A stretch of 64,000 bases of DNA from a phage, in assembly GCA_012112355.1 (NCBI GenBank), contig GCA_012112355.1_3028.1; one strand, given 5' to 3'. The notes beneath the pieces are model-generated. The model worked only from the letters and a program-made list of their open reading frames with translations, made no database searches and was not told where the DNA came from. Both the position numbers and the translations under genes were made by a program. Below are positions 1 to 64,000 of the stretch, piece by piece (positions within the stretch are counted from its first letter, which is position 1; each line of letters opens with the position of its first letter).

Positions 1-588
1 AGATTGATTCAGGAATTTAGATTCATCGTAGTTACTAAATCCAGAAACTTGTTTAACTTTCAGTACAAAGTTAGCACCTTCCCACGGACAAGTTACATCA
101 ACCGGAGTTTCGCCCATTTCAACATCAACCGCAATCATCGCGTTGATTTTATCCCAGATTTTCTTACCGAAACGATATTTAAATACTTTACCTTCGTTTT
201 CTGGAGCAGCTGGGTCTTTTACAACAAGAATGTTAGCCCAGTAAGAAGTTTTACGTTTAACAAGACCGTATTCTTTATTGTCAGTGTTGTACAAATCATT
301 TTTATTGATGTACTGACATACTGGACAAGAATCGTAATCACCGTGGGTGGATGAACAGTTTTCAATATACCATTTACCATTTTTCTTGAAACCGTGATTT
401 ACAAGAATTGCGAATGGTGCTTGTTCATCATTTTTAGACGGAAGAAAACGAATTACTGCTTGACCGTTACCCGCATTGTCGAGTTTCAGTTTCCACTCGC
501 CTTTATCTTCAGAAGAAAAACCACCTTTATTTCCAGCCAGTTTAGCCATTTGCGCAGCGAGTTCAGCAGTAGATTTACGTTTAAACAT
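1..588 (-). CDS. 32: ssDNA-binding protein gp32, N-terminal ~195 codons; 3' end runs off the window start
   Basis: Manual reverse translation from ATG near 588 gives [17 protein letters not shown]...[12 protein letters not shown]..., the T4 gp32 N-terminus and zinc-binding core. Open at the window edge, so absent from the ORF track. Confidence 0.85.
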
Positions 589-688
589 TTTTATTTCCTT
601 TTTTAATTTAATTAACAGTTGGTGCTATGACGATGTATGACCTCATAGCTGGTCAGTGAGATAATTATAATTTATTTATAATAAGCAA
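589..688 (-). promoter_or_regulatory. gene 32 5' leader: A/U-rich UUAAA-repeat translational operator region plus a TATAAATA late-promoter motif (revcomp near 673-680)
   Basis: mRNA-sense sequence upstream of the ATG reads ttaattaaattaaaaaaggaaataaaa-ATG; T4 gp32 autoregulates translation at such a site. Confidence 0.45.
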
Positions 689-1342
689 TTAATACTTACA
701 AGATTTCACAGTTTCAATAAAAACTTTTTTAGCTTCCTGTGAATCGATATTTAAAATTTTTCTATAAGCTTTTAACTTTATAGAATAATTGTTCCAAACT
801 AAATTATTAGTCTGTTCATCATGTTTATCAATTATATTTAAAAACGAATCAAGCAAGATAAACGTCTCAAACGAAATTATGTTCGATTGCAGAAGTTTAA
901 AAATATAACTTGATTGAACTTTTGGATTATACTCAAAGATTTCTTTAAAAGCAGAAACTTCAACTTTTTTACTAAAATAGTAAATATTGCGAATATCTTC
1001 TTCAAACTTAAATTTAATTTGTTTTAAGCGTCCGATATATTCACGATAAAACACAAGTGCATCAGCGTCAGAGATGTCACCAATCCAAGCATCTTGGTTA
1101 GCAACAAGATTGCTTATAAAAATTAAAGCAAGTTCCTTTAATTTATATTTTTCTGATAACTTCTGGAAAAAATACTTATCCCTTCGCTTTTGATAAGCGG
1201 CATCAGACACCCGCATGCACCAATTATACTTAATTACATCATACTTTCCATTCATATGTTGTTTTATCATTAAGTATAATTTATAAACTGATTTACCATC
1301 AATATATCTTTCACCACCAGCAGGCATGCGGAGTTTAATCAT
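689..1342 (-). CDS. 59: helicase-loading protein gp59
   Basis: 217 aa, MIKLRMPAGGERYIDGKSVYKLYLMIKQHMNGKYDV... matches T4 gp59 in length and sequence; lies upstream of gene 32 as in T4. Confidence 0.9.
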   Translation of the reverse strand: MIKLRMPAGGERYIDGKSVYKLYLMIKQHMNGKYDVIKYNWCMRVSDAAYQKRRDKYFFQKLSEKYKLKELALIFISNLVANQDAWIGDISDADALVFYREYIGRLKQIKFKFEEDIRNIYYFSKKVEVSAFKEIFEYNPKVQSSYIFKLLQSNIISFETFILLDSFLNIIDKHDEQTNNLVWNNYSIKLKAYRKILNIDSQEAKKVFIETVKSCKY

Positions 1343-1677
1343 AGTAGAAAATCTAATGTATTAGTTTTTTCACAACGAACAACAGAAGGACGTAAAAGAT
1401 TTTCGTCAATAGCTTCTGACTGAATTTTTTCAATTATACCCGAAGGAATAAATTTAGCAAATTGAGTTTCAGGAATAGAATTTTCTTCTAAGAATGCTGT
1501 TGTAGCTTCAAGATAACTCATTCCAAATTCTTCTACCATTTTTTCAATAATAAATCCATTTTCTTGACGATCGAGAAGCTTTGCTATTTCATCCTTTTCT
1601 TTCTTGATTGAAAGTTCTTTTTCTGAAAGACCGGTCTCATCGACCGGACGAATATCATTTAGAGAAAACTGTGTCAT
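1339..1677 (-). CDS. 33: late transcription co-activator gp33
   Basis: Track ORF 1339..1686; from the internal Met the product MTQFSLNDIRPVDETGLSEKELSIKKEKDEIAKLL is 112 aa as in T4 gp33. Stop overlaps the gene 59 start. Confidence 0.85.
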   Translation of the reverse strand: MTQFSLNDIRPVDETGLSEKELSIKKEKDEIAKLLDRQENGFIIEKMVEEFGMSYLEATTAFLEENSIPETQFAKFIPSGIIEKIQSEAIDENLLRPSVVRCEKTNTLDFLL

Positions 1678-1924
1678 AAAGTTCAACTACCTCTTCAGTT
1701 TCAGCTTCAAACACATCACGGTTATCTTTATGATACAAAGCTAATAGACGATTAAACATCTTACCATCAACGCCAAGTTCATCTTTAGCACGAATTCGAA
1801 TATCTTTAATCAGTTCATTATAACCGGAAATTTTCAGTTTATGATCAGATGCTTCTTTAATAAATTTAGCCAAGTCTTCGCCATGGATAGCTTCATCAAA
1901 TTTAACCATTTCTTTTTTAGCCAT
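1655..1924 (-). CDS. dsbA: dsDNA-binding protein DsbA
   Basis: 89 aa, MAKKEMVKFDEAIHGEDLAKFIKEASDHKLKISGYNELIKD; T4 DsbA size and position between rnh and 33. Confidence 0.85.
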   Translation of the reverse strand: MAKKEMVKFDEAIHGEDLAKFIKEASDHKLKISGYNELIKDIRIRAKDELGVDGKMFNRLLALYHKDNRDVFEAETEEVVELYDTVFSK

Positions 1925-1932
1925 TATTCACC

Positions 1933-2850
1933 TCAAAATTCATTAATGCTATTAGTTAATTTAGAAAGACCCGCTTTTACAAAATATGAATAAATTTTGC
2001 CACGCGGTGGTAATTTATATGAATTATAGTAATTCACAATGTTTGAAGCAATATTATCAGGAATATAATCAAAATCAATTAGAACTAAATTTTCTTTATA
2101 ACGATTATATTCAGATTCTGTGAGAAGCACCTTAGCTTGCTCACGGTCATTAGCAATAGCTTCAACGATTGAAGTTTTCATTGAAGGAGTTCGTTCACCT
2201 TCAACTCTGGTAAACCAAAAGTCAGATCGTACTTTAACTGAAGCAACGTTATCCTTTTTGTCGCCTTTAAGGATTTTAGTCATACAGTCAATTTCAGCAG
2301 AACCGCTTTTAATTTTAACCCATTTCTTGTGCATCGGTGACCATTGCTTAACATTTGGGTATTTGTGAAGCTGTGTAAAGTCACCATCCGACGAAATGAT
2401 TAAAATCTTATGTCCTTCTAAAGAGAACTTTTTAACAAGAACAGCAATGTGGTCATCTGCTTCATACTTATCAATATCCATAACAATGTATGGCATATAA
2501 GCTTTTAATTCATCTATAACTTTATGGCTGGATTCAAAATAACCTTCCCAGTCCCAAGTAGATTCTTCTCGTGCTTTTCCACGGTTTTTCTTATAATAAT
2601 AGGCGAAATCACGACGCCAATATCCAGATTTCGCGTTATCAATACACAGTACAATTTTAGTGTATCCAAGCGTTTTTGCTTTTTTGACATTAAACTTAAT
2701 TGAGTTCAATATCAAATGACGAACCATTGATAAATTAATTTTTTCTTTATCTGGGAAGTTTACTAAAGCAGTTGAAAGCGCAATTTGACTAAAGTCAATA
2801 AAGCAAATTCCTTCTTTGTAATCTTCATCCAGCATCATTTCTAAATCCAT
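1933..2850 (-). CDS. rnh: RNase H (5'-3' exonuclease / flap endonuclease)
   Basis: Track ORF 1933..2865; from the internal Met (MDLEMMLDEDYKEG...) the product is 305 aa as in T4 RNase H. Confidence 0.9.
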   Translation of the reverse strand: MDLEMMLDEDYKEGICFIDFSQIALSTALVNFPDKEKINLSMVRHLILNSIKFNVKKAKTLGYTKIVLCIDNAKSGYWRRDFAYYYKKNRGKAREESTWDWEGYFESSHKVIDELKAYMPYIVMDIDKYEADDHIAVLVKKFSLEGHKILIISSDGDFTQLHKYPNVKQWSPMHKKWVKIKSGSAEIDCMTKILKGDKKDNVASVKVRSDFWFTRVEGERTPSMKTSIVEAIANDREQAKVLLTESEYNRYKENLVLIDFDYIPDNIASNIVNYYNSYKLPPRGKIYSYFVKAGLSKLTNSINEF

Positions 2851-2912
2851 ATGAACCTCGTTCAATTAGTGAGATTTCTATTATATACCATCCAAATCTT
2901 AAAGTAAACAAG

Positions 2913-2920
2913 TATAAATA
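2913..2920 (+). promoter_or_regulatory. T4-type late promoter core TATAAATA upstream of gene 34
   Basis: Exact TATAAATA about 35 nt upstream of the gene 34 ATG at 2955. Confidence 0.5.
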
Positions 2921-2954
2921 CTTATTATTGAAAACACAATAGGAGCCCGGGAGA

Positions 2955-5900
2955 ATGGCCGAGATTAAAAGAAAGTTCAGAGCAGAAGACGGTCTGGACG
3001 CAGGTGGTGATAAAATAATCAACGTAGCTTTAGCTGATCGTACCGTAGGAACTGACGGTGTTAACGTTGATTACTTAATTCAAGAAAACACAGTTCAACA
3101 ATATGATCCAACTCGTGGATATTTAAAAGATTTTGTAATCATTTATGATAACCGCTTTTGGGCTGCTATAAATGATATTCCAAAACCAGCAGGAGCTTTT
3201 AATAGCGGACGCTGGAGAGCATTACGTACCGATGCTAACTGGATTACGGTTTCATCTGGTTCATATCAATTAAAATCTGGTGAAGCTATTTCGGTTAACA
3301 CTGCAGCTGGAAATGACATCACGTTTACTTTACCATCTACTCCAATTGATGGTGATACTATCGTTCTCCAAGATATTGGAGGAAAACCTGGAGTTAACCA
3401 AGTTTTAATTGTAGCTCCAGTGCAAAGTATTGTAAACTTTAGAGGTGAACAAGTACGTTCAGTACTAATGACTCATCCAAAGTCACAGCTAGTTTTAATT
3501 TTTAGTAATCGTCTGTGGCAAATGTATGTTGCTGATTATAGTAGAGAAGCTATAGTTGTAACACCAGCGAATACTTATCAAGCGCAATCCAACGATTTTA
3601 TCGTACGTAGATTTACTTCTGCTGCACCAATTAATATTAAACTTCCGAGATTTGCTAATCATGGCGATATTATTAATTTCGTCGATTTGGATAAATTAAA
3701 TCCTCTTTATCATACAATTGTTACTACATACGATGAAACGACTTCAGTACAAGAAGTTGGAACTCATTCCATTGAAGGCCGTACATCAATTGACGGTTTC
3801 TTGATGTTTGATGATAATGAGAAATTGTGGAGATTGTTTGACGGGGATAGTAAAGCACGTTTACGCGTTATAACAACTAATTCTAATATTCGTCCAAATG
3901 AAGAAGTTATGGTATTTGGTGCGAATAACGGAACAGCTCAGACAATTGAACTTCAGCTTCCGACTGATATTTCTGTTGGTGATACTGTTAAAATTTCCAT
4001 GAATTACATGAGAAAAGGACAAACAGTTAAAATCAAAGCTGCCGGTGAAGATAAAATTGCTTCTTCGGTTCAATTGTTGCAATTCCCAAAACGCTCAGAA
4101 TATCCACCTGAAGCTGAATGGGTTACAGTTCAAGAATTAGTTTTTAACGGTGAAACTAATTATGTTCCAGTTTTACAACTTGCTTATATAGAAGATTCTG
4201 ATGGAAAATACTGGGTTGTGCAACAAAATGTTCCAACCGTAGAAAGAGTAGACTCTTTAAATGATTCTACTAGAGCAAGATTAGGCGTAATAGCTTTAGC
4301 TACACAAGCTCAAGCTAATGTCGATTTAGAAAATTCTCCACAAAAAGAATTAGCAATTACTCCAGAAACGTTAGCTAATCGTACTGCTACTGAAACTCGT
4401 AGAGGTATTGCAAGAATAGCAACTACTGCCCAAGTGAATCAGAACACCACATTCTCTTTTGCAGATGACCTTATCATTACTCCTAAAAAGCTGAATGAAA
4501 GAACTGCTACAGAAACTCGCAGAGGTGTCGCAGAAATTGCTACACAACAGGAAACTAATACAGGTACTGATGATACTACAATCATCACTCCTAAAAAGCT
4601 TCAAGCTCGTCAAGGTTCTGAATCATTATCTGGTATTGTAACTTTTGTATCTACTGCAGGTGCTACTCCGGCTTCTAGCCGCGAATTAAATGGTACCAAC
4701 GTTTATAATAAAAACACTAATAATTTAGTTGTTTCACCTAAAGCTTTGGATCAGTATAAAGCTACTCCAACGCAACAAGGTGCAGTAATTTTAGCAGTTG
4801 AAAGTGAAGTAATTGCTGGACAAAGTCAGCAAGGATGGGCAAATGCTGTTGTAACGCCAGAAACGTTACATAAAAAGACATCAACTGATGGAAGAATTGG
4901 TTTAATTGAAATTGCTACGCAAAGTGAAGTTAATACAGGAACTGATTATACTCGTGCAGTCACTCCTAAAACTTTAAATGACCGTAGAGCAACTGAAAGT
5001 TTAAGTGGTATAGCTGAAATTGCTACACAAGTTGAATTCGACGCAGGCGTCGACGATACTCGTATCTCTACACCATTAAAAATTAAAACCAGATTTAATA
5101 GTACTGATCGTACTTCTGTTGTTGCTCTATCTGGATTAGTTGAATCAGGAACTCTCTGGGACCATTATACCCTTAATATTCTTGAAGCAAATGAGACACA
5201 ACGTGGTACACTTCGTGTAGCTACACAAGTTGAAGCTGCTGCAGGAACACTAGATAATGTTTTAATAACTCCTAAAAAGCTTTTAGGTACTAAATCTACT
5301 GAAGCACAGGAAGGTGTTATTAAAGTTGCAACTCAGTCTGAAACTGTGACTGGAACGTCGGCAAATACTGCTGTATCTCCAAAAAATTTAAAATGGATTG
5401 TGCAGAGTGAACCTACTTGGGCAGCTACTACTGCAATAAGAGGTTTTGTTAAAACTTCATCCGGTTCTATTACATTCGTTGGTAATGATACAGTTGGTTC
5501 AACACAACCTTTAGAATCATATGAAAAAAATAGCTATGCTATATCTCCATATGAATTAAACCGTGTACTTGCTAACTATTTGCCATTGAAAGCTAAAGCC
5601 GTAGATAGTAATTTATTGGATGGTCTAGATTCATCTCAGTTCATTCGTAGGGACATTGCACAGACGGTTAATGGTTCACTAACCTTAACCCAACAAACGA
5701 ATCTGAGTGCCCCTCTTGTATCATCTAGTACTGCTACGTTCGGTGGATCAGTTTCAGCAAATAGTACATTAACTATTTCTAATACTGGAACGACTTCTTC
5801 TCGATTTACATTTGAGAAAGGTCCTGCTTCTGGTAGTAATGCTGATTCTGCATTGTATGTTCGTGTATGGGGTAATAAGTACAGCGGCGGTTCTGATGTA

Positions 5901-6827
5901 ACTCGTGCAACGATTATAGAATTCTCTGATGCTACCGGCTCTCATTTCTATTCTCAAAGAGATACGTCAAATAATGTGTTGTTCAACATTTCAGGTACGA
6001 TGCAATCAGTCAACGCTAACGTTCGTGGTGTTCTGAACGTTACAGGTGTCTCAACGTTTAATAGTTCAGTTACAGCCAATGGTGAATTCATTAGCAAGTC
6101 TGCAAATGCTTTCAGAGCAATAAACGGTGATTATGGATTCTTTATCAGGAATGATGGCGGCAGCACATATTTTATGCTTACTGCATCCGGTGATCAGACC
6201 GGTGGATTTAATGGATTACGTCCATTATCAATTAATAATCAATCCGGTCAGATTACAATTGGTGAAGGCTTAATCATTGCCAAAGGTGCTACTATAAATT
6301 CTGGCGGTTTGACTGTTAACTCGAGAATTCGTTCTCAGGGTACTAAAACATCTGATTTATATACCCGTGCGCCAACATCTGATACTGTAGGATTCTGGTC
6401 AATTGATATTAACGATTCAGCCACTTATAACCAGTTCCCAGGTTATTTTAAAATGGTTGAAAAAACTAATGAAGTGACTGGGCTTCCATACTTAGAACGT
6501 GGCGAAGAAGTTAAATCTCCTGGTACATTGACTCAGTTTGGTAATACACTTGATTCGCTTTACCAAGATTGGATTACTTATCCAACGACGCCAGAAGCGC
6601 GTACCACTCGCTGGACCCGTACATGGCAGAAAACTAAAAACTCTTGGTCAAGTTTTGTTCAGGTATTTGACGGAGGTAACCCTCCTCAACCATCTGATAT
6701 TGGCGCTTTACCATCTGATAATGCTACAATGGGGAATCTTACTATTCGTGATTTCTTACGAATTGGTAATGTTCGCATTATTCCTGACCCAGTGAATAAA
6801 ACTGTTAAATTTGAATGGGTTGAATAA
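2955..6827 (+). CDS. 34: long tail fibre proximal subunit gp34
   Basis: 1290 aa (T4 gp34 is 1289); MAEIKRKFRAEDGLDAGGDKIINVALADRTVGTDGVNVDYL N-terminus; repeated ETRRG-IAEIATQ motifs typical of gp34. Confidence 0.9.
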   Translation: MAEIKRKFRAEDGLDAGGDKIINVALADRTVGTDGVNVDYLIQENTVQQYDPTRGYLKDFVIIYDNRFWAAINDIPKPAGAFNSGRWRALRTDANWITVSSGSYQLKSGEAISVNTAAGNDITFTLPSTPIDGDTIVLQDIGGKPGVNQVLIVAPVQSIVNFRGEQVRSVLMTHPKSQLVLIFSNRLWQMYVADYSREAIVVTPANTYQAQSNDFIVRRFTSAAPINIKLPRFANHGDIINFVDLDKLNPLYHTIVTTYDETTSVQEVGTHSIEGRTSIDGFLMFDDNEKLWRLFDGDSKARLRVITTNSNIRPNEEVMVFGANNGTAQTIELQLPTDISVGDTVKISMNYMRKGQTVKIKAAGEDKIASSVQLLQFPKRSEYPPEAEWVTVQELVFNGETNYVPVLQLAYIEDSDGKYWVVQQNVPTVERVDSLNDSTRARLGVIALATQAQANVDLENSPQKELAITPETLANRTATETRRGIARIATTAQVNQNTTFSFADDLIITPKKLNERTATETRRGVAEIATQQETNTGTDDTTIITPKKLQARQGSESLSGIVTFVSTAGATPASSRELNGTNVYNKNTNNLVVSPKALDQYKATPTQQGAVILAVESEVIAGQSQQGWANAVVTPETLHKKTSTDGRIGLIEIATQSEVNTGTDYTRAVTPKTLNDRRATESLSGIAEIATQVEFDAGVDDTRISTPLKIKTRFNSTDRTSVVALSGLVESGTLWDHYTLNILEANETQRGTLRVATQVEAAAGTLDNVLITPKKLLGTKSTEAQEGVIKVATQSETVTGTSANTAVSPKNLKWIVQSEPTWAATTAIRGFVKTSSGSITFVGNDTVGSTQPLESYEKNSYAISPYELNRVLANYLPLKAKAVDSNLLDGLDSSQFIRRDIAQTVNGSLTLTQQTNLSAPLVSSSTATFGGSVSANSTLTISNTGTTSSRFTFEKGPASGSNADSALYVRVWGNKYSGGSDVTRATIIEFSDATGSHFYSQRDTSNNVLFNISGTMQSVNANVRGVLNVTGVSTFNSSVTANGEFISKSANAFRAINGDYGFFIRNDGGSTYFMLTASGDQTGGFNGLRPLSINNQSGQITIGEGLIIAKGATINSGGLTVNSRIRSQGTKTSDLYTRAPTSDTVGFWSIDINDSATYNQFPGYFKMVEKTNEVTGLPYLERGEEVKSPGTLTQFGNTLDSLYQDWITYPTTPEARTTRWTRTWQKTKNSWSSFVQVFDGGNPPQPSDIGALPSDNATMGNLTIRDFLRIGNVRIIPDPVNKTVKFEWVE

Positions 6828-6835
6828 GAGGTATT

Positions 6836-7951
6836 ATGGAAAAATTTATGACAGAGTTTGGACAAGGATATGTCCAAACGCCGTTTTTATCGGAAAGCAA
6901 TTCAGTAAGATATAAAATAAGCATAGCGGGTTCTTGCCCGCTTTCTACAGCAGGACCATACGTTAAATTTCAGGATAATCCTGTAGGAAATCAAACATTT
7001 AGCGCAGGCCTTCATTTAAGAGTTTTTGACCCTTCCACCGGAGCATTAGTTGATAGTAAATCATATGCTTTTTCGACTTCAAATGATACTACATCAGCTG
7101 CCTTTGTTAGTTTCATGAATTCTTTGACGAATAACAGACTTGTTGCTATATTAACTAGTGGAAAGGTTAATTTTCCTCCTGAAGTAGTATCTTGGTTAAG
7201 AACCGCAGGAACGTCTGCCTTTCCATCTGACTCTATATTGTCAAGATTTGACGTATCATATGCTGCTTTTTATACTTCTTCTAAAAGAGCTATCGCATTA
7301 GAGCATGTTAAATTAAGTAATAGAAAAAGCACAGATGATTATCAAACTATTTTAGATGTTGTATTTGACAGTTTAGAAGACGTAGGAGCTACCGGGTTTC
7401 CAAGAAGAACGTATGAAAGTGTTGAGCAATTTATGTCAGCCGTTGGTGGAACTAATAACGAAATTGCGCGTCTACCAACTTCAGCTGCTATAAGTAAATT
7501 ATCTGATTATAATTTAATTCCTGGAGATGTTCTTTATCTTAAAGCCCAGTTATATGCTGATGCTGATTTACTTGCTCTTGGAACTACAAATATATCTATC
7601 CGTTTTTATAATGCATCTAACGGATATATTTCTTCAACACAAGCTGAATTTACTGGGCAAGCTGGGTCATGGGAATTAAAGGAAGATTATGTAGTTGTTC
7701 CAGAAAATGCAGTAGGATTTACGATATATGCACAGAGAACTGCTCAAGCGGGACAAGGCGGTATGCGAAATTTAAGCTTTTCTGAAGTATCAAGAAACGG
7801 CGGCATTTCAAAACCTGCTGAATTTGGCGTCAATGGTATTCGTGTTAATTATATCTGTGAATCTGCTTCACCTCCGGATATAATGGTACTTCCTACACAA
7901 GCATCGTCTAAAACTGGTAAAGTGTTTGGGCAAGAATTTAGAGAAGTATAA
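6836..7951 (+). CDS. 35: long tail fibre hinge connector gp35
   Basis: 371 aa directly after gene 34; size and position of T4 gp35 (372 aa). Confidence 0.8.
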   Translation: MEKFMTEFGQGYVQTPFLSESNSVRYKISIAGSCPLSTAGPYVKFQDNPVGNQTFSAGLHLRVFDPSTGALVDSKSYAFSTSNDTTSAAFVSFMNSLTNNRLVAILTSGKVNFPPEVVSWLRTAGTSAFPSDSILSRFDVSYAAFYTSSKRAIALEHVKLSNRKSTDDYQTILDVVFDSLEDVGATGFPRRTYESVEQFMSAVGGTNNEIARLPTSAAISKLSDYNLIPGDVLYLKAQLYADADLLALGTTNISIRFYNASNGYISSTQAEFTGQAGSWELKEDYVVVPENAVGFTIYAQRTAQAGQGGMRNLSFSEVSRNGGISKPAEFGVNGIRVNYICESASPPDIMVLPTQASSKTGKVFGQEFREV

Positions 7952-7956
7952 ATTGA

Positions 7957-7979
7957 GGGAGCCTTCGGGTTCCCTTTTT
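7957..7979 (+). terminator. stem-loop (gggagcc-ttcg-ggttccc) followed by a T-run after gene 35
   Basis: Inverted repeat with UUCG loop and ctttttc tail immediately 3' of the gene 35 stop. Confidence 0.5.
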
Positions 7980-7982
7980 CTT

Positions 7983-7990
7983 TATAAATA
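7983..7990 (+). promoter_or_regulatory. T4-type late promoter core TATAAATA upstream of gene 36
   Basis: Exact TATAAATA about 24 nt upstream of the gene 36 ATG at 8014. Confidence 0.5.
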
Positions 7991-8013
7991 CTATTAAAAT
8001 AAAGGGGCATACA

Positions 8014-8676
8014 ATGGCTGATTTAAAAGTAGGTTCAACAACCGGAGGCTCTGTCATTTGGCATCAAGGAAATTTTCCATTGAATCCAGCCGGTGACGAT
8101 GTACTCTATAAATCATTTAAAATATATTCAGAATATAATAAACCGCAAGCTGCTGATAACGATTTCGTTTCTAAAGCTAATGGTGGTACTTACGCCGCGA
8201 CTGTTCGATTTAATGGAGGAGTACATGTTCCTACTATAGGTAGTAGTCAACAGTGCGGTGTTTATCCAGGTAACGGTGATGCAGCTACCTTTGCTATGGC
8301 AAATATTGACATCGTTTCGTGGAATGGTATTGGTTTTAAATCATCACAAGGTTCAGCAGACCGAACTGTTGTAATTAATGCACGTAATGGTGATATTAGT
8401 ACAAAAGGCGTTATGACAGCAGTAGGTCAAATAAGAAGTAATGCAGTTGCTCCTGTAGCAGCAAATGACCTTACTCGAAAAGATTATGTTGATGGAGCAA
8501 TAAATACTGTTACGGCAAATGCGGATTCTAGAGTTTTCCGTAAAGGAGACACTATGACTGGAAACTTAACCGCACCAAACTTTTTCTCGCAGAATCCTGC
8601 ATCTCAACCTTCACACGTTCCACGATTTGACCAAATCGTAATTAAGGATTCTGTTCAAGATTTCGGCTATTATTAA
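8014..8676 (+). CDS. 36: long tail fibre distal connector gp36
   Basis: 220 aa (T4 gp36 is 221), MADLKVGSTTGGSVIWHQGNFPLNPAGDDVLYKSFKIY, between genes 35 and 37. Confidence 0.85.
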   Translation: MADLKVGSTTGGSVIWHQGNFPLNPAGDDVLYKSFKIYSEYNKPQAADNDFVSKANGGTYAATVRFNGGVHVPTIGSSQQCGVYPGNGDAATFAMANIDIVSWNGIGFKSSQGSADRTVVINARNGDISTKGVMTAVGQIRSNAVAPVAANDLTRKDYVDGAINTVTANADSRVFRKGDTMTGNLTAPNFFSQNPASQPSHVPRFDQIVIKDSVQDFGYY

Positions 8677-8684
8677 GAGGACTT

Positions 8685-11600
8685 ATGGCTACTTTAAAAC
8701 AAATACAATTTAAAAGAAGCAAAACCGCAGGTGCACGTCCTGCTGCTTCAGTATTAGCCGAAGGTGAATTGGCTATAAACTTAAAAGATAGAACAATTTT
8801 TACTAAAGATGATTCAGGAAATATCATCGATTTAAGCATTTCTACTGGTGGTAATATCAGTGGAAATATAACTCAAACTGGAGATTATTTACAGAACGGT
8901 ACATATAATCTCAATGGAAATCAGTTTGTTTATGCAGGAAAATATATTGAATTTTTACCTAAAACAGCTGGTAATGGTGCGTGGGCAAATCAACACCTAA
9001 ATAAAGCTCCTATCTTTACAGATTTAAGTTCAACTACTTCTGTTTCAGAATACCATCCGCTGATTAAACAACGCTATAAAGATGGAACTTTTTCTGCTGG
9101 TACATTAGTAAACGAAGGTAGTTTTAAATTCCATTATATTGATGAAACCGGGACTTCAAAATACTGGACTTTTAATCGAAACGGTAATTTCATCGTAGAT
9201 TCTGGTAGTATTGAAGTTCGTGCTGGTAATATTTCCGCTTCAGGCAATATTAACTCTGCTAATGGTATTATCACCGGTCCTGAAATTGTTACTAAAAATA
9301 TTAATTTCAGTACAAAAACATTTGTAGCTAATGCTAACATTGGATATGATTGGGTTTCTTTACCTACTTGGGTTTATAACCCACCGGCTGATGGTTCTGA
9401 TAATACTACTAACGGTTTAAACTATTTGCGTAAATTGCGTGCATCAAGTGCATCAAGTATTTTCCATGAAATTGCTGATTGTCGAAAAGGCAAGCCACAA
9501 GAAATTTCTTGGTGGACAGGTGTAGGCCCGGAATCTTTCCAATGGGCGTTTGATACCTCCGGTCGTATTACTGCAGGTAAATCTATTTCGGTAGGTCTTC
9601 CTGATAATGGTACAAATGGACGTTATCCTTTAGATTCTGCGATTTCTATAGGTATTGCAATTGGTGATAACGACACCGGTATTAAATGGGTCCGCGACGG
9701 TGTTATTGATTTCATGGCTAACGGTATTTCATCTGCTACTATTTTGAATAACGGTATTAACAGTACTAAAAAATTGATGGTCGGTTATAGTCGAGATTCC
9801 GGTTCTACTTGGGATTACCCAAATAACAACCAAGCAATGTTTACTGCGCGTACCGATGTTGATGGTAATAATAACGGCGATGGACAGACTCATATCGGTT
9901 ATAGCAGCAATGCCAAGATGTATCACTATTTCCGTGGTACAGGTCGTATGTCCGTTAATATGGGCGATGGACTTCTTGTTGAGCCTGGCATTTTGGATAT
10001 TAAAACTGGTTCAAATTCGTTAAATTTGCGTGCTGATGGTACCATAGCTTCTGTTCAAACGTTAAAACTTAATAATGGATTATATTTTAATGGTGATGGA
10101 ACTAATGCTTCTCTAGTTTTTAAAGCAGCTTCAGGTATTGATGGCACTAAGCAAATCATGTGGGAAGGCGGTACACGAGCAGGTCAGAATAAGAGTTATG
10201 TAACTGTTAAAGCATGGGGTAATTCATTTAACGCATCCGGCGATCGTAATCGTGAAACAGTTTTTGAAGTTAGTGACGGGCAAGGATATTATTTTTATTC
10301 ACAGCGTATGGCTCCAAGTGGCTCTGAAACTACTGGGCCTGTTGTAACCCAGTTCAATGGACAAGTTAATGCTAGAGGAAGTATTATTACTGACGGAAGT
10401 TTTAAAGTTAATGGATTAAGCACTTTAGTCGGTAATGTTACTATGTCTAACGGTTTGTTTGTCCAAGGTGGTTCTTCTATTACTGGACAAGTTAAAATTG
10501 GTGGAACAGCTGATGCATTAAGAATTTGGAATGCTGAATACGGGGCTATTTTCCGTCGTTCTGAAGCGGCATTGCATATTATCCCGACTCCTAAAGATGC
10601 TGGAGAATCAGGTGGAATAAGCAATCTCCGTCCATTAAGTATTAGTCTTAATAATGGTATGGTACAAATGCGCCATTCTGTCACGTTAGGCGATGATGGC
10701 GCTGGCGGTAATATGATTACTGTGGACAATGATAACAAACTTGTTGTTGTTACTAGTCATAGTCGTATTTCTCCTAATTACCGTATGCAGGTAGGACAAG
10801 CAGCTTATATTGATGCTGAATGTACTGACACCGTTCGCCCGGCCGGCGCAGGCTCTTTTGCTTCCCAAAATAATGAAAATGTCCGTGCTCCGTTCTATAT
10901 GAATATTAATAGAACTGATACTAGCACATATGTTCCTATTTTAAAACAGCGATATGTTCAAGGTAACAGCTGTTATTCGTTAGGCACTTTAATTAATGGT
11001 GGTAACTTTAGAGTTCATTATCATGAAGGTGGAGACGGAAGCTCAACAGGCGCAGTTATAAAAGATTTAGGCTGGGAATTTAACAAAAACGGTGATTTTT
11101 ACTCTCCTGGTAAATTAGGTGCTGGTGCGGTTCGTATTGGTACTGACGGTAATATCACGGGCGGTTCATTACCTAACTTTGCTAACTTGAACTTGACATT
11201 AGACCGTAAAGTCAATACCCGAATGGTTTCTTATTCAGGTACTGGCGGTTGGTATAAATTAGCCACTGTAACAATGCCACAATCCACTTCAACCGTCACA
11301 TTCGAAATTGCTGGTGGTAATGGATATAATGTCAACATCCCACACCAATGCGTTACTTCGAAAATCGTTTTAAGAACTTCGAACAATAACCCGAAAGGTA
11401 TTAACGCTGTTGTTTGGTCGATGGATACCGATCAGGGTATTAAGAATGTTGCAACGGTTAATACATCAGGCGATGTTTATGACATCTATGTAAACGTTGG
11501 TACTTATGCTCAGGCGTTAGCAGTTTCTTATTATGCTACTCCTAATGCTACCATTAATCAGATATTTGCAACGGACCAACCGGGTGCAACAGAAACTGCG

Positions 11601-12656
11601 GTTGAACTTCCTGAGACGGCTATTCAAGGACAGGTTGCTAGTGTTCTGAACAACTTGGCTCCTACCCCTAACGGTGTGAAGCGTTATGAAGCCGATTCTG
11701 AAATAGCTATTAATAGCCAAACCGGTATTCGTATCAGAAGCAATGCCGATAAAACTGGTTCTGTGGCTACAATGTTACGAAATGACGGTGGCAGTTTTTA
11801 TATTCTGTTTACAGATAAAAATGCCACCGATGGCGCAGCAACTGTTAATGGTGATTGGAATAGTAAACGTCCTTTCGCAATTAACTTAACAACCGGCGAA
11901 GTGATGATGAATAATGGCATAGCTGTTCGCAGCGCTGCTTTATTCTATAATAGCATAAACGTCAAAGATAATGGTTCTATTAACTTTGATAAATCAGGTG
12001 CTAACCCGAGAAATATGAGAATATTTCATGCTGGCGATGCTTCTCGCGGTAACCGTATTGAAATTGCCGATGAAACTAACTATATTGCTTACTTTGAAAA
12101 AACTCCAGGTGGAGCTAACCGCTTTGTAGTAAATAATGCTACTGTAGCTGGTATTAATCAAACAAATTCATTTGGTATTAATATCAATAACGCACTTGGT
12201 GGAAATAGTATAGCATTTGGTGATAGCGATACTGGTATTAAGCAAAATGGCGATGGATTATTAGACATATATGCGAACAGCGTACAAGTATTCCGTTTCC
12301 AAAACGGTGATTTGTACTCATATAAAAATATAAATGCTCCAAACGTTTATATTCGTTCTGATATTCGCTTAAAATCTAATTTCAAACCTATCGAAAATGC
12401 ACTTGATAAAGTTGAAAAACTCAATGGTGTCATTTATGATAAAGCTGAATACATCGGTGGAGAGGCAATTGAAACTGAAGCGGGTATTGTAGCTCAAACG
12501 TTACAAGACGTTTTACCAGAAGCCGTCCGTGAAACAGAAGACAGCAAGGGTAATAAAATACTCACTGTTTCTTCTCAAGCCCAGATTGCTCTTCTGGTTG
12601 AAGCTGTGAAAACGCTTTCTTCTCGTGTAAAAGAACTTGAATCTAAACTTATGTAA
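8685..12656 (+). CDS. 37: long tail fibre distal subunit gp37, T2/T6-like long form with a C-terminal intramolecular-chaperone-like domain
   Basis: 1323 aa; [46 protein letters not shown] N-terminus as in gp37; internal repeats; C-terminal tail contains SDIRLK...VKELESKLM. Confidence 0.9.
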   Translation: [1323 protein letters not shown]

Positions 12657-12657
12657 A

Positions 12658-12675
12658 AGAGGGCTTCGGCCCTCT
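12658..12675 (+). other. RNA stem-loop with UUCG tetraloop (agagggc-ttcg-gccctct) between genes 37 and 38
   Basis: Perfect inverted repeat in the 30-nt 37-38 intergenic spacer; no T-run, so more likely a stabilising or processing hairpin than a strong terminator. Confidence 0.45.
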
Positions 12676-12686
12676 AAGGATTTTTA

Positions 12687-13472
12687 ATGGCAATTGTAGG
12701 TGTTCCTGGCTGGATTGGTGAATCTGCCGTGAATGAAACTGGACAACGTTGGATGGATGCTGCAATGAGAGCAGTCCGTGTTTCAGTTCCCGGTTGGATG
12801 AGCTCAATGGCCGGACAATCTAAAGAAGTATATTATAGCATTGGTGCTAGTAATTCTTATAATAAAGATACATTAATAAACTGGATAAAAGCCCAAGGCA
12901 GTACTCCTGTTGTTATTACTATTACAGGAAATATTGTTTCTCGATCTACTGGTGTTCCATGCTTAGATTTTCCTAGCTCATTAACTAATGCATACGTGAC
13001 ACTTAATATCAATTCAGGAGTGCATGTTTGGGGCCGTGGCGGGAATGGCGGAAATAACTCTGCCGGTGGAGCAGGAGGAACTGCAATAAATAATGGAATT
13101 GGAACTAGATTGCGTATTAACAACAATGGTGTTATCGCAGGAGGCGGTGGCGGCGGTGGAGGCGGATATTATTCTCCTTTTTCACAAATGAAATTGACTT
13201 TTGGCGGTGGCGGCGGTCGTCCATTTGGTGCTGCTGGCGGGTCTGCTAATATGGAACAGGGCGCTACTGCTGGTACTATTTCTGCACCTGGTAAAGGGTC
13301 TGTCAATGGTATCTATAATGGCGGGAATGGCGGTGATGCTGGTGCCGCAGGTGGTAAATGTAATATTCGTGGGCAAGGATCAGAATATAACGGCGGCGCG
13401 GCCGGTAAAGCTGTTACTGGTAATGCTCCAACTTGGACTAAGGTTGGTACAATATATGGTTCAAGAGTATAA
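12687..13472 (+). CDS. 38: receptor-recognising tail fibre adhesin gp38 (T2-type, glycine-rich)
   Basis: 261 aa, MAIVGVPGWIGESAVNETGQRWMDAAM...; poly-Gly blocks (GGGGGGGGGYY, FGGGGGRPFGAAGG) separating variable segments, as in T2/K3/Ox2 gp38. Confidence 0.85.
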   Translation: MAIVGVPGWIGESAVNETGQRWMDAAMRAVRVSVPGWMSSMAGQSKEVYYSIGASNSYNKDTLINWIKAQGSTPVVITITGNIVSRSTGVPCLDFPSSLTNAYVTLNINSGVHVWGRGGNGGNNSAGGAGGTAINNGIGTRLRINNNGVIAGGGGGGGGGYYSPFSQMKLTFGGGGGRPFGAAGGSANMEQGATAGTISAPGKGSVNGIYNGGNGGDAGAAGGKCNIRGQGSEYNGGAAGKAVTGNAPTWTKVGTIYGSRV

Positions 13473-13504
13473 TTTTTGAATAAATATCCTTAAAAGGAGG
13501 GTCT

Positions 13505-14161
13505 ATGGCAGCACCTAGAATATCATTTTCGCCCTCTGATATTCTATTTGGTGTTCTAGATCGCTTGTTCAAAGATAACGCTACTGGGAAGGTTCTTGCT
13601 TCCCGGGTAGCTGTCGTAATTCTTTTATTTATGATGGCGATTGTTTGGTATAGGGGAGATAGTTTCTTTGAGTACTATAAGCAATCAAAGTATGAAACAT
13701 ACAGTGAAATTATTGAAAAGGAAAGAAATGCACGCTTTGAATCTGTCGCCCTGGAACAACTCCAGATAGTTCATATATCATCTGAGGCAGACTTTAGTGC
13801 GGTGTATTCTTTCCGCCCTAAAAACTTAAACTATTTTGTTGATATTATAGCATACGAAGGAAGATTACCTTCAACAATAACTGAAAAATCACTTGGAGGA
13901 TATCCTGTTGATAAAACTATGGATGAATATATAGTTCATTTAAATGGACGTCATTATTATTCTGACTCAAAATTTGCTTTTTTACCAACTAAAAAGCCTA
14001 CTCCCGAAATAAACTACATGTACAGTTGTCCATATTTTAATTTGGATAATATCTATGCTGGAACGATAACCATGTACTGGTATAGAAATGATCATATAAG
14101 TAATGACCGCCTTGAATCAATATGCGCTCAGGCGGCCAGAATATTAGGAAGGGCTAAATAA
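13505..14161 (+). CDS. t: holin t
   Basis: 218 aa as T4 T; MAAPRISFSPSDILFGVLDRLFKDNATGKVLASRVAVVILLFMMAIVWY with a single N-terminal TM segment and a large periplasmic domain. Confidence 0.9.
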   Translation: MAAPRISFSPSDILFGVLDRLFKDNATGKVLASRVAVVILLFMMAIVWYRGDSFFEYYKQSKYETYSEIIEKERNARFESVALEQLQIVHISSEADFSAVYSFRPKNLNYFVDIIAYEGRLPSTITEKSLGGYPVDKTMDEYIVHLNGRHYYSDSKFAFLPTKKPTPEINYMYSCPYFNLDNIYAGTITMYWYRNDHISNDRLESICAQAARILGRAK

Positions 14162-14434
14162 TTATTTGTTCGTATACATCTCTAGATATCGATATACACC
14201 CTCAAAACCCTCGTTGAATTCGTCGATGAGGGTTTTCTTATCTTCTTGAGTTAATTCAGAAACAATTTTACGGAATGAATTCTGATTTAATTTTCTACCT
14301 TCATGCGTTACTCCAATCTCATTCAGAAATGCAATAAAATTAGCACGATTCTCAACAATATCTTCTCTGGAAAATTTAATCAAAATAGACGCAACAGTAA
14401 TAATTTCACGAACTGTATCAATGTTTTTATTCAT
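14162..14434 (-). CDS. asiA: anti-sigma-70 factor AsiA
   Basis: 90 aa, MNKNIDTVREIITVASILIKFSREDIVENRANFIAFLNEIGVTHEGRKLNQNSFRKIVSELTQEDKKTLIDEFNEGFEGVYRYLEMYTNK; T4 AsiA. Confidence 0.9.
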   Translation of the reverse strand: MNKNIDTVREIITVASILIKFSREDIVENRANFIAFLNEIGVTHEGRKLNQNSFRKIVSELTQEDKKTLIDEFNEGFEGVYRYLEMYTNK

Positions 14435-14446
14435 TAACTATACCAC

Positions 14447-14599
14447 TCAATTAGTTGACTTTGTTATAATATCATCAGACGCTTGATTTGTAAACTGGTC
14501 TGTGTTATTTTCTTCAAAAATTTTTTCTACGAATTCCTTGAACGACTTACGTTCCTGAGCTACATTATGCTCGATTACTTTTTCAAGATTATGACTCAT
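14447..14599 (-). CDS. hypothetical small protein (~50 aa), below ORF-track cutoff
   Basis: Manual translation MSHNLEKVIEHNVAQERKSFKEFVEKIFEENNTDQFTNQASDDIITKSTN from an ATG overlapping the arn stop; fills the asiA-arn gap. Coordinates approximate. Confidence 0.3.
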   Translation of the reverse strand: MSHNLEKVIEHNVAQERKSFKEFVEKIFEENNTDQFTNQASDDIITKSTN

Positions 14600-14874
14600 T
14601 CGAAATAATCTTCAATTTCATAATCATGGACGTAAATCATTATAGTTTTTAATACATCATCAATACTTTTTCCTGGAGCTGGAATTACGTAGAAATATCC
14701 TGCTTTTGAGAGGTCTTTATAAGTTCCAATCAAGAAATCATTATTCTCAAGATGTAGTTCTTCAACTAATTCATTAACAATTGAATGGTATAGGTTTGGT
14801 AGAAACTTATATAGCTTTTCTAGAATATCAATTTTGATTGTGTATTGAACCACGGATTGAGAATCAATAATCAT
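14596..14874 (-). CDS. arn: anti-restriction (anti-McrBC) protein Arn
   Basis: 92 aa, MIIDSQSVVQYTIKIDILEKLYKFLPNLYHSIV...; size and position of T4 Arn next to asiA. Confidence 0.75.
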   Translation of the reverse strand: MIIDSQSVVQYTIKIDILEKLYKFLPNLYHSIVNELVEELHLENNDFLIGTYKDLSKAGYFYVIPAPGKSIDDVLKTIMIYVHDYEIEDYFE

Positions 14875-14957
14875 AGACCTTCCCCTTATGTTTCTGTTTG
14901 CGATTAGATTCTTTAAACGCTTTCTTCTTATCCTTATGAACAGAAGCTTTATTAAAA

Positions 14958-15176
14958 TTATGTTTTGCGACTAAATTGTTCATAGTGCTGAATTACCTCT
15001 CTCAAACATTTGCATGTGAATGAAAACTTTTTAGCTACACCACATTCAAATATATGTTCTCTTAAATCGTGTGTATCCGTATATCCCATCTCAACAATAA
15101 AATGCCGTATTAGATTTTTATCTTTATCATTGAGAGAATTAAAATAATCAGATTTTGAATTAATTTCCCTGGCCAA
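14958..15176 (-). CDS. hypothetical early protein (arn.1-like position)
   Basis: 72-aa ORF in a tightly packed same-strand array between arn and motA. Confidence 0.45.
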   Translation of the reverse strand: MAREINSKSDYFNSLNDKDKNLIRHFIVEMGYTDTHDLREHIFECGVAKKFSFTCKCLREVIQHYEQFSRKT

Positions 15177-15456
15177 ATTGAATCACCTTCAGTTGACGTT
15201 TTAATTCTTTTATCATTTCTTCGTTCATCGCAATATAAAGATCGCGTAAAGCAGGTTTTAGCATGTCATTTATTATAGAACTAAATGGACATACATAATC
15301 TTTTCCTACGAGCTTTTTGGTGAATTCCATATCACAGAACTTAAATCCCGGCTCATTGGTATAAATTCCCCAATTAGTTGACATCATTTTATTGGCATAT
15401 TCTAGTGCCTGGATTTGATTCATAATTCCATCAATTTGAAACTTTTTAATATTCAT
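15160..15456 (-). CDS. hypothetical early protein
   Basis: 98-aa ORF; start overlaps the stop of the upstream ORF (coupled array). Confidence 0.5.
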   Translation of the reverse strand: MNIKKFQIDGIMNQIQALEYANKMMSTNWGIYTNEPGFKFCDMEFTKKLVGKDYVCPFSSIINDMLKPALRDLYIAMNEEMIKELKRQLKVIQFGQGN

Positions 15457-15917
15457 TAGTAAAGGTCCTCAGAGTAAAGTTCTTTTTCATTACCACCACG
15501 TTCAATACGTACTTGTCCAGCGTAAGTTGCAATAATCATTGCTTCTTCACGTGTCCAATAATTACTATATTGGTCAATAAACCCTTGGTCATCATCACAA
15601 ACTTGTTGAGTAACTAATTGAGGTTTAACTACATCTAAAACTTCTGCCATATCTTTAGAATAATGACGAGCACCTGGAATAATAAGAGTTCGTCCATCTT
15701 TTAATTTAAAACGGTTGGCTGCGCAGACAATTCGTCGTTGATACTTTTGGTTTTCATCCCAATACAGAGTCTGCCAACAGATTTCAGGAACTTCGTCTAA
15801 AACATTTTGTTCTGTATATTCACCACCGTAAGAAGCTAATTTAGCAGCCAGACTTTCCGGAGTCTCACGCGACAAAGCTTTATCTAACAGAGCTAAACGT
15901 TCTTTAAAAGTTTTCAT
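15456..15917 (-). CDS. hypothetical early protein
   Basis: 153-aa ORF with stop/start overlap on both sides. Confidence 0.5.
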
Positions 15918-16243
15918 TTAAACCATTCCTTAATACGTTGCCAAATAGATTTTTGTGCTTGTTTATTTACACCAATCGAACGAATAACCGGTTGTGACTG
16001 CTGATATTCTTTATAATCTTCTTTATAGATTTCGTAAGCTGCATCAACAAATGAACTGATCGCTGCCATGTAGTTTTTACGAAGGCCAAATGGCGCGTCA
16101 TTATTTTCACGAATAACCGTATATTGGCCTGCTTTAATCTTTACGATAGTTCCAAGATAAGCTCCATGATACCAGATGTCCCAACCCTCTTGGGTAGGTT
16201 CTGCACAACGACGAAGTTCATTAACAATTTCTAACTTGTTCAT
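15914..16243 (-). CDS. hypothetical early protein
   Basis: 109-aa ORF directly downstream of motA in the same orientation. Confidence 0.5.
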
Positions 16244-16253
16244 TATTTATTCC

Positions 16254-16889
16254 TCACAGTTCAGATGCTACAGTGATTACTGCTTCAATGTTTTCTACCG
16301 AGCGTTTAATGTCAAGATACACATTACCGTTTTTAGCGATTTTACATGACATTCCGATGTCAGTAAATTTCTGAATATGATGTTCCATCATTTTGTATCC
16401 AAAAATTCGCATGTTTCCATTGTTGTTAATTTCAAAATTACGAATTCCGTGAGTGCGTTTTTCTAAAATGGCAAGATAATTACTACGATAAGTTTCAACC
16501 TTTTTAAGAACAAATCCATTTTCATCTAAAAGTTTTAACATGAGGTCTTTATCTTCTTCCATATCGGAAGTAATCTCGCGAGCTTTACGAGTTGCTCGTT
16601 TTTTCAGTAGTTCCGGAGCATTTTCCTGTGCATATAAAGTTGCTGCATTTGAAATAATATCCTGAGCTTCACCAGTAATGATTAATCCATCACCAGATTT
16701 CTCCACCAGGCCTTTTTTAATCAATACCCCAATATTACTATTAACTACTGCGTTACCTAAATCTGGATGCACCTCACGAACTTCTGCAGCTGTAATGAAA
16801 TCTTTCTTAGCAATAGTAATTAAAATCGCAGCAGTTTTTTCATTCAGAACATCGTTAGAAGCTTTGATGATGTAAGTTACTTTAGACAT
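16254..16889 (-). CDS. motA: middle-promoter transcription activator MotA
   Basis: 211 aa, MSKVTYIIKASNDVLNEKTAAILITIAKKDFITAAEVREVHPDLGNAV...; T4 MotA size and sequence. Confidence 0.9.
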   Translation of the reverse strand: MSKVTYIIKASNDVLNEKTAAILITIAKKDFITAAEVREVHPDLGNAVVNSNIGVLIKKGLVEKSGDGLIITGEAQDIISNAATLYAQENAPELLKKRATRKAREITSDMEEDKDLMLKLLDENGFVLKKVETYRSNYLAILEKRTHGIRNFEINNNGNMRIFGYKMMEHHIQKFTDIGMSCKIAKNGNVYLDIKRSVENIEAVITVASEL

Positions 16890-16930
16890 TTTCTAATCTC
16901 CGTAATTCTGTATCAGTAGTTGATAGTTGT

Positions 16931-16960
16931 ATAGTACCACAGTATGCTTTGGTTGTAAAC
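16931..16960 (-). promoter_or_regulatory. T4-type early (sigma70) promoter upstream of motA: -35 GTTTAC, 18-nt spacer, TGG-TACTAT -10
   Basis: Minus-strand sense reads GTTTAC-aaccaaagcatactgtgg-TACTAT; member of a repeated promoter family in this window. Confidence 0.5.
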
Positions 16961-16990
16961 CGTTTTATGAAAAAATTTTTGAAATAAAAA

Positions 16991-17012
16991 AGGGAGAGCC
17001 GAGGCTCTCCCT
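16991..17012 (-). terminator. GC-rich hairpin (agggagagcc gaggctctccct) downstream of the small ORF after gene 52
   Basis: Perfect inverted repeat between the motA.1-like ORF and the motA promoter. Confidence 0.45.
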
Positions 17013-17016
17013 AAAA

Positions 17017-17166
17017 TTACTGCATGACTGTGATAACTGTCATGATAACACGTTGAATGCCGAACGCAAGAAGACCTCCTGCTACGGCTGGAACAACACC
17101 TACCCCCGCTAGTAAAATGCCGCCAGATACTAATGCAGCGCTTGTAATACCAATGAATGGACTCAT
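17017..17166 (-). CDS. small hydrophobic membrane protein (~49 aa), motA.1-like position
   Basis: Manual translation MSPFIGITSAALVSGGILLAGVGVVPAVAGGLLAFGIQRVIMTVITVMQ; ATG overlaps the gene 52 stop. Below track cutoff. Confidence 0.45.
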   Translation of the reverse strand: MSPFIGITSAALVSGGILLAGVGVVPAVAGGLLAFGIQRVIMTVITVMQ

Positions 17167-18491
17167 TTGATTTCCTCTAAATCTTTAGTGTATTCTGTAA
17201 CTACATCAGTAGTTTTCCAATATTCGTTTTCTTCTTTTTTAGCTTTAGCTTCTTCAGCAAGTTTCTTTGCTTCATCAGAAGTCATATGAAAAATATTCAT
17301 TCCAACTAGTTTATCAACATAAGAAGAATACATCTCAATTTTAGAAAGTTCTTCGGTCAGTTCTTTACGAGTTTTACCCTGTACAACAATTTCACCTGAA
17401 ATTACTTTCTTAATGAAATGCGCCTTGGCAAAGGCTAAACGAAATGCTGATTCAGTTTCTTTGATTTTGTTATCAATTCGTTTTTGGACATAAGTTTTAC
17501 GAACTTCAACGAAGTCTTTGATTAAATCAACTACGTTATCGTAAACTTGTAGCTTTCCTTTCTCATTAATAACGGTAATATTTTGGGAACGACGCTCAAT
17601 CAACCCGAAGTCTTTCATAATTTTTGCATGGCGTTCTTCTTCATTATCGCTCAAAGAATATTCTTTACGGAATTTAACTTTAAAGCCAAAGCCATGCTCA
17701 CCACAAGCATCATCCCACGTAATGAAGCCTTTATCTTCAAGTGGGTCTAAGATTTTACTCACATAAGTTTCACGATCATACTTATACGGAATCTCAGTGA
17801 TATGCATTTGAGTTCGTGAAGTAAACTTGTATGTTCCACGAATTTCATATTGCCCATCAATCTCAACGACTTCACCACGAAATTCTGGGAATTCTACCTT
17901 CGGTTTAGTTACTTTCTTTCCTTGAAGAGCTTGCAGTACAGCTTTCTTGACAGAAGAAACACTATGAGGAAGAATGTAAGTTGCATAACCAGTTGCAATA
18001 CCGGAAACACCATTAAGAAGAACAGTAGGAATAATAGGCAAATAGAAAGCAGGCGGAATGTGTTCTTTATCTTGATGTACTGGAGCATATTCAGTATCTT
18101 TATATACGTTATAGAAATTTTTACTTACACGAGCAAAAATATAACGACTAGCTGCTGCCTTTTGGACAGTACGAGAACCGAAGTTTCCTTGACCATCTAA
18201 CAAAGGAAAGTTATTATTCCAAGTATTAGCCATCAAAGCCCCTGCATCTTGTGCAGAGTTTTCACCATGGTGATATCCAAGGTCCGCTACACCACCTGCA
18301 ATAGAAGCAAGTTTGTGAAACTTATCTTTATTTCCTCGTGCCAAATCAAGAGCTCGAGCAATAACAAATCGTTGAACTGGCTTAAATCCATCAATCATAT
18401 TTGGAATAGCACGATTTTCAACCGTGTACATAGCATAAGCCAATGCTTCATTATCAATGATACTTTTTAAATCGCGATTATTCAGTTGCAT
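17163..18491 (-). CDS. 52: DNA topoisomerase II medium subunit gp52 (GyrA-like)
   Basis: 442 aa as T4 gp52; MQLNNRDLKSIIDNEALAYAMYTVENRAIPNMIDGFKPVQRFV. Confidence 0.9.
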   Translation of the reverse strand: MQLNNRDLKSIIDNEALAYAMYTVENRAIPNMIDGFKPVQRFVIARALDLARGNKDKFHKLASIAGGVADLGYHHGENSAQDAGALMANTWNNNFPLLDGQGNFGSRTVQKAAASRYIFARVSKNFYNVYKDTEYAPVHQDKEHIPPAFYLPIIPTVLLNGVSGIATGYATYILPHSVSSVKKAVLQALQGKKVTKPKVEFPEFRGEVVEIDGQYEIRGTYKFTSRTQMHITEIPYKYDRETYVSKILDPLEDKGFITWDDACGEHGFGFKVKFRKEYSLSDNEEERHAKIMKDFGLIERRSQNITVINEKGKLQVYDNVVDLIKDFVEVRKTYVQKRIDNKIKETESAFRLAFAKAHFIKKVISGEIVVQGKTRKELTEELSKIEMYSSYVDKLVGMNIFHMTSDEAKKLAEEAKAKKEENEYWKTTDVVTEYTKDLEEIK

Positions 18492-18495
18492 AAAT

Positions 18496-18636
18496 TTACC
18501 ATACTAGTGAATGTAGTGCCATAATAACATCAGAAATGAAAAGCACGACTTGAATCAATCCGAACATTACTCCATAATATAGTGCTACTAATAAAGTAGC
18601 AAGGGCTAATGAATAGCCCAAGATTTTCTTAATCAT
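18496..18636 (-). CDS. small membrane protein (~46 aa), 52.1-like position
   Basis: Manual translation MIKKILGYSLALATLLVALYYGVMFGLIQVVLFISDVIMALHSLVW; below track cutoff. Confidence 0.4.
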   Translation of the reverse strand: MIKKILGYSLALATLLVALYYGVMFGLIQVVLFISDVIMALHSLVW

Positions 18637-18787
18637 TAGTAGATAACAACACAAATGTTAAATATGCACACATACCCTGAGCTAAAGCTTGCGAAAACAC
18701 ACTGCTAGCATCGATACAGATAGTTAAAACACATGCTACTATCCAACAAATAAATGAAATAACTCCTAATAATTTTGCAATATTCAT
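18629..18787 (-). CDS. ac: acriflavine-resistance membrane protein Ac
   Basis: Manual translation MNIAKLLGVISFICWIVACVLTICIDASSVFSQALAQGMCAYLTFVLLSTND (~52 aa); size and position of T4 ac immediately after stp. Confidence 0.6.
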   Translation of the reverse strand: MNIAKLLGVISFICWIVACVLTICIDASSVFSQALAQGMCAYLTFVLLSTND

Positions 18788-18794
18788 ATTTTCC

Positions 18795-18875
18795 TCACTG
18801 GCGTCCGAAGACGCCTTTAGTTTTAAGATTATTACGATAGAACTGCATCACGTGTTCGTTGTGGAAATTACTCAT
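18795..18875 (-). CDS. stp: Stp peptide (26 aa), known modulator of host EcoprrI restriction and the PrrC anticodon nuclease
   Basis: Manual translation [26 protein letters not shown], identical to the T4 Stp peptide as I recall it; start overlaps the ndd stop (TAATG). Confidence 0.8.
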
Positions 18876-19333
18876 TAATATGCCTGCAAAACGAATTTAA
18901 AGTTATCAGCCAACATACGGTTCATTTCTTCAAGTGTTTGATACTCGGAATGATGATTACGGGTAAACGCCAAAGCTAACTGACCTTTACCAAATCCTGT
19001 CGTCAGAGGTTTCATCTTAGAAGCAGGCAGATAAAATACTGTGTATACCATATTGTTATTTGCAATAGTACGTGCAAGCTGAGACCGACGTTGACGAATA
19101 TGACTTAGAACTGCACTGAATCCTTGCTTAGAACGCTGATTACCTACATAAAATCGTGCAGACACACATGGATTACTAAATGGACGACCATCTAATTTAC
19201 TTACTAAAAAGTAAAATCCAGGTTTAGACAAAATGTCTTTGTGTGGAGTTCCCAAAAACCACTCACCGCCCTTGATTGTACCAATAACAGTAGCGCCTGC
19301 ATCATTTAGATCAGTAACAGCCATATATTTCAT
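18875..19333 (-). CDS. ndd: nucleoid disruption protein Ndd
   Basis: Track ORF 18875..19381; from the internal Met ([42 protein letters not shown]...) ~152 aa, matching T4 Ndd. Confidence 0.85.
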
Positions 19334-19393
19334 TTTAATTTCCTCTAAATTATTTTCTACTCCAAGGCCGCATGAATACATACGGCCGATAAA

Positions 19394-19609
19394 TTAATCG
19401 TCGCAGTCGACGCTCAATTCCCAGAATTCTTCTACGGTATAAGTTTCAGTATCATTTTCAATACAGAAACGTTCATTACTATTATTTGCTAAAGTAGCAT
19501 TAACTGTCGGTTTCTCGCTAGTGCTCTTAAGAGGTGAAATACGAATTAACTGATCACCATTATCTAAACAGAAAATTTCACCAACTTTTACATCTTTAAA
19601 ACTTTTCAT
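19394..19609 (-). CDS. hypothetical protein (ndd.1-like position)
   Basis: 71-aa acidic ORF directly upstream of ndd on the same strand. Confidence 0.45.
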   Translation of the reverse strand: MKSFKDVKVGEIFCLDNGDQLIRISPLKSTSEKPTVNATLANNSNERFCIENDTETYTVEEFWELSVDCDD

Positions 19610-19724
19610 AATTCACCTCAAGGAGTATAAAATCCAAATGCAGTTGTTGACCATCCCATCCAATATGGGAAATTTGCACCAATGTAAAACATGAGAATAT
19701 AAAACCAACCACTCAGCAAATTCA

Positions 19725-19922
19725 TCATTTTACACCATTCCAAATTGTTTCAACCACAGATTTTAAACCATTTTGATGAATATCCATTCCGACTACCGCC
19801 ATCAAATAGATTCCAACTACAACTGAACCTAAGGCAAAAATCAGCATGAAAATGAATAAAGCCGGAAAAATATTATCGAAAAACCATTCAATAAATGTAA
19901 AAGCACTACGTTTACGCTTCAT
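19725..19922 (-). CDS. small membrane protein
   Basis: Track ORF 19725..19943; likely start at the internal ATG (MKRKRSAFTFIEWFFDNIFPALFIFMLIFALGSVVVGIYLMAVVGM...) preceded by ttcctc (GAGGAA on minus). Confidence 0.45.
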   Translation of the reverse strand: MKRKRSAFTFIEWFFDNIFPALFIFMLIFALGSVVVGIYLMAVVGMDIHQNGLKSVVETIWNGVK

Positions 19923-19929
19923 ATTTTCC

Positions 19930-20043
19930 TCACATAAATCCAAAATAAGCGTTTAATACATCAATCATTAAAACGATTGGGAATATACTCAAAACTATTA
20001 GTATTATAACTACATTCCATATAGCTTTAATAATCTTTTTCAT
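19930..20043 (-). CDS. small membrane peptide (~37 aa)
   Basis: Track ORF 19930..20178 is probably over-extended: an early-promoter-like element lies inside it. The internal-ATG product is MKKIIKAIWNVVIILIVLSIFPIVLMIDVLNAYFGFM with an upstream GGAGG. Confidence 0.4.
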   Translation of the reverse strand: MKKIIKAIWNVVIILIVLSIFPIVLMIDVLNAYFGFM

Positions 20044-20071
20044 TTTCTGTTCCTCCGTAGTTGATAGGGTA

Positions 20072-20102
20072 ATAGTACCACGGAAGAACAGTCTTGTAAA
20101 CA
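20072..20102 (-). promoter_or_regulatory. T4-type early promoter (GTTTAC, 18-nt spacer, TGG-TACTAT)
   Basis: Minus-strand sense GTTTAC-aagactgttcttccgtgg-TACTAT; same family as the motA promoter. Confidence 0.45.
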
Positions 20103-20286
20103 ACTTTTTTAAAAATATTCGTAATAAATGTGAATACCAACTACTACCGCTGAAACCTGTGCAACCCACCACGCACAAGCAATAAGTACAGAATTCAAAA
20201 TTTTCATAATAACCTCATCACAAAAGTAAATGTTAAACAAATTACTGGAATACTAATTAACCAAACAAAACACCACCATAATGAAC

Positions 20287-20562
20287 TCATAGCTCAATCT
20301 CAGCGATTTTCATTTCATTACTATTAATAGCCTCTTTAAGACTATCTGAAAGAATTACATTCCAGTGGTCATTCATATGACCATTAACTAAGCGTGTAAT
20401 TTCTTCAGGAGTTGAAAAATAAGGCTGATCAGACTCCCAATGCGATAATCCTAAGCGAGTATAAATCATGCCTTCATCATCGCTCGAATATTCAACTGAC
20501 ACAAACTCATCAGTTATTTTATGTTTAGCGTAATAAAATTTAAATTTCATTTTATTCTCCAA
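20287..20562 (-). CDS. hypothetical protein
   Basis: 91-aa ORF upstream of denB with its own early-type promoter. Confidence 0.5.
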   Translation of the reverse strand: MENKMKFKFYYAKHKITDEFVSVEYSSDDEGMIYTRLGLSHWESDQPYFSTPEEITRLVNGHMNDHWNVILSDSLKEAINSNEMKIAEIEL

Positions 20563-20587
20563 ATCCGTATCAGTAGTTGATAGTTGT

Positions 20588-20617
20588 ATAGTACCACGGT
20601 CCTTGTGGTATGTAAAC
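20588..20617 (-). promoter_or_regulatory. T4-type early promoter
   Basis: GTTTAC-ataccacaaggaccgtgg-TACTAT on the minus strand; flanks are near-identical to the 16931 and 48154 copies. Confidence 0.45.
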
Positions 20618-20634
20618 CGTTTTGTGAAAAAATT

Positions 20635-21192
20635 TTAAATGGAAAGATACCATCCGTTGTAGTTGCTTTTTCTTACAACCTTACGAAGGTCTTCTCTGTC
20701 ACCGATGAACTTCGGAGTGTACTGGATGACACCTGGATGAATTTCTTTAGTGTTGAATATAATTATACAGTCAGCGACTTGATGATTTAGAATGGGCCCT
20801 AAATTTATTCCAGAACCATATGGATACTCTCCGCTGCATCCCGTTGTTACCGAAATCCAACGCGAGTCAGTTTGATGTGTTTTGACTTCTACACGAAGCC
20901 CGCAATATTTTGGATGCGCTAAAACATCCCATGCATACGTGTACGGATCATCGACATTTTCTTGGCCTTTATTGACATATCCGCTTAGCCAATCTGCCAC
21001 AAAAAACTCTGCGTACACAGCGATACGGCATCTTTCGATAACTTCTGCTTTATCCTGGTTCGGGTTTTGTTTTAAAGAGTATCTTGCTGTATCAGCAATT
21101 TTGACCTTCATTTCACTAGTCAAGTCACTGTTCGATAGGGTAAATGTCGGAATCTGAAATAGTCTCTGTAAACCCGGATTCGTTTTCTGCAT
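20635..21192 (-). CDS. denB: endonuclease IV DenB (dC-specific ssDNA endonuclease)
   Basis: 185 aa, same size as T4 DenB, and located next to rIIB as in T4. Confidence 0.75.
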   Translation of the reverse strand: MQKTNPGLQRLFQIPTFTLSNSDLTSEMKVKIADTARYSLKQNPNQDKAEVIERCRIAVYAEFFVADWLSGYVNKGQENVDDPYTYAWDVLAHPKYCGLRVEVKTHQTDSRWISVTTGCSGEYPYGSGINLGPILNHQVADCIIIFNTKEIHPGVIQYTPKFIGDREDLRKVVRKSNYNGWYLSI

Positions 21193-21255
21193 TTAAACTT
21201 TCCTTTATGTCGGAATCATAATTTCTCTTAAAACAAAAGGGCCGAAGCCCTTATT

Positions 21256-21450
21256 TTATTTGAATTGTGCGATTCTTTTCTCTAGACACTCAGCATAAGA
21301 TTTCATTGAGATGAACTGCGAAAGTAGCAGTTCTTGCTCAACTGCGTTAACTGTTAGAAACTTTGCGCTTTCTAAAAATTTGCTCAGTGCATTAATTTTG
21401 AGCATTAATTGATCGTATTCTTCTTTTACTCGTGCTTGATAACCTAACAT
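21256..21450 (-). CDS. hypothetical small protein
   Basis: 64-aa ORF between rIIB and denB, flanked by two GCCGAAGC hairpins. Confidence 0.45.
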   Translation of the reverse strand: MLGYQARVKEEYDQLMLKINALSKFLESAKFLTVNAVEQELLLSQFISMKSYAECLEKRIAQFK

Positions 21451-21482
21451 AATTTTCCTTAATATGATAAGGGCCGAAGCCC

Positions 21483-22421
21483 TTATTTAAATTGTTCAGT
21501 AACGTCTTCAACTACTTCGTATTGGCAGGTACGCATTTTAGCATCGTTGTAATCAATCGGAATTGATACTACATCGCGTGGATGTACTTTAACTTTTACA
21601 ACTCGGCTGGTTGAACCACCGAAGTGACGAATATAAGATTTAGAACACACATGCAGACCACGAGAACAAGTTTGTGTATCATCGTCATTCACACGAGTAC
21701 GCGGCATTTTAACTACTTTACCCGGACTGTTATCAAAGGTGTTTGAGTGACAGTCAAAGTAATTGCTGCGAACTACTTTCCAAGCATAGAAGTAACCATC
21801 TTCTGTAATTTCAATATCGTTTGCTACCAAGAAATCAAAGAGTCGAGATACCGCTTTTTGGCTTGGGTTTTCCAGCAGATTTTCCAAGAACGGAAAATAA
21901 AATTCAAAGTTTTCGCCTTTTTCCATCGAGTCAAGAATACGATCAACCAAACCAGACCGCAATTCGATATTTTGATAGAACAAGCTTCCACCTTCAATTC
22001 GAACATCGCCGGAAATATATTTTTCAACAGCACGGCGAACATTAATTTTTTGTGCAGCTTCTTCCAGCTTATCCGCTACAAGCAGATTAAGAATTTCCTG
22101 GAAGTTTGAATGAGTATTAGGAGTTGCGTTATAAGTTACACCGTCAACAGTAATTGAAATGAATTTTTTAGATGCATTCCAAATAATGTCAGATTTAGCA
22201 ACTGGAGCAATAACTGCATCGCTATTAACTTTAATTGTAATATCACCGCTAATAGTAACTTTAGAGCGTTTAGCTTCTTCAGCATTTTTCAAAACACGAC
22301 GAATTGTGTCAACCGATACACCTTGCCAATCAGCCAATTCCTGTTGGGTGTAATTACCACTTGAATACAGCTTAACAATTTCAGCTTGTTCGTTTTTGGT
22401 CAGGCATTTAATATTGTACAT
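21483..22421 (-). CDS. rIIB: rIIB protein
   Basis: 312 aa as T4 rIIB; MYNIKCLTKNEQAEIVKLYSSGNYTQQELADWQGVSVDTIRRVLKN. Confidence 0.9.
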   Translation of the reverse strand: MYNIKCLTKNEQAEIVKLYSSGNYTQQELADWQGVSVDTIRRVLKNAEEAKRSKVTISGDITIKVNSDAVIAPVAKSDIIWNASKKFISITVDGVTYNATPNTHSNFQEILNLLVADKLEEAAQKINVRRAVEKYISGDVRIEGGSLFYQNIELRSGLVDRILDSMEKGENFEFYFPFLENLLENPSQKAVSRLFDFLVANDIEITEDGYFYAWKVVRSNYFDCHSNTFDNSPGKVVKMPRTRVNDDDTQTCSRGLHVCSKSYIRHFGGSTSRVVKVKVHPRDVVSIPIDYNDAKMRTCQYEVVEDVTEQFK

Positions 22422-22432
22422 AATTTTCCTTA

Positions 22433-24610
22433 TTAGGCCGCAAGGGCCTTCATAGTTTTAGCGATTTGGGAAACTTCATCATCACTTAAAGAGTTGCGAT
22501 AACCGATGAAGTCGGAAACAATACGGAATTTCTTGGTAAACTCAGCAACCATTTTATCACTATTTTTTGAAGCATTACGTGATAATTCATCAAAGAGATT
22601 AGTTACTGTCCAGATATCATGACCGATGGTATCTTTTCCACCATTGAAATACACACCGCGTAATGAACTAACCATATTACCAAGTCGTGTATATTCTTCA
22701 GAAACTTCATCTGTACTGAAGTACTTCATCATAAAATCTAGTTCAGGATACTTGATAATTTTATCAATATATCGTTGAGCTGAACTTGAATAACCTACAT
22801 ACTTATCATAATCTACATCATCAAAAGCATCTACATATAAATCACGTAAAGCTTCAAAAATACATTGGCACTGACCAAGCTCTTTTACCTTTTTCTGCAA
22901 AAGCGGACGAATAACATAAAATTCATTAATGCCAATAAGATTAGCCATACGAATCAAAATATTCATAGATGGATGACAAAGCGATGTAGTACCATCCATA
23001 GAGAAAATATCAGAACGATGCATATACGCTACATACCCAGTAATTTCATCTGCTTCTGATGTGAGCGTAAATAATTCCTCTTTTTCCCAGCGCCCGTCTT
23101 TAATTTCAAACTTAAATGCTGTAGCAGCTTTAGGACGAGGAGCTTTACTTTTAACTATCTTTGGAATATAGCTTTTAACTAAAGCTTCAATTTCTGACAA
23201 ATAATGAATGTTAACTTCATCACTTTCAAACATCGCCATAATATCAGGAAGCAAATCAATCTGCGATTCTACTTCTGGATTAATAAACAGAAGGCGTTCG
23301 TTGTGATGAATATTCAAAGTGTTATTAAATTCACTATCATCTAACGCATGTGCTAATCCACGGACAATATTAACACGATTTTTAATATTATCAATAACGA
23401 TATTAATTTTTGTTGCATTAATACCAAACAGACGATAACTTGATGCAACGGCTGAAGTTTCATGACTTTGCTTAATGCGCTTCAGTCGAGGGTCAAGATT
23501 TACTTCATACACAACTCCTGCATTGCATAACTTACTATCAGGTTCAAACATGCTCTGCATTTTCTTATATGACAGATTTTTAGTCGTGAATTTGACTGAA
23601 TTACTAATCATATAATCTCGAGCAGAATACCCCATCTTCATCAATTCACGATATGTATGACGAGGAGATGTAGATTCTTTAAATCGTTTTACATCTTCAT
23701 TAAATGCTTTCTCACTGAGTTCTTTAACTCGTTCAATGATATTTTTACGAGTGCGATCATCTAGTGAAAGAGCCTCGCGAGATGGAGCAATATCAAGTGA
23801 ACCCATTGGAAACTTAATGTAATTCACTTCATTGCGAATGCTTAGCCAGTTACGGTCTCTAATAACACCATCGATAGGATAAACAATACCGCCATAGATA
23901 GCATATAATCCACCACGATCAGGCCAGTATCTTTCTGGATTTACACCATAATAATCATCAAAATCAGGAAAATAATCAATTTCGCGGTCAAGACCATTAA
24001 TGATAGCCAAATCTTTGAACGGTCGCATGATATAAGAAACTTCATAAGCAAAGTTTCTAAAGTCTTTTTCTTCAACTGGAACTACGATTTCAATACCAGT
24101 TTTATCATCTGGACCCATTTCTTTTACGAATGTAGGTTTAATCTGTGGGCCATCACCATCCATGTAAGCTACATAACCACGAATTTCACCTTTATGATAA
24201 GAAGTAATACTAAATGTATCAGTATAACTAAACGGAGATTTAGAACCTAACCCAAATCCGCCAATGAAATCGTTAGATTCAGCCTTAGATGAACTGAAGT
24301 ATGAATTATACAAACCAGGAGAATTATCATCACCCTGAATATCAAAATCACTCATACCCGGACCAAAATCTCGACAAACAAATCGTGGATCTAATCGTCC
24401 TGGAACTTGAATGATAAATTTTTCAGGATTTCCATTAAGTGCATGAGCATCAATCATGTTAGTAATCAATTCACGGACTACTGCGCGAATCTTGTTTGTA
24501 TACAAATCAGATGATAGAATTTTAAATACTTTAGGATTTGCTGCGATGCTAAATGCTTTTGATTTAGAACCATTACCAAGAATTGTTTCTTTTTCAGTGG
24601 TGATAATCAT
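22433..24610 (-). CDS. rIIA: rIIA protein (GHKL-ATPase-like N-terminus)
   Basis: 725 aa as T4 rIIA; [56 protein letters not shown]. Confidence 0.9.
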
Positions 24611-24620
24611 AATTTCCTCA

Positions 24621-24824
24621 TTAATTCATATTACGTTTAATAACTTCAGCAACTTCTAGTAGTTCATCTTTAGTTGCGGTGTCGGATTGAATTTTATCTC
24701 TAATATCCTTAAAGCGGTTTTTAAATTCTTCGGCTTCTCCCATATCGAAAAAGCGTTGAATGATTCTATATTCTCGATGAACTGCTTTATCAAAAAGTTC
24801 TAAATTTACTTTATATGATTTCAT
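24621..24824 (-). CDS. hypothetical protein (rIIA.1-like position)
   Basis: 67-aa ORF immediately upstream of rIIA with an early-type promoter. Confidence 0.5.
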
Positions 24825-24849
24825 TCCAATATCCTCATTTGCCCAATTA

Positions 24850-24879
24850 ATTATACCACATCCTTGTGGTAAAGTAAAC
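24850..24879 (-). promoter_or_regulatory. T4-type early promoter (GTTTAC, 18 nt, TGG-TATAAT) inside the 3' end of gene 39
   Basis: Minus-strand sense GTTTAC-tttaccacaaggatgtgg-TATAAT. Confidence 0.45.
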
Positions 24880-26699
24880 TACTGGCTCATCCATTCTTTA
24901 CGAAGGTCAGCATTATCTCCCATGAGCATTTCAAAAAGCTCTTTCCAGTTCTCAGGAAGTTTAACAACATCATATACCGGATTTTGAATCATCTCACGAT
25001 ATTCAGATTTTTCCAAAGAGCCAAGTCCCTTAATATAACGGATGCTATGTTTAGGTAGAGCATCTTTAGCACTCTCATATTCAGCGACTGTATAAAACCA
25101 TTCTTGTTTTTTACCGACCTGAGCGATGATTACAGGAGTTTTGACAAAGCGAATTCTTCCTTGCTCAAACAATTCTGGCCAATTACTAAAAAATCCGAGC
25201 AGAGAAGGATAAATGCTTCCTAGACCATCATGGTCAGCATCAGTCATAATAGCGATATTATGATAATTCAAGTTTTCAGCTTTTTCACCGAGAACTAATC
25301 CAGTGATTGCGCAAATATCAAATAGTTCTTTGTTTTTAAGCATATCTGCATAAGACATACCCCAACTGTTGAGAACTTTACCACGTAATGGATAACCACC
25401 ATGAAGTTCTTTATCACGAACATCAATAAGATATCCGATAGCAGAATCACCCTCAGTCAAGAAAAGAGTAGTGTCAGCATCTTTACCGCAAAGATTCGCT
25501 TTGATATGTTTATGAACCTTAGCTTTAGAAGCCTTTTTAGCTGCTTTAGTTTCTGCTGCTTTTTCTGCCGCCAATTTACGAGCCAAAGCAGCTTCGATAA
25601 TCGGCATTAGAATTGCTTCATTATTTAGAATAGCGCGTGAAATCTTTTTAGCATCAAGTTGAATATGACTACGGATTTCACCAAATGGAGAAGTCAAACG
25701 CTCTTTAGTTTGAGAATCAAATCGCATGTTTTTCATATCACGAACAAACATAACGATAGTCAAACATTCTTTGACACGTGCTTTAGTTACATCAATTTTG
25801 AACTTACGTTTGATTTGTGGAATAAGGTCTTCACAAATATCATCCATAACACAGTCAATGTGATGGCCACCATTCTTAGTGTGAATGTTATTGACGTACG
25901 TCAACTGACGAAAACCATCCGGTGAACGACCAACCGCAATAGAACAATTTTCTTGTTCTTGAACAATAGCATGTTCATCATACTGTCGTGCATATTTCTT
26001 AAAATTGCCCTGAACCTTTTTACCATTAAAGGTAAATTGAATATCAGGATAAACAACAGCAAGTGTTTGGAGACGATCTAGTGTAATGTCAAGATAAACT
26101 TGGGACAGCTCATTAGTTTCAAATGACATAAAATCAGGAATGAAAGTAACACGGGTTCCTTTCCATTTTCCAGGAATATCTTCCCATGATTTATTTTCCA
26201 TGCCGTTTGAACAACGAACTACAATATTATTTTGACCATCACCAGTTTCACCGACAAACATCACAGAAAAAATGTTTGTCAAACTAGAACCAACACCATT
26301 CATACCGCCAGTGACGCGTTCTTTATCATCACCGAAGTTACCACCCGCTTTTGGAATAGTCCAAGCAGCAACTGGACCAGGAATTTCTTCACCGGTAGGT
26401 GTTTTAACCATCGCTTGTGGAATACCGCGACCGTTATCTTCAACTGTTACCTGATTATTTTTAATGGTAACATTAATTTTATTCGCGAATTTAAACTTAG
26501 TACGAATACCTTCATCGACTGAGTTATCGATAATTTCATCAATAAGCTTAACAAGACCAGGTACATACTGAACACTTTCCCATTTACCAAACAGAAAGCG
26601 CTCATGCATTTCATTAGCAGAAGAGCCAATGTACATGCCACTACGCTTTTTGATATGTTCAATATCGCTCAGAATTTTAATTTCATTCTTAATCATCAC
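24879..26699 (-). CDS. 39: DNA topoisomerase II large subunit (GyrB-like), single uninterrupted ORF equivalent to T4 genes 39 plus 60
   Basis: 606 aa; MMIKNEIKILSDIEHIKKRSGMYIGSS N-terminus. T4 splits this into gp39 and gp60 with a translational bypass; here it is one continuous ORF. Confidence 0.85.
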   Translation of the reverse strand: MMIKNEIKILSDIEHIKKRSGMYIGSSANEMHERFLFGKWESVQYVPGLVKLIDEIIDNSVDEGIRTKFKFANKINVTIKNNQVTVEDNGRGIPQAMVKTPTGEEIPGPVAAWTIPKAGGNFGDDKERVTGGMNGVGSSLTNIFSVMFVGETGDGQNNIVVRCSNGMENKSWEDIPGKWKGTRVTFIPDFMSFETNELSQVYLDITLDRLQTLAVVYPDIQFTFNGKKVQGNFKKYARQYDEHAIVQEQENCSIAVGRSPDGFRQLTYVNNIHTKNGGHHIDCVMDDICEDLIPQIKRKFKIDVTKARVKECLTIVMFVRDMKNMRFDSQTKERLTSPFGEIRSHIQLDAKKISRAILNNEAILMPIIEAALARKLAAEKAAETKAAKKASKAKVHKHIKANLCGKDADTTLFLTEGDSAIGYLIDVRDKELHGGYPLRGKVLNSWGMSYADMLKNKELFDICAITGLVLGEKAENLNYHNIAIMTDADHDGLGSIYPSLLGFFSNWPELFEQGRIRFVKTPVIIAQVGKKQEWFYTVAEYESAKDALPKHSIRYIKGLGSLEKSEYREMIQNPVYDVVKLPENWKELFEMLMGDNADLRKEWMSQ

Positions 26700-26765
26700 T
26701 TATCCTCGTTTGGTTTCGGGAATATTATACTCCGGTAATCATAAAGCTAAAGGCCCGAAGGCCTT

Positions 26766-27035
26766 TTATTTAAAACGAATAGTTGAATCCTTAAAGAACA
26801 GCCCAGAACATACTGTTCCTTCTACTTTCTGCCCGGTAGGTCCAATAGCACGAAATCCAGTATGTTGGAAATCATTTTCAGAGCAACCGAACCAGTTATA
26901 TCCAGTGATTTCAATATTAGTAAAACCACTTGAAGACAAAACTTTAGTTGCATTATCAGCATCAGTACATCCTACTAAAAACACTGCTAATACTAATGCT
27001 GCGATAGAACGATTAATATATTTCATAATTTTCAC
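26766..27035 (-). CDS. predicted lipoprotein
   Basis: 89 aa; MKIMKYINRSIAALVLAVFLVGC signal peptide with lipobox. Confidence 0.55.
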   Translation of the reverse strand: MKIMKYINRSIAALVLAVFLVGCTDADNATKVLSSSGFTNIEITGYNWFGCSENDFQHTGFRAIGPTGQKVEGTVCSGLFFKDSTIRFK

Positions 27036-27403
27036 TTAAATTTAATGGCTTGAAGAAGACTAATAACTCTCAAGCGGCTTCTTTCATCTTTAACTGTAAA
27101 AGAAAGAGGATCGCCAGATTTCATAGTGATAGTGCATTCAAAATCAAAATCTTCTGTAACTTCTTCGAATAGGTCAAATTCTTCATCATAAATTAGAACA
27201 TTACTCTGAAAACTGTGAAGAATTTTTCCATCATTTCCAGATGCTGTACTAATCATTGTGACATTATTACCTTTCATATCTTCAACGATAAATTCGCTTG
27301 TAGATATTACATTACTAATAGAACCATTCCTATAAATAGCAGAAAATAGATATTTCTTTTCTTCACCTTCGCGAATGCGATATTTCTTACCGATTTTAAA
27401 CAT
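27032..27403 (-). CDS. hypothetical protein
   Basis: Track ORF 27032..27409 appears to begin at a GTG; the first ATG gives ~123 aa. Confidence 0.45.
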   Translation of the reverse strand: MFKIGKKYRIREGEEKKYLFSAIYRNGSISNVISTSEFIVEDMKGNNVTMISTASGNDGKILHSFQSNVLIYDEEFDLFEEVTEDFDFECTITMKSGDPLSFTVKDERSRLRVISLLQAIKFK

Positions 27404-27405
27404 AA

Positions 27406-27582
27406 TCACCCTTTAAGTAAGTCGTAAAATCCACCATTCACATGCTTAGGAGCAGAAGGCCGACGAGTAGACAGACGATGACATTTAGGGCAAACATCAT
27501 TTTCTCGTTCAGAAATCTTTTTAATTTTTTCATATTCATGCCCGCAATCTTCGGATTGGCATTTATAATCATACATTGGCAT
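27406..27582 (-). CDS. small zinc-ribbon protein (~58 aa)
   Basis: Manual translation MPMYDYKCQSEDCGHEYEKIKKISERENDVCPKCHRLSTRRPSAPKHVNGGFYDLLKG; CxxxxC...CPKC pairs. Below track cutoff; coordinates approximate. Confidence 0.45.
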   Translation of the reverse strand: MPMYDYKCQSEDCGHEYEKIKKISERENDVCPKCHRLSTRRPSAPKHVNGGFYDLLKG

Positions 27583-27584
27583 AA

Positions 27585-28010
27585 TTATTCCTTAAAATGT
27601 GCTTTCAACATCTGATACAAGGACCATGCCTGTTCATTATTTTCAATAGTAACTTTCATGACAGGAAATTCTGTGAAATCTTCTATTTGTTCTTGCTCTT
27701 TCTCTTCCTGCTCTTGCTCTTCGGCTGCCTGGTATGGATTTTCCACTTCATTAAAGAACTCAGCTTCGCTCGCTGAAAGCCAGATAAAATCTTCATCCAA
27801 AATATCTTTACCAGAAGATAACGCCAATTTTCCACTAGATGTCACAAGTTTAGTAGGACGACCAAGATAGTCAATATCTGTAACTCTAAAAGGTTCCATA
27901 CCTAAACGTCGTGCATAAATTCCGTTTTCAGTATGATATTTAATAAATTTTTCTTGAGCTTGTTTATTTTTAAATTGATACCATTTATTAACTTCAAATT
28001 TAATAGCCAT
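27585..28010 (-). CDS. hypothetical protein; size and position match T4 goF (comC-alpha)
   Basis: 141-aa ORF with an acidic [12 protein letters not shown] stretch; assignment by synteny and size only. Confidence 0.4.
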
Positions 28011-28225
28011 TAATAAATTTCCTTCCAGTAAGTTGTTCCATCTTCAGTAATTTCACGAAATACACCATAAATTGGTTGTTTATCACCGACTTTCTCATAC
28101 ACATAAACCGAAGTCAAGTGAGTAAACTTAACGGTATGTTCCTTTTGAACCACTACCAAATCTGGATCAAATAATACATCTTCAAATTCGTCATTAGTGC
28201 AATTCTGAACAATTTTACGTTTCAT
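28010..28225 (-). CDS. hypothetical protein; size and position match T4 cef
   Basis: 71-aa ORF, start overlapping the upstream stop; assignment by synteny and size only. Confidence 0.4.
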
Positions 28226-28238
28226 TACAATTTCCTCA

Positions 28239-28520
28239 TTAATTAAACAGTGGAGCGATACGTTTCAGAAGAGTAGCAGCACCTTTGGCGAATTTTACAT
28301 CATGAAAAACAGTTTCTTCTTCCGTTACAACACGAGCTTTAAAGTTTTCACAATCCCAATTTTTGCGAACAATCTTCAAAAGCTGCAGTAAATCTTTACA
28401 TTCAGCAATATCAATAACACATCCACGAGAATCTTCCATTATCGCACGATAACCATAAGCCATACCGTAATCGTTGAAAGATTGCTCGATGATAATTAAA
28501 TTTTCCATTTTATTCTCCAA
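28239..28520 (-). CDS. hypothetical protein
   Basis: 93-aa ORF preceded by a promoter-like repeat at 28530-28610. Confidence 0.45.
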   Translation of the reverse strand: MENKMENLIIIEQSFNDYGMAYGYRAIMEDSRGCVIDIAECKDLLQLLKIVRKNWDCENFKARVVTEEETVFHDVKFAKGAATLLKRIAPLFN

Positions 28521-28615
28521 GTTGTTTTCTGTATCAGTAGTTGATATTGATATAGTACCATAATCAACTACTGATGTATATAGTTTTATGAAAAAATTTT
28601 AAACTTTATGCAAAT

Positions 28616-29035
28616 TTATGCTAAAGCTGCTTCGCACCATTTTTTAATTTGGAATTCAGGAACTACCATGAACTGGCCTGCAAAAACAATATTGTAGAGC
28701 TTGACACCATCTTCTACCCAACGGTCCGAAATAAAACCAGCGACTTGATTCGTTGTCCATGGAGTTCCATCTGTTGCTGCCGCAATTGTGAATTTATGGT
28801 CTTTTACAACTAAAACTGAAGAACAAAGTTTCCATTTAAATGCGCTTTCTTCTGGCTCAATGAACTGACTTGAGACATAACCAATGTTACCATCAGCGTC
28901 ACGAACTTTAACCTCGTTACGACCAAAAACTGGATCACTTACAGAAAGAACTTCAACCAGCTTTCCTGCAACTTTAGAACGAGAAGCAACGGATACATAT
29001 ACGTAATCACCAGTAGAGAGATTTACAATATTCAT
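28616..29035 (-). CDS. paralog 1 of a three-member family (motB-region position)
   Basis: 139 aa; shares the C-terminal motif FISDRWVEDGVKLYNIVFAGQFMVVPE with the two ORFs upstream. Confidence 0.5.
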   Translation of the reverse strand: MNIVNLSTGDYVYVSVASRSKVAGKLVEVLSVSDPVFGRNEVKVRDADGNIGYVSSQFIEPEESAFKWKLCSSVLVVKDHKFTIAAATDGTPWTTNQVAGFISDRWVEDGVKLYNIVFAGQFMVVPEFQIKKWCEAALA

Positions 29036-29044
29036 AATAATTCC

Positions 29045-29521
29045 TTAAGCTTTACGAGGAGAAGCATAACGAGTGATTTCAGATTCTTCAACAACCCGGA
29101 AGTCACCTAAGAATACGATATTGTATAGCTTTTTACCGTCTTCAATCCATTGGTCTGTGATGAAGCCACACATCCTATCAGTTTTACTTGGACCAGCGAA
29201 ATCATCAATATAATCGAATTCTTCATCAGTTACAAATTCAACGCCTTTACACAACGCCCATTTAAATTGTGCATTAGACTCAGTGGATTCAACTTCTTCA
29301 ACAGAAGTAAAATGAGAGCTAACACGAGTTTCCAGAAATTTAGGACTTACGTAAGCGTACTGAGTTTCAGTTTTTCCAGAACTAGGAATGATTCGAACTT
29401 TAACTTCTTTAACACGACCAGTACCATTAGTACGAAGTCCTACCACTTCAACTAGACGACCTGCAGCTTTAGAACGAGATGCAGATGATACACGCTTAAT
29501 TTCACCAATATTAATAATCAT
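29045..29521 (-). CDS. paralog 2 of the same family
   Basis: 158 aa; FITDQWIEDGKKLYNIVFLGDFRVVEE; N-terminal SASRSKAAGRLVEV similar to paralog 1 (SVASRSKVAGKLVEV). Confidence 0.5.
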   Translation of the reverse strand: MIINIGEIKRVSSASRSKAAGRLVEVVGLRTNGTGRVKEVKVRIIPSSGKTETQYAYVSPKFLETRVSSHFTSVEEVESTESNAQFKWALCKGVEFVTDEEFDYIDDFAGPSKTDRMCGFITDQWIEDGKKLYNIVFLGDFRVVEESEITRYASPRKA

Positions 29522-29565
29522 AGTTATCTCTCACTTGTTAAAAAGATTTTATACTCCACGGAACC

Positions 29566-29595
29566 ATTATACTCTGGTCCCAAGAGTTTGTAAAC
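29566..29595 (-). promoter_or_regulatory. T4-type early promoter (GTTTAC, 18 nt, TATAAT)
   Basis: Minus-strand sense GTTTAC-aaactcttgggaccagag-TATAAT upstream of paralog 2. Confidence 0.4.
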
Positions 29596-30032
29596 TAGCT
29601 TACACGAACATTAATCACTGCGCTGCGAGGAACTACAGAGTACTCTCCAGCATGAACTACGTTCAGAAGTTCAACACCATCTTCAATCCACTGATCAGTC
29701 ACCCATCCACCCACAGGATTCGCGAATGGACGACGAATATAAACTGCCTTACACAGCAGATCAGTTGGATCTTCAGGTTTTTCAATTTCTGTCAATAGAC
29801 TAAAATCTTTTTCATAAATAATAAGCGGTGATACCATTCCATAATAGTTTCTAATTTCAATATACATCATACCGATAAGAATTCCGCTATTAACACTAAT
29901 AACAGTAAAAGGATATCCGCCAGTTAAACCAAGAAGTTCACAAAACTTATTATGAGCTGTATTAGACAGTACCGAAAAATTCTTAATTTCATCAAATTTT
30001 TTCAATTGATAAACAGCATTATTTTTAATCAT
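29595..30032 (-). CDS. paralog 3 of the same family
   Basis: 145 aa; C-terminal WVTDQWIEDGVELLNVVHAGEYSVVPR. Confidence 0.5.
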   Translation of the reverse strand: MIKNNAVYQLKKFDEIKNFSVLSNTAHNKFCELLGLTGGYPFTVISVNSGILIGMMYIEIRNYYGMVSPLIIYEKDFSLLTEIEKPEDPTDLLCKAVYIRRPFANPVGGWVTDQWIEDGVELLNVVHAGEYSVVPRSAVINVRVS

Positions 30033-30042
30033 AATTTTCTCT

Positions 30043-30555
30043 TTAATCTAAGGTAATAAAGCCTTTTAATTCGGCATGGGATTTACGGAACATTACTTGG
30101 TGCCCGCCAATGATAACTTGATCATCTGGCACTTCATAAATCGCAATGTACATTCCACGTTCTTTTAAGTCTTCACGCTCTTCTCGAGTGAACCATCTCA
30201 TCATATCATATTCGCTAGAGAAAGCAAAATGATATAATGCAATAAACCACAATGGAATATAATTTTCAATTCGTGAATAATCTTTATTCCATTTAGTTTT
30301 AATAACATCATTAGCATTTTCAACTAATAACTTATCATCGTGTGGAATAGGAATACTTTCATGACTTTCATAATTATCGCTATGATGATGAAATGATGAT
30401 GAATTAATACCACAAAATTTTAACCAAGTTCGAGTTTTCATAGAATCAAATCCACGATAAGGAGTCGATTGGACGCATAACTCTTGCCTAATTTTCATTA
30501 TACCACTATCATCATTTAGCGCATTAAATGATGATTCAACACGATAAATTTTCAT
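30043..30555 (-). CDS. hypothetical protein (dexA.1-like position)
   Basis: 170-aa ORF upstream of dexA. Confidence 0.45.
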   Translation of the reverse strand: MKIYRVESSFNALNDDSGIMKIRQELCVQSTPYRGFDSMKTRTWLKFCGINSSSFHHHSDNYESHESIPIPHDDKLLVENANDVIKTKWNKDYSRIENYIPLWFIALYHFAFSSEYDMMRWFTREEREDLKERGMYIAIYEVPDDQVIIGGHQVMFRKSHAELKGFITLD

Positions 30556-30582
30556 TTTATTATCCTCAGTAGCTATGGTGTT

Positions 30583-30612
30583 ATAGTACCATAACTAACC
30601 GAGGAAGTAAAC
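30583..30612 (-). promoter_or_regulatory. T4-type early promoter
   Basis: GTTTAC-ttcctcggttagttatgg-TACTAT on the minus strand upstream of the 170-aa ORF. Confidence 0.45.
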
Positions 30613-30618
30613 AACTTT

Positions 30619-31302
30619 TTATCGTTTTGTTGGAAGAGACAGAGGATCGCATTCTTCCTCTGATGGAGCGTCTTCAAGACCCATAGCATAGCGCAAAGCA
30701 TACTTCATCATCAGGATGTCTTTCGCACAGTCATGAATGGAATCATGCGCAACGAATCCATTTAAAGTTCCCTTTGGAAGAGGACACGTGGTCATATCAC
30801 GAACAAGTAGAAGTGCTTCAATTCTAGTACGAATGTCGCGTTGATTCCAGAATTTACATGGTTCTAACTTAAATGTGTCAAGCTCATTCTCAGAAACGCC
30901 GTTAAGACGTTGAATATCGCGAATGAGATCGACTAAAATTGGAAAATCAAACGACATTCCACGGCACCAGCCTTGAGATTTCCAAGGATCGATATTATGC
31001 GCATTGATGTAATCATTAAATTTTGCAATACCATCGATAGTGCTTACATCTTCATCGGATGGTGCAATATTTTTTCTAGCTTCAGGAGATTGATTCTTCC
31101 ACCATTCAATAGTGCTTTTAGTAAAAAGACGATGTCCTTTTTGGCTTTTTAAATCAAATTTGATTTTAATGCCACGTGAAACTAATTCATCAAATGTTTC
31201 AACAACTTCCGGGTTAGGGTCAAAAGCAATTACAGCCAAATCAATAACAGCTGCTTTTTCACCGCTTCCCATTGTTTCAAAATCTATAATAAAATCAAAC
31301 AT
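30619..31302 (-). CDS. dexA: exonuclease A (DnaQ-like 3'-5' exonuclease)
   Basis: 227 aa as T4 DexA; MFDFIIDFETMGSGEKAAVIDLAVIAF (DxE exonuclease motif). Confidence 0.85.
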   Translation of the reverse strand: MFDFIIDFETMGSGEKAAVIDLAVIAFDPNPEVVETFDELVSRGIKIKFDLKSQKGHRLFTKSTIEWWKNQSPEARKNIAPSDEDVSTIDGIAKFNDYINAHNIDPWKSQGWCRGMSFDFPILVDLIRDIQRLNGVSENELDTFKLEPCKFWNQRDIRTRIEALLLVRDMTTCPLPKGTLNGFVAHDSIHDCAKDILMMKYALRYAMGLEDAPSEEECDPLSLPTKR

Positions 31303-31559
31303 TAAACTTTCCTCGCTAAATCGCGAATTTGGCCTACAGTATAGTCTTGAATATAAACTTTATTAATAGGCTCATCAATAAATTTTGCCATAGATTCAAT
31401 ATCTTTTTGTATCTCTTTAAGACTGTATACTATCTTTGAAGCTTTTTCGCGAATAGTAATATTTTCAGGACCTGGATTTTCTTCAATGACAGCTTTAACA
31501 TTTGTCATAAGAGATTTAAACTGGTACCAACTCAACTCAATCATTAATAATCGCCTCAT
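31302..31559 (-). CDS. hypothetical protein, member of a tandem ~85-aa array
   Basis: 85 aa; similar in size and residue pattern to the next ORF (Q-F..L....I.E....K....L.EI..D....F....K..I.DY..G.I..L). Confidence 0.45.
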   Translation of the reverse strand: MRRLLMIELSWYQFKSLMTNVKAVIEENPGPENITIREKASKIVYSLKEIQKDIESMAKFIDEPINKVYIQDYTVGQIRDLARKV

Positions 31560-31797
31560 AAAGATAGCTAATTTCGCCTAAAACGTAATCATTGATTGTA
31601 ACAGTTTTCACTTCACCGCAAAAGAATTCTAACGCAATTAAATCTCGTTCAATTTCTTCTAATTGAAGCATCAACTTATTAGATTCAATTTTTACAGTTT
31701 CACGATTTTTACCATGAGCAATTTCATAAATTTCGCTCACTTTATCTTGAAGCAGATAAAACTGATCTTTAGTTATTTCCACGAATAGCTTCCTCAA
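31537..31797 (-). CDS. hypothetical protein, member of a tandem ~85-aa array
   Basis: 86 aa; overlaps its neighbours by 20-30 nt. Confidence 0.45.
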   Translation of the reverse strand: MRKLFVEITKDQFYLLQDKVSEIYEIAHGKNRETVKIESNKLMLQLEEIERDLIALEFFCGEVKTVTINDYVLGEISYLYEAIIND

Positions 31798-32029
31798 ATT
31801 TAATTAGTAATTTACAGACACTTTCATCTAGTGTAATTACCGTATCTGTATTACTGTGATATGATTGTTTTTCAATTCGTTTAATTGCTAATATAGTATC
31901 ACTTATAAGATAAAGCTTATGAAGGAGCTCAGCTCCTGTTACCATAACATCGAGATTATCTTGCTTATTAGTATGCTTCCTTATACCATCTATTAGACGA
32001 TTTAAATATTTTGAATTGATGTTAATCAT
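31769..32029 (-). CDS. hypothetical protein, third ~86-aa ORF of the array
   Basis: 86 aa directly downstream of dda. Confidence 0.4.
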   Translation of the reverse strand: MININSKYLNRLIDGIRKHTNKQDNLDVMVTGAELLHKLYLISDTILAIKRIEKQSYHSNTDTVITLDESVCKLLIKFEEAIRGNN

Positions 32030-32035
32030 ATAGCC

Positions 32036-33355
32036 TCACACATAAAACACATCATAACGACCACGTGTTACACCAACATAAAGAAGTTGTTGAGCTAGTT
32101 CAGCATCTGCATAATGAATACAAGGCGTATAAATGAAAGCACGGTCTACAGACATACCCTGAGCTTTATGGAATGTTGATGCAGGAAGTGCTTTCACTTT
32201 ACTAAACTGTGATTTAGCATCCCAAAAATCACTCCACGGAGCTTTTCCGCCTTTGTTCCAATTTTTATAAGTTTCTGCCGTTTTACCTAAAAATAGGTTA
32301 AACTTATATAGCTCTTCATCAGATGAAATTATTTTAATCTTTTCACGATAATATTCATCATCGCCATAAGTTTCTACTGTTAAATCCCAATGACGAATTA
32401 AGTATTCTCCAGGAACACCACGAGCTTTAACAAAGGTTGATGTATACTCTGCTTCTATAATACGAACTAATTGTCCATTATTAAAAATAATTTCTGACAC
32501 AGGCTTTCCATCAATTTTATATGTTTTAATTAATGGTTCCTGCATTACAATAATTTCACCGACAATAAAATCTTTATCAGTTTCAAAAATCTTTTTACGA
32601 ATAATGCTATTTAACTTGTCAACAGATTTATTCGTAAATGCCATTACGCGATTTTCAAACAAATCATCTAAAGATTTGACGATTGAAAAATAATTTACCA
32701 TAAAATCGCGTAAAGCGGTATCACCAGTAAATCCACGTACTCCATGCCCGTCAACAACTTTATCATAAATCCACTTACCGTTACGAACGTCAGTAGCTAC
32801 ATCAATAATAGGAGCATTACTGCGTTTAACTTCAGTGAGTTCACACTGATAAAAATCTTTATGCGTAAAGAATGGACTGATATAAGCAGTATTTTCTCCT
32901 GGGTCAACAGGTCTAATTTGCTTATTATCACCTATTCCAATTATAGTACACCACGGCGGGATAGTTGAAAGCAGAATTTTAAATAGCTTTCTATCATACA
33001 TTGACACTTCATCGCAGATTAATACTCTGCATTTAGCTAAATCTGGTACTTCCTTCTGCTCAAAGAGGACATTTTCTTCATATGTTACCGGGTTAATTTT
33101 GAGAATACTGTGAATAGTACTCGCTTCTTTCCCTGATAGTTTTGAAAGAATCTTTTTAGCTGCATGAGTAGGAGCTGCTAAAATAATGCCAGTTTCGCCC
33201 GTAGATATTAAGGCTTCAATGATGAACTTAGTAAGAGTAGTCTTACCAGTACCAGCAGGTCCATTAATAGTTACATGATGTTTCTTTTCTTTAATAGCCC
33301 TCATAACAATGTTAAAGGCATTTTTCTGGCCTTCAGTCAAATCATCAAATGTCAT
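32036..33355 (-). CDS. dda: DNA helicase Dda (SF1B)
   Basis: 439 aa as T4 Dda; MTFDDLTEGQKNAFNIVMRAIKEKKHHVTINGPAGTGKTT (Walker A). Confidence 0.9.
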   Translation of the reverse strand: MTFDDLTEGQKNAFNIVMRAIKEKKHHVTINGPAGTGKTTLTKFIIEALISTGETGIILAAPTHAAKKILSKLSGKEASTIHSILKINPVTYEENVLFEQKEVPDLAKCRVLICDEVSMYDRKLFKILLSTIPPWCTIIGIGDNKQIRPVDPGENTAYISPFFTHKDFYQCELTEVKRSNAPIIDVATDVRNGKWIYDKVVDGHGVRGFTGDTALRDFMVNYFSIVKSLDDLFENRVMAFTNKSVDKLNSIIRKKIFETDKDFIVGEIIVMQEPLIKTYKIDGKPVSEIIFNNGQLVRIIEAEYTSTFVKARGVPGEYLIRHWDLTVETYGDDEYYREKIKIISSDEELYKFNLFLGKTAETYKNWNKGGKAPWSDFWDAKSQFSKVKALPASTFHKAQGMSVDRAFIYTPCIHYADAELAQQLLYVGVTRGRYDVFYV

Positions 33356-33663
33356 CGTAAATTCCCTGCAATTGGTATACTAACAATACGCCCAGTATCT
33401 AAAATTCGCCGATATAATCTTTGTGTGTCTACATCAGGCTTAACATGTTTAACTTCTATTTTATTAAACCAAAACTTGCGTGGAGTCTCAACTAATCTTG
33501 GAATTCCCTTACCTAAAGCTAATCGATACTGCTCTTTAAGAGTAGTAAATACTTTATCAGCAATATTCCATTCAAAAAATACAGCAGGACGATGTTCATC
33601 AAGTGGAACTGGCGCCGTAAATCCGTCTTTGTCTCGGTAAACTATCACATATACATAAACCAT
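33352..33663 (-). CDS. hypothetical protein (dda.1-like position)
   Basis: 103-aa ORF whose stop overlaps the dda start. Confidence 0.5.
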   Translation of the reverse strand: MVYVYVIVYRDKDGFTAPVPLDEHRPAVFFEWNIADKVFTTLKEQYRLALGKGIPRLVETPRKFWFNKIEVKHVKPDVDTQRLYRRILDTGRIVSIPIAGNLR

Positions 33664-33664
33664 A

Positions 33665-34420
33665 TTATCCTCGGATAAGTTTAAAAATTGAACAATTTAG
33701 CGGGTATCCTCTTTTCAGTTTAAGTTTATCAATAAAAGACAAGTTTTGATACCGCTCTACACCTTGAATAATTTTATCACACATATCATATTGCATTTCT
33801 GCTTCTGACAACTTTTTCACAATTTTCCAATCCGAGCCTTTAAGAAGAACGTTCAGTTTAACAACTTCAGCGCCTTCTGCTATGCGAGAACCATCAATAC
33901 GAGCTTTAAGTGCTATAATTCTTAGCTTAATGTCAGAGGTCTGTTTTGATTTAGAAAGCTGAGAAATGTGTTCAATTCGGTTTTCACGTTTTTTCTGTAT
34001 AGCTTTAATTTGATTATAAGTCTTTTTGATTTTAGCCCATTTCTTTTCATCTAAATTTAGTTTATGAACTTTTTTCGCAGATGAACGACCAATTCGCAAA
34101 GCAAACAAATCACGTTTTTCAATTAACTCCTCTAAAGTATAATCAGAACGAAATGTATTATACTTTTTCTTTACTGCAATAACATTCCCTTTAATGTATC
34201 CAACGTTATTATCAAAACGTTCTAATGATAATTTCTCTCCTTCAATACGATTATCAAAAGGTTCTCCCGAGTAAGCACAAACTTTTTGATCTAAAATGTT
34301 CTTAATGTAATTGAAGTCTAAGTTAAAATCTTTAGAACGTCTTTTTGCAGATGCCTGAGTATGCTCTAAACGACGTTTAATTTTACGAATTTGGTTATTA
34401 GACATATTATGCAGTTTCAT
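33665..34420 (-). CDS. srd: probable Srd
   Basis: 251-aa basic protein between the modA block and dda; assignment mainly by synteny and size. Confidence 0.5.
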   Translation of the reverse strand: MKLHNMSNNQIRKIKRRLEHTQASAKRRSKDFNLDFNYIKNILDQKVCAYSGEPFDNRIEGEKLSLERFDNNVGYIKGNVIAVKKKYNTFRSDYTLEELIEKRDLFALRIGRSSAKKVHKLNLDEKKWAKIKKTYNQIKAIQKKRENRIEHISQLSKSKQTSDIKLRIIALKARIDGSRIAEGAEVVKLNVLLKGSDWKIVKKLSEAEMQYDMCDKIIQGVERYQNLSFIDKLKLKRGYPLNCSIFKLIRG

Positions 34421-34456
34421 ATTTTTATCACATCTTACGGACGGTTAACTACTTAT

Positions 34457-34486
34457 ACTATAACATTTTTACTTTAACTTGTAAAC
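34457..34486 (-). promoter_or_regulatory. T4-type early promoter upstream of srd
   Basis: GTTTAC-aagttaaagtaaaaatgt-TATAGT on the minus strand. Confidence 0.45.
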
Positions 34487-34542
34487 AATTTTATGAAAAA
34501 TGCTTTAAAAATTTCATGGTATAATGAATCTAAGTCCTTCCA

Positions 34543-35145
34543 TTATAGATTAAATCCTTCAAAATCAAGAGTATAGATAGTGTATGTTGAATACTTTTTG
34601 TACTCATATCTATCTGCAATTCTAAATACACTTCCAGCTGGTATCATTACTTCTTGTTCATCTGAAACTAATTCCATATTACGATAACGATGGCTATCCG
34701 GAAACTTAAAGTTTGGATTGTATTCTTTACAGCGTAGAGCTTTTATAGCATACTCCTGGAAATTGAATACCATAGGAGCTTTGAATTCAAAAATAACCTG
34801 TGTGTTATACTCTAAACCGGAAGCAAAATGTAGAGCTATATTTTTATCATATGAAGCTGATACGACTTTATCAAATGTAATAATATCAATTCCTTGATTT
34901 AACACCTGCTTAGTCTCGACTGGAACACCTCTCCAAAGAGGTTTATCGTTTGGAACCAAACGAGATTTGATTATTTCATTTAACCAAGTATGGTCATCTG
35001 GCTTATTAGTAATACAATGAATTAAAAGTTCAATTTCAGATAAATTAAACCCTTCAGAAAGTAATTCTTCACGAATAGAAGCACGCACCGATGCATCCAT
35101 TGATTTTATTTTAAAATCTTTTAGTTGCATTACTGAGTATTTCAT
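34543..35145 (-). CDS. modA: ADP-ribosyltransferase ModA
   Basis: 200 aa as T4 ModA; contains the EQEVMIP glutamate motif typical of R-S-E ADP-ribosyltransferases. Confidence 0.7.
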   Translation of the reverse strand: MKYSVMQLKDFKIKSMDASVRASIREELLSEGFNLSEIELLIHCITNKPDDHTWLNEIIKSRLVPNDKPLWRGVPVETKQVLNQGIDIITFDKVVSASYDKNIALHFASGLEYNTQVIFEFKAPMVFNFQEYAIKALRCKEYNPNFKFPDSHRYRNMELVSDEQEVMIPAGSVFRIADRYEYKKYSTYTIYTLDFEGFNL

Positions 35146-35765
35146 TCAACTACCTCAATATCATAAACTTTAAATGTTCCAAATGAATCGTGTAATTTTT
35201 CTTTTGAAATAGAAGTTATTTTATACTTTCCAATTGGAATCATCCATTCTTGTTCATGCACAATCATCATTAAGTTATCAGTTCTTTCTGAATCTAACCC
35301 ATCAGTATCTTCATACGTGTACTTAAACTCAGTATTAGGAGAAGAAAGTATAATATCGCTGATATGGTCAGAATAATTAAAAGCTTTATCAGTTTTTAAA
35401 CGAAGTATTGTTTCAGTGAAATATTCAGCATAAGAAAAAGAACACGCTGTATGCAAACTAGTAGTAAATGAATCTACCCTGTTCGTTGAAAACACTTCTC
35501 CAACCTGTAAATCTTTAATAAGTTCTTTTGTCGATTTTGATATACCACGATATAATTGATAAGGCGATTTAGTTAAATGCTTTTTAATGATTTTATTCAA
35601 CTGTCTGTGAAGAGCTTCATTCTTTTTGGCTTCCATACATTGCCAAAGAACAGACTGCTCAAAGTCAGTAAATTTTTCACAGACTTTTTTATACATATCA
35701 TATTGAAAATCAACGCTTTCAGCTTTTATAGATAACTGTTCAACATCTGCAGGATTAATAATCAT
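35142..35765 (-). CDS. modB: ADP-ribosyltransferase ModB
   Basis: 207 aa as T4 ModB; EQEWMIP motif; tandem with modA with overlapping stop/start. Confidence 0.7.
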   Translation of the reverse strand: MIINPADVEQLSIKAESVDFQYDMYKKVCEKFTDFEQSVLWQCMEAKKNEALHRQLNKIIKKHLTKSPYQLYRGISKSTKELIKDLQVGEVFSTNRVDSFTTSLHTACSFSYAEYFTETILRLKTDKAFNYSDHISDIILSSPNTEFKYTYEDTDGLDSERTDNLMMIVHEQEWMIPIGKYKITSISKEKLHDSFGTFKVYDIEVVE

Positions 35766-35791
35766 GATAGCCTCCGTATACTTCAGAAGCT

Positions 35792-35821
35792 ATCATATCA
35801 TCGTTAGAAAGGAAAGTAAAC
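35792..35821 (-). promoter_or_regulatory. T4-type early promoter upstream of modB
   Basis: GTTTAC-tttcctttctaacgatga-TATGAT on the minus strand. Confidence 0.4.
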
Positions 35822-35832
35822 AACTTTTTGAA

Positions 35833-36015
35833 TTATTTTGCCCAGGGAGCCCAAGGCGGAGGGTCAAGATGGTATGAAGCTAGTTCTTCTAGAAGAGCAT
35901 CTGGGGCTTCAATTCCATAATTCTGTAATACTATACGGTACTCTTTCTTATAATCACTAGAATCATTCTGGTTATTCGTAGAATGATTATCTTCTAACAT
36001 CTCAAATAAATCCAT
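35833..36015 (-). CDS. hypothetical small acidic protein
   Basis: 60-aa ORF, start overlapping the upstream stop. Confidence 0.4.
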   Translation of the reverse strand: MDLFEMLEDNHSTNNQNDSSDYKKEYRIVLQNYGIEAPDALLEELASYHLDPPPWAPWAK

Positions 36016-36023
36016 ATTAATTC

Positions 36024-36494
36024 CTAGCGATAAAAACCAAAGTGACGATTAGCTTCAATGATCTTTCTTTCTTCTTCGGACATTCTCCAGCGTAGTCCAA
36101 CATCAAAATGAGCCCAGACCATCCTAACAAATGCATTTATATCTTTAATATCTTCAATAATGAATGTTTTACTTTTAGAAGGTTGACTCGCTAATTTAAC
36201 TTTATCGTCTTCAAACATGTCAAAAAGACCATATTCATGAGCTCTTTTATAGCCTTTAATAGTTAAAGCTTCAGAAGAAGAAAATGGTGAATCTGTATTC
36301 TGCAAAATATCTTCAGTATGCTTTATAATTAGAATAACATTTTCTGGATATTTTCTTTCTTTTATATCTTTAATTAAAATATCCGGATTTTCTGCTAAAG
36401 GAATAATTAACGAGCATTTTTTATCAAGTGTATTTACTGATTTACCTTCTTTAGACATAAATTCTATTGAATATAATTTTGCTACTTCAATCAT
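36024..36494 (-). CDS. hypothetical protein (mrh/srh region)
   Basis: 156-aa ORF. Confidence 0.45.
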
Positions 36495-36651
36495 GTGATT
36501 TCCTTTTGCCTACTAATGGACCGTCAGGAATTTTGTTTTCCTGAATGTATTTCTCATTTTCTTCCATCATTTTACTACCGATTTTAAGAAGCAAATCCAT
36601 TGCTTCATTTGCTTTAGCCTTTGCCTCTTCTAACGTCATATCTTTGGTCAT
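36487..36651 (-). CDS. hypothetical small protein (~54 aa), below track cutoff
   Basis: Manual translation [54 protein letters not shown]; stop overlaps the next ATG. Coordinates approximate. Confidence 0.3.
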
Positions 36652-36851
36652 GATTTATCACCATAGATGTCTCTCATCAATTTAAGCGCTGAGCGTTCTA
36701 ATTTCTTTTCTTTCTCAGCACTAATCATTGATTTTATCCATTCTTCTGACTCGTTCTGCATTTCTTTATTTGCCTGTTCAACCCAACCATCATCAATATA
36801 CATTGAGTTTGGTCTATTGAACCATTCAAGCATTTTCTTCAGAACTTTCAT
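36648..36851 (-). CDS. hypothetical small protein
   Basis: 67-aa ORF. Confidence 0.4.
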
Positions 36852-37323
36852 TTGTTTTACCTAAAACGATAGTATGGACAGAGTCAAATTCATGAATTTT
36901 TAGCAAATTAGGATTTAAATTATTCCATAAAGAGGTAATAAAATATGATAGCGCACTTTCGTCCGTAATTATAAATTTATTTCCTTTATCTATTTTCCAA
37001 TCATATATTGAATCGTATGAATAGAAGGATAACGGTTTATTATTATAGTATGCTTCAGCAACATCAATATAGTTAGATTTAGTAAATGCTTGAATTGCCA
37101 TAAATGGAGAATTTTGTACAGTTTCAATAATTCCGATCTTTTTAAGTTTTATTTCAACATCTTCTGGAACTGGCATTGAAATAAAATCTTCTACTAGATA
37201 CATGTCATTGTCATATCTTTTATCAATCATTACTGCTACTGTAATTGGAACATCCTTGACAAACGCCATACTAATACTATTGATAGACATTTCAAACAAA
37301 ATCGCTTCCATAATTTTCCTCAA
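36826..37323 (-). CDS. hypothetical protein
   Basis: 165-aa ORF. Confidence 0.45.
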
Positions 37324-37661
37324 TCACAAGATGTAGATGAACAACTAGAATCACAAGAACTTCCACATGAATCGCCCGTCCATACATGAACAGGAACATT
37401 AGTATCATATGAATCAGAACTAGACTGTGTATTCTGTGCATTAGATGATGTAGTAGGTACTGACCAGCGCCAAGGATTTTTATAATATTCTTGGGCTTCT
37501 TCATAAGTCATAGTAACTGCTTCTACTGTTCCATCTCCCATATAAACATACTCAACTACAGTTAAAGGAAGGTAGTCATTTGAAATAGGAACTACACCTT
37601 CTCCCGGAGTTGTAGAGAAAAAATCTGTAAAGAAATTTTTAAACCAATTAAATATAAACAT
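37320..37661 (-). CDS. hypothetical protein with hydrophobic N-terminus and Ser/Cys-rich C-terminal tail
   Basis: 113 aa; ends ...[20 protein letters not shown] (six Cys in the last 17 residues). Confidence 0.45.
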
Positions 37662-37867
37662 TACAAAAAGCCTCTTTTGAATTCGACTTGCTTATCGCCA
37701 TAATCATATCGAATCTCTGCATTAAATTCGACAGAACCATCTGCGTACATCATAAATGAATGCACAACAACTTCTGTGGACCATGGCTGCAGTTCATATT
37801 TCTTCATTACATGCCGTGAAATGATAATATCTAAATCTTCATTTGGTTTAATCCAACGATTTAACAT
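37661..37867 (-). CDS. hypothetical small protein
   Basis: 68-aa ORF; its stop overlaps the start of the Cys-rich ORF. Confidence 0.4.
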   Translation of the reverse strand: MLNRWIKPNEDLDIIISRHVMKKYELQPWSTEVVVHSFMMYADGSVEFNAEIRYDYGDKQVEFKRGFL

Positions 37868-37937
37868 AGTGCTCTCCTCTATAAGATAATTCTATTATAC
37901 CACACTCATTTTGATATGTAAACTGCAAAAACGAAAA

Positions 37938-37959
37938 AAGGAACCCCGAAGGATTCCTT
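37938..37959 (-). terminator. hairpin (aaggaacc-ccgaagg-attcctt) downstream of soc
   Basis: Inverted repeat immediately 3' of the soc stop on the minus strand. Confidence 0.45.
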
Positions 37960-37964
37960 AAATT

Positions 37965-38222
37965 TTAACCACCAATACCTGGAGTTGGCGTAACAGTCCA
38001 AAGACCTTCATTAGCAGTGATCCATTCAGTACGCTGATTTTCTTCATATACTGTAGAATATGCTGCTTTTTCAGAAGGAAATGTCTGATAATGAGCACCA
38101 GAAATTTTGTGAACATCAGAATAAAGAGGGAAAGCTACAGAAATTTCTTTACCCTGAATTGTACCACCATCAACTGCTTGGTCAAATGTTTTAATATTAA
38201 CATAACCGCGAGTACTAGCCAT
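37965..38222 (-). CDS. soc: small outer capsid protein Soc
   Basis: 85 aa; MASTRGYVNIKTF...EISVAFPLYSDVHKISGAHYQTFPSEKAAYSTVYEENQRTEWI, matching T4 Soc. Confidence 0.9.
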   Translation of the reverse strand: MASTRGYVNIKTFDQAVDGGTIQGKEISVAFPLYSDVHKISGAHYQTFPSEKAAYSTVYEENQRTEWITANEGLWTVTPTPGIGG

Positions 38223-38238
38223 GTAATTCTCCTTTTAT

Positions 38239-38448
38239 TTAAATTACATGATTATTTATAATAAATTCTCGCGGAACGTTAAAATATCCGATTTTAGTTA
38301 ATATAACAACATCACCGTTAATAATTACCGGAGAATAATCTTCTGGAGTGTTAAATTTCCAATGGGATCTAATATTATATCCATCAGAACCAAATGCTCG
38401 AGTAGCCGGTCTCCCGGCTTTTTGCCACGCGTAGAAATCAAATTTCAT
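38239..38448 (-). CDS. hypothetical small protein
   Basis: 69-aa ORF between gene 56 and soc. Confidence 0.4.
   Translation of the reverse strand: MKFDFYAWQKAGRPATRAFGSDGYNIRSHWKFNTPEDYSPVIINGDVVILTKIGYFNVPREFIINNHVI
38253..38260 (-). promoter_or_regulatory. late promoter TATAAATA for soc
   Basis: Plus-strand tatttata = TATAAATA on the minus strand, about 30 nt upstream of the soc ATG. Confidence 0.5.
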
Positions 38449-38639
38449 TTTGAATGCTCTATAATTAATTTTAAAGCTTCTTCACTGACAAAAATTTCGT
38501 CAGGACCTTCTATAACTTCAACCATACGAAGTTGATTAGTTAAGAGCTCACATACGAGCTCCTTGTTATAATCTTTAAATAGCTGGTCAATACGTTTCTT
38601 ATGGGCTTTCTTAAGCTGACGCTTATTTAAACGAGCCAT
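38445..38639 (-). CDS. hypothetical small basic protein
   Basis: 64-aa ORF with stop/start overlaps on both sides. Confidence 0.4.
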   Translation of the reverse strand: MARLNKRQLKKAHKKRIDQLFKDYNKELVCELLTNQLRMVEVIEGPDEIFVSEEALKLIIEHSK

Positions 38640-39157
38640 TAATAACCTCGGTCTTGACGAGCGAAGTTTTCAGCATTTTTCAGGTAATAAAGTTTAAAGA
38701 TTTCTTCAGCCGACATTCCAAGAGCAATAAATTTATTCATGAAAAAGTGAAATTGGTCAATCAGTTCAAATTTAATTTCAAGCTGATCTTCAGGAGATAA
38801 GTCTTGAATTTTCTTGGATTGCATTTCAGAATAACGTTTCTTCCAAGGTTTCCATACAGCAGAAGCTTCTTTTTCACCATTACTCATACCACCAAGAGAA
38901 GTATATAGCTCGCGAGTTTCGTCTGCGATATAATCGTCTTGGTTTCGCAGCCAAGCAAGAACTTCTCCTGCAGTTTCAAGTGAATCAGGATGACGATTTG
39001 TTTCTGGTTTATCATTAGCCAAACGAATCTGTAAATGCCGCTGCATGTCAAGCATAACCTGCAATGGGTCAATACTGTGCATAATATACTCAGCATATGC
39101 ACGATTTGCTTTATCAACACCTTCGATCAAATGAGCACATTCATTAAAGTGAGCCAT
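38639..39157 (-). CDS. 56: dCTP pyrophosphatase gp56 (MazG-like)
   Basis: Track ORF 38639..39250 is over-extended; from the internal Met (MAHFNECAHLIEGVDKA...LQVMLDMQR...EIFKLYYLKNAENFARQDRGY) ~172 aa, matching T4 gp56. Confidence 0.85.
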   Translation of the reverse strand: MAHFNECAHLIEGVDKANRAYAEYIMHSIDPLQVMLDMQRHLQIRLANDKPETNRHPDSLETAGEVLAWLRNQDDYIADETRELYTSLGGMSNGEKEASAVWKPWKKRYSEMQSKKIQDLSPEDQLEIKFELIDQFHFFMNKFIALGMSAEEIFKLYYLKNAENFARQDRGY

Positions 39158-39228
39158 TATTTTTCCTTTCAATTCATGGGTTAGTAGATTAATTATACAA
39201 TAAATATATAAAGCAATAAGGAGGACAT

Positions 39229-39429
39229 ATGGTACAAAAATTAATGGCACTTGTTAATGCCATAAAAGGTAATAAAAAACGTATAGCTTTTACTATTTCT
39301 GCTATGGTAGGAATTTTACTCTGGAACTTTATTTTATCACCAATTGCAATTGCGCATGGTGTTAATATTCCAGTAGTTACTCTTGATACATTTGTAGATT
39401 TAGCATTTGCTTTAGTTGGGTTGATTTAA
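39229..39429 (+). CDS. hypothetical small membrane protein, the only plus-strand ORF in the minus-strand early region
   Basis: 66 aa, two hydrophobic segments; AAGGAGG seven nt upstream of the ATG; stop overlaps the gene 61 stop on the other strand. Confidence 0.45.
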   Translation: MVQKLMALVNAIKGNKKRIAFTISAMVGILLWNFILSPIAIAHGVNIPVVTLDTFVDLAFALVGLI

Positions 39430-40454
39430 ATCTTAGCATATTTAGATAGCCGCATTTTAGCCATCAACCCCTGGGCAATATTATTTTTCATATATTCCAT
39501 AATTTGTTCAGGGGTTGCACCTTCCTTTCTAATCATATCATTAACATCTTTAGATTTCCAGGGAGATTTATCCCAAAACATAATCCTTTCTCCTGCATCA
39601 ACTAATTTAGTCATTCGTTTGATAGTGTCAGGGTGACGAGGTTCATTATCTAAAACCCACACTCGTCTATCTTTAAATGGAACAACTTCTAGGTCTAATT
39701 GACCACCCGTAATAGCTATACCATTTTCAATAAAAAGTGAATCTATAGGTCCTTCTAGAACATATACATCACCATCTTTAACTCGTTCGACTCCATATAT
39801 TTTTGTTGCCTCAGGATAAGCTTTAATGGTGATATATTTTTGAGGAGCATCTTTCTTTAATGCACGTCCTTGAAAAGACTCAGCTTTTCCATTAGCATTA
39901 TAAATTGGAATAACAAGACGAGGCTCAGAAATTTCCTTTTTGTATGTTCCTGGTGCTATGCTATTAACTAATTTAGGCCATTCGGTTGTAAACCAAAGAT
40001 ATTTCCATTTATCATTTGGAATACAACGAGCTTTTACATATTTTATAATTGGATGGTCTTCCGCCAGTTTATCTAATCTAACACATGACGGAAGAGATTT
40101 AATTATTTTCTTCTCAGGTTGTTTAGGAAGTTCTTTAGGTTTTTCTACTGGACGACTTTTACCTTTTTCTTTTCTTATTTCAAAGATATACTCACGATAT
40201 AAATCGGGTTCAAACTCCTTTAAATATATTCCGATTGGTGCATGATAGTTACAGTTATAACAATGAATATTTCCTTCATTATTATCACCATAATACCATC
40301 CACGAGCTTTATTCTGGTCGGTTTTTGAATCTCCACAAACAGGGCATCTAAACCGCAATTTAAAAGTTGAACTATTATTTACTTGTGTGAATTTAGGTAA
40401 ATGAGTTAATGCACGGTATGCAAACTCATTATCAATCCAAGGTATTGATGACAT
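39426..40454 (-). CDS. 61: DNA primase gp61
   Basis: 342 aa as T4 gp61; N-terminal zinc-binding CPVCGDS...CYNC followed by a TOPRIM region. Confidence 0.9.
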   Translation of the reverse strand: MSSIPWIDNEFAYRALTHLPKFTQVNNSSTFKLRFRCPVCGDSKTDQNKARGWYYGDNNEGNIHCYNCNYHAPIGIYLKEFEPDLYREYIFEIRKEKGKSRPVEKPKELPKQPEKKIIKSLPSCVRLDKLAEDHPIIKYVKARCIPNDKWKYLWFTTEWPKLVNSIAPGTYKKEISEPRLVIPIYNANGKAESFQGRALKKDAPQKYITIKAYPEATKIYGVERVKDGDVYVLEGPIDSLFIENGIAITGGQLDLEVVPFKDRRVWVLDNEPRHPDTIKRMTKLVDAGERIMFWDKSPWKSKDVNDMIRKEGATPEQIMEYMKNNIAQGLMAKMRLSKYAKI

Positions 40455-40456
40455 TT

Positions 40457-40621
40457 TTACTCTTCTTTTTCTTTAGATTCCTCTTTTTTCTTTTTAGGAA
40501 TCTGTTCAGGACCTTTATTTACTACAGCGCCTGACGTTGTTCCAGTAGAGATATTTTCAGGATTACCACCTGAATCTCCAGCGACTATATCTTCTTTGAT
40601 AAATTCTTTATATGTTTTCAT
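40457..40621 (-). CDS. hypothetical small acidic protein (~54 aa), below track cutoff
   Basis: Manual translation MKTYKEFIKEDIVAGDSGGNPENISTGTTSGAVVNKGPEQIPKKKKEESKEKEE; its ATG lies inside repeat copy A. Coordinates approximate. Confidence 0.3.
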   Translation of the reverse strand: MKTYKEFIKEDIVAGDSGGNPENISTGTTSGAVVNKGPEQIPKKKKEESKEKEE

Positions 40622-40667
40622 ATTAACCTCTATTCATAAAAGCATTAAAAATTTGGTCATCAATAGA
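40619..40667 (-). repeat. direct repeat copy A (~49 bp) spanning a stop/start junction
   Basis: catattaa(c)ctctattcataaaagcattaaaaatttggtcatcaataga; one mismatch against the copy at 40977-41025. Confidence 0.6.
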
Positions 40668-40979
40668 TGGCGCAGTAATATTTTCTGCATCATTTAGCAA
40701 ATCATTAATTTCATCAGATAGCATAACACATGTACCTTTATTTCCTGTAATTGTTACTGCACAATTACGAACGTTTTCTTTATCAAATTTTAGGTTAATA
40801 TTTTCGTAGTGAAAATCCTTTAATGCCGAATATATCTTTAAAATGAAATTGTCTTTTACTACAATAAACCCAACCTCACTATTAAAACGCGGTTCATGGA
40901 AACTGTAATAAACCTTTTCATCTATGAAATCGTATGAAATTTTTTCCATTTTTAAATATGAAAATTCAGAACTATACAT
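40623..40979 (-). CDS. hypothetical protein (61.1-like position), paralog of the next ORF
   Basis: 118 aa; ends SIDDQIFNAFMNRG; has one VVKDN-FILKIY unit. Confidence 0.5.
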   Translation of the reverse strand: MYSSEFSYLKMEKISYDFIDEKVYYSFHEPRFNSEVGFIVVKDNFILKIYSALKDFHYENINLKFDKENVRNCAVTITGNKGTCVMLSDEINDLLNDAENITAPSIDDQIFNAFMNRG

Positions 40980-41025
40980 ATTAATCTCTATTCATAAAAG
41001 CATTAAAAATTTGGTCATCAATAGA
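40977..41025 (-). repeat. direct repeat copy B (~49 bp)
   Basis: catattaa(t)ctctattcataaaagcattaaaaatttggtcatcaataga; encodes the last 14 codons of the 210-aa ORF plus TAATATG. Confidence 0.6.
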
Positions 41026-41613
41026 AACATTTACTTTAGGCTGTTCTTCAAACGGTAATTCATATCCACATATTACAATTTTGTGATCGATACCAAAATA
41101 CACAGAAGCAATATTATTAATATTATTTTCAGTGAAATCTAAATCAACATCAATATCTTTTTGACTAACGCTCAAAGGATAATTAATACGAATAATTCGA
41201 TTATCTTTAACAAAGATTCCACCGACATACTCTGTGCTGCGTTTAAAGTTTACACGTTTCCTAAATGAAAAATATTCAGGTTCTTTATGGGCTCGACTCA
41301 TAGGGCTTAAAGTGTATTCCGAATATGAAATATCAAATCCTACACCTTCAATATGAGCCAAAGTGTCATGATTAAACCAATTATAATCGTATGCCAAATC
41401 CATTAAATTGTAATATGTGAAAGGCACCGGATTAACATCATATGTTGTACCTTTAAAATCTGCCCAGGCAACGATTTCGTTATCTTTAACAATTACAAAA
41501 ATTGTGCCAATAAGATATCCACGGTTATTTTCATCAGGCGTTATATTATAACATTGTGCATCAGGAAATTTACCGTATTTAAACGGTGGATTTTTGTGCA
41601 TATAATAAATCAT
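40981..41613 (-). CDS. hypothetical protein (61.2-like position)
   Basis: 210 aa; two VKDN-containing units (FVIVKDNEIVAW, GIFVKDNRIIRINY); ends SIDDQIFNAFMNRD. Confidence 0.5.
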   Translation of the reverse strand: MIYYMHKNPPFKYGKFPDAQCYNITPDENNRGYLIGTIFVIVKDNEIVAWADFKGTTYDVNPVPFTYYNLMDLAYDYNWFNHDTLAHIEGVGFDISYSEYTLSPMSRAHKEPEYFSFRKRVNFKRSTEYVGGIFVKDNRIIRINYPLSVSQKDIDVDLDFTENNINNIASVYFGIDHKIVICGYELPFEEQPKVNVSIDDQIFNAFMNRD

Positions 41614-41614
41614 A

Positions 41615-41908
41615 TTATTCGCCTGTGATTTCGGTTACGATATTTTTGTTATTAAAGTTTTTATCGCAATACAGAACATAATTATACTGCATTACACCAC
41701 CAGACTTAAGTTGTTTTTGCACTTCAGCTTTCATTTCAGGACGATCGCGCTCAACGATATTCATAATATCCGCTTCAATTTGAGTTTCAACTTCAGTCTG
41801 ATCTGCAGTCATAGACCATTCACACAAATCTTTATCATATCCTGCCATAGCAGGCTGAGCAGCACAAGAAGCCAAAGTAAAAATTGTAGCAAAAATAAAT
41901 TTTTTCAT
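41615..41908 (-). CDS. sp: periplasmic Spackle protein Sp
   Basis: 97 aa as T4 Sp; MKKFIFATIFTLASCAAQPAMA signal peptide. Confidence 0.8.
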   Translation of the reverse strand: MKKFIFATIFTLASCAAQPAMAGYDKDLCEWSMTADQTEVETQIEADIMNIVERDRPEMKAEVQKQLKSGGVMQYNYVLYCDKNFNNKNIVTEITGE

Positions 41909-41968
41909 GATAATCTCCTCAGTAGTTTATGTTTATATAGTATCTCAATTTCCAACAAAAGTAAACAG

Positions 41969-42280
41969 TTATTTTAAAATTTCTGCGTAATCACATGTTA
42001 CAAACTGTTTCTCTAGCTTGACGATTTTACGAAAGTATCTTTTGCATTGGCGAATCTGCCTCTTCGTAGGACGTACAGCAAACTTAATAAATTCCACTCG
42101 ACCAAATGGAGGACTTTCTTCTGCTGGAATATCTAACACCAATTCCCACGTATCTGCAATAAGTGCTTTGAATTGAGTATTTTTCCTGACGTTATACGGA
42201 GTAGGTTTAAATAAAACAATATGCATATTATCCTCGGCAATCCACTTCGCACACTTTCTTGTCATCAATGAAAGCTTCAA
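41969..42280 (-). CDS. hypothetical basic protein (61.4-like position)
   Basis: 103-aa ORF between dmd and sp. Confidence 0.45.
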   Translation of the reverse strand: MKLSLMTRKCAKWIAEDNMHIVLFKPTPYNVRKNTQFKALIADTWELVLDIPAEESPPFGRVEFIKFAVRPTKRQIRQCKRYFRKIVKLEKQFVTCDYAEILK

Positions 42281-42410
42281 CTAATGCTTTATTAACTTCA
42301 GCATATTGAGTAGTAGCCCATTGAACGTCATCTTTCATCATTGTGATTTCTTTAGTAAACATACTTTCGTTCTTAAACCACCCCATAAAAACTACTTTTA
42401 CCAATTCCAT
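42228..42410 (-). CDS. dmd: Dmd, discriminator of mRNA degradation (antitoxin against RnlA/LsoA)
   Basis: 60 aa, MELVKVVFMGWFKNESMFTKEITMMKDDVQWATTQYAEVNKALVEAFIDDKKVCEVDCRG; matches T4 Dmd. Confidence 0.85.
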   Translation of the reverse strand: MELVKVVFMGWFKNESMFTKEITMMKDDVQWATTQYAEVNKALVEAFIDDKKVCEVDCRG

Positions 42411-42439
42411 AACAATCTCCTCATTTAACCAACAAGACT

Positions 42440-42469
42440 ACTATACCATAGTCTTGTCAGCTTGTAAAC
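42440..42469 (-). promoter_or_regulatory. T4-type early promoter upstream of dmd
   Basis: GTTTAC-aagctgacaagactatgg-TATAGT on the minus strand. Confidence 0.45.
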
Positions 42470-43896
42470 TAAAATTTTAATTCATTCGCCAAAGCATCTA
42501 ACTGAGCTCGAGTGGATTCATTTCTTTGATAGCGATTCTGCTCAGCCTGAATCTGTTGTGAACCTGCTACTTCACTCACTTCAGTTGGAGTAGAATCTTG
42601 TTCAATTTCTACCCATTTTTGGTTTCCTTTTTGAACACCCATCAAAAACTTATTCCACTTATTCTTATCACCATATCGTGATTTGATTTGCTTAATGAGT
42701 TGCTGTTCAGCAGCTGCTAGCTCCTCGGTTTCAATGACCGCAAGCATAAAATCAGCTGTTGCTGGAAGACCAGCAGATTCTGCGATATCACTCATGTTAA
42801 CATCAGAAGAGTCCCAAGCTTGTTTACCGACCTGTGCTGCAGTCCAAAGAACAGTTTCGGTTTCAACAGCAAGAGCACGCAATTCCTCTGCAATAGCTTT
42901 AACAGTTGCGTAACTATTTTCTGAATAAACTCTAATGCGGCAAGATTTACAAATACCTAGATAGTCGACAATAATGATTGTTGGAACAAAATTCTTTTTG
43001 AGCTTCAATTCATTCAAGAGAGACCTGAATGTGTTAGCATCTGCCCCACCAGTAGGGTACTGTTTAACAATTAAACGACCGAGAGTAGATTTCTCACGCC
43101 ATTTTTCCATTTTTCCTTTATACTCAGCGTAAGAAATATGCCCATCATCAATGTCATCAAGAGAAACATCGAGCATATTAGCGTCAATACGTTTAGCACA
43201 GACTTCTTCTGCCATTTCCATGGAGATATAAAGAACGTTATGTCCAAGCTGTAAATAATCTGCTGCTAATGAACACAATCCTAATGATTTACCAACGTTA
43301 ACGCCAGCCATTAAAACGTTCAGTGTTCCAGTTTCAGCTCCGCCTTTAGTAATTTTGTTTAGAATTCTGAGTTTAAATGGAACCTTACGAGCTTTATTCA
43401 TATAAGATAGCCAACGTGCTTCATAGTCATCCATCCAATCATGGCCAACGTAGCTATCAAATGAAATTGATAATGCTTGTCGCATGATGTCAGGAATAGC
43501 ACCAACATCCGGCATTTTCTTATTTCGTTTTTCCGGAGGAAGCTCAGCATTAGTTTGAATTTCGATTATTTTAGACGTAGCATTAAACATCGCCCTTTGC
43601 TGAACATATTTTTCTGTTTCTTTTACTAACCAGCTGTGGTCTTCCGGAGAATCAGCCAGTTTTGAAATAAGTGTTTTTACACCAGAATATTCTGTTTCAG
43701 TAAATGAACTATTTTCTAATGCAACATTTAACGCATTAATAGATGGAACGCTATGATACTCATTAACATGAGATTTAATTAATTTGAATGTATTTTTAGC
43801 TGGACCACTTTCAAAATATTCTGAATCCATATATGGCCAAACTTTTGAAAAATAAGCTTGATCAAATATGAGATGAGAAAGAATAATTTCTACCAC
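42469..43896 (-). CDS. 41: replicative DNA helicase gp41 (DnaB-like)
   Basis: 475 aa as T4 gp41; MVEIILSHLIFDQAYFSKVWPYMDSEYF; Walker A GVNVGKS. Confidence 0.9.
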   Translation of the reverse strand: MVEIILSHLIFDQAYFSKVWPYMDSEYFESGPAKNTFKLIKSHVNEYHSVPSINALNVALENSSFTETEYSGVKTLISKLADSPEDHSWLVKETEKYVQQRAMFNATSKIIEIQTNAELPPEKRNKKMPDVGAIPDIMRQALSISFDSYVGHDWMDDYEARWLSYMNKARKVPFKLRILNKITKGGAETGTLNVLMAGVNVGKSLGLCSLAADYLQLGHNVLYISMEMAEEVCAKRIDANMLDVSLDDIDDGHISYAEYKGKMEKWREKSTLGRLIVKQYPTGGADANTFRSLLNELKLKKNFVPTIIIVDYLGICKSCRIRVYSENSYATVKAIAEELRALAVETETVLWTAAQVGKQAWDSSDVNMSDIAESAGLPATADFMLAVIETEELAAAEQQLIKQIKSRYGDKNKWNKFLMGVQKGNQKWVEIEQDSTPTEVSEVAGSQQIQAEQNRYQRNESTRAQLDALANELKF

Positions 43897-43905
43897 ACTT
43901 ACTCC

Positions 43906-44268
43906 TTAAAAGAATTTAAATTTTTTCTTTGACCTTTTATTAAATGCATCTTGCAGTTGCATTGTAATACATTTTTCTACATGAGGAGCTAACTCAGCTT
44001 TTCTTTCTTGGTCAAGAACAGCAAAGTCCATTACAACCTTTCCATCAACCCAATCCAGTTTTGTTACATACACAATGTGTGTAGAACCATCTTCTAGTTT
44101 AATGACAATCTCCTGGATAACATTTTCCATAGCGGATTTAATTATCTTAAGAGATTCATTAAAAAGACGTTCTTTTCTTTCTTCTTCCCCCTCCGAAGAG
44201 GGGGATTCATCGATAATTTCTAGATCTAAATCTAAATCATCTTTATTCATTAAATTCTTCCATATCAC
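43906..44268 (-). CDS. 40: head vertex assembly chaperone gp40
   Basis: ~114-120 aa ORF between uvsX and 41 as in T4. Confidence 0.65.
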   Translation of the reverse strand: MIWKNLMNKDDLDLDLEIIDESPSSEGEEERKERLFNESLKIIKSAMENVIQEIVIKLEDGSTHIVYVTKLDWVDGKVVMDFAVLDQERKAELAPHVEKCITMQLQDAFNKRSKKKFKFF

Positions 44269-45424
44269 TTAACTGCTCGAGGTCAGTTTCTAAATCAGCA
44301 GCTGATTTACTTTTACTTTCTGGAGATTTAAATTTTTCAACCTTTGAGTTAATCAATTCATCAACTTCAGCTTCAACAATTTCATTACTATCAATAGCAC
44401 CTAACTGATAAGCACGTTTAATAGCATCTCGGAATGGTTGATGCTTAAATAAAGGACCCCAGAATGTAGTGCAGTTGGTATCTTTTGCACGCCAAGATTT
44501 TTCTTCGCGAACCATCTCGCCGGTTTCTTCATCAAGAAATTCACGAGCATACCAGCCATTTTTAGGTTTTACCACGAATCCTAATTCTAGAGCCATATCT
44601 AACAATCCAGAATAAGGATCGATACCACCGTCAAATTTAACATCAATAAAGAATTTACTTTTTTCTTTAACGGTACGAGATTTTTCTACATTTAGAACAA
44701 ATTGATACCCCTGAAGATCAGAACCATCTTTAATTTGACGTTTACCGATAATGAATACAGTATCAGCCGAATACATTACGCCTGTACCACCTGTCATCAC
44801 GGTTTTACTAAACATTTCAATGGTTTCAATTGTATGGTTAACCGCAACGCACGGAATATTTTTAATGCTAAAATAAGGAGTAACAATACGGAATAATGAC
44901 TTCAGTGATTTAGCACGAGTCATATCTGCCACAGATTTTTCATTCAAGGCATCTTCAGTTTCTTTCTTAGAAGCCATATTACCAATTGAGTCGATGAATA
45001 CAATAACCTTTTCACCACGCTCAATAGCTTCAAGCTGGTTCACCATATCAATTTTCAGCTGTTCAACTGACTGAATCGGCGTATGAATTACTCGTTCCGG
45101 GTCAACTCCCATGGATCGCAAATAAGCTGGAGTAATACCAAATTCGCTATCATAGAATAGACAAACCGCGTCAGGATATTTGTTTAAATATGCCGCAACC
45201 ATAGTCAAAGACATATTTGATTTAAAGTGTTTAGAAGGCCCTGCGAAAATAGTTAAACCAGACTGCATACCGCCATCAATCGCACCAGAAATAGCGATAT
45301 TAAGCATTGGGATTTTTGTACGGATTACATCCTTTTCATTAAAGAATTTAGATGTAGTCAGTTCAGCAGTCATTTTAGAAGTGGAAGCTTTAATCAAACG
45401 GGATTTTAAATCTGCAATAGACAT
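44243..45424 (-). CDS. uvsX: recombinase UvsX (RecA-like)
   Basis: 393 aa; MSIADLKSRLIKASTSKMTAELTTSKFFNEKDVIRTKIPMLNIAISG...GPSKHFKS (Walker A). Confidence 0.9.
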   Translation of the reverse strand: MSIADLKSRLIKASTSKMTAELTTSKFFNEKDVIRTKIPMLNIAISGAIDGGMQSGLTIFAGPSKHFKSNMSLTMVAAYLNKYPDAVCLFYDSEFGITPAYLRSMGVDPERVIHTPIQSVEQLKIDMVNQLEAIERGEKVIVFIDSIGNMASKKETEDALNEKSVADMTRAKSLKSLFRIVTPYFSIKNIPCVAVNHTIETIEMFSKTVMTGGTGVMYSADTVFIIGKRQIKDGSDLQGYQFVLNVEKSRTVKEKSKFFIDVKFDGGIDPYSGLLDMALELGFVVKPKNGWYAREFLDEETGEMVREEKSWRAKDTNCTTFWGPLFKHQPFRDAIKRAYQLGAIDSNEIVEAEVDELINSKVEKFKSPESKSKSAADLETDLEQLSDMEEFNE

Positions 45425-45501
45425 TCATTTTTTCCATAGGCATCATTATATTTTCCTCACTGGTTAAAGATAGAGTAATTATAACACAATAAATTTAGGC
45501 A

Positions 45502-46350
45502 TTAATCAACTGCTATCGGATGAATAGCATTAAACTTATGAAATGCTTCTGATTTTTCTTTGCGCGAAACACACATGCGAAGAACCTTTAATGGCTCGTC
45601 TTCTTCACCCAACGATTTTCGTTTTTCAATATTCGATGTTTTCCAACGAGCTTGCTCTGGAAACTCTCTATTGATTTGCTCGAGCGCTCTATTATGTTTA
45701 GAATTACTACGAATTGAACTGCACCCGCCAGGAGCTTGTGCTTTTCCAGATACAACCAGATATTTGAACAAGGCCAAATGCGGATAACCTTGATTAATTA
45801 AATTGAGAAATGCATACATATCTTCGCATAAATCAATTTTTCCATACCCAATTTGTTCTGTCGTAAGTTTTCCGAGGTCATACCATGTATTCGTGAATCC
45901 ATATGAATTTTCACGATAATTACCCCAAGATGAAGTAATTTTAAAAATAGGTAGACGAGCATGGCCATGATAATACCCACAATCCATGGCATCCTCAACA
46001 TATTGAATCAATTCATAGAACTGTTCACGGGTTAATTGATTGACTTTATCTACACAACGACGGTCATCTCTTTTTCGCATTGAACTCATACGAATAGTAG
46101 TATCATCGTCAATCATCCAGATTCGTTGACCTGCATACATATCAGTAATTGCTTTACGAGTACCAGCAATTCCATTTACATCGTCAGGAATAGTTATAAT
46201 TTTAGCTCTAGACCCATAGGCATCATAATAAGCTTTTTCTTCATGTTCACGCACTACAATATGGGGTTCATAATTAGTCGGAAACATATCAAGGGCAGAA
46301 ACTGCCCCGACACGCTGATAACTTGGAATTACGAATTGAATCATTTCCAC
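45502..46350 (-). CDS. DNA glucosyltransferase at the bgt locus; probably the T2/T6-type beta-glucosyl-HMC-alpha-glucosyltransferase rather than T4 beta-gt
   Basis: 282 aa between uvsX and 42. T4 beta-gt is 351 aa with a different N-terminus, so this is not T4 beta-gt; family assignment is by position and size. Confidence 0.5.
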   Translation of the reverse strand: MEMIQFVIPSYQRVGAVSALDMFPTNYEPHIVVREHEEKAYYDAYGSRAKIITIPDDVNGIAGTRKAITDMYAGQRIWMIDDDTTIRMSSMRKRDDRRCVDKVNQLTREQFYELIQYVEDAMDCGYYHGHARLPIFKITSSWGNYRENSYGFTNTWYDLGKLTTEQIGYGKIDLCEDMYAFLNLINQGYPHLALFKYLVVSGKAQAPGGCSSIRSNSKHNRALEQINREFPEQARWKTSNIEKRKSLGEEDEPLKVLRMCVSRKEKSEAFHKFNAIHPIAVD

Positions 46351-47081
46351 TCACCTTTATAGTCTTTTTTCACAATATGAGTTTCGCCAGTATTCCACCA
46401 ATGATCAACCAAGTAAAAATGACGAGAATATACATGAAGACTTCCAACATTCCATATAATAGAACCTGCTTTATACTGACGAGTTGAATCGCCTGCATTC
46501 AAATCAGATACTAATTTATCTAATACGTATTTTTGCCATGCATAATCATTACGGAATCCGAAGACCACGTCATTTGAGCGCATGCTTACTACTGCATTGA
46601 CTTTCTTATCACGAATCAGGTACTGTACTGTATTAGTACACATGAAATCTGACATACCATCTTTATTGTAGTCAAATTGCATGGATGGACGAGTATAAAT
46701 CATGATACCACGCCGAGAATCAGGATTTTGACCAAGTTCAGCTAAACACATATCATACTGGGCATAGTTATCTTCTGACCAAATAGCCCAACCATAATTC
46801 GAGTTAATTTCGCCTTTAGAAGATGCTACCTGCTGCCAAATCTTTGGTGTTTCACCTGGAATATCTTTAACAAACAAGCTCTTAGATTTATACCATTCAA
46901 GTTCGCGCTGAATGTATTCATCATTAAGAGCACCAAAAATAAACGGTTCATCTGCTACAAATGATGCGCCAATAATTTCAATAGTTTTAACACCAGTTTT
47001 ATCAACTACGAAATCTTTTTCTTTTAATGCAAGCCCCAAATGAAGACGGATTTCTTCAACTGTCATAGAGTCACTAATCAT
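46341..47081 (-). CDS. 42: dCMP hydroxymethylase gp42
   Basis: 246 aa as T4 gp42; thymidylate-synthase-like fold. Confidence 0.85.
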   Translation of the reverse strand: MISDSMTVEEIRLHLGLALKEKDFVVDKTGVKTIEIIGASFVADEPFIFGALNDEYIQRELEWYKSKSLFVKDIPGETPKIWQQVASSKGEINSNYGWAIWSEDNYAQYDMCLAELGQNPDSRRGIMIYTRPSMQFDYNKDGMSDFMCTNTVQYLIRDKKVNAVVSMRSNDVVFGFRNDYAWQKYVLDKLVSDLNAGDSTRQYKAGSIIWNVGSLHVYSRHFYLVDHWWNTGETHIVKKDYKGEWK

Positions 47082-47085
47082 TTAA

Positions 47086-47238
47086 ACCTCAATTGATACA
47101 TTCATATTTAACTTGTAACAGTAATAAACCCCAACCTAAAATAATAGTTGGAATCATAAGAGGAACCGTTACACTATAGTATATACTTATTATAATCATC
47201 AAGATTAAAAGCAACACTGTTATAATTTTGCTTTTCAT
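47086..47238 (-). CDS. small membrane peptide (~49 aa), below track cutoff
   Basis: Manual translation MKSKIITVLLLILMIIISIYYSVTVPLMIPTIILGWGLLLLQVKYECIN; coordinates approximate (my hand indexing and the track disagree by 1 nt here). Confidence 0.3.
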
Positions 47239-47486
47239 TCCTTCTCTCTGATGATAATTACCTGATTTGGTTGTGCAGACTTTTTAGTTTCACCCGCAAT
47301 TGACCAAATAAATGTAATAAACCAACCAATAATTGACCAGTTAAACAGTAAAGATGTGAAAAAGATTCCTACTGTCGATTTTGACCCACGCATCAAAGCA
47401 ATAAACCATGGAAGCATGTATATAATAATAGCCAACACACCTGAAACTAAAACCATAAAAATTGAACCTGCTACTAAAGTTTCCAT
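47235..47486 (-). CDS. imm: superinfection immunity protein Imm
   Basis: 83 aa as T4 Imm; METLVAGSIFMVLVSGVLAIIIYMLPWFIALMRGSKSTVGIFFTSLLFNWSIIGWFITFIWSIAGE. Confidence 0.85.
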   Translation of the reverse strand: METLVAGSIFMVLVSGVLAIIIYMLPWFIALMRGSKSTVGIFFTSLLFNWSIIGWFITFIWSIAGETKKSAQPNQVIIIREKE

Positions 47487-47493
47487 ATTTTCC

Positions 47494-47874
47494 TCACTTA
47501 GTCAAATTTTTTACGCATGAATTATAAGAATTCACTACATACTCCATCGGAGCATTTTTACCAGTACGCCATTGGTAATTATTGGCCCAATTAGCCCAAA
47601 GCTCGGCGCAGTAGTTTTCAATTTTTTCTTCGCGTGTAATTACATCCGAATTACGATATGCTTGAGCAGATTCATCTGGACGAATAGCTTCGTCAAAATT
47701 CGCCTGCATTTGTTCGACTGTTTGCTTTGGAGCTTCTTTATAACACTTGACATTAGGATTATAAAATTTGCTTGAACAGTTTACAATTTTTCCTGCATCA
47801 GACTGATTTACTACCGGTCCTTGAGCTACACAACCAGTAAGACCTAATGCAATAACCAAAATAGCGATTTTCAT
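47494..47874 (-). CDS. predicted lipoprotein
   Basis: 126 aa; MKIAILVIALGLTGC lipobox; four further Cys. Confidence 0.55.
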   Translation of the reverse strand: MKIAILVIALGLTGCVAQGPVVNQSDAGKIVNCSSKFYNPNVKCYKEAPKQTVEQMQANFDEAIRPDESAQAYRNSDVITREEKIENYCAELWANWANNYQWRTGKNAPMEYVVNSYNSCVKNLTK

Positions 47875-47884
47875 AATAATTTCC

Positions 47885-48121
47885 TCAAATGCAAGTAGTA
47901 ATTACTCCAGTAGTGCTTATGCAGGTATTACCCATTTGCACACCTAAAGATCCATTTGTATTCACATGAAGATTATCATCAATTTTAACTGATATTTTAC
48001 CATTAGTGTGAATAACAGTGCTAGATTCAATCACAGGTTGAGTATCATTTTCAACACTAACAAATGGAACTGCTGCTAATGCAACTAAACAAACTGCTAA
48101 GCATCCCATAACAATTTTCAT
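47885..48121 (-). CDS. predicted secreted small protein
   Basis: Track ORF 47885..48175; likely start at the internal ATG (MKIVMGCLAVCLVALAAVPFVSVEN signal-like N-terminus), because a promoter element overlaps the N-terminal extension. Confidence 0.45.
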   Translation of the reverse strand: MKIVMGCLAVCLVALAAVPFVSVENDTQPVIESSTVIHTNGKISVKIDDNLHVNTNGSLGVQMGNTCISTTGVITTCI

Positions 48122-48153
48122 TTTATTCTCCAAATCCGTATTAGTTGATAGTT

Positions 48154-48183
48154 GTATAGTACCATGGAAGAACATTCTTGTAA
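48154..48183 (-). promoter_or_regulatory. T4-type early promoter
   Basis: GTTTAC-aagaatgttcttccatgg-TACTAT on the minus strand. Confidence 0.45.
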
Positions 48184-48271
48184 ACAGTTTTGTGAAAATT
48201 TTTTAGGGAATTCTAAATGTCCAGAATCATCTGTTTTTCATAAGTATAGATTTATATTACTTGTATGAAAA

Positions 48272-48289
48272 AGGGACCCGGAGGTCCCT
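48272..48289 (-). terminator. hairpin (agggacc-cggag-gtccct) downstream of gene 43
   Basis: Inverted repeat just 3' of the gene 43 stop on the minus strand. Confidence 0.45.
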
Positions 48290-48301
48290 AGATTTATTCT
48301 A

Positions 48302-50998
48302 TCAGCCAAACAGGAAGTCTAACGAAGCTTTTTCTTCATAGTCCATACCAGCCGATTCACACATGCCCGCAAGCGGTTTAACAAACGATTTTTGGAACAA
48401 AGTTGAGTAGTCAATCCAAGACAGTACGTCAGAACGAATTTCTTTTGGAAGTTCTGTACCCGACGGCCAAGCAATGCATTTGTCACCAAATGGATTTCCT
48501 TCACGCAATGGAAGAACCATTACTTTATTTCCATCCAAAATTGGAGCTACACCTAAACCGCTAACAGCTCGACGATAAGTTAGCACACCACGAATATGGA
48601 ACGGACATTTAAATCCTGGCCAACCTTTATCATCATATTTCGCTATATCGTTCGCAGTTTTTACTTCAGCAATAACTTTATAGTCAAGTTGACGATATTC
48701 TTTCTCGAAGTTCTTGTAATATTCTTGGACAGACTCTTCACCTTCCTGAAGAATACGACGAATACTTTCTTCGAGAGCTTCTTGGACCGCTTTAGGCGTT
48801 GAACTCTGCTGAGTTTCCATACCCATGATTTTTAGATGTGGTTCAGCAAAACGCTTATCTTCCATATCATAAACGTTCAGAGCATAACGCTTTTTCGCTT
48901 TCCAAAATCCACCAACGCCCTTTGAACCAAGTGGAGGGCAAGAAATAGCTTCACGGTCCATATGCATCAGATGCTCGCGGTTATTCATATAATCACATAA
49001 CTCACGATATGCAACATCAATCATAGGTTCCATCTTTTTCTTACCGAACTGATTCATGAATTCAACTAAATCGTTCTGCTCTTTGAATCGGTCAAGACCA
49101 ACTTTTTCAATAACTTTATCTACACAAACATATACCGAATCAGTATCACCTGCTGCAATGAAATCTTCGCCATTAGTTCCGCATACTTTATTCAGATATT
49201 CATTAATTTTACGAGCAATCCACTGAATACCAACTTGGCCGAAAATTGTGATAGCAGTAGCATTTCGCAAATCATAGTAACGGAAATGAATATTACCAAG
49301 AGCACCATAAAGACTGTTAATAAGAATTTTACGGTTCAGCTGATTTGTGTTAGCAAGTGTAGCTGCTTTTTCACATTCTTCGATCAGACTATTAAGAACA
49401 GATTCAGTGTAATTCGATAATTCATTTAAGAAATCATCACTGAACTTAACATATCGTTCAACTTCAGGTTTAGTTGAACAAGACCCTGCGCCTTTCATAA
49501 TAATCTTTTTAATAGCTTCGGCATTCATTTCTTCAGCGAACATTTTCTTTTTCCAATCTTTACGCTGGAAAAATACTTTAGCGATTTCCTTTGGAATGAT
49601 ACCTTCTTGATGCTTATCATACATCCATCCATTCGGAGAACAAGAATATTCATCACTTGGTTTAGGAGCTGTTCCTGCGATATATTCATGAATTGGATGA
49701 ACTTTAAACTGACCACGAATAGTCTCAGGACTAATGTTAACCTGACGAATAATGCTCGGATACAGAGACGTCAAGTCAAAACTCATAATATATCGACGAG
49801 CAATTGGTTTAGGTTCAAACACAAATGCACCCGGAAAACTCTGTTTAACATGCGAACCTTGTTGAGGAATAACTTTATGTTCACCTTTCAATGAGTTAAA
49901 AATAATAGCATCCCAGGTTTTAATAGGACTCATTACGCCAGAAAAAGGCATTTTAGCGTAATAAGACATACTTAAAACTAGATCGATAAACCCGCGAATT
50001 TTATCAATTGCTTGAACTGATTCTACGTCAATGATGTTATAACTAATGTATCGTTGATGATTAGTCTCACGAAGTTTATTAATAGGACCGTCGTATGGTA
50101 ATTTACCTTTTTTGGTTTCATGCTGAGCAACTGATTCCAAAGAGAATGACGGCAAATTAGTAAATGCGAATTTCTTATACAAATCTAAATAATCAAGAAT
50201 AGATACGCCATCAATAGAATAAATTTCTTTGCTACCGTACATATTTTGGATAAGTTTAGATTTTACTCGACCGATTGGAGAGAAGCGTTTCATACTACGT
50301 TCACCGAGAACCATTTTAACGCGATTCATGATATACGGAACGTCAAATCCCTCAATATTCCAACCAGTAAAAATAGCAGGTCGTTTCTGTTCCCAAAGAT
50401 TAATATATTCCATGAGCATATCACGCTCATTATCGAATGGCATATAAATTACTCGGTCAAGAATTTCTTGAGGAACTTCATCACCACCTTCACAGTCAAG
50501 CTTAGCAGCTAACTTTGCATCCCATTTTGATACTGAACCATACATTGAATTCAAAAGGTCGAAAACATAAAAACGATCATCAATTGAATCGTAATGAGTG
50601 ATAGCATCAATTTCATATTCAGCTTTCATTGGGTCCGGAAATTTATCACCAGTAACCTCAATGTCGCAGTTAGCTACACGAACAAATTTTCGGTCATAAA
50701 CAATTTCTGAACCATACGTATCACTGATATAAGCGAGTTTAAAATCGTTCATACCGAGAGCTTCGAGACCGATGTCTTCCATTCGCTTCATCCAATCTCG
50801 AGCATCTTTCATTGATGGAAATTTTTGAGGAGCGCAGTTTTTACCATAGATGTCTTTGTATTTTGACTCTTCCTTACAATGCCTAAACATAGTCGGAAGA
50901 TATTCTACTTCACGAGTACGTTCCTTTCCGTTTTCATCAATATAACGTTCAACAATGTTATTTCCAACTGTTTCGATAGAGATATAAAATTCTTTCAT
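48302..50998 (-). CDS. 43: DNA polymerase gp43 (family B)
   Basis: 898 aa as T4 gp43; MKEFYISIETVGNNIVERYIDENGKERTREVEYLPTMFRHCKEESKYKDIYG. Confidence 0.95.
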   Translation of the reverse strand: MKEFYISIETVGNNIVERYIDENGKERTREVEYLPTMFRHCKEESKYKDIYGKNCAPQKFPSMKDARDWMKRMEDIGLEALGMNDFKLAYISDTYGSEIVYDRKFVRVANCDIEVTGDKFPDPMKAEYEIDAITHYDSIDDRFYVFDLLNSMYGSVSKWDAKLAAKLDCEGGDEVPQEILDRVIYMPFDNERDMLMEYINLWEQKRPAIFTGWNIEGFDVPYIMNRVKMVLGERSMKRFSPIGRVKSKLIQNMYGSKEIYSIDGVSILDYLDLYKKFAFTNLPSFSLESVAQHETKKGKLPYDGPINKLRETNHQRYISYNIIDVESVQAIDKIRGFIDLVLSMSYYAKMPFSGVMSPIKTWDAIIFNSLKGEHKVIPQQGSHVKQSFPGAFVFEPKPIARRYIMSFDLTSLYPSIIRQVNISPETIRGQFKVHPIHEYIAGTAPKPSDEYSCSPNGWMYDKHQEGIIPKEIAKVFFQRKDWKKKMFAEEMNAEAIKKIIMKGAGSCSTKPEVERYVKFSDDFLNELSNYTESVLNSLIEECEKAATLANTNQLNRKILINSLYGALGNIHFRYYDLRNATAITIFGQVGIQWIARKINEYLNKVCGTNGEDFIAAGDTDSVYVCVDKVIEKVGLDRFKEQNDLVEFMNQFGKKKMEPMIDVAYRELCDYMNNREHLMHMDREAISCPPLGSKGVGGFWKAKKRYALNVYDMEDKRFAEPHLKIMGMETQQSSTPKAVQEALEESIRRILQEGEESVQEYYKNFEKEYRQLDYKVIAEVKTANDIAKYDDKGWPGFKCPFHIRGVLTYRRAVSGLGVAPILDGNKVMVLPLREGNPFGDKCIAWPSGTELPKEIRSDVLSWIDYSTLFQKSFVKPLAGMCESAGMDYEEKASLDFLFG

Positions 50999-50999
50999 A

Positions 51000-51045
51000 G
51001 ATATTCCTTAGTTTATAGCCCGAGTTATTAGGCTCTTGATATATT
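51000..51045 (-). promoter_or_regulatory. gene 43 translational operator hairpin plus Shine-Dalgarno
   Basis: mRNA-sense aagagcc-uaauaa-cucgggcu-auaaacuaaggaauaucu-AUG, matching the T4 gp43 autoregulatory operator as I recall it. Confidence 0.5.
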
Positions 51046-51056
51046 ATACTCCAAAT

Positions 51057-51074
51057 AAGGGGCCGAAGCCCCTT
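51057..51074 (-). terminator. hairpin (aaggggc-cgaa-gcccctt) between the 43.1-like ORF and gene 43
   Basis: GCCGAAGC-type stem-loop (UUCG tetraloop in the minus-strand transcript). Confidence 0.45.
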
Positions 51075-51078
51075 TGCT

Positions 51079-51315
51079 TTAAATTTCTACTGTACAACGC
51101 GATATAACGGACTTGCCATCTTTATTTGTGGTTTTGATAATCGCATGAAATGCGCGTTGGCGTGGGTAAACTAATCGTTGGAATTCTTTTTGGAATTCTA
51201 TTTGTTTATCTTCCGGGAGATCAAAAACCAGTTGGGTAGAAGACAGACCATATGTTTGTTTTAGATTTTCGAATATTAGAAAAGCTTCGGTAAACTGAAT
51301 CTCTGATTGTGTCAT
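51079..51315 (-). CDS. hypothetical protein between regA and gene 43
   Basis: Track ORF 51079..51366 overlaps regA by 40 nt; the internal ATG (MTQSEIQFTEAFLIFENLKQ...) gives ~78 aa. Confidence 0.4.
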   Translation of the reverse strand: MTQSEIQFTEAFLIFENLKQTYGLSSTQLVFDLPEDKQIEFQKEFQRLVYPRQRAFHAIIKTTNKDGKSVISRCTVEI

Positions 51316-51325
51316 ATAATTTACC

Positions 51326-51694
51326 TTAATTACCAATCGTATATTTAGGAACGAGTTTCCATTCATGTTTTTGTTTAAAAGAAATAACTCGGAAGTTATT
51401 AGTTAAATCTTTCATAAAAGTTCTTTGACCAGGAACGATTTCAATCAGTCCCCAATCTTCTAACAGCCATGCAATCGAATCACGACGAACTTCATCTTCT
51501 TCTGTCATTTCAACTTGACGGCCATCCATACGAAGCATTTCTTTAAAATGAACGATATAGTATAGTCCTTTTTTCTGAAGAATATGACAGGACTGATACA
51601 GAACTTTATCTTTATTATTAGCAATTCCCATACGAGTCAAAGTTTCTTTTACTTTCAGAAAATCTTCAGGTTTTTTAAGAGTAATTTCAATCAT
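51326..51694 (-). CDS. regA: translational repressor RegA
   Basis: 122 aa as T4 RegA; MIEITLKKPEDFLKVKETLTRMGIANNKDKVLYQSCHILQKKGLYYIVHFKEM. Confidence 0.9.
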   Translation of the reverse strand: MIEITLKKPEDFLKVKETLTRMGIANNKDKVLYQSCHILQKKGLYYIVHFKEMLRMDGRQVEMTEEDEVRRDSIAWLLEDWGLIEIVPGQRTFMKDLTNNFRVISFKQKHEWKLVPKYTIGN

Positions 51695-51695
51695 T

Positions 51696-52259
51696 TTACC
51701 ATTCCAATGCTAGTTTTTTGAGTTGTTTCTGTTCTTTTACGTTCTTAGTCACTTCTTTCAAAAAATCATCCGTGACTAATCCTTTAAGTTCTTTTAATAC
51801 TAAAGGTAGTTTTCCATTTTTAGTAAGAATTGATTTATAGTTAATTGCATCATTTGTATTAACTTGATACCGCTTAGCAAGTAACTTAATAATCAATACT
51901 TCGGTGGAATCTTCGACTAGTTTTGCCCATTTACCATATCTTTTACCACGAGGAACTGCAGCCATCAGATAATTAAAATGGGCTTCATCACTTAAACCTG
52001 ATCCAATTAAATTCATAGCATATACAGCTGGCATGCACTCTGGAAATTGTGATAATGCATTTTCGACCATGAATTTTGAATAATCTTTTTGAGCAATAGA
52101 GCATTTAGTTTTATTATTAATAGCTCCAATTATTTCAAAAAATTCATTTTCAGCTTTTTCTTTAAAAGAATCAGCAGCGGATTGGACAGCTGTCCAATCT
52201 TTTGAATACCAAGCAACTTGATGCTCGTTTAATTGAATATCATCTTCAAATAAGCTCAT
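51696..52259 (-). CDS. 62: clamp loader small subunit gp62
   Basis: 187 aa as T4 gp62; start coupled to the gene 44 stop. Confidence 0.85.
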
Positions 52260-52260
52260 A

Positions 52261-53235
52261 TCACTTCCACTGCATTTCGCATGCTAATTGAATGAAAAGA
52301 TAAACTAAATGTAATTCAGTGTTAGCTGCAATTCCATGATACTGATTATTTTCACCAACAATTTCGTACATACGAATAATACTTTGTGGAGTTACACGTG
52401 AATAGATTTCTTCGGCAAGTTTACCCACGAACCACGAATAATCAGCTGCATATTTTGGTGCTAAAGCTCTGAGTTGTTTAACATCTTTATTTTTGAGAGA
52501 CTCAAGAACATCATCAATAGCACCACGATCGTTAGTAACCAGTGATAAAATACCAGCATCCAAAACACCTTTAGATGAATAACTATCGAGCTCGCCAATA
52601 GTTTTACGAAAATCAGGAAAATTCTTTTTAACCAAAGCTGCTACAACTTTCATATCAGCTATAGCAATACCTTCATGTTTACAGATTTCAGTCAATCGAC
52701 GAATCATCTGCTTCATCATTTCAATTTTATCTTCATCGGTCGGTTGACCGAACGTAATAACTCGGCAGCGTGACTGAAGTGGTTTAATAATACCATCAAT
52801 ATTGTTAGCAGTAATAATAATACTACAGTTCGAACTATAAGCTTCCATAAAGGAACGAAGATGTCGCTGAGACTCTGCTAGCCCTGAACGGTCAAATTCA
52901 TCAATAACGATTACTTTTTGACGACCATCAAATGAAGCTGCACTAGCAAAATTAGTCAAAGGACCACGAACGAAATCAATTTTACAGTCTGATCCATTCA
53001 CAAACATCATATCAGCATTTACATCATGACACAATGCTTTTGCTACAGTTGTTTTACCTGTTCCTGGAGAAGGAGAATGAAGAATAATATGTGGAATTTT
53101 ACCTTTACTTGTAATAGATTTAAAGGTTTCTTTATCAAAGGCGGGAAGAATACATTCATCGATAGTAGATGGACGATATTTCTGTTCAAGAATGTGTTCT
53201 TTTTCATTTACGGTAATCATAATTTCCTCATTCAA
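52261..53235 (-). CDS. 44: clamp loader ATPase gp44 (AAA+)
   Basis: 324 aa; Walker [11 protein letters not shown]; T4 gp44. Confidence 0.9.
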
Positions 53236-53254
53236 GTTTTAGTGTAAATTATAA

Positions 53255-53268
53255 AGGGCCGAAGCCCT
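53255..53268 (-). terminator. hairpin (agggc-cgaa-gccct) between genes 45 and 44
   Basis: GCCGAAGC stem-loop in the 36-nt 45-44 spacer. Confidence 0.45.
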
Positions 53269-53271
53269 CTA

Positions 53272-53958
53272 TTAAAAATCGTGGGTAGAATCAGCTTCAA
53301 GAGCTACTACATAATTCGCGTGTTCACCTTCAAATTTAGCAGCACCTTGTTTACCTTTTGCCCAGAGCAGAAGTTTATAATTTCCTGGTTGCATTTTCAT
53401 ATTTGCCATATTGATAATGAAATTAAATGTATTTTCACCATCATAATCACCAAGAGTCAAAGAATATTTAACACGGGTAAGAGCAGAATCTTCTACTTTA
53501 TTAAAACCGTTAATTACGATTTTACCTTCTTTTACCGTGATAGCAATTGTATCAATCTGCAGACCACGAGATACACGCAACAGCTGTTGAAGGTCTTCAG
53601 CTTTAATTTCAGTAACAACAGATGCTACCGGGAATGGAATTGGTTTATTAGGAGCAACTACTGTACTCGGATCGGCTGCTGGCCAAAAAATTGTTGAACG
53701 GGCATCAGCAATTTTAATATTACCATCTTCTGACTGGGAAATTTCTGCATCGTCATTAACTAGAGACAGAATACCGAGAAAACCGTTCAAATCGTAAATC
53801 GCTACATCAAAATCAATAGTGTCAGAAATATTTGCTTCCGCATAAGTTGTACCATTAACTGCGCGAGTCATAATAAATTGACCGGATTTAAGCATAATAC
53901 CAGAGTTAATAGTAGCGAAATTTTTAAGCAGAGCAGTAGTATCTTTAGACAGTTTCAT
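53272..53958 (-). CDS. 45: sliding clamp gp45
   Basis: 228 aa as T4 gp45; MKLSKDTTALLKNFATINSGIMLKSGQFIMTRAVNGTTYAEANISD. Confidence 0.9.
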   Translation of the reverse strand: MKLSKDTTALLKNFATINSGIMLKSGQFIMTRAVNGTTYAEANISDTIDFDVAIYDLNGFLGILSLVNDDAEISQSEDGNIKIADARSTIFWPAADPSTVVAPNKPIPFPVASVVTEIKAEDLQQLLRVSRGLQIDTIAITVKEGKIVINGFNKVEDSALTRVKYSLTLGDYDGENTFNFIINMANMKMQPGNYKLLLWAKGKQGAAKFEGEHANYVVALEADSTHDF

Positions 53959-54013
53959 GTAATTTCCTTCAATTCAAATGAGATTTAATTTTATAACTAA
54001 TTTAATAAAGCAA

Positions 54014-54403
54014 TTAACGATTAAAATCAGCCGCAATTGTTTCCGCAACAATTTGTGCAGCAACAATTAGGCGTTCATCTGCATTACCGCAATAATCATC
54101 TTCAAGGCGTTCACCACATGAAGTCATAATAAATTTAGCACCGGCGTTTAGAGATTCTGTAGTATGTTTGCGCATTAGTTCAATCCATTTATTACTTACT
54201 TCACGATCGATAGCTTCATAATACGCATGACGAGCAGGTGCAGATTTAATTTTGTTCTGAATAACTTCCATTGCGTTATCAGAAAGAGACAAAACCCATG
54301 CTCGACGGATTTTATTTTGGTTTTGTGGATTTGATTCAGAACGCACGTGTTTTGGCTGAATATCTTTTACATCAACAGTATAATTCACAGTAATTTTAGT
54401 CAT
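54014..54403 (-). CDS. rpbA: RNA polymerase-binding protein RpbA
   Basis: 129 aa as T4 RpbA; position upstream of gene 45. Confidence 0.75.
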
Positions 54404-54412
54404 AATACACCT

Positions 54413-54601
54413 TTAGTCATAATAATCAGTAACAGTCCAAGCTTCATTTCTATTGGACATTATTTTTGTATATTCTGCTTTAAATGCATTCCTAAGCATA
54501 GATTCAGTAACTATATGCTCTTCATTAGAAAAATTATTTCTCAGAATATATCGTTTTATTTCAGGAATAGTTAATAGATGCTGTCCAGTTGAATATTCCA
54601 T
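54413..54601 (-). CDS. hypothetical protein (45.2-like)
   Basis: 62-aa ORF between gene 46 and rpbA. Confidence 0.5.
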   Translation of the reverse strand: MEYSTGQHLLTIPEIKRYILRNNFSNEEHIVTESMLRNAFKAEYTKIMSNRNEAWTVTDYYD

Positions 54602-54618
54602 GTTTTTCCTCCATAGAG

Positions 54619-54642
54619 ATTATACTCTAATAAATTAAAGCA
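54619..54642 (-). promoter_or_regulatory. middle (MotA-dependent) promoter: MotA box TGCTTTA, 11-nt spacer, TATAAT
   Basis: Minus-strand sense attaTGCTTTAatttattagagTATAAT upstream of the 45.2-like ORF. Confidence 0.45.
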
Positions 54643-54656
54643 TAATCTCTTATAAA

Positions 54657-56339
54657 TTAAACCATTACAGTAAATCGACCAACTTTCTTCATTTGAAGAT
54701 GCTGACCGTATGCTTGCGGGTCATGGTCTCTATGTGAAATAACAAAAACATTAGTATTTTTTAAACTATCTAAAATAGTTGAAATAGCTTTTACACCTTC
54801 AACGTCGGTCGCTGAATCAAAAACTTCATCAAGAATTAGTGTGTTTATTTTAACACCTGAAACTTTTTCAGCAATATCACGCCAAGTAAATAAAAGAGCA
54901 ATATCAATTCGTGCTTTTTCACCTTGACTAAATGAAGCATAACTAAAATCTTCACGACCACGGGATTTAATTGTCTCATTAAATTCTTCATCTAATGTAA
55001 ACACATAATCCGCTTCCATTATTTTAAGATAATGGTTAATCTGCTTATTAAATAATGGAATGTACTTTTTAATAATAGCACCTTTAATACCAGAATCTTT
55101 GAGCATGTCAGTCAAAATTCCTCTGTGGTATTTTTCCATTACTAAATTAGTTTTTGTCTTAACAATTTTATCAAGTTCTTCTTGAAGCAGTGCTATTTCA
55201 TCAGCATGGTCAATAAACTCGGATGATGCTTTTTCTATAGCTGCTTTAACTTTTTTAGCTTTATCTACCGTCGTGATTAGAGATTGCTTTTTATTGCGAA
55301 TATCATTTGCCAACGTCTGCTGGGTTTTAATATTATCTCGGTATTCATCAACAAGAACTTTTAAATTATCACGATGTGTTGAAAGCTGTTCAAATGAATG
55401 CGTGCATTCAGAAACTTTATCTTTAATTTTAGAAACAACTTTATCACCGGAACTTAATTGTGACAAACAGGTTGGACATAATCCACCTTCGTGATACATA
55501 TTAATGACTTTATTATACGAATCAATTTTCGATTTAATTAAAAATGCTTCTTGACCGATTTTATTAAATGCATCAGTCGGGTCTTCATCCAAAACAATAT
55601 TAACTAATCTTTCGTTAGCTTCTTCTATTTCCGATTTTAGCGTTCTAGCTTCTTTTGCCAAATCATCATACATATTTTGAAGACGTGTAAGGTTGTCACC
55701 CGTTAATTTTTTCTGGCGTTCAACGTTATCATTATATATTTTAATTTGTTGGATAATACTATCTTTTTTAACATCAAGCACTTGGTTTTGTGAATTTAAT
55801 TCACGTATTAGTGCTTTATTAAGCTTATCCATTTCAGCTAATGTTCCTACCTCAAGCAGGTCTTCCACAAGCTTTCTTCGCGCAGGGGTCGACAAACCCA
55901 TGAAAGGGGTATACCCTGCTGTACCAAGGACAACAATCTGCTTGAAACTGGCATATGACATTCCGATAAGCTGTTCAAATTCTGCTTGGAAATCTTTACT
56001 GCTGGCAGATTCATTAAGACGTGTACCGTTAACGGTGATTTCGAAAACGTTTGGTTTTTGTCCTCTTTTGATATAGTACTTTTTCTCATCATATTCCATC
56101 CACAGTTCAACTAAAAGTTCTTTCTTATTTGTGCTGTTTATTAATTGACCTTTCTTTACATCACGAAATGGCTTACCAAAAAGCCCAAATGTGATGGCTT
56201 CTAACATAGTAGACTTACCACCGCCATTTCGTCCAGTAATAAGAGTTTTTTGAACCTTATCTAGTTGAATGTCAATAGGATTTCCACCTACTGACATTAT
56301 ATTTTGATACCTAACTCGGTTTAGTTTAAAATTCTTCAC
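54657..56339 (-). CDS. 46: recombination nuclease subunit gp46 (Rad50/SbcC-like ATPase)
   Basis: 560 aa as T4 gp46; Walker A GRNGGGKST; coiled-coil centre with CPTC hook. Confidence 0.9.
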   Translation of the reverse strand: MKNFKLNRVRYQNIMSVGGNPIDIQLDKVQKTLITGRNGGGKSTMLEAITFGLFGKPFRDVKKGQLINSTNKKELLVELWMEYDEKKYYIKRGQKPNVFEITVNGTRLNESASSKDFQAEFEQLIGMSYASFKQIVVLGTAGYTPFMGLSTPARRKLVEDLLEVGTLAEMDKLNKALIRELNSQNQVLDVKKDSIIQQIKIYNDNVERQKKLTGDNLTRLQNMYDDLAKEARTLKSEIEEANERLVNIVLDEDPTDAFNKIGQEAFLIKSKIDSYNKVINMYHEGGLCPTCLSQLSSGDKVVSKIKDKVSECTHSFEQLSTHRDNLKVLVDEYRDNIKTQQTLANDIRNKKQSLITTVDKAKKVKAAIEKASSEFIDHADEIALLQEELDKIVKTKTNLVMEKYHRGILTDMLKDSGIKGAIIKKYIPLFNKQINHYLKIMEADYVFTLDEEFNETIKSRGREDFSYASFSQGEKARIDIALLFTWRDIAEKVSGVKINTLILDEVFDSATDVEGVKAISTILDSLKNTNVFVISHRDHDPQAYGQHLQMKKVGRFTVMV

Positions 56340-56599
56340 AAAAGATTCCTTTTAATGTATCTTTTAGACCATTCTATCATATCATCATAATCTAAAAAGT
56401 ATTCATCAAATTCAGCCATGCAAACAACACCTTGTGCTGTTTTTGATGTAATATAAATTATTCCAACATATCTAGAATCTTCTTCGGTATAATCAATGTT
56501 TGCTATGAATTCATCATTAATGTCAAATGTCGAAAACTTCACAGTATGCATCCTTAATACAAGATACAGCCATATCTCGTAATGATTTAGGTGTGTCAT
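56336..56599 (-). CDS. hypothetical protein (46.1-like)
   Basis: 87-aa ORF between genes 47 and 46. Confidence 0.45.
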   Translation of the reverse strand: MTHLNHYEIWLYLVLRMHTVKFSTFDINDEFIANIDYTEEDSRYVGIIYITSKTAQGVVCMAEFDEYFLDYDDMIEWSKRYIKRNLL

Positions 56600-56786
56600 T
56601 ATCTAAAATGTTGAAGTTAAAAGATACAGCCCAGTCAGTGCAGACTGTAACCTTTTTAATACAATTATCTTCAACCTCTAGCGGTTCAAACCAATATTCA
56701 ATAATTTCTTTATGACCAATATCATCTTTTACTTCGCATTCAAAATGCTGACTCATCATAACATTTTTAAATTCATCAAAAGTCAT
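56523..56786 (-). CDS. hypothetical protein (46.2-like)
   Basis: 87-aa ORF; overlaps the neighbouring ORF by ~75 nt, so the true start may be internal. Confidence 0.4.
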   Translation of the reverse strand: MTFDEFKNVMMSQHFECEVKDDIGHKEIIEYWFEPLEVEDNCIKKVTVCTDWAVSFNFNILDNDTPKSLRDMAVSCIKDAYCEVFDI

Positions 56787-57802
56787 TGTGTTGCCTCTAC
56801 ATATAGCTGATTTGCATATTGAATAAGTGCTTCACGGTCAGAATCAGTGATGTCTGGAATTGCATTAATGTATTCTTCCATCAATGTCTGAAGCGATTGA
56901 ACTTCAACCTCTTCGCTGTCATCTGACTCGACAGAGTTATCAATCTTTGACACAACTCGTAACGAATGCACAACTTTTTCTAGTTCAGATTCGAACTTCG
57001 TTAGATTTTTGTCTACTTCAGTTACTATAACACGTACTGATAGATTTGTAAAATCTTTATAGTCAATTTTTCCTTTAAATGGATAATGAATTCTACGATG
57101 CCAGGTAGTATTGTTTGGAATAAATTCCATTCGTTCTGTTTCTGTATCAAACATCCAGAACCCACGAGGGTCATTCTCGTCACCTGCAGTTAGTGTCCAT
57201 GGTGTCCCAATATATCTGACGTTTGCAGCCTCAGAAATAGTATGGAAGTGACCAGACCACACTTCTTTATAAGTCTTAAGGAAATCAGGTTCAAGACCGT
57301 GAGATTTCATTCCTTTATAAAAATAAAATCCATTCAGTTCCCAGTGACCAACACAAAAAGAAGCAGATGAAGTTTTGATGTGCTCAAGAATTTCACCAGT
57401 ATTTTCTTCACACATCCAAGGAATTAAATCAATTAAACATCCGTCAAAATCTACTGTTGTAGGCTTATCATATACTTTAACATTGGGATATTTAGCCAAA
57501 AGCTCAGTAGAAGCATTTGGATGCATTACATTTTTGTAGTGGAGATCGTGATTTCCTACAATAGTATGTAATGTGATTCCAGCATCATCAAGCATTTGAA
57601 CTATTTCGCGAGCGAACTCCATAGTTTTATGCGTGATTGCTTTTCGCACATCAAAAATATCGCCGTATTGAATCCATGTAGTAATTCCATTTTTCTTAGA
57701 ATATTCTATTGCTTGTTTAATTCCATCAATTTGAATACCGCGAATCCACTCATCATCAGCTTTAACGCCTAAATGCCAATCACCTAAATTTAAAATTTTC
57801 AT
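56783..57802 (-). CDS. 47: recombination nuclease subunit gp47 (Mre11/SbcD-like)
   Basis: 339 aa as T4 gp47; MKILNLGDWHLG phosphoesterase motif. Confidence 0.9.
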   Translation of the reverse strand: MKILNLGDWHLGVKADDEWIRGIQIDGIKQAIEYSKKNGITTWIQYGDIFDVRKAITHKTMEFAREIVQMLDDAGITLHTIVGNHDLHYKNVMHPNASTELLAKYPNVKVYDKPTTVDFDGCLIDLIPWMCEENTGEILEHIKTSSASFCVGHWELNGFYFYKGMKSHGLEPDFLKTYKEVWSGHFHTISEAANVRYIGTPWTLTAGDENDPRGFWMFDTETERMEFIPNNTTWHRRIHYPFKGKIDYKDFTNLSVRVIVTEVDKNLTKFESELEKVVHSLRVVSKIDNSVESDDSEEVEVQSLQTLMEEYINAIPDITDSDREALIQYANQLYVEATQ

Positions 57803-57961
57803 ATATCAAGAACCGTCATTGAAATGCAAAATAAAATTATTGAAATAAATCCATCTGGAGTGCTAAAGAACCCAATCCAACATGCTCTAGTGAATAGATA
57901 AAATGCAAGAAAAAGTATCACATATCCAAGAAATATCATTATATCAAACTCCGTATAAAGC

Positions 57962-57979
57962 TAAAGGGCCGAAGCCCTT
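57962..57979 (-). terminator. hairpin (aaagggc-cgaa-gcccttt) downstream of a-gt
   Basis: GCCGAAGC stem-loop followed by a T-rich run, overlapping the a-gt stop. Confidence 0.45.
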
Positions 57980-59181
57980 TATTTTGTAATAATGTCAAAT
58001 TGCTCTTTAAAGCAGAAGCTTGAATCTTGATGCTGATACAAAAATTCATACGCTTTTTCTCGCTCACGGTCATAAAGAGCTCGGTCAGATGACAGTTCTT
58101 TAATACGCTCGAATGTTGATTCCATATCATTTTCATCAAACCAAACGATACCGCTATCATGCGAAATTAGCGGAGTATTATCAACACGGAATTTTAAATT
58201 TTCGCCAGTAGATTTCCAAAATACCGGAATTGTTCCACATGCACCAAGCTCGAGATGAGTATATTCTAAAGAGCGCTGTAGATATTTTTTATCCAACTTA
58301 CTCAACTGATAACCAAATCCGGATTTACTCATACGTTCAAGCATTTCGCTATTTACATAACGGTCAAGAATTTGCGTTGGCAAATTAGGAGCAATTTTAA
58401 TTTGGTCTACTTGATGAAGACGATAATACTCGTATGGAATTCCTTTTTCTTTAATAGGAATGAACGCTGGAGAACGTTCCAGACCTTCCATAATAGTACT
58501 TAGTCCTGCAGGTTTAAGATGTTTTTCATGAAAATCAAACATCTGATAAAAACCTTTCCATGTAGTCGTACGACCAATCCAACGGTTGATATTCATGTTA
58601 ATTTCAGAAACATCTTTCCAGTAAGTTGACCGAACCTTCGCAATATCCATAGGAGGCTGAAAGTTATATACTGTCGGTGCTTCTTCAATATCATCAAACA
58701 GAGAAACAGTTTCTGGATACCATTCTTTCATCAGAACTTTATTAAAATCACCATTATCAGAATGGCTAAAAATAACATCAGCTCGACGAACAGTTTCTTC
58801 TAATCCCAAATTTCGACGCAAAGAAAGAGAAGAATGGTCATGCTGATAAACTACAACACGAACCGAAGGTTTAATGTTATCAATAATTTTTTTATAGTTA
58901 TTAATAGTGTCTTCTTCAACCGAAGTAGCAGGAACTGAATTGATAATTAGAATATCACAATCATTTACCAGCTTAAGTGTTTTATCATATTCTTTTGCCA
59001 ATAAAACCGGAATTGAAAATGATTTATAATCATGCGCGCAATTACGAGTAAATGATTTATCTTTAGCATAAACCAAAGTCACTTCATGACCATTTTTAAT
59101 AAACCAATCACGTTGCTCGAGTGAGAATTTTGTTACACCACAACCTTCAAGACCTCGAGCCATAAAAATACATACTTTCAT
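57979..59181 (-). CDS. a-gt: DNA alpha-glucosyltransferase
   Basis: 400 aa as T4 alpha-gt; MKVCIFMARGLEGCGVTKFSLEQRDWFIKNGHEVTLVYAKDKSF. Confidence 0.85.
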   Translation of the reverse strand: MKVCIFMARGLEGCGVTKFSLEQRDWFIKNGHEVTLVYAKDKSFTRNCAHDYKSFSIPVLLAKEYDKTLKLVNDCDILIINSVPATSVEEDTINNYKKIIDNIKPSVRVVVYQHDHSSLSLRRNLGLEETVRRADVIFSHSDNGDFNKVLMKEWYPETVSLFDDIEEAPTVYNFQPPMDIAKVRSTYWKDVSEINMNINRWIGRTTTWKGFYQMFDFHEKHLKPAGLSTIMEGLERSPAFIPIKEKGIPYEYYRLHQVDQIKIAPNLPTQILDRYVNSEMLERMSKSGFGYQLSKLDKKYLQRSLEYTHLELGACGTIPVFWKSTGENLKFRVDNTPLISHDSGIVWFDENDMESTFERIKELSSDRALYDREREKAYEFLYQHQDSSFCFKEQFDIITK

Positions 59182-59205
59182 TTAATATCCTCTTTGTTTT
59201 GGTTT

Positions 59206-59230
59206 ATTTTACCAAAAATTTATAAAGCAA
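59206..59230 (-). promoter_or_regulatory. middle promoter upstream of a-gt: MotA box TTGCTTTA, 11 nt, TAAAAT
   Basis: Minus-strand sense tatTGCTTTAtaaatttttggTAAAAT about 25 nt upstream of the a-gt ATG. Confidence 0.4.
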
Positions 59231-59232
59231 TA

Positions 59233-59250
59233 TAGGAGCCGAAGCTCCTA
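59233..59250 (-). terminator. hairpin (taggagc-cgaa-gctccta)
   Basis: GCCGAAGC-type stem-loop upstream of the a-gt promoter. Confidence 0.4.
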
Positions 59251-59421
59251 TCCGCATAATACGCCATACAGAGGCTCGTTAGAACTTTTAAATTTTATGC
59301 GCTTATATTTTATAGTTCCTTCTGCTTTAGCTTTATCATGAGACTCTTTAAAGCGTCTCATCATTTCCTCTTTAGAGGAACGAATTTTATTATAATCTAT
59401 TTCAGAAGTCTGGGTGTTCAT
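59248..59421 (-). CDS. hypothetical small basic protein (~57 aa), below track cutoff
   Basis: Manual translation MNTQTSEIDYNKIRSSKEEMMRRFKESHDKAKAEGTIKYKRIKFKSSNEPLYGVLCG; coordinates approximate. Confidence 0.3.
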   Translation of the reverse strand: MNTQTSEIDYNKIRSSKEEMMRRFKESHDKAKAEGTIKYKRIKFKSSNEPLYGVLCG

Positions 59422-59424
59422 CTT

Positions 59425-59631
59425 TCATAACTGCCACCATTTTTTGACTTGATAAGAATCAACCCACACTTTCATGTTAGGGTCTGCTCTTACAATAGGA
59501 GGATTAACTTCTTTAATTGAACTATCATGGTATTCTTTTTCAGAAATTTTCACACAAAGATGACCATTCAAAGATTCAGTAAATCCTGCATTAATTTTAA
59601 GACGCTTGAATTTTACGTGTGTAAGCATCAA
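59425..59631 (-). CDS. hypothetical protein
   Basis: 68-aa ORF. Confidence 0.4.
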   Translation of the reverse strand: MMLTHVKFKRLKINAGFTESLNGHLCVKISEKEYHDSSIKEVNPPIVRADPNMKVWVDSYQVKKWWQL

Positions 59632-59914
59632 TCATATCCTCAATTTGCGATCTAGTAGTCTTCCAAAGAATACTGATGAGTTCATCGTTATATGGCTGTT
59701 TTAGAATATCCCGACTTTTCTTGATAGCATATTCGTATTGAGCAAAATTATTGTTTTCAGCTGCGATCTGAGCGTGCTTATAAAGACGATTCAGTTCGCG
59801 TTTGTTTTTAGACAATAACTTATTTGCTTTTCTTTCTGCTTCAAGACGGTTCTTTTCTTCAATAGAAGAAATAAGCTTTTCCACTTCATCATTAATTTCG
59901 GGTTTATCAGTCAT
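59597..59914 (-). CDS. hypothetical protein
   Basis: 105-aa ORF. Confidence 0.45.
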   Translation of the reverse strand: MTDKPEINDEVEKLISSIEEKNRLEAERKANKLLSKNKRELNRLYKHAQIAAENNNFAQYEYAIKKSRDILKQPYNDELISILWKTTRSQIEDMIDAYTRKIQAS

Positions 59915-59915
59915 A

Positions 59916-60134
59916 TTATTTCTCTAATATAAAATAAAAATCATCATCTGTTAAATGATACCGATAGTTTAATTCTACACCATTAGATTTAAAAGCGGTA
60001 TCATACGGATTTTCTGGATCAATATCAATGTCAAGAGCTAAAACTTCCCTAAGATACATTTTAAGTAAATAGGGAATAGCTTCAACTTCAGGTATTTCTT
60101 CCAAGAATCCGGAGAGGTTAATCGTTAGCCTCAT
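59916..60134 (-). CDS. hypothetical protein (55.1-like position)
   Basis: 72-aa ORF immediately downstream of gene 55. Confidence 0.45.
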
Positions 60135-60675
60135 ATAAAAAATCCAAACTAGGAGAATCGTCTACAACACTTTTCTTTTCAGCCCCCGGTGTTCTATAGG
60201 TTGATTCTTCGTAATGCGTCATTTTATCGTAGATGTCTTGAATAAAAGTTTCATCTACTAACGCAACCATATCGTCGTCACGACTGTCATAGACATTGTG
60301 AACGAAGTAACTATATTTCTTTGCAACTTCCTTACGTTCTTTTTTAATACGCTGGACGAATGCATTAAAACAAGCTTGAGTTATATACGCATGTGGGTTT
60401 TTATATTTCGTTTCATCAAAATTATGAAGCCCCTTAATAGAAGCTTCTATACCATCTGCAATCATTTCTTGTTTCCAAGACTGGGTGTATCCTGAAAAGT
60501 TGAAACGTTTAGATAAGCCTTCTGCAATAAGCATAATGGCTAATCCAATAGTATCATTTTGACGAACTACTTTATTTGGGTCTTTATTATTTGCTAATTC
60601 TGTTTTCCAATCAATAATAGCTTGTAAAAGCTCTTTATTGTTTACGTAATTATATTTAGGCTTAGTTTCTGACAT
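60118..60675 (-). CDS. 55: late-promoter sigma factor gp55
   Basis: Track ORF 60118..60681; from the internal Met ([44 protein letters not shown]) 185 aa as T4 gp55. Confidence 0.9.
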
Positions 60676-60753
60676 TTTCACCTCTTAGCTCAATTCATAG
60701 ATCTATTATATCATAATATTTGAAGATCTATCTTAAAGCATAGAGGATATCAG

Positions 60754-61023
60754 TTATCTAAGTAAACAGTATGCTTGGAATACTTTTTCCATCATCTTTT
60801 TAAATTCATGAATATCTATATAATGACTAGTTAAATCAGCATGATATAAAAAGTCTAAAAACTTTTCATGTGTACTAACATATTCGCTTTCATTTAATTC
60901 AGAAACATGGCTTTCCCAATATCCAACACCAGTCTTATTTGGGAAAAATGAAATTTTCATGTATTGGTCAACATAGAAAATGCCATAATTTTCAATAGTA
61001 ATAGAAATATTAATAAATTTCAT
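60754..61023 (-). CDS. hypothetical protein
   Basis: 89-aa ORF upstream of gene 55. Confidence 0.45.
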   Translation of the reverse strand: MKFINISITIENYGIFYVDQYMKISFFPNKTGVGYWESHVSELNESEYVSTHEKFLDFLYHADLTSHYIDIHEFKKMMEKVFQAYCLLR

Positions 61024-61235
61024 ACATTCATCAACTTAGCCGCTTCAAGAGCTGCATCTAGTGAATCAAATTGGTCAACATATTCAATCAATTCGCCATA
61101 ATTGGCATATAACCACCATTGGCTAAATTCATACTCAAAGATGAATCCATTTCCTTCAATTTGAGTTAAACCATTGCCGTTTGTATTTACTTCATATCCG
61201 GCAAGACGCAAATCGTTAATAAGAGCTTCGTTCAT
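61020..61235 (-). CDS. hypothetical small acidic protein
   Basis: 71-aa ORF with stop/start overlap. Confidence 0.45.
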   Translation of the reverse strand: MNEALINDLRLAGYEVNTNGNGLTQIEGNGFIFEYEFSQWWLYANYGELIEYVDQFDSLDAALEAAKLMNV

Positions 61236-61237
61236 AA

Positions 61238-61564
61238 TTATACCTTAGTAATTTTCAGGTCTGCAAATTTTTTCTTGCGTTGATTTTTCATGCGACGAAT
61301 AGTTTTATCGGAAATTTCATGCTTTTGATAAGCTTTAGATTCTACACCAAAAGCTTTAACATCAAATTCTGACAAGATATATTGAACCAGCAATTCACGG
61401 ACAGTATTGCGTCCAATCTTCTGATCATTCTGTTTCATCGTCTGATGAAGCTCTTTTTCCCATTTATCCAAAATTTGAGGAGTTACAATATCGCCTTTTT
61501 CTAGCAAAGAAATTACTTTATCATATGCGTAAGAATTAATGGCGTTTTTAATTTGAATAGTCAT
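61238..61564 (-). CDS. hypothetical protein
   Basis: 108-aa ORF. Confidence 0.45.
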   Translation of the reverse strand: MTIQIKNAINSYAYDKVISLLEKGDIVTPQILDKWEKELHQTMKQNDQKIGRNTVRELLVQYILSEFDVKAFGVESKAYQKHEISDKTIRRMKNQRKKKFADLKITKV

Positions 61565-61602
61565 ACATTATCCTCAATTACGTTAAAATTTTATTATCCA
61601 AA

Positions 61603-61618
61603 AAGGGCCGAAGCCCTT
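61603..61618 (-). terminator. hairpin (aagggc-cgaa-gccctt)
   Basis: GCCGAAGC stem-loop overlapping the stop of the 66-aa ORF. Confidence 0.4.
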
Positions 61619-61817
61619 AGCTAAACTTTTTGGCACCCTTCCAGCCTTCATACATCATTGCGGCTGATATTAATATTGCTCCTGAGCAACTTGAATATTT
61701 GTGATTCCAAAACCAGTTTAGAAAAACTTCATCATCAATACCTTGGGCTATCATATTTTCAAAGAACTGACGACGAGATTCGGCAATTCGTTGTGATAAT
61801 TTAGATTCAGGATTCAT
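61617..61817 (-). CDS. hypothetical small protein
   Basis: 66-aa ORF. Confidence 0.4.
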   Translation of the reverse strand: MNPESKLSQRIAESRRQFFENMIAQGIDDEVFLNWFWNHKYSSCSGAILISAAMMYEGWKGAKKFS

Positions 61818-62033
61818 TTAAATTTTCCAGTTACCATTTTCATCAATAAATTTAATCCAGTCATTTACTGACCACTTAGTTGTATCGCCTTTTGGAGTAA
61901 CATTTAAAGTGTATAACCCCTGCTTAAAAAGCATTCGTTTAATATTCATATTTTCCTCAGCTGTAACGATAACATTCGTTTGATTTGCGCTTAGCAACTC
62001 GTTGAGATGTATTATAATCAAAATCATCGTCAA
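61818..62033 (-). CDS. hypothetical small protein (start uncertain)
   Basis: 71-aa track ORF overlapping the next ORF by 77 nt; the true start may be the internal ATG near 61949. Confidence 0.3.
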   Translation of the reverse strand: MTMILIIIHLNELLSANQTNVIVTAEENMNIKRMLFKQGLYTLNVTPKGDTTKWSVNDWIKFIDENGNWKI

Positions 62034-62289
62034 TGTAAACTGATTTTTTCAACTTTCTTACTTCACCACGTAATTGGCGATTTAGCTCATCTTTAACTTC
62101 TGAATCAATACCTTTCATTCTACGCCATTTATCTGAGCGAAAAATGTTTTCAACCATATCTTTATGACTTACCCCATCAGGAGCTTTACGCTTTCCGAAA
62201 TAGTCATAATCACGCACTTTTAAGTCTTTACGACGATACGTTTTACCCATGGAGTTTAATTTCCTTAGCAACTGAACTAAATGCAGCAC
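61957..62289 (-). CDS. hypothetical basic protein
   Basis: 110-aa Lys/Arg-rich ORF. Confidence 0.4.
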   Translation of the reverse strand: MLHLVQLLRKLNSMGKTYRRKDLKVRDYDYFGKRKAPDGVSHKDMVENIFRSDKWRRMKGIDSEVKDELNRQLRGEVRKLKKSVYIDDDFDYNTSQRVAKRKSNECYRYS

Positions 62290-62425
62290 GATCGCAAATC
62301 ATGCGTTTATGTAACTTGAGTATAATATAGCAAACTTCAAAACTATTTACATGAGTAACACGAACAGCATTACCATTAATGAGATAATACTGTCCCTTTT
62401 TAATTTCTTTATCAACCACAACCAT
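62243..62425 (-). CDS. hypothetical small protein
   Basis: 60-aa ORF with an early-type promoter upstream. Confidence 0.4.
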   Translation of the reverse strand: MVVVDKEIKKGQYYLINGNAVRVTHVNSFEVCYIILKLHKRMICDRAAFSSVAKEIKLHG

Positions 62426-62455
62426 ATCAATTCCTCAAAGGTAATTCATGTGTTA

Positions 62456-62485
62456 ATAATACCACAGTTTGAGCTCGTTGTAAAC
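62456..62485 (-). promoter_or_regulatory. T4-type early promoter (GTTTAC, 18 nt, TGTGG-TATTAT)
   Basis: Minus-strand sense GTTTAC-aacgagctcaaactgtgg-TATTAT. Confidence 0.45.
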
Positions 62486-62583
62486 AACTTTGTGAAAATT
62501 ATTTTAGGGAATGATAAGAAGGGAACGATAGCTTAGAATGGTAATATACAGAATGTAAGAAAGAAAGGCCCAGAGGGCCCGTC

Positions 62584-62892
62584 TCAGTCTTCTATGATAT
62601 CTCTATCATATCCAAGTGAAATGAGAGTTTCTTTGAAGTGTTTAATGTTCTTTTGTCTAGAATCATTAATGAAAATGACTGGATAACGAATGTTAAGAGA
62701 TGTGAATCCAGCGCGTTTAGCAAGAGATACAATCAGCGGACGATCATACTCAATCTTACCATTATTTGTAAGAACTTTATAGAAAGTAAAAGGAGCATTG
62801 AGCTCCTTTAGAAGTTTTGTAACTGATTGACATCCAGGACAACGACCTACTTCATCTGGAATTCCATAGACTTCAATCTTGTTTTGTTTCAC
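62584..62892 (-). CDS. nrdH: glutaredoxin/thioredoxin-like redoxin NrdH
   Basis: 102 aa; CPGC redox motif; located next to nrdG/nrdD as in T4. Confidence 0.7.
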   Translation of the reverse strand: MKQNKIEVYGIPDEVGRCPGCQSVTKLLKELNAPFTFYKVLTNNGKIEYDRPLIVSLAKRAGFTSLNIRYPVIFINDSRQKNIKHFKETLISLGYDRDIIED

Positions 62893-62894
62893 AA

Positions 62895-63107
62895 CTATTC
62901 CTTACTAAGAGCAGCATTCAGCTTGTTAGTAATTTTATCTAGACGCTTATTGAACTCGCTAGAAGATAAGCCCTTTTCTGGAGAAATCAAACTAATCACG
63001 AAAAATATAGCAATAAAAGGAATAAGGAAAATAGCTCCAACTGCCATAAACAGAAAGAATGTTACAGTTGTAAGAAAATCAGCTAAACCTTTACGAAATT
63101 TATACAT
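62895..63107 (-). CDS. hypothetical small membrane protein
   Basis: 70 aa; long hydrophobic stretch TVTFFLFMAVGAIFLIPFIAIFFVISLI. Confidence 0.45.
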   Translation of the reverse strand: MYKFRKGLADFLTTVTFFLFMAVGAIFLIPFIAIFFVISLISPEKGLSSSEFNKRLDKITNKLNAALSKE

Positions 63108-63222
63108 ATTTTACCCTTAATTGATTAACCAAGCATTGATAAGCACTAAACTATATTGCGAATAAAATTCTGGACCAAAATGAAAAATCATATCATTTAT
63201 AGTATCCATAATGTAATTCAAT

Positions 63223-63693
63223 TTAATCATGTGTCCACACCCCATCGGTATTTGACCAAAGTCGCTGATTATCTGATCCTCGCCACAGCTTTTTGGTCGG
63301 AAGATTTTTCTCATACTTCCCATCAATAATAACATCAACATATTTAAGCATTTCTAGTTGTTTAATATCTTCAAACTTATATCCTGTCCACAACCAAATG
63401 CTTTTACTGGGATAAAGATTTTTTACTGTTTGAACGATGCAATGAATAACATCTCGGTTATCAGGATAGAGAGGGTCTCCTCCAGTTATAGTTAATCCTT
63501 CTATATAATCATTATTCAAACATTCAATTAATTGTTCTAGTGTTTCACCAGTGAATGGAATACCATTTCTAGCATTCCATGTTGATTTATTATAACACCC
63601 TTCACATTTATGCAAACAACCTGTAACGAAAAGAACGACCCTGCAACCAGGGCCATTCACAAAATCGCAAGGATAAAATCTATCATAATTCAT
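63223..63693 (-). CDS. nrdG: anaerobic ribonucleotide reductase activating protein NrdG (radical SAM)
   Basis: 156 aa as T4 NrdG; CLHKCEGC cluster motif. Confidence 0.9.
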   Translation of the reverse strand: MNYDRFYPCDFVNGPGCRVVLFVTGCLHKCEGCYNKSTWNARNGIPFTGETLEQLIECLNNDYIEGLTITGGDPLYPDNRDVIHCIVQTVKNLYPSKSIWLWTGYKFEDIKQLEMLKYVDVIIDGKYEKNLPTKKLWRGSDNQRLWSNTDGVWTHD

Positions 63694-64000
63694 TGGTGTT
63701 TAACCCTATGCATGATTTCTTTATTTTTACCGAGATTAAATCCGCGTTCGTTCGGATTTCCCAAATAACCACATGTTCTTCTTATTGTATTCATCTTTTT
63801 AGGATCAGTTTCTCCACAAATAGAACAAACAAATCCGTTTTCAGTAGGAGTCATTTCATGGGTGCTTCCGCATGTAAAACATTTATCTACTGGCATGTTA
63901 ACACCAAAATAATCTAAATGTTGTGCAGCATAATCCCACACGGCCTCAAGACCTTTTAAGTTATTTTTCATATCAGGAAGTTCAACATAAGAAATGTGAC
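63690..64000 (-). CDS. nrdD: anaerobic ribonucleoside-triphosphate reductase NrdD, C-terminal part; 5' end beyond the window
   Basis: C-terminus contains the Cys zinc ribbon (CFTCGS...CSICGE) and glycyl-radical motif RRTCGYLG. The track ORF start at 63971 is an internal Met. Confidence 0.85.
   Translation of the reverse strand, partial: HISYVELPDMKNNLKGLEAVWDYAAQHLDYFGVNMPVDKCFTCGSTHEMTPTENGFVCSICGETDPKKMNTIRRTCGYLGNPNERGFNLGKNKEIMHRVKHQ

Follow-up and report, generated by a model that had tools for sequence, protein, structure and literature searches.

The product of T4 gene 39.2 (Gp39.2, also named NwgI) modulates the GroEL/GroES chaperonin and suppresses groEL/groES alleles (Ang and Georgopoulos, Genetics 2012; as cited in passages of PMC5153855 and PMC4396842). 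In the passages of PMC5153855 that deal with this protein, genetic and biochemical studies are said to suggest that Gp39.2 shifts GroEL to an 'open' conformation able to bind host or phage co-chaperones, its effects are described as an allele-specific modulation of GroEL conformation, and the growth of T4 carrying a deletion of 39.2 is given as fully blocked on specific groEL mutant hosts. The second protein to be compared here is Ruc (Rv0991c) of M. tuberculosis, a redox-regulated chaperone (Becker et al., mBio 2020, PMC7448276). Ruc is composed of an N-terminal Cys4 zinc ribbon (C8, C11, C29, C32), for which binding of one zinc ion was shown biochemically, and a disordered tail; it gains holdase activity upon oxidation, the disordered C-terminal half being required, and it co-purifies with DnaK and aids refolding by DnaKJE (Hsp70) (PMC7448276). 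Homologues of Ruc consist of a zinc ribbon some 50 aa long and a disordered tail of 7-61 residues; these tails share no significant sequence similarity, and the genes often adjoin chaperone genes, including those of GroES/GroEL (PMC7448276).

The window (the whole stretch of phage DNA analyzed, 64,000 nt in length) was identified as that of a Tequatrovirus, i.e., a T4-like phage, based on nucleotide identities over 1.7 kb and 20 kb: over the 1.7 kb that surround the ORF described below, the identity is 99.9% with Escherichia phage FriedrichZschokke (Tequatrovirus) and 95% or more with dozens of T-even phages, and the best record over 20 kb of the window shows 97.6% identity. The ORF listing contains an intact ORF started by ATG at 27406..27582 on the minus strand, with 58 aa and a TGA stop, the product of which is MPMYDYKCQSEDCGHEYEKIKKISERENDVCPKCHRLSTRRPSAPKHVNGGFYDLLKG. 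The original prediction of a 58-aa ORF at 27406-27582 held for existence and length, and its peptide agrees letter for letter with the ORF translation; the strand is the minus strand, on which the exact translation is uninterrupted, and a stop codon interrupts the plus-strand translation of the same interval. The ORF had been placed downstream of gene 39, and it does lie to the right of that gene in plus-strand coordinates, yet with respect to transcription it is upstream of gene 39 because of its position on the minus strand.

The order of genes on the minus strand of the window is motB with its neighbours, cef (28010-28225; Pfam T4_Cef, 119 bits), goF (comC-alpha, 141 aa, 27585..28010; annotated as goF in MZ501067, with the same order in T4), the 58-aa ORF, a goF paralogue, 39.1 and 39. 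In T4, gene 39.2 lies between goF and 39.1, and the slot between goF and 39.1/39 is common to T4, teqskov, FriedrichZschokke, Tegunavirus and Krischvirus. An alignment of the window protein with the 58-aa Gp39.2 of the resequenced T4 (MT984581, used here in place of the frame-shifted NC_000866) covers 58 of 58 residues with 81% identity. The two proteins have in common the ligand pattern C-x4-C ... C-x2-C and the C-terminal APKHVNGGFYDLLKG, and they differ by 11 substitutions, most of which are found between the knuckles and just past the second knuckle. As judged from identity and gene order, the ORF is shown to be orthologous and syntenic with T4 39.2 (CDS annotated in MZ501067 and NC_054934); the feature is thus the already known, conserved and experimentally studied T4 gene 39.2 (nwgI).

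The window phage differs from T4 in the 123-aa goF paralogue inserted directly 3' of 39.2 (27032..27403, minus strand; 125 aa if counted from an upstream GTG). PHROG phrog_622 matches both goF and this gene, which additionally matches PHROGs named goF and for these reasons looks like a goF paralogue; it corresponds to a 372-nt CDS in MZ501067, is absent from T4 and is present in many other Tequatrovirus genomes. The T4 records themselves are discordant in this region. In the T4 reference (NC_000866, AF158101, M89919), 39.2 comprises 45 aa and 39.1 comprises 65 aa, where resequenced T4 genomes have 58 and 86 aa, respectively, and the reference and modern T4 records are only 97.1% identical over the 481-nt stretch of 39.2/39.1. 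The C-terminus of 39.2 in the reference (..PKHGNNGFYDLLKG) runs on in another frame and the tail is missing from the annotation; the reference thus has 1-nt indels in 39.2 and 39.1 (errors or strain mutations). Annotation pipelines leaning on the frame-shifted 45-aa version of NC_000866 can therefore miss or truncate 39.2.

The gene had been considered unannotated and to fill an otherwise unexplained gap. No such gap is present in the public records, and T4 gene 39.2 carries an annotation in hundreds of them, including the closest one, MZ501067 (99.9% identity over 1.7 kb), in which it is CDS bas41_0117, a 'hypothetical protein'. A tblastn search retrieved 886 phage records containing a 39.2 homologue (852 with at least 80% query coverage), and in 216 of the 886 the protein was found at 99% identity or more, some of these being named 39.2. 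The names given among the 886 records are 39.2, 'zinc ribbon domain protein', 'FmdB-like regulatory protein', 'FmdB-like transcriptional regulator' and 'hypothetical protein'. Orthologues with 36-47% identity occur in Tegunavirus, Krischvirus, Vequintavirinae and jumbo phages. Among 1.84 billion cluster representatives, 155 relatives were found at E ≤0.001, nearly all of them small and aligned from residue 1. A word-indexed homologue search returned 7 near-identical proteins only, a low recovery attributable to the shortness of the query.

An ORF of this size in AT-rich phage DNA might have arisen by chance and be unexpressed. Its length by itself is within the range expected by chance, given that it is overlapped on either strand by spurious ORFs comparable in size (44-57 aa). 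However, substitutions at codon positions 1, 2 and 3 of the 39.2 frame (61, 32 and 171, respectively) show an excess at third positions, and dN/dS against seven orthologous CDSs from T4 and IMG/VR T-even genomes is 0.04-0.15. The conservation of the protein between phage genera and families, down to the 36-47% identity given above, and profile scores that exceed curated cut-offs likewise speak against a chance ORF, as do a good Shine-Dalgarno sequence, tight coupling on both sides and the phenotype of the T4 39.2 deletion (in the relevant passages of PMC5153855). A chance ORF is ruled out by the conservation data, and the probability that we would still assign to it is negligible. The 39.2 orthologue is a real gene under purifying selection.

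The coupling to both neighbours, which had been claimed from the sequence, is real, the gene being translationally coupled on either side, as seen from the spacing of stop and start codons and the placement of the ribosome-binding signal. On the minus strand, the 3' end of goF reads ...AAG GAA TAA, and its stop TAA (27587-27585) lies 2 nt upstream of the ATG of the 39.2 orthologue. The Shine-Dalgarno sequence visible there, AAGGA (27589..27593, minus strand), falls within the final codons of goF and precedes the 39.2 ATG by 6 nt. On the other side, the TGA of the 39.2 orthologue (27408-27406) is 2 nt ahead of the ATG (27403) of the goF paralogue.

Further along the minus strand, the 39.1 protein (26766-27035) has an N-terminus (MKIMKYINRSIAALVLAVFLVGCTDADN) that resembles the signal peptide of a lipoprotein, including a lipobox Cys, and it matches phrog_902 (no known function). 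In the interval 26700-26765 (minus strand), a perfect GC-rich hairpin (AAAGGCCTTCGGGCCTTT) is found 3' of the 39.1 stop, and a sequence ending in TATAAT lies ahead of gene 39; the two are probably a terminator/promoter pair that sets gene 39 apart from the goF-39.1 unit. The hairpin 3' of 39.1 was not among the calls of a simple terminator scan, and the promoter and terminator scan of the locus did not rise above shuffled expectation (12 vs 11.7 promoter-like and 1 vs 1.5 terminator-like sequences). Gene 39 (topoisomerase II large subunit; 24879-26699, minus strand, 605-606 aa) is a single fused ORF in the window, without the split into 39 and 60, the mobA gene and the 50-nt translational bypass of T4.

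The assignment of the protein to a zinc-ribbon family was borne out by two profiles with scores in excess of their curated cut-offs, both aligned to residues 1-41: Pfam Zn_ribbon_8 (PF09723) with 45.7 bits (gathering score 34.4) and NCBIfam TIGR02605, 'FmdB family zinc ribbon protein', with 44.9 bits (cut-off 31.3). A match to phrog_1076 agrees with this assignment. The two Cys pairs, C-x4-C and C-x2-C, are present as predicted, at residues 8/13 and 31/34. In common with the FmdB family (PF09723/TIGR02605, CxxC_CxxC_SSSS), the window protein has the MPxYxYxC start, the small size, a variable tail and two Cys pairs about 17 residues apart. It differs from the family in the first knuckle, which is C-x4-C and not C-x2-C, and in a short tail with a GGFYD motif that is not Ser-rich.

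Conservation of the four cysteines, on which the prediction depended, was found at two depths of the family. Among 9 diverse phage orthologues, M1, P2, Y4, Y6, C8, K22, R26, C31 and C34 are invariant and C13 is a Cys in 8 of 9 (a His in Krischvirus); among 82 distant family representatives, C34 is invariant and C8, C13 and C31 are conserved in at least 90%. The four residues (C8, 27559-27561; C13, 27544-27546; C31, 27490-27492; C34, 27481-27483; all minus strand) are thus putative zinc ligands. In the orthologue of Krischvirus Ec_Makalu_003 (RB49-like), the sequence of the first knuckle is C-E-E-H, so that a Cys3His metal site is implied for this protein, and in the orthologues of Vequintavirinae the second knuckle is C-x-C. 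The spacing within knuckles differs between relatives (C-x-C, C-x2-C, C-x4-C) and the four ligands are always there; the spacing of ligands in this family is unusually plastic.

An AlphaFold model computed with the alignment of 82 sequences gave a mean pLDDT of 81.2, with block means of 90-92 for residues 1-40 and of 57-63 for residues 41-58. Four strands (residues 3-8, 16-20, 28-30 and 37-40) form the predicted N-terminal domain. A model computed with 6 close sequences (pLDDT 47.7, a helical guess) was discarded in favour of the 82-sequence model. With the profile matches, the conserved ligands and this model taken together, residues 1-41 (27460..27582, minus strand) are read as a putative FmdB/Zn_ribbon_8-type Cys4 zinc ribbon. 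The remaining residues, 42-58 (27409..27459, minus strand), are predicted from pLDDT and conservation to form a flexible C-terminal tail that contains the motif SAPK..NGGFYDLLKG. The tail motif SAP..[NH]GG[FY]YD is conserved across the T4-like genera, and a motif G-x-G-[FW]-[YF] recurs in distant family members among the 82 representatives.

Is the protein a nucleic-acid-binding regulator, as the original prediction had suggested and as an 'FmdB-like transcriptional regulator' would be, with a ribbon that binds DNA or RNA and controls the expression of phage or host genes? Zinc ribbons are common in nucleic-acid-binding proteins, a fold search gave matches to RPB12, L33, MCM and RbpA, although these were weak and non-significant, and the neighbouring genes goF, cef and motB have RNA or transcription as their targets. 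The labels in RefSeq (for teqskov) and in PHROG (phrog_1076, the match of the 39.2 orthologue) are likewise 'FmdB-like transcriptional regulator', but such a label is a family name spread by similarity and not a tested function; for the member in the window, the function implied by the family name 'regulatory protein' is unsupported. In Pfam, the zinc-ribbon family alone passed its threshold in the 39.2 orthologue, and no DNA- or RNA-binding domain did. The Ogr_Delta zinc finger, at 13.8 bits (cut-off 26.3) over 15 residues (5-19), was rejected as a candidate. A search of PDB sequences yielded no relative, the best match being ribosomal bL31 (E 0.78). The protein has only a slight excess of basic residues (11 K+R vs 9 D+E). 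Moreover, both family members for which experiments were found, T4 Gp39.2 and Ruc, act on protein folding, which disfavours the name 'transcriptional regulator', and the published function in T4 is the modulation of GroEL/GroES. We regard a role as regulator of this kind as very improbable. The database name 'FmdB-like transcriptional regulator' is therefore probably misleading for 39.2, the published role of which is GroEL modulation.

The comparison with Ruc bears on a further explanation, namely that the protein is a redox-switched holdase of the Ruc type, which would be zinc-bound and inactive when reduced and, upon oxidation, would release its zinc and bind unfolded proteins, the effects on GroEL mutants being indirect and due to a lowered client load. 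The N-terminus of Ruc, rebuilt from the primer sequences given in PMC7448276, matched Zn_ribbon_8 with 49.4 bits and thus falls into the same Pfam family as the window protein. The architecture is also shared, an N-terminal Zn_ribbon_8 domain with four Cys followed by a disordered tail (in the window protein, as modelled by AlphaFold), and the 17 residues of the window tail are within the range of 7-61 residues reported for Ruc homologues. Both Ruc and Gp39.2 are linked to the protein-folding network, and the frequent position of Ruc homologues beside chaperone genes, GroES/GroEL among them (PMC7448276), is consistent with this explanation. Direct similarity between the window protein and Ruc is weak, however (24% over 34 residues), and the short window tail carries a conserved motif, unlike the tails of Ruc homologues, whereas the activity of Ruc needs its long disordered tail (PMC7448276). 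Furthermore, Ruc is bacterial, activated by oxidation and linked to Hsp70, whereas Gp39.2 is reported to act on the conformation of GroEL, and the allele-specific modulation of GroEL seen with T4, by genetics and biochemistry, points to a direct effect (in the passages concerned of PMC5153855). Because of the short conserved tail and the allele-specific effects described for T4, a Ruc-like holdase is the less likely explanation, and we hold it to be very improbable. The word 'phage' is absent from the Ruc paper (PMC7448276), and no paper in the literature searched contains Rv0991c, 39.2 and GroEL together.

The genomic context of distant phage relatives provides additional information on the link to chaperonins. 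The weakest tblastn matches were to jumbo phages (about 350 kb). The 39.2-like proteins of Klebsiella phage fENko-Kae01 (ENKO_297) and Yersinia phage fHe-Yen9-04 (g260) comprise 67-69 aa, exceed the cut-off of Zn_ribbon_8 (39.3 and 40.9 bits, respectively) and are annotated as hypothetical proteins only. They show 34-43% identity to the window protein and have in common with it the signature MPLYTY[KR]C-x4-C-x-H...KIVK[IL], but they are longer and their tail reads ..GNWF..TG.Y. In both phages, the 39.2-like gene is directly followed by a gene whose annotation is chaperonin or co-chaperonin GroES (Pfam Cpn10, 66.6 and 61.2 bits). When IMG/VR was scanned with the family alignment, 42 loci were found, 8 of them from jumbo phages, and in all 8 the start of the Cpn10 homologue is either no more than about 20 nt away from the end of the zinc-ribbon gene or overlaps with it. 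The pairing is kept in spite of divergence down to 49% identity among the zinc-ribbon proteins and 53% among the Cpn10 proteins. Since these phages represent one related lineage, the adjacency counts as a single evolutionary observation and not as ten; it points to the chaperonin system independently of the literature. Three distant family members in metagenome contigs had no recognisable chaperonin neighbour, so that the adjacency is specific to the jumbo lineage. The neighbourhood with chaperone genes is thus seen in Ruc homologues and, as Cpn10, in the jumbo-phage relatives but not in the window, where no chaperone gene was found next to the 39.2 orthologue (its neighbours being goF, the goF paralogue, 39.1 and topoisomerase).

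Taken as a whole, the locus is very probably best explained as the orthologue of T4 39.2/NwgI, a zinc ribbon with a tail that, by orthology, acts on the host GroEL. Given 81% identity and the same slot, the window protein probably shares the function of T4 Gp39.2. Gene 39.2, as a gene of the early region, would be translated from a goF-39.2-...-39.1 message into a protein in which the putative Cys4 zinc ribbon (residues 1-41) is followed by the short flexible tail with GGFYD (residues 42-58). This protein would push GroEL to an open conformation that binds a co-chaperonin, either the host GroES or the phage gp31. The T4 capsid protein gp23 depends on both GroEL and the phage co-chaperonin gp31. 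A shift of GroEL by 39.2 may promote GroEL-dependent folding, e.g., of the major capsid protein, on hosts with a poorly matched GroEL. The gene was reportedly first selected from RB69, and the homologues of RB43 and RB49 are said to be alike in behaviour. It is pure speculation that GroEL is contacted through the surface of the hydrophobic tail motif.

The pairing with GroES in jumbo phages and the domain shared with Ruc support a chaperone-related role of the zinc-ribbon family. It is conceivable, although we put it forward as a tentative and rather doubtful suggestion, that Gp39.2/NwgI and Ruc are two faces of one ancient Zn_ribbon_8/'FmdB' family that tunes the chaperone network rather than transcription and was repeatedly recruited by phages as a chaperonin accessory. 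The family would then form a two-gene module with a phage GroES in jumbo phages, and in T4-like phages it would work with gp31, which is encoded elsewhere. If this were true, the label 'FmdB-like transcriptional regulator' would misname thousands of proteins, and the conserved G-G-[FYW]-[YF] tail would become a candidate motif for contact with chaperonins.

Follow-up and report, generated by a model that had tools for sequence, protein, structure and literature searches.

The motB locus of a Tequatrovirus: two MotB copies and a MotB.1 protein with a common C-terminal domain

Three consecutive open reading frames (ORFs) in a phage DNA encode proteins that end in nearly the same stretch of residues. 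The locus raises the question of what these genes are, how they came to lie side by side and what the common stretch may do. The window (by which we mean the whole 64-kb stretch of DNA that was analysed) comes from a Tequatrovirus; over positions 27500-31400 it has 99.7% identity with Escherichia phage FriedrichZschokke (Bas41, MZ501067), and this region has matches in 713 phage records. The ORFs, of 139, 158 and 145 aa, stand where an earlier note on this DNA had put them, all on the minus strand, and lie in the early region between cef and dexA. The genes are transcribed in the order dexA (30619-31302), a MotB.2-like ORF (30043-30555), the motB.1 ortholog (ORF145, 29595-30032), the motB ortholog (ORF158, 29045-29521), a motB-like gene (ORF139, 28616-29035), ORF93 (28239-28520), cef (28010-28225) and goF (27585-28010).

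This gene order agrees with those of T4, GiZh and Bas41, which bears out the earlier comparison of the locus with the T4 motB region. Set against these three phages and six Mosigvirus or related loci, the genes occupy the position of MotB, between cef and motB.1/dexA, in the early region and on the same strand. The three genes are MotB-family early genes of T4-like phages at their usual dexA–cef site, and the family is an ordinary one for such phages, already published and annotated. Taken together, the account of identity, domain mechanism and evolution that we give below is, in our judgement, likely to be right. The PADLOC defence and anti-defence models had no match among the three ORFs or their neighbours.

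ORF158 is the MotB of this phage. It matches Pfam PF17613 over residues 1-154 (E=5.6e-43; profile positions 1-158 of 162) as well as phrog_1671 (‘MotB-like transcriptional regulator’, E=3.8e-68), and its counterpart in Bas41 carries the annotation MotB. Being 82% identical to RB69 MotB and 47% identical to T4 MotB, it is of the RB69/Mosigvirus allele type. The protein is laid out as a basic KOW-like N-terminal domain (charge +6.5), a disordered linker and an acidic (-5) C-terminal small barrel. MotB proper is a full-length combination of a KOW-like N-terminal domain bearing SRSKAAG-LVEV with the C-terminal core, and this combination is found in ORF158 and ORF139. T4 MotB (NP_049626; PF17613; Patterson-West et al. 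2018 and 2021) is like ORF158, which fits the Pfam model end to end, in genomic position and two-domain layout, and the promoter-like site upstream has its GTTTACA -35 part kept in T4; the two proteins differ, however, in sequence, as the low identity indicates, and in the charge of the C-terminal domain, which is +2.8 in T4.

ORF139 is a second, diverged full-length MotB copy. It matches the Pfam motB family (E=6.4e-20) and, over residues 5-139, phrog_1671 (E=9.8e-51; phrog positions 2-166), and proteins of its type go by the names ‘MotB-like transcriptional regulator’ and ‘motB-like protein’ in RefSeq and other records. The linker is very short (4 residues) and the N-terminal domain, with a charge of -1.3 to -1.5, is not basic. 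Judged from these two features, ORF139 is probably not simply redundant with MotB; the loss of the basic N-terminal charge points to probable sub- or neo-functionalisation. Among the 778 phage records that have any MotB relative, 208 contain an ortholog with at least 80% identity. The gene is 84-100% conserved in two genera, and T4 is without a counterpart.

A pair of the same kind is carried by RB69 and Mosigvirus phages (RB32ORF010c-type). The second copy there is 84-92% identical to ORF139 and, as in the window, lies directly 3′ of motB with the same short spacing (a 10-nt start offset in the loci); this arrangement recurs in 208 phage records. Unlike in Mosigvirus, the pair in the window sits in a Tequatrovirus backbone with T4-type flanks (dexA is 99.6% identical to that of T4), and the next gene downstream of it is ORF93, whereas in Mosigvirus a gene for a MotB.2-type protein takes this place.

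What the three proteins have in common is a motif, G[FW][IV][ST]D[QR]W[VI]EDG[VK][KE]L[YL]N[IV]V[FH][AL]G..[FY].VV. Their alignment has 25 invariant columns, most of which fall in G-x-[IV]-[ST]-D-x-W-[VI]-E-D-G-x-x-L-x-N-[IV]-V-x-x-G...VV. The motif as described in the earlier note is present in all three proteins, except that its opening ‘FI’ reads ‘WV’ in the 145-aa ORF. The regular expression has three matches and no more when all six frames of the 64-kb window are translated; the HMM yielded no further copy either, the best other ORF reaching E=1.6 with the profile. At the DNA level the motif-coding segment makes a family of direct repeats (D1) of three copies with 66-74% identity, all on the minus strand: GGWVTDQWIEDG in motB.1 (29676-29713), CGFITDQWIEDG in motB (29135-29172, the reference copy) and AGFISDRWVEDG in motB-like (28706-28743). 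The segment coding for the N-terminal SRSK-AG-LVEV is a two-copy DNA repeat (28950-28997 and 29445-29492, 79% identity) and links only the 139-aa and 158-aa ORFs, the same two in which a common SASRSK-AG-LVEV had been noticed before.

All three ORFs score above the gathering threshold of Pfam PF17613 (25 bits), with 147 bits for ORF158, 72.1 bits for ORF139 and 32.7 bits for ORF145. In BLASTP comparisons ORF139 and ORF158 align end to end (40% identity, E=1e-29); ORF145 aligns with ORF158 at E=8e-13 and with ORF139 at E=2e-11, the latter alignment covering the C-terminus only (53% identity over 32 residues).

ORF145 matches phrog_2333 (E=9.3e-68), is 80-83% identical to T4-type MotB.1 proteins of 143/144 aa, and has a Pfam motB match confined to residues 104-139. 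Profile–profile comparison of the MotB and MotB.1 C-terminal domains by hhalign gives a probability of 98.9% (E=1.6e-17, 37 columns); for the N-terminal domains the probability is 0.1%, i.e. there is no detectable homology. A BLASTP alignment had looked suggestive of homology between the N-terminal domains as well, which the profile–profile comparison ruled out. Since its N-terminal domain is unrelated to that of MotB, ORF145 is filed under MotB.1 and not under MotB. It carries the MotB.1-type C-terminal core, DPTDLLC..V.I..PF...GWVTDQWIEDGVELLNVVH.G..SVVPRS, which is invariant or nearly so in 25 diverse homologs. The description of the genes as three tandem paralogs is thus correct for the C-terminal domain and incorrect for the N-terminal domain of ORF145.

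A large part of this picture has precedent. Patterson-West et al. (2021) aligned 102 phage homologs, with MotB as Category 1 and with Categories 2-4 (including T4 MotB.1) having the C-terminal domain under different N-terminal domains (PMC7827196). The same authors proposed that one gene came from duplication of the other, and genomes with multiple copies are known, e.g. RB69 with two motB genes and one motB.1 (PMC7827196). Both the C-terminal domain that MotB.1 has in common with MotB and the occurrence of two motB genes in some phages were therefore in print in 2021, RefSeq records already name the genes, and beyond correct annotation the finding matters little. Added here are a suggested SH3/Tudor-like assignment of the shared domain, at variance with the published OB-fold, evidence that motB and motB-like travel together from one phage genus to another as a cassette, a charge pattern pointing to the N-terminal domain as the DNA binder and a quantitative rejection of the idea of diversifying selection.

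For the fold of the shared domain we used AlphaFold2 models of the whole proteins, built with family alignments. The model of MotB (ORF158, pLDDT 80.3) has two beta domains and a disordered linker (residues 67-83, pLDDT <50); the model of MotB.1 (ORF145) has a pLDDT of 82.5, rising to about 90 in the C-terminal domain. In both models the motif takes in the last part of a long strand and continues with the EDG turn, another strand (KLYNIVF / ELLNVVH), the G turn, a further strand, a three-residue helix and the last strand; the DSSP strings place the short helix after strand 4 and before strand 5 instead of between strands 3 and 4. The motif would then belong to an SH3/Tudor-like barrel of five strands, in which it would take up the last part of strand 2 and continue through strands 3 and 4 and a short 3-10 turn into strand 5, and the predicted location of the invariant EDG and G residues in tight turns would account for the strong conservation of this stretch. 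MotB and MotB.1 share sequence only in the C-terminal domain, and their common list of fold hits therefore suggests an SH3/Tudor-like small barrel for it, with the reservation that the N-terminal domains are small barrels too and may contribute to whole-model matches.

The published call for the C-terminal domain of MotB, made by HHpred, is an OB-fold (PMC7827196). An OB-fold of the cold-shock type (beta1-3, helix, beta4-5) does not agree with the models, in which the helix follows strand 4. Tudor, chromo, PWWP and KOW small beta-barrels resemble the domain in fold only, with 6-23% sequence identity and no sequence-level relationship, and sequence searches with MotB and with the C-terminal-domain profile returned no relative of solved structure below E=0.4. 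The motif holds conserved W, Y/L and F/H residues.

Experimental knowledge of MotB comes from T4. T4 MotB binds unmodified and glucosyl-hmC DNA without sequence specificity, is toxic on overexpression, alters the H-NS footprint, up-regulates 75 host genes (one third of them in the H-NS regulon) and roughly doubles the burst size (PMC6070864, PMC7827196). The evidence for its effect on H-NS was obtained in vitro and by overexpression, not in infection (PMC6070864, PMC7827196). By analogy with T4, MotB of the window would be made early and in large amounts, would coat DNA whatever its sequence and would shift how H-NS sits on DNA, leading to de-repression of H-NS-silenced host genes and an approximately doubled burst size. 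The phage protein Arn of T4, a DNA mimic, is also an H-NS antagonist, with an outcome comparable to that proposed for MotB. The same outcome, early relief or alteration of H-NS action, is proposed for T7 gp5.5 (cited in PMC7827196). Both gp5.5 and Arn are unrelated to MotB in sequence and mechanism; MotB binds DNA itself, whereas gp5.5 blocks H-NS oligomerisation.

The N-terminal domains of MotB proteins are always basic (+1.5 to +7.5, median +4.6); the charges of the C-terminal domains range from -5.3 to +2.8 in MotB and are typically -3 to -7 in MotB.1. This charge pattern makes the basic KOW-like N-terminal domain the likelier non-specific DNA binder, with DNA binding by the C-terminal domain conceivable in T4 MotB, where this domain is mildly basic (+2.8, P0095). 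The shared C-terminal barrel is more likely a common interaction or scaffold module, reused under N-terminal parts that differ: a KOW-like domain in MotB, and from one to three beta-domains of other kinds in the MotB.1 proteins.

T4 MotB.1 (Category 2; LSm-like family) has the same place upstream of motB and the same C-terminal core as ORF145; its reference entry of 119 aa, however, is without the motif, whereas the gene of ORF145 is intact. The motif is missing from the T4 reference (NC_000866.4 / AF158101.6), in which MotB.1 ends in ...TDQWIGRWR, because of a single extra G within the motif (ATTGGAAGATGG vs ATTGAAGATGG). Thirteen other records (11 T4/T4T genomes and the near-identical RB55 and RB59) are one base shorter at this place, each matching the 258-nt reference query over 257 nt. 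A check of MT984581 confirmed that this G is the base it lacks, and this genome encodes a 143-aa MotB.1 with the full motif. Neither of the two papers on MotB.1 mentions the extra G (PMC7827196, PMC12152347).

The N-terminal domain of MotB.1 was grouped with GoF and Frd.2 as LSm-like folds by Kim et al. (2025), in whose work GoF(D25Y) stabilises an mRNA and MotB.1 was without effect in a reporter assay (PMC12152347). That study cites NC_000866.4, used synthesised genes and gives 13.8 kDa for the MotB.1 product (PMC12152347), and for these reasons its heterologous MotB.1 may have lacked the conserved core. The shortening of the T4 reference ORF by one extra base could in this way affect the reading of published experiments with MotB.1.

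As to the origin of the locus, the local triplication assumed in the earlier note does not fit. Only ORF139 and ORF158 are full-length paralogs, ORF145 having about 37 C-terminal residues in common with them; the copies have an old origin and are found widely among Tevenvirinae (208/778 records contain an ORF139 ortholog); and the motB/motB-like pair looks imported as a cassette, not duplicated in place. In comparisons with six Mosigvirus-type loci dexA and cef have 66-68% nucleotide identity and dS values that exceed 2.5, are saturated or are undefined. In the same comparisons dS is 0.36-0.89 for motB and 0.50-0.68 for motB-like, with nucleotide identity mostly of 82-88% and one motB outlier of 75%. 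Low dS in the pair next to saturated flanks means that the pair was exchanged between lineages long after the backbones had diverged. Between cef and motB T4 has kept just the last 18 codons of ORF93, a remnant that marks a boundary of the replacement or deletion.

Recombination has also left traces inside the genes. Protein P0036 (contig L015) has an RB69-type MotB N-terminal domain and an ORF139-type C-terminal domain, and its contig has a single motB gene between motB.1 and cef; on this composition P0036 is a recombinant between tandem copies. The number of upstream beta-domains in MotB.1 homologs varies from one to three, a protein of a Klebsiella phage combines an N-terminal domain of the MotB-like SRS-AG kind with a C-terminal domain of the MotB.1 type, and the length of the MotB linker varies by tens of residues. 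The family has diversified through domain shuffling, indels in the linker, recombination of tandem copies and swaps of the motB/motB-like pair across phage genera. Internal duplication was considered as well and rejected, the N- and C-terminal domains of one protein being unrelated (hhalign probability ≤2%). The family is narrow: an exhaustive search of 1.84 billion representative proteins with the C-terminal-domain profile gave 28 clusters at E≤1e-3, all of small proteins matching at the C-terminus except for one borderline match to a 2612-aa protein (E=9.7e-4, 7 stretches).

Selection was estimated by Nei-Gojobori dN/dS on orthologs from 13 loci, with omega taken as a ratio of sums. Omega is about 0.13-0.14 for ORF139 (motB-like), about 0.22-0.23 for MotB and about 0.29-0.30 for MotB.1; the neighbouring genes have 0.11 (dexA), 0.06 (cef), 0.16 (goF) and 0.29 (MotB.2). 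The highest pairwise dN/dS is 0.59 and no pair reaches 1. Among the domains the motif is under the strongest constraint (0.06-0.19), and constraint is weakest in the MotB linker (0.50) and in the N-terminal domain of MotB.1 (0.45). A value of 4.97 for the 4-residue ‘linker’ of ORF139 was disregarded, there being too few sites. The three genes are under purifying selection at the level of genes and domains, pairwise averages being able to mask a few positively selected sites, and at this level the diversifying selection that had been suggested for them finds no support.

With these figures two other explanations of the locus can be weighed. That the similarity of the motif arose by chance, or that the ORFs are not genes, is practically out of the question. 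The alignment called for in the earlier note puts the similarity far beyond chance (BLASTP E-values from 1e-29 to 2e-11), all three ORFs exceed curated Pfam thresholds, their orthologs number in the hundreds and are conserved with omega<0.3, and we found nothing in favour of this reading, which we reject. We also hold it very unlikely that the genes are arms-race paralogs, i.e. a local triplication driven apart by diversifying selection through contact with a fast-changing host factor. The hyperplasticity of the region, where motB alleles differ by >50% within Tequatrovirus, would suit such a history, as would the copy number, which differs among phages, and the weak constraint on the linker and the MotB.1 N-terminal domain (omega 0.45-0.50). 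Yet omega is well below 1 in all three genes and all domains, even the pairwise maximum staying at 0.59, ORF139 is 84-100% conserved across two genera, and the N-terminal domain of ORF145 did not diverge from that of MotB; cassette replacement, not rapid divergence in place, accounts for how the alleles differ.

Other explanations concern what the domains do. The C-terminal barrel could be a protein-binding module (for H-NS/StpA, for example, or for another nucleoid or RNA-polymerase factor) and not a nucleic-acid binder, leaving DNA binding to KOW-like and RNA binding to LSm-like N-terminal domains; we regard this as a tentative possibility, well short of even. The barrel of the window's MotB and of almost every MotB.1 protein is acidic; the domain is rich in conserved aromatics, has its closest folds among the Tudor, chromo and PWWP readers of proteins and peptides, and is paired with several unrelated N-terminal domains; moreover, H-NS and StpA co-purified with T4 MotB (PMC6070864). 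The slightly basic C-terminal domain of T4 MotB speaks against it, as does the generic nature of fold resemblance among small barrels. A stronger form, decidedly doubtful in our view, is that Tevenvirinae fused an acidic, aromatic-rich, dedicated host-factor-binding module, plausibly for H-NS/StpA, to interchangeable nucleic-acid-binding N-terminal domains. If true, MotB, MotB-like and MotB.1 would deliver different activities to the same nucleoid target, and the published null result for MotB.1 in expression assays may stem from the truncated reference ORF. Finally, MotB.1 might act on RNA and not on the nucleoid, through its LSm-like N-terminal domain, having only a structural scaffold in common with MotB, which we consider unlikely. 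The grouping with GoF and Frd.2 and the stabilisation of an mRNA by GoF(D25Y) (PMC12152347) argue for this role, and goF lies ∼1.6 kb downstream with the same direction of transcription; against it stands the null in the reporter assay (PMC12152347), which is perhaps uninformative either way, as the construct was apparently made from the truncated 119-aa reference ORF.

Expression of the MotB pair, whichever role its barrel has, may start from a site directly upstream. The best promoter-like site of the region, of sigma-70/T4-early type (TTTACA-17-TATAAT, 29566-29594, minus strand, 11/12 consensus matches), lies 44 nt ahead of the motB start, within the 73 nt that separate motB.1 from motB. 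This consensus match is annotated as a host-like promoter in phage GiZh, and its -35 part, GTTTACAAACTCTTGGG, is conserved in T4. Since ORF139 starts 9 nt past the motB stop codon, motB and motB-like are probably co-transcribed early.

The motB/motB-like pair (28616-29521) is far nearer to its Mosigvirus counterparts than the adjacent genes are: in comparison with six Mosigvirus-type loci (L004-L009), dS for the pair was 0.36-0.89 and nucleotide identity mostly 82-88%, whereas dexA and cef, on either side of the region, had saturated dS and 66-68% nucleotide identity. This difference indicates that the pair has been swapped between genera as a cassette. The MotB.2-like ORF of 170 aa (30043-30555) has just 64% identity to T4 MotB.2. 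Its identity to the 'MotB.2' of Mosigvirus is 35%, and that gene is placed elsewhere, downstream of motB-like. Our search of this ORF against a local copy of Pfam produced no match; the domain PF26820 (Phage_T4_Y00F) is present in its homolog on the metagenomic T4-like contig L015.

The same contig carries only one motB (1373-1894), and its product, P0036, has an N-terminal domain of the RB69 MotB type and a C-terminal domain of the type found in ORF139, the second MotB copy; such a make-up is as expected if tandem motB copies had recombined with deletion of one copy. In T4 (L003), all that is left of ORF93 in the 170-bp gap between cef and motB is its final 18 codons (1500-1553, 89% identity to the window), a remnant that marks a deletion or replacement boundary. 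In an alignment of MotB.1-family proteins the number of upstream beta-domains varies from one to three (e.g. P0147, P0154, P0155, P0157 and P0226), and one of these proteins, P0226 from a Klebsiella phage, is a chimera with a MotB-like SRS-AG N-terminal domain and a MotB.1-type C-terminal domain. This variation shows that domains have been shuffled freely around a conserved C-terminal core.

Comparison of motB.1 of the T4 reference genome (NC_000866.4, 2292-2651) with the window gene (29595-30032) and its counterpart at locus L014 (787-1218) revealed that the reference has one additional G within the W-I-EDG motif, which cuts its product to 119 aa. Thirteen other records (eleven T4/T4T genomes, RB55 and RB59) align with the corresponding 258-nt reference stretch for just 257 nt. 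The base absent from MT984581 was confirmed to be this G, and the gene in that record encodes a 143-aa protein with a full C-terminal domain. The published MotB.1 expression study (PMC12152347) refers to the reference sequence and gives the product as 13.8 kDa, so the truncated form may have been used in that work.

Between ORF139 and ORF93, a 20-nt inverted repeat (28533-28575; 85% complementary, arms 3 nt apart) overlaps the extended -10-like sequence TGGTACTAT; it may form a hairpin or serve as a terminator or processing site. On the minus strand, a putative site found by eye upstream of the MotB.2-like ORF, GTTTACT-N17-TACTAT preceded by TGG (30583-30612), overlaps the dexA 3' end; it resembles a T4 early promoter but scores below the 9/12 threshold of the promoter scanner.

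Follow-up and report, generated by a model that had tools for sequence, protein, structure and literature searches.

The window analysed here, a stretch of 64,000 nucleotides of phage DNA (contig GCA_012112355.1_3028.1), is a segment of a Tequatrovirus genome. On its minus strand it carries, in this order, gene 56 (dCTPase), two small ORFs, soc, mrh.2, mrh.1, mrh, srh, modA.4 and modA.3. The 3.3 kb around mrh.1 are 98.2% identical to Escherichia phage AV122, and 602 phage records match this region. A first-pass annotation, made from the sequence without database searches, had placed a small protein at 37320-37661, and the ORF was found exactly there on the minus strand, with 113 codons from an ATG start to a TGA stop. 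The features of the locus are as follows:

37938..37959, minus strand: intrinsic terminator-like hairpin, 3' of soc
37894..37922, minus strand: strong sigma-70-type promoter-like site, TTTACA, 17 nt, TG-TATAAT (extended -10 TG), with 11/12 consensus matches
37661..37867, minus strand: mrh.2, 68 aa, phrog_1873, heads the early transcription unit that includes mrh.1
37671..37676, minus strand: Shine-Dalgarno-like AAGAGG, 9 nt upstream of the mrh.1 ATG
37320..37661, minus strand: mrh.1 coding sequence, 113 aa, stop codon TGA at 37320..37322, assigned by the ORF list, identity to T4, PF23836 and phrog_2031
37292..37504, minus strand: His-rich overlapping ORF in the +1 frame, 70 aa with 8 His, not a gene
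36826..37311, minus strand: mrh, 161 aa from the ATG at 37311, PF24070 T4_MRH, E 4e-41

The encoded protein has a predicted mass of 12.6 kDa and a pI of ~4. It is identical to the T4 protein NP_049642 at 109 of 113 residues, with no gaps, the same length and an identical tail; the differences are the four substitutions S9N, T68V, T75A and A95T (96% identity). In T4 (NC_000866), mrh.1 is annotated at 14685..15026, in the same slot between mrh.2 and mrh, and its product is recorded as an 'uncharacterized 12.6 kDa protein' (UniProt P20706). The match to the Pfam family DUF7206 (PF23836) runs from end to end (model positions 1-107 of 107; E 7e-30, 104.2 bits versus a gathering cutoff of 25.6). The protein also carries the signature of this family, i.e., EY.Y.GDG..EEV at residues 37-49, a terminal S-C-D and a second S-C-D upstream of it (C103/C112-D113), and it is assigned to phrog_2031 (unknown function). 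Judged by these matches, the ORF is almost certainly the ortholog of T4 mrh.1 (NP_049642, UniProt P20706; DUF7206), although the first-pass annotation had not recognised it as a T4 protein. The finding itself is ordinary, an annotated T4 gene in a copy of 96% identity; the gene was catalogued already and has never been characterised. Full-length membership in DUF7206 and PHROG 2031 gives the protein a name, not an explanation. Our literature search found no mention of mrh.1 or DUF7206 in the text of papers, and the sharply conserved C-terminal signature of the family is undescribed in the literature searched.

The start codon of mrh.1 overlaps the stop codon of mrh.2 (TAATG), and the identical overlap is annotated in T4, JS98 and other phages. 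An overlap of this type is the usual sign of translational coupling, and on this evidence mrh.1 is translationally coupled to mrh.2. At the other end of the gene, the GAGGA ribosome-binding site of mrh overlaps the mrh.1 stop codon. The promoter-like site, identified by consensus match only, lies directly upstream of mrh.2 and is a candidate promoter for mrh.2-mrh.1-mrh, and the terminator-like hairpin would keep late soc transcription apart from the early unit of mrh.2 and mrh.1. In phage NBG2, a terminator and a promoter are annotated at the corresponding places. The T4 time course puts mrh.1 RNA into the 'early' class and assigns none to the protein (Table S2 in PMC9697503). Furthermore, mrh.1 lies inside the dispensable region of T4 delta12 (map 16,280 to 3,778; PMC6070864) and is therefore not essential on laboratory hosts. 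We conclude that mrh.1 is a genuine early gene that is dispensable in the laboratory.

The His-rich frame overlapping the same DNA had been pointed out by the first-pass annotation, which had asked for confirmation of the coding frame by codon usage, ribosome-binding site and conservation in related phages. Among eight Tequatrovirus copies of mrh.1, the variable sites at codon positions 1, 2 and 3 number 15, 7 and 28, respectively, so that the third-position bias tracks the mrh.1 frame. The length differences among these eight genes consist of whole codons throughout, with indels of 2-4 codons. An exhaustive HMMER search (1.84 billion representative proteins) and a profile search (5.8 billion proteins) returned ~100 distinct full-length relatives, down to ~30% identity, all of which share the mrh.1 frame and carry PF23836. 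By its conservation, codon-position bias, whole-codon indels, Shine-Dalgarno-like site and TAATG overlap, the mrh.1 frame is the coding one, as the first-pass annotation had chosen. The opposite reading, which dismisses the ORF as spurious or takes the His-rich frame for the true gene, can point to the 58-62 open codons of the +1 frame in all Tequatrovirus copies analysed and to one database protein, P0006, that reads this frame. However, the +1 frame contains 9 stops in JS98, 5 in Enterobacter phage Entb_45 and 4 in Serratia phage CBH8, in all of which the mrh.1 frame is intact. The open +1 frame in Tequatrovirus is consistent with a by-product of the run of Ser and Cys codons. P0006, the sole record using the +1 frame, equals Mrh.1 up to residue 59 and is frameshifted thereafter; we rejected it as evidence for a +1 gene because it is a frameshifted mrh.1 annotation. 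Conservation thus refutes the His-rich frame as a gene, and we give this reading virtually no chance.

All named sources of the relatives are T4-like (Tevenvirinae) phages of Enterobacterales, and the hosts of mrh.1-carrying phages include Escherichia, Shigella, Salmonella, Yersinia, Citrobacter, Klebsiella, Enterobacter, Kosakonia, Serratia, Hafnia and Edwardsiella. Among bacteria and archaea, a scan over 185,579 species genomes yielded no relatives. Among the matches in IMG/VR, the full contigs are genomes of ~155-175 kb, and the remainder are partial contigs of 6.6-117 kb. By tblastn, the mrh.1 product is present in 502 phage records at ≥80% identity, with matches spanning residues 16-94 only, as low-complexity masking left out both the N-terminus and the tail. 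Because of this masking, the conservation of the tail was read from the retrieved sequences. Where soc is annotated (T4, T2, NBG2, JS98 and CBH8), the gene always lies downstream of it; in Entb_45 it is flanked by a GDSL-type esterase gene, with no annotated soc. In most cases mrh.1 is coupled to mrh.2 and precedes mrh or srh; Serratia phage CBH8 has mrh.1 without annotated mrh.2, mrh or srh alongside. We considered and rejected paralogy of Mrh.1 and Mrh.2, since their profile-sequence similarity was not significant (hhalign probability 0.4%, E 0.15, 12 columns) and BLASTP found nothing.

The architecture of the protein was derived from the family alignment (100 members) and from an AF2 model calculated with this alignment; AF2 on the single Mrh.1 sequence was useless (pLDDT 43). 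The parts of the protein are:

37617..37658, minus strand: N-terminal amphipathic aromatic helix, residues 2-15 (AF2 helix 3-15, hydrophobic moment and alignment)
37584..37607, minus strand: PGEGVVPI motif, residues 19-26, with P19 and P25 nearly invariant in the 100 sequences
37479..37562, minus strand: beta-hairpin and helix core, residues 34-61, with the near-invariant block EYVYMGDG(T/M)(V/M)E(A/E)V
37383..37466, minus strand: variable disordered linker rich in Ser, Thr, Asn and Gln, residues 66-93 (pLDDT <50, whole-codon length changes)
37323..37382, minus strand: acidic C-terminal tail, residues 94-113, with the family-wide C103 (SCDS) and C112 (terminal SCD) and the extra C99 and C107

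The N-terminus of the family follows the consensus M-I-x-W-L-K-N-L-F-K and is longer and very aromatic in the T4 genus. It has Asn, Lys or Asp at every 3-4 residues, and its hydrophobic moment is 0.50-0.79, the observed value being reached by 130 of 5000 shuffled sequences. The N-terminal hydrophobic segment of the first-pass annotation is aromatic, and it is an amphipathic helix and not a signal peptide. The maximal Kyte-Doolittle mean over 19 residues was 0.84 in this protein and 1.34 in the family (threshold 1.6). Since neither a transmembrane-grade segment nor a lipobox was detected in any of the 100 members, we read Mrh.1 as a cytoplasmic protein.

The PGEGVVPI motif has the family form PGEG(V/M)VP(I/V). 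In the core, residues E37, Y40, G42, D43, G44, E47, E48 and V49 are invariant or nearly so. AF2 predicted a helix at residues 3-15, strands at 34-40 and 46-52 and a helix at 53-61; residues 34-61 are the sole confident part of the model (pLDDT 77-86), and most of residues 69-113 have values below 50. A Foldseek comparison of the model with the PDB returned nothing at E ≤ 0.001, a sequence-profile search of the PDB gave only a chance match to a capsid protein (E 0.38), and no solved relatives of Mrh and Mrh.2 were found. The linker preceding the tail is Ser/Thr-rich, as had been noticed before: Ser and Thr make up 41% of residues 66-92. It is rich in Ser, Thr, Asn and Gln in Tequatrovirus and is replaced by a charged segment in most other genera. 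Most genera also have a short hydrophobic run, D-T-T-P-I-V-V-A-A-A-V-S-S-W, between linker and tail.

The Cys/Ser-rich tail seen in the first-pass annotation is real, and the 15 residues quoted there are present, but the last 17 residues contain four cysteines (C99, C103, C107 and C112), not six. Their spacing, CX3CX3CX4C-D, is that of the T4 genus, to which the additional C99 and C107 belong. Exactly two tail cysteines are present in 94 of the 100 members, and only 7 members have a cysteine outside the tail. The protein ends in Cys-Asp in 98 members and in Cys-Asn in the remaining two. The first conserved cysteine lies within (G/S)-S-C-D-S in 82 members, and the last two cysteines are 4 to 12 residues apart across the family. 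The last 20 residues consist of 46% Ser, 17% Asp, 13% Gly, 10% Cys and 7% Tyr, and no Lys or Arg was found among the last 25 residues of any of the 100 members. The tail motif is kept across at least 8 Tevenvirinae genera named in the records examined. This conservation of the Cys-Asp tail is far beyond chance. The Ser codons of the tail switch between TCN and AGY across genera, its Cys and Asp codons vary synonymously, and the DNA 3' of the mrh.1 stop codon differs between genera. This indicates that selection acts on the peptide and not on the ribosome-binding site of the next gene or on a DNA element. A profile of the tail only (last 44 residues) retrieved two small Ser-rich proteins with non-significant scores (E 0.18 and 0.79) from 5.8 billion proteins; the sensitivity of this low-complexity 44-mer was poor, as known DUF7206 members were likewise not returned. 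To our knowledge, the strict C-terminal Cys-Asp has no counterpart.

From this anatomy we tentatively propose for Mrh.1 the role of a host-takeover accessory protein in the cytoplasm, with a flexible thiolate/carboxylate tail that would bind metal, a possibility rather than a probability. The N-terminal helix would dock the protein, be it on the membrane's inner face or in a host partner's hydrophobic groove, and the flexible tail would be its working end, chelating a metal ion or an Fe-S centre via the Cys thiolates together with the neighbouring Asp and the terminal carboxylates. Members with two cysteines would chelate across a dimer, and the T4-type members with four cysteines possibly within one chain. 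We prefer metal chelation because Cys and Asp are strictly kept, their spacing is tolerant, basic residues are absent and the cysteines are doubled in one genus. The variable spacing of 4-12 residues and the doubling in one genus are consistent with loose chelation rather than with a rigid fold. The metal-binding peptide suggested in the first-pass annotation is a reasonable hypothesis. However, no homology of Mrh.1 to a metal-binding family was found in Pfam, NCBIfam or the PDB, and with two cysteines in 94 of 100 members the family has neither the high Cys density with CxC, CC or CxxC motifs of metallothionein-like domains nor another known metal-binding domain. Two cysteines and no histidine, as in most members, would make a weak metal site unless the protein is oligomeric, and we know of no metal motif with an Asp beside each Cys.

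Known systems offer analogies for both ends of the protein. MinD (KGFLKRLFGG) and FtsA carry membrane-targeting amphipathic helices that resemble that of Mrh.1 in being short and terminal and in the pattern aromatic-L-K-x-L-F. Their helix is C-terminal and that of Mrh.1 is N-terminal, and no homology is claimed; by analogy, the Mrh.1 helix may direct its protein to the inner membrane or to a partner. Phytochelatins and metallothioneins chelate metals through cysteines and acids and share with the Mrh.1 tail the acidic residues beside the thiols and the tolerant spacing. However, metallothioneins have far more cysteines than the two-Cys members of the Mrh.1 family, and there is no sequence or fold relationship.

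The best-surviving alternative to metal binding, which we consider rather unlikely, is a reversible disulfide loop between the two conserved cysteines, with Mrh.1 serving as decoy, competitor or shuttle for the thiol-reducing systems of host or phage. The R1 subunit of class Ia ribonucleotide reductase (RNR) has a CX4C pair in its C-terminal tail that shuttles electrons from thioredoxin or glutaredoxin. As in Mrh.1, these cysteines are located on a flexible tail, but the two proteins have no sequence or fold relationship. The presence of exactly two cysteines in 94 of 100 members, the disorder of the tail and the tolerant spacing of 4-12 residues all agree with such a loop. On the other hand, the Asp after each Cys and the absence of a basic residue nearby are expected to give the thiols a higher pKa than is usual for redox-active cysteines, and a disulfide loop leaves the strict C-terminal Asp and the four-Cys variant of T4 unexplained. 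In addition, no similarity of Mrh.1 to thioredoxin-fold or RNR proteins was detected.

It is less likely still that Mrh.1 acts as a membrane-tethered inhibitor or decoy on the sigma-32/heat-shock circuit, with its tail plugging a host metalloenzyme or binding a host partner. Phage lambda provides the analogy for this, as its CIII protein is an amphipathic-helix inhibitor of the zinc protease FtsH and stabilises sigma-32. CIII, like Mrh.1, is a small early phage protein; its amphipathic helix is essential, and Mrh.1 shares the helix type and the sigma-32-linked gene company. It is an analogy only, since CIII has no Cys tail and no sequence similarity to Mrh.1. Support for a role in this circuit comes from the constant synteny of mrh.1 with mrh and/or srh in one early operon, from the amphipathic N-terminal helix and from the SWLK..PG N-terminal motif that Mrh.1 shares with Srh of other genera. 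Moreover, both mrh and srh influence late transcription in rpoH mutants as well as at 42 °C (PMC6070864). But synteny in the early regions of T4 is weak evidence for a shared function, and in CBH8 mrh.1 stands without annotated mrh, mrh.2 or srh neighbours. A bolder combination, which we hold to be similarly improbable, would make Mrh.1 a new kind of early effector: a MinD-like helix would bring it to the inner membrane, the twin Ser-Cys-Asp motif would capture a metal or an Fe-S centre or plug a host metalloenzyme such as FtsH, and Mrh.2, Mrh.1 and Srh would share a WLK-type helix and rewire the sigma-32/heat-shock circuit.

Microcin B17 and the lanthipeptides are ribosomally made peptides that derive from precursors, and the composition and layout of the Mrh.1 tail would suit a substrate for post-translational modification, with Ser-Cys in a Ser/Gly-rich 'core' behind a structured 'leader' and a host enzyme as the modifier. 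Tail residues 95-109 indeed match the FxLD lanthipeptide precursor family TIGR04363, the only hit in the family libraries beyond DUF7206. However, this match is weak (E 0.034) and reaches 14.1 bits compared to the RiPP-precursor cutoff of 30, and it is explained by composition. The annotated flanks of mrh.1 in T4, AV122, Entb_45, CBH8 and JS98 include no modifying enzyme, no relative turned up among the 185,579 bacterial and archaeal species genomes, and an exported peptide would be of no obvious use to an intracellular early phage protein. We therefore regard modification as very unlikely. Slightly more remote is the secreted or envelope disulfide-rich peptide envisaged in the first-pass annotation: the hydrophobic-looking N-terminus and the clustered cysteines would fit, but the 100 members contain no signal-peptide-like core, transmembrane segment (maximal mean 1.34) or lipobox, the N-terminus is amphipathic, and Mrh.1, with no hydrophobic segment of about 18 or more residues, shows the features of neither a Sec/Tat-exported nor an integral envelope protein. 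The probability left over from these readings goes to something else.

Altogether, the first-pass observation is partly confirmed and its interpretation partly supported. Orthology to T4 mrh.1 and the architecture described above very probably account for the locus; the mechanism proposed for the tail is much less certain. Mrh.1 is one of many T4 early genes of unknown function, and it now has a testable signature, consisting of the amphipathic N-terminal helix, the invariant GDG hairpin and the C-terminal twin Ser-Cys-Asp motif. If metal handling, thiol chemistry or a role in the sigma-32 circuit proved true, Mrh.1 would be a new tool in the host-takeover repertoire of T4.

The sequence of Mrh.1 also accounts for its behaviour in shotgun proteomics. 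In the T4 time course, the proteins Mrh.2, Mrh and Srh were detected and Mrh.1 was not (PMC9697503). The predicted tryptic peptides of Mrh.1 are 8, 53, 4 and 48 residues long; this absence is thus expected, because trypsin yields no usable peptides from the protein.

Sequence comparison showed that the tandem small early proteins Mrh.1, Srh and Mrh.2, together with the product of the gene upstream of mrh.1 in phage Entb_45, have a WLK-type N-terminal motif in common:

Window 37617..37658, minus strand: N-terminus of Mrh.1, motif MISWLKNLFKTKPGEG
Window 37661..37867, minus strand: mrh.2, protein N-terminus MLNRWIKPN
JS98 locus L005, 2848-3048: srh, representing Srh of other genera (also the gene after mrh.1 in the phage loci L017, L019, L021, L024 and L028), motif MKPLSWLKDWLDRPG or MRITSWLKDWLVTPG
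Entb_45 locus L003, 2316-2504: gene before mrh.1, motif MKLNPLPWIKNWLSQPD

Within the window, mrh.1 was the only ORF with the strict motif at its start. Judging from these sequences, the WLK-type N-terminus may be a targeting helix common to Mrh.1, Srh, Mrh.2 and the Entb_45 upstream protein. Residues 36-47 of Mrh.2 (HSFMMYADGSVE, window 37727..37762) also align with residues 36-47 of Mrh.1 (37521..37556), that is, with identical numbering. Since the similarity in a profile comparison of Mrh.1 and Mrh.2 was below significance (E 0.15), the paralogy of the two proteins is unproven.

Several phage records contain variants of mrh.1. One is the 164-aa Mrh.1 protein P0003, which occurs in Escherichia phage 235Ecol030PP as well as in 16 further sequences. 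It is of the T4 type and carries an insertion of 51 residues, after which comes the T4 tail with its four cysteines. The insertion matches the Dhakavirus-type linker (MEEIIRQPEKAGNVG...IDTAPIITATAVSSW), and P0003 seems to have arisen either by recombination between two mrh.1 alleles or by partial duplication. Versions of mrh.1 that are truncated, frameshifted or begin at an alternative start were present in the protein records P0004 (phage Sa45lw), P0006 (a 175-kb phage) and P0010 (TadeuszReichstein) and in the loci L009 (EO1) and L016. This set includes a 70-aa version starting at M41, a version truncated to 53 aa, a 141-aa version frameshifted into the His-rich frame (P0006) and the EO1 gene, which uses GTG as its start. 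These aberrant versions reflect either sequencing or annotation errors, or else occasional loss of the gene.

The interval between soc and gene 56 is occupied by two small ORFs:

Window 38239..38448, minus strand: ORF of 69 aa
Window 38445..38639, minus strand: ORF of 64 aa

T4, in contrast, has the homing endonuclease gene segF in their place; mobile endonucleases commonly show such a pattern of presence and absence. In the Entb_45 flank examined, a 504-aa GDSL-type esterase/lipase family gene (L003 724-2238) lies in the stretch from gene 56 to mrh.1, where soc is not among the annotated genes.

The mechanical ORF list makes two genes of the window too long:

Window 36826..37323, minus strand: mrh as listed, start TTG at 37323; real start ATG at 37311
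Window 38639..39250, minus strand: gene 56 as listed, start GTG at 39250; the T4-like protein begins MAHFNECAHL

The ATG of mrh is preceded by GAGGA, which overlaps the mrh.1 stop.

Homologs of modA.2, modA.3 and modA.4 (window ~35833..36651) are labelled 'molybdenum ABC transporter, periplasmic molybdenum-binding protein ModA' in many phage records (annotations under the matched records H1, H4, H9, H11 and H13-H16). This label is an annotation error caused by a name collision with the T4 ADP-ribosyltransferase gene modA.

Follow-up and report, generated by a model that had tools for sequence, protein, structure and literature searches.

The DNA analysed here (the window) is a stretch of 64,000 nucleotides from a phage and represents a Tequatrovirus (T4-like) segment, whose interval 38600–40500 is 98–98.6% identical to many Escherichia/Shigella T-even phages. 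Gene identities were referred to an annotated relative, UFV-AREG1, which displays 98.4% identity. An open reading frame encoding 66 amino acids (the small ORF) lies on the plus strand between genes 56 and 61, as the first-pass annotation had placed it, and it diverges from the former and converges with the latter (Table 1). The small ORF and gene 61 have in common a TTAA tetranucleotide at 39426–39429, which contains the stop codons of both. The strong Shine-Dalgarno sequence ascribed to the small ORF is present, and a late-promoter-type motif is located further upstream on the same strand. On the opposite strand, an element resembling a middle promoter precedes gene 56 and a terminator-like hairpin falls within the 5' part of the small ORF.

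Table 1 Position of the small ORF, its flanking genes and the associated sequence elements in the window.
Feature	Position	Strand	Details
Gene t	13505–14161	+	ORF call on the window
Late motif of soc	38260..38253	-	31 nt before the soc ATG
Gene 56 (dCTPase)	38639–39157	-	Divergent from the small ORF; identity via UFV-AREG1 annotation
Middle-promoter-like element, gene 56	39192–39218	-	MotA box TATTGCTTTA (39218..39209), 11-nt spacer, -10 TATAAT (39197..39192)
Late-promoter-type motif AATAAATA	39199–39206	+	A(-13) variant of TATAAATA
Shine-Dalgarno AAGGAGG	39218–39224	+	4 nt 5' of the small-ORF ATG
Small ORF, CDS for a 66-aa small membrane protein	39229–39429	+	ATG start, TAA stop; PHROG 2024 member; protein MVQKLMALVNAIKGNKKRIAFTISTMVGILLWNFILSPVAIAHGVNIPVVTLDTFVDLAFALVGLI
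Terminator-like hairpin ATGGCATTAACAAGTGCCAT plus TAATTTTTGT (T-run)	39234–39263	-	Inside codons 2–12 of the small ORF
Gene 61 (DNA primase)	39426–40454	-	Convergent with the small ORF; identity via UFV-AREG1 annotation

The description of the small ORF as a lone plus-strand gene in a minus-strand region is borne out by UFV-AREG1, where it is the sole plus-strand CDS among the 75 extending from rIIA to nrdG. A crude, greedy ORF call on the window returned genes 34–38 and t (2955–14161) on the plus strand and, afterwards, the small ORF. The other plus-strand candidates after gene t, 26629–27039 and 62351–62536, each overlap minus-strand ORFs and were set aside as antisense artefacts. In the case of 26629–27039 (136 aa), probably such an artefact, the overlapped minus-strand frame is an 89-aa GTG-start ORF at 26766–27035 with a lipoprotein-type signal (…LAVFLVGC…), positioned just past the 5' end of the topoisomerase large-subunit gene (24879–26699, minus strand). 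On the primase side of the locus, downstream of 61.1, adjacent minus-strand ORFs of 118 and 210 aa (40623–41613) end in the same C-terminal sequence, SIDDQIFNAFMNR(G/D), which may reflect partial duplication, or a module shared by the two, in the 61.2 region.

The small ORF was recovered by tblastn in 693 phage records, in 687 of which at least 80% of it is covered in one piece. Its place and its orientation, convergent with the primase gene, are kept in Tequatrovirus, including T2, T4 and T6; the latter are the relatives in which the first-pass annotation proposed to look for conservation, and the same frame, position and strand are found in all three. Synteny is also kept in six other Tevenvirinae genera, with representatives in Mosigvirus (ST0 and RB69, where the gene is RB69ORF029w), Gaprivervirus (DK-13), Gelderlandvirus (S16, gp16.1), Kanagawavirus (CIP9) and Moonvirus (NM4.3), as well as in two metagenomic T4-like contigs. 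The TTAA stop-to-stop overlap with gene 61 is retained in most genera; in DK-13 a homing endonuclease gene (L006 2872–3621) is inserted between the small ORF and the primase gene. The upstream neighbour varies, being gene 56, dam (T4), a hypothetical gene (T2 and fPS-65) or a MazG-like gene (CIP9 and NM4.3). In T4, segF and dam are found on the far side of the small ORF from the primase gene. The interval separating gene 56 from gene 61 is a hot spot for insertions, and the small ORF has been retained every time.

The most distant members of the family share 26–29% identity and still measure 58–69 aa; their DNA is no longer alignable, yet the frame persists. Residues W32, P38 and G44 are invariant, and N33, P48 and the acidic position 53 are nearly so. 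Nei-Gojobori dN/dS values range from 0.06 to 0.45 overall, with 0.06–0.3 within Tequatrovirus and 0.1–0.45 between genera, where dS is saturated (dS > 1) and the frame is nevertheless open. The variable alignment columns are distributed over codon positions 1, 2 and 3 as 45, 21 and 56, revealing a third-position excess. Profile comparison assigned the small protein to PHROG 2024 (E = 1.5e-31, residues 2–66 against positions 1–65 of the 65 in the profile), and all 13 diverse members examined (13/13) match this PHROG and no other. The small ORF is therefore a real, conserved T-even gene under purifying selection on its protein, and the proviso "if real" with which it had been introduced can be dropped, as the frame remains open and constrained by purifying selection even among genera with saturated synonymous sites.

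PHROG 2024, which includes RB69ORF029w and S16 gp16.1, is labelled "unknown function". The small ORF is a "hypothetical protein" in most of the GenBank records that carry it, which number in the hundreds, and one UniProt entry, for the OE5505 orthologue, bears the label "Holin". The T2 and T6 records name the small ORF "putative head morphogenesis protein" and gene 56 "ferredoxin", both plainly mis-assigned. In T4 the gene is located at NC_000866 17738–17938 on the plus strand; NC_000866.4 and AF158101.6 leave the 310 bp that separate dam from 61 without any feature. Because the T4 reference lacks the annotation, RB69ORF029w was classed among the novel ORFs, those with no equivalent in T4 (Nolan et al. 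2006). Thus, the small gene is already catalogued as an ORF and the T4 reference is the exception, which amounts to a modest annotation gap. A full-text literature search found the small ORF mentioned nowhere outside a supplementary table, and the literature search returned no TSS, RNA-seq, Ribo-seq or proteomic datum for it.

The region upstream of the small ORF had been described as loosely resembling a late-promoter core. The resemblance is closer than that, AATAAATA being an exact match at eight of eight positions to the documented A(-13) variant, and a counterpart of the motif is found upstream of the gene in every lineage. Among 50 listed T4 late promoters, TATAAATA is present in 32 and A occupies position -13 in nine (Geiduschek and Kassavetis 2010). 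Similarly, T4-like phages often carry A or T at -13, the motif being placed at -13 to -6 (Nolan et al. 2006). AATAAATA can serve as the -13 to -6 element of a T4 late unit, which requires no -35 element; with this placement, transcription is predicted to start near 39212, leaving a leader of approximately 17 nt. The motif is also carried upstream of the small ORF by T2, T6, RB69 and contigs L025 and L026. Across all lineages ATAAATA, or ATTAAATA in two genera, is found 15–23 nt 5' of the ATG; in the close loci ATAAATA stands 16–23 nt before the ATG in 20 of 20 cases, within at least four unrelated upstream contexts. CIP9 displays a perfect TATAAATA, and S16 and NM4.3 display ATTAAATA. TTAAATA alternates with ATAAATA as the conserved motif, the TAAATA core being present in all lineages. 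Between genera only the motif and the Shine-Dalgarno sequence are kept in the upstream regions, and a GGAG(G) core precedes the ATG in every relative examined.

ATAAATA occurs 12 times in the window against 37.9 +/- 6.1 times in shuffled sequences, an approximately three-fold depletion, and TATAAATA occurs five times against 10.3 expected; this depletion fits selection against stray late promoters. Five of the 12 ATAAATA copies are positioned 19–35 nt 5' of an ATG, belonging to gp34, gp36, t, soc and the small ORF. The first four of these are classical late genes. Orphan copies, with no ORF start downstream, were observed at 673–680 (-), 8499–8506 (+), 13085–13092 (+), 13626–13633 (-), 16244–16251 (-) and 29813–29820 (+). 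A further orphan, at 27331–27338 (+), is a perfect TATAAATA lying antisense inside the minus-strand ORF 27032–27409.

No sigma-70-like promoter was found on the plus strand upstream of the small ORF, and there is no plus-strand gene that could act as a source of read-through within more than 25 kb upstream. In T4, all early and middle transcripts run counter-clockwise (Geiduschek and Kassavetis 2010). Most lineages lack the canonical T at -13 and have A, G or C there, so the promoter may be weak, and an HMM search called no late promoter upstream of RB69ORF029w (Nolan et al. 2006). A T4 dRNA-seq preprint (bioRxiv 10.1101/2024.04.04.588121) reports 150 T4 TSSs, of which 22 are antisense. The small ORF almost certainly constitutes a transcription unit by itself and, judging from the promoter motif and its surroundings, late, gp55-dependent transcription is probable.

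The minus strand contributes its own signals to the locus. In Yersinia phage fPS-65 the hairpin within the small ORF carries a terminator annotation; it is restricted to Tequatrovirus, Mosigvirus and Gaprivervirus being without it. It is likely to represent the 3' end of gene 61 transcripts, which, since the hairpin occupies codons 2–12, would probably cover most of the small ORF in antisense. The element facing gene 56 combines a perfect MotA box with TATAAT, the documented consensus being (a/t)(a/t)(a/t)TGCTTtA at 12 +/- 1 bp from TAtaaT (Hinton 2010), and is presumably the gene 56 promoter, as predicted from its sequence. The plus-strand late motif is embedded in the spacer between this MotA box and its -10 element, and the Shine-Dalgarno sequence of the small ORF abuts the MotA box. 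Gene 56 and the small ORF are thereby separated by back-to-back, partly nested putative promoters of differing temporal classes. No intrinsic terminator was found on the plus strand within 3 kb after the small ORF, so transcription starting at the late motif would proceed into gene 61 in antisense. The antisense relationship to the gene 61 transcript that had been proposed for the small ORF follows from geometry: a transcript of the small ORF must be complementary to the 3'-terminal part of the gene 61 transcript, the small ORF being situated within the gene 61 3' UTR up to the hairpin (39263..39234). An Rfam scan of 38900–39800 gave only a sub-threshold chance match to a miRNA.

The small protein is dominated by a single strong transmembrane segment at approximately residues 19–42. 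Hydropathy gives one strong segment of this kind in every lineage, with the best 19-residue Kyte-Doolittle window scoring 1.8–2.6. A single transmembrane segment, 21–41, was similarly predicted by TMHMM for RB69ORF029w (Nolan et al. 2006). In all lineages five to seven Lys/Arg residues are positioned N-terminal to the transmembrane segment and none or one C-terminal to it, and because of this excess the N-terminus should be cytoplasmic. An AF2 model computed from an 18-sequence alignment (mean pLDDT 76) places helices at residues 2–14, 16–42 and 52–63. The C-terminal segment (52–63) is hydrophobic enough for a second transmembrane helix in Tequatrovirus and Mosigvirus but too short or weak in the distant members. 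Of the "two-helix" membrane protein initially described, the strong segment at about 19–42 thus stands, while the helix at 52–63 is not clearly membrane-spanning; its topology is ambiguous, and we read it as a periplasmic-side helix that lies at the membrane interface or binds a partner. Scans of Pfam and NCBIfam gave no link to a characterised protein, and neither a sequence profile search of the PDB nor a Foldseek comparison of the AF2 model with BFVD returned a characterised relative. A profile search of a 5.8-billion-protein set and a HMMER profile scan of 1.84 billion representatives recovered family members only, all from T4-like phages.

RB69ORF029w, S16 gp16.1 and PHROG 2024 resemble the small ORF in position, plus-strand orientation, overlap with the primase stop codon and single predicted transmembrane segment, and nothing substantive separates them: the small ORF is their orthologue. 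T4 soc (small outer capsid protein), a late gene approximately 1 kb away, offers a parallel: it too is short, is embedded in the early block and has a TATAAATA-type motif and a Shine-Dalgarno sequence to itself. In contrast, soc shares the minus strand with the early genes and specifies a soluble capsid decoration protein, whereas the small ORF, on the plus strand, specifies a membrane protein and uses the A(-13) variant. That variant is shared with the holin gene t, where it stands 19 nt before the ATG in the window together with a strong Shine-Dalgarno sequence. Holin T has an established N-in topology and is made late; the small protein would resemble it in both respects. However, T measures 218 aa, carries a large periplasmic domain, is encoded in the late tail-fibre cluster and shows no sequence or family similarity to the small protein. 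Small class II holins and pinholins (for example, phage 21 S68) are comparable in their length of 60–70 aa, in their hydrophobic helices and in probable late expression. They differ in that the small protein is charged at the N-terminus and lacks a charged C-terminal tail, its second helix is too short or weak in distant members, and it has neither a family match nor a lysis cassette. The T4 Imm and Sp proteins, encoded a few kb away in the 61–43 region, are likewise small envelope-targeted accessory proteins, but they are products of early minus-strand superinfection-exclusion genes, whereas the small ORF is on the opposite strand behind a late-type promoter and has no known homology to them.

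The small protein evolves faster than its neighbours, with identities of 26–55% vs 62–77% for gp61 and gp56. Two records carry lesions in the gene. In T4_583L (MZ375356, L027 520–820), a 151.8-kb T4 derivative, a 2-nt deletion shifts the frame after approximately codon 22 and a 4-nt deletion is found between the Shine-Dalgarno sequence and the ATG, giving two lesions in one small gene; a look-up of the literature and of the accession found no paper describing this clone. In the T6 record (AP018814, L029 4229–4429) ATT replaces ATG and the annotated CDS begins at Met6. The T4_583L frameshift and the T6 ATT start could be sequencing errors; if real, they would mean that laboratory growth does not require the small gene, a typical property of T4 accessory genes.

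That the frame might be accidental and untranslated, its conservation stemming from minus-strand signals such as the 3' UTR and terminator of gene 61 or the promoter of 56 or dam, is extremely unlikely. The hairpin and the MotA-type promoter do overlap the 5' end and upstream region of the ORF, and the AT-rich window does contain random plus-strand ORFs of similar size opposite real genes. However, dN/dS and the third-position excess are those of a translated frame, length and frame outlast any alignable DNA down to 26% identity, Mosigvirus and Gaprivervirus keep the protein where the hairpin is missing, the Shine-Dalgarno sequence is conserved everywhere, and in DK-13 the ORF persists beside a homing endonuclease gene. 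As conservation holds across varied neighbours, with these dN/dS values and this codon-position pattern, the open frame is not a by-product of minus-strand signals. The locus might instead act mainly through its RNA or promoter, occluding the MotA promoter of 56 (dam in T4) and helping to shut off primase and early messages by antisense transcription, with the peptide secondary. The late motif in the spacer of the minus-strand MotA/-10 element, the 3 kb devoid of a plus-strand intrinsic terminator, the tail-to-tail overlap with gene 61 in most genera and the transcription of both T4 strands at different times at several sites (Geiduschek and Kassavetis 2010) are compatible with such interference. 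Purifying selection on amino acids, with the invariant Trp, Pro and Gly, shows nonetheless that the protein itself is selected, the DK-13 endonuclease gene lying between the ORF and gene 61 makes direct overlap unnecessary, and the nested arrangement is not general, as the upstream neighbour and promoter differ by lineage. Since selection acts on the protein while the arrangement varies, antisense transcription or interference is not the main cause of the conservation of the locus, and this explanation appears very improbable.

Two further possibilities accept the gene as real and concern its timing and function. Expression outside the late class, from an unrecognised early or middle plus-strand promoter or by read-through only, would accord with the missing T(-13) in most lineages and with the silence of the HMM late-promoter search in RB69, but T4 early and middle transcripts are all counter-clockwise, the upstream region offers neither a plus-strand sigma-70-like promoter nor, for more than 25 kb, a plus-strand gene, and the TAAATA core stands at a constant spacing before the ATG in every lineage, with the perfect consensus in CIP9; we regard it as unlikely. 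A role as holin or other direct lysis effector, following the UniProt label, is suggested by the small size of the protein, its probable late promoter and the combination of AATAAATA and strong Shine-Dalgarno sequence seen at gene t. This role is improbable, as the label on the OE5505 orthologue is unsupported and looks like automatic annotation. No Pfam or NCBIfam holin family was matched by 13–18 members at E <= 1–10, and none by the window protein at E <= 10, a single stray match of one member to GTA_holin_3TM (E = 0.1) being the only hit of this kind. Moreover, the C-terminus is hydrophobic (…AFALVGLI) and without a charged tail, the charged segment is N-terminal, and the flanking genes encode a dCTPase and a primase, with no endolysin or spanin neighbour. 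T4-type phages also already own a characterised lysis set, consisting of t, e, pseT.3/pseT.2, rI and rIII.

The reading preferred here, which we consider likely, is that the small ORF forms its own late transcription unit and encodes an envelope protein with an accessory late role, antisense read-through being a by-product. Late in infection, gp55-programmed RNA polymerase would start from AATAAATA at about 39212 and transcribe a one-gene unit on the clockwise strand. The leader of some 17 nt, with its strong Shine-Dalgarno sequence, would direct translation of the 66-residue protein, which is predicted to insert in the inner membrane with its Lys/Arg-rich amphipathic N-terminal helix remaining in the cytoplasm. 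Residues 19–42, approximately, would cross the membrane, in the part of the protein that holds the invariant W32, P38 and G44, and the short hydrophobic, acidic C-terminal helix may reside at or in the periplasmic face. The protein would then act as a non-essential envelope accessory factor of the late phase, possibly in lysis timing, envelope integrity or membrane-associated assembly. The unterminated late transcript would enter the primase gene 61 in antisense, as a by-product.

A more far-reaching version of this reading, in which the small ORF is an overlooked late gene in T4 and all enterobacterial relatives, lacking from the T4 reference annotation and from SwissProt-derived names, and combines a specific envelope function with a strand-switching role that helps to turn off 56/dam and 61, is unlikely. 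If true, the envelope function might be, for example, lysis-inhibition signalling, holin control or membrane-bound prohead initiation, and a promoter nested in a MotA middle promoter and firing at the primase gene would help to shut off 56/dam and 61 at late onset.

T4 is the reference organism of its phage group and its annotation has been propagated widely. As the gene, conserved in at least eight Tevenvirinae genera, is absent from NC_000866 and AF158101, any T4 study that assigns its reads or peptides to annotated genes will miss it. A CDS at 17738–17938 (+) should be added to the T4 annotation, and existing strand-specific datasets could be re-read with it; the small ORF would be the sole clockwise gene in the first ~75 kb of the T4 map. 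Uncharacterised small accessory proteins are common in large phages, and in this respect the find is useful and unsurprising. The locus also offers a clean natural example of a probable late promoter directed against the flow of early and middle transcription.
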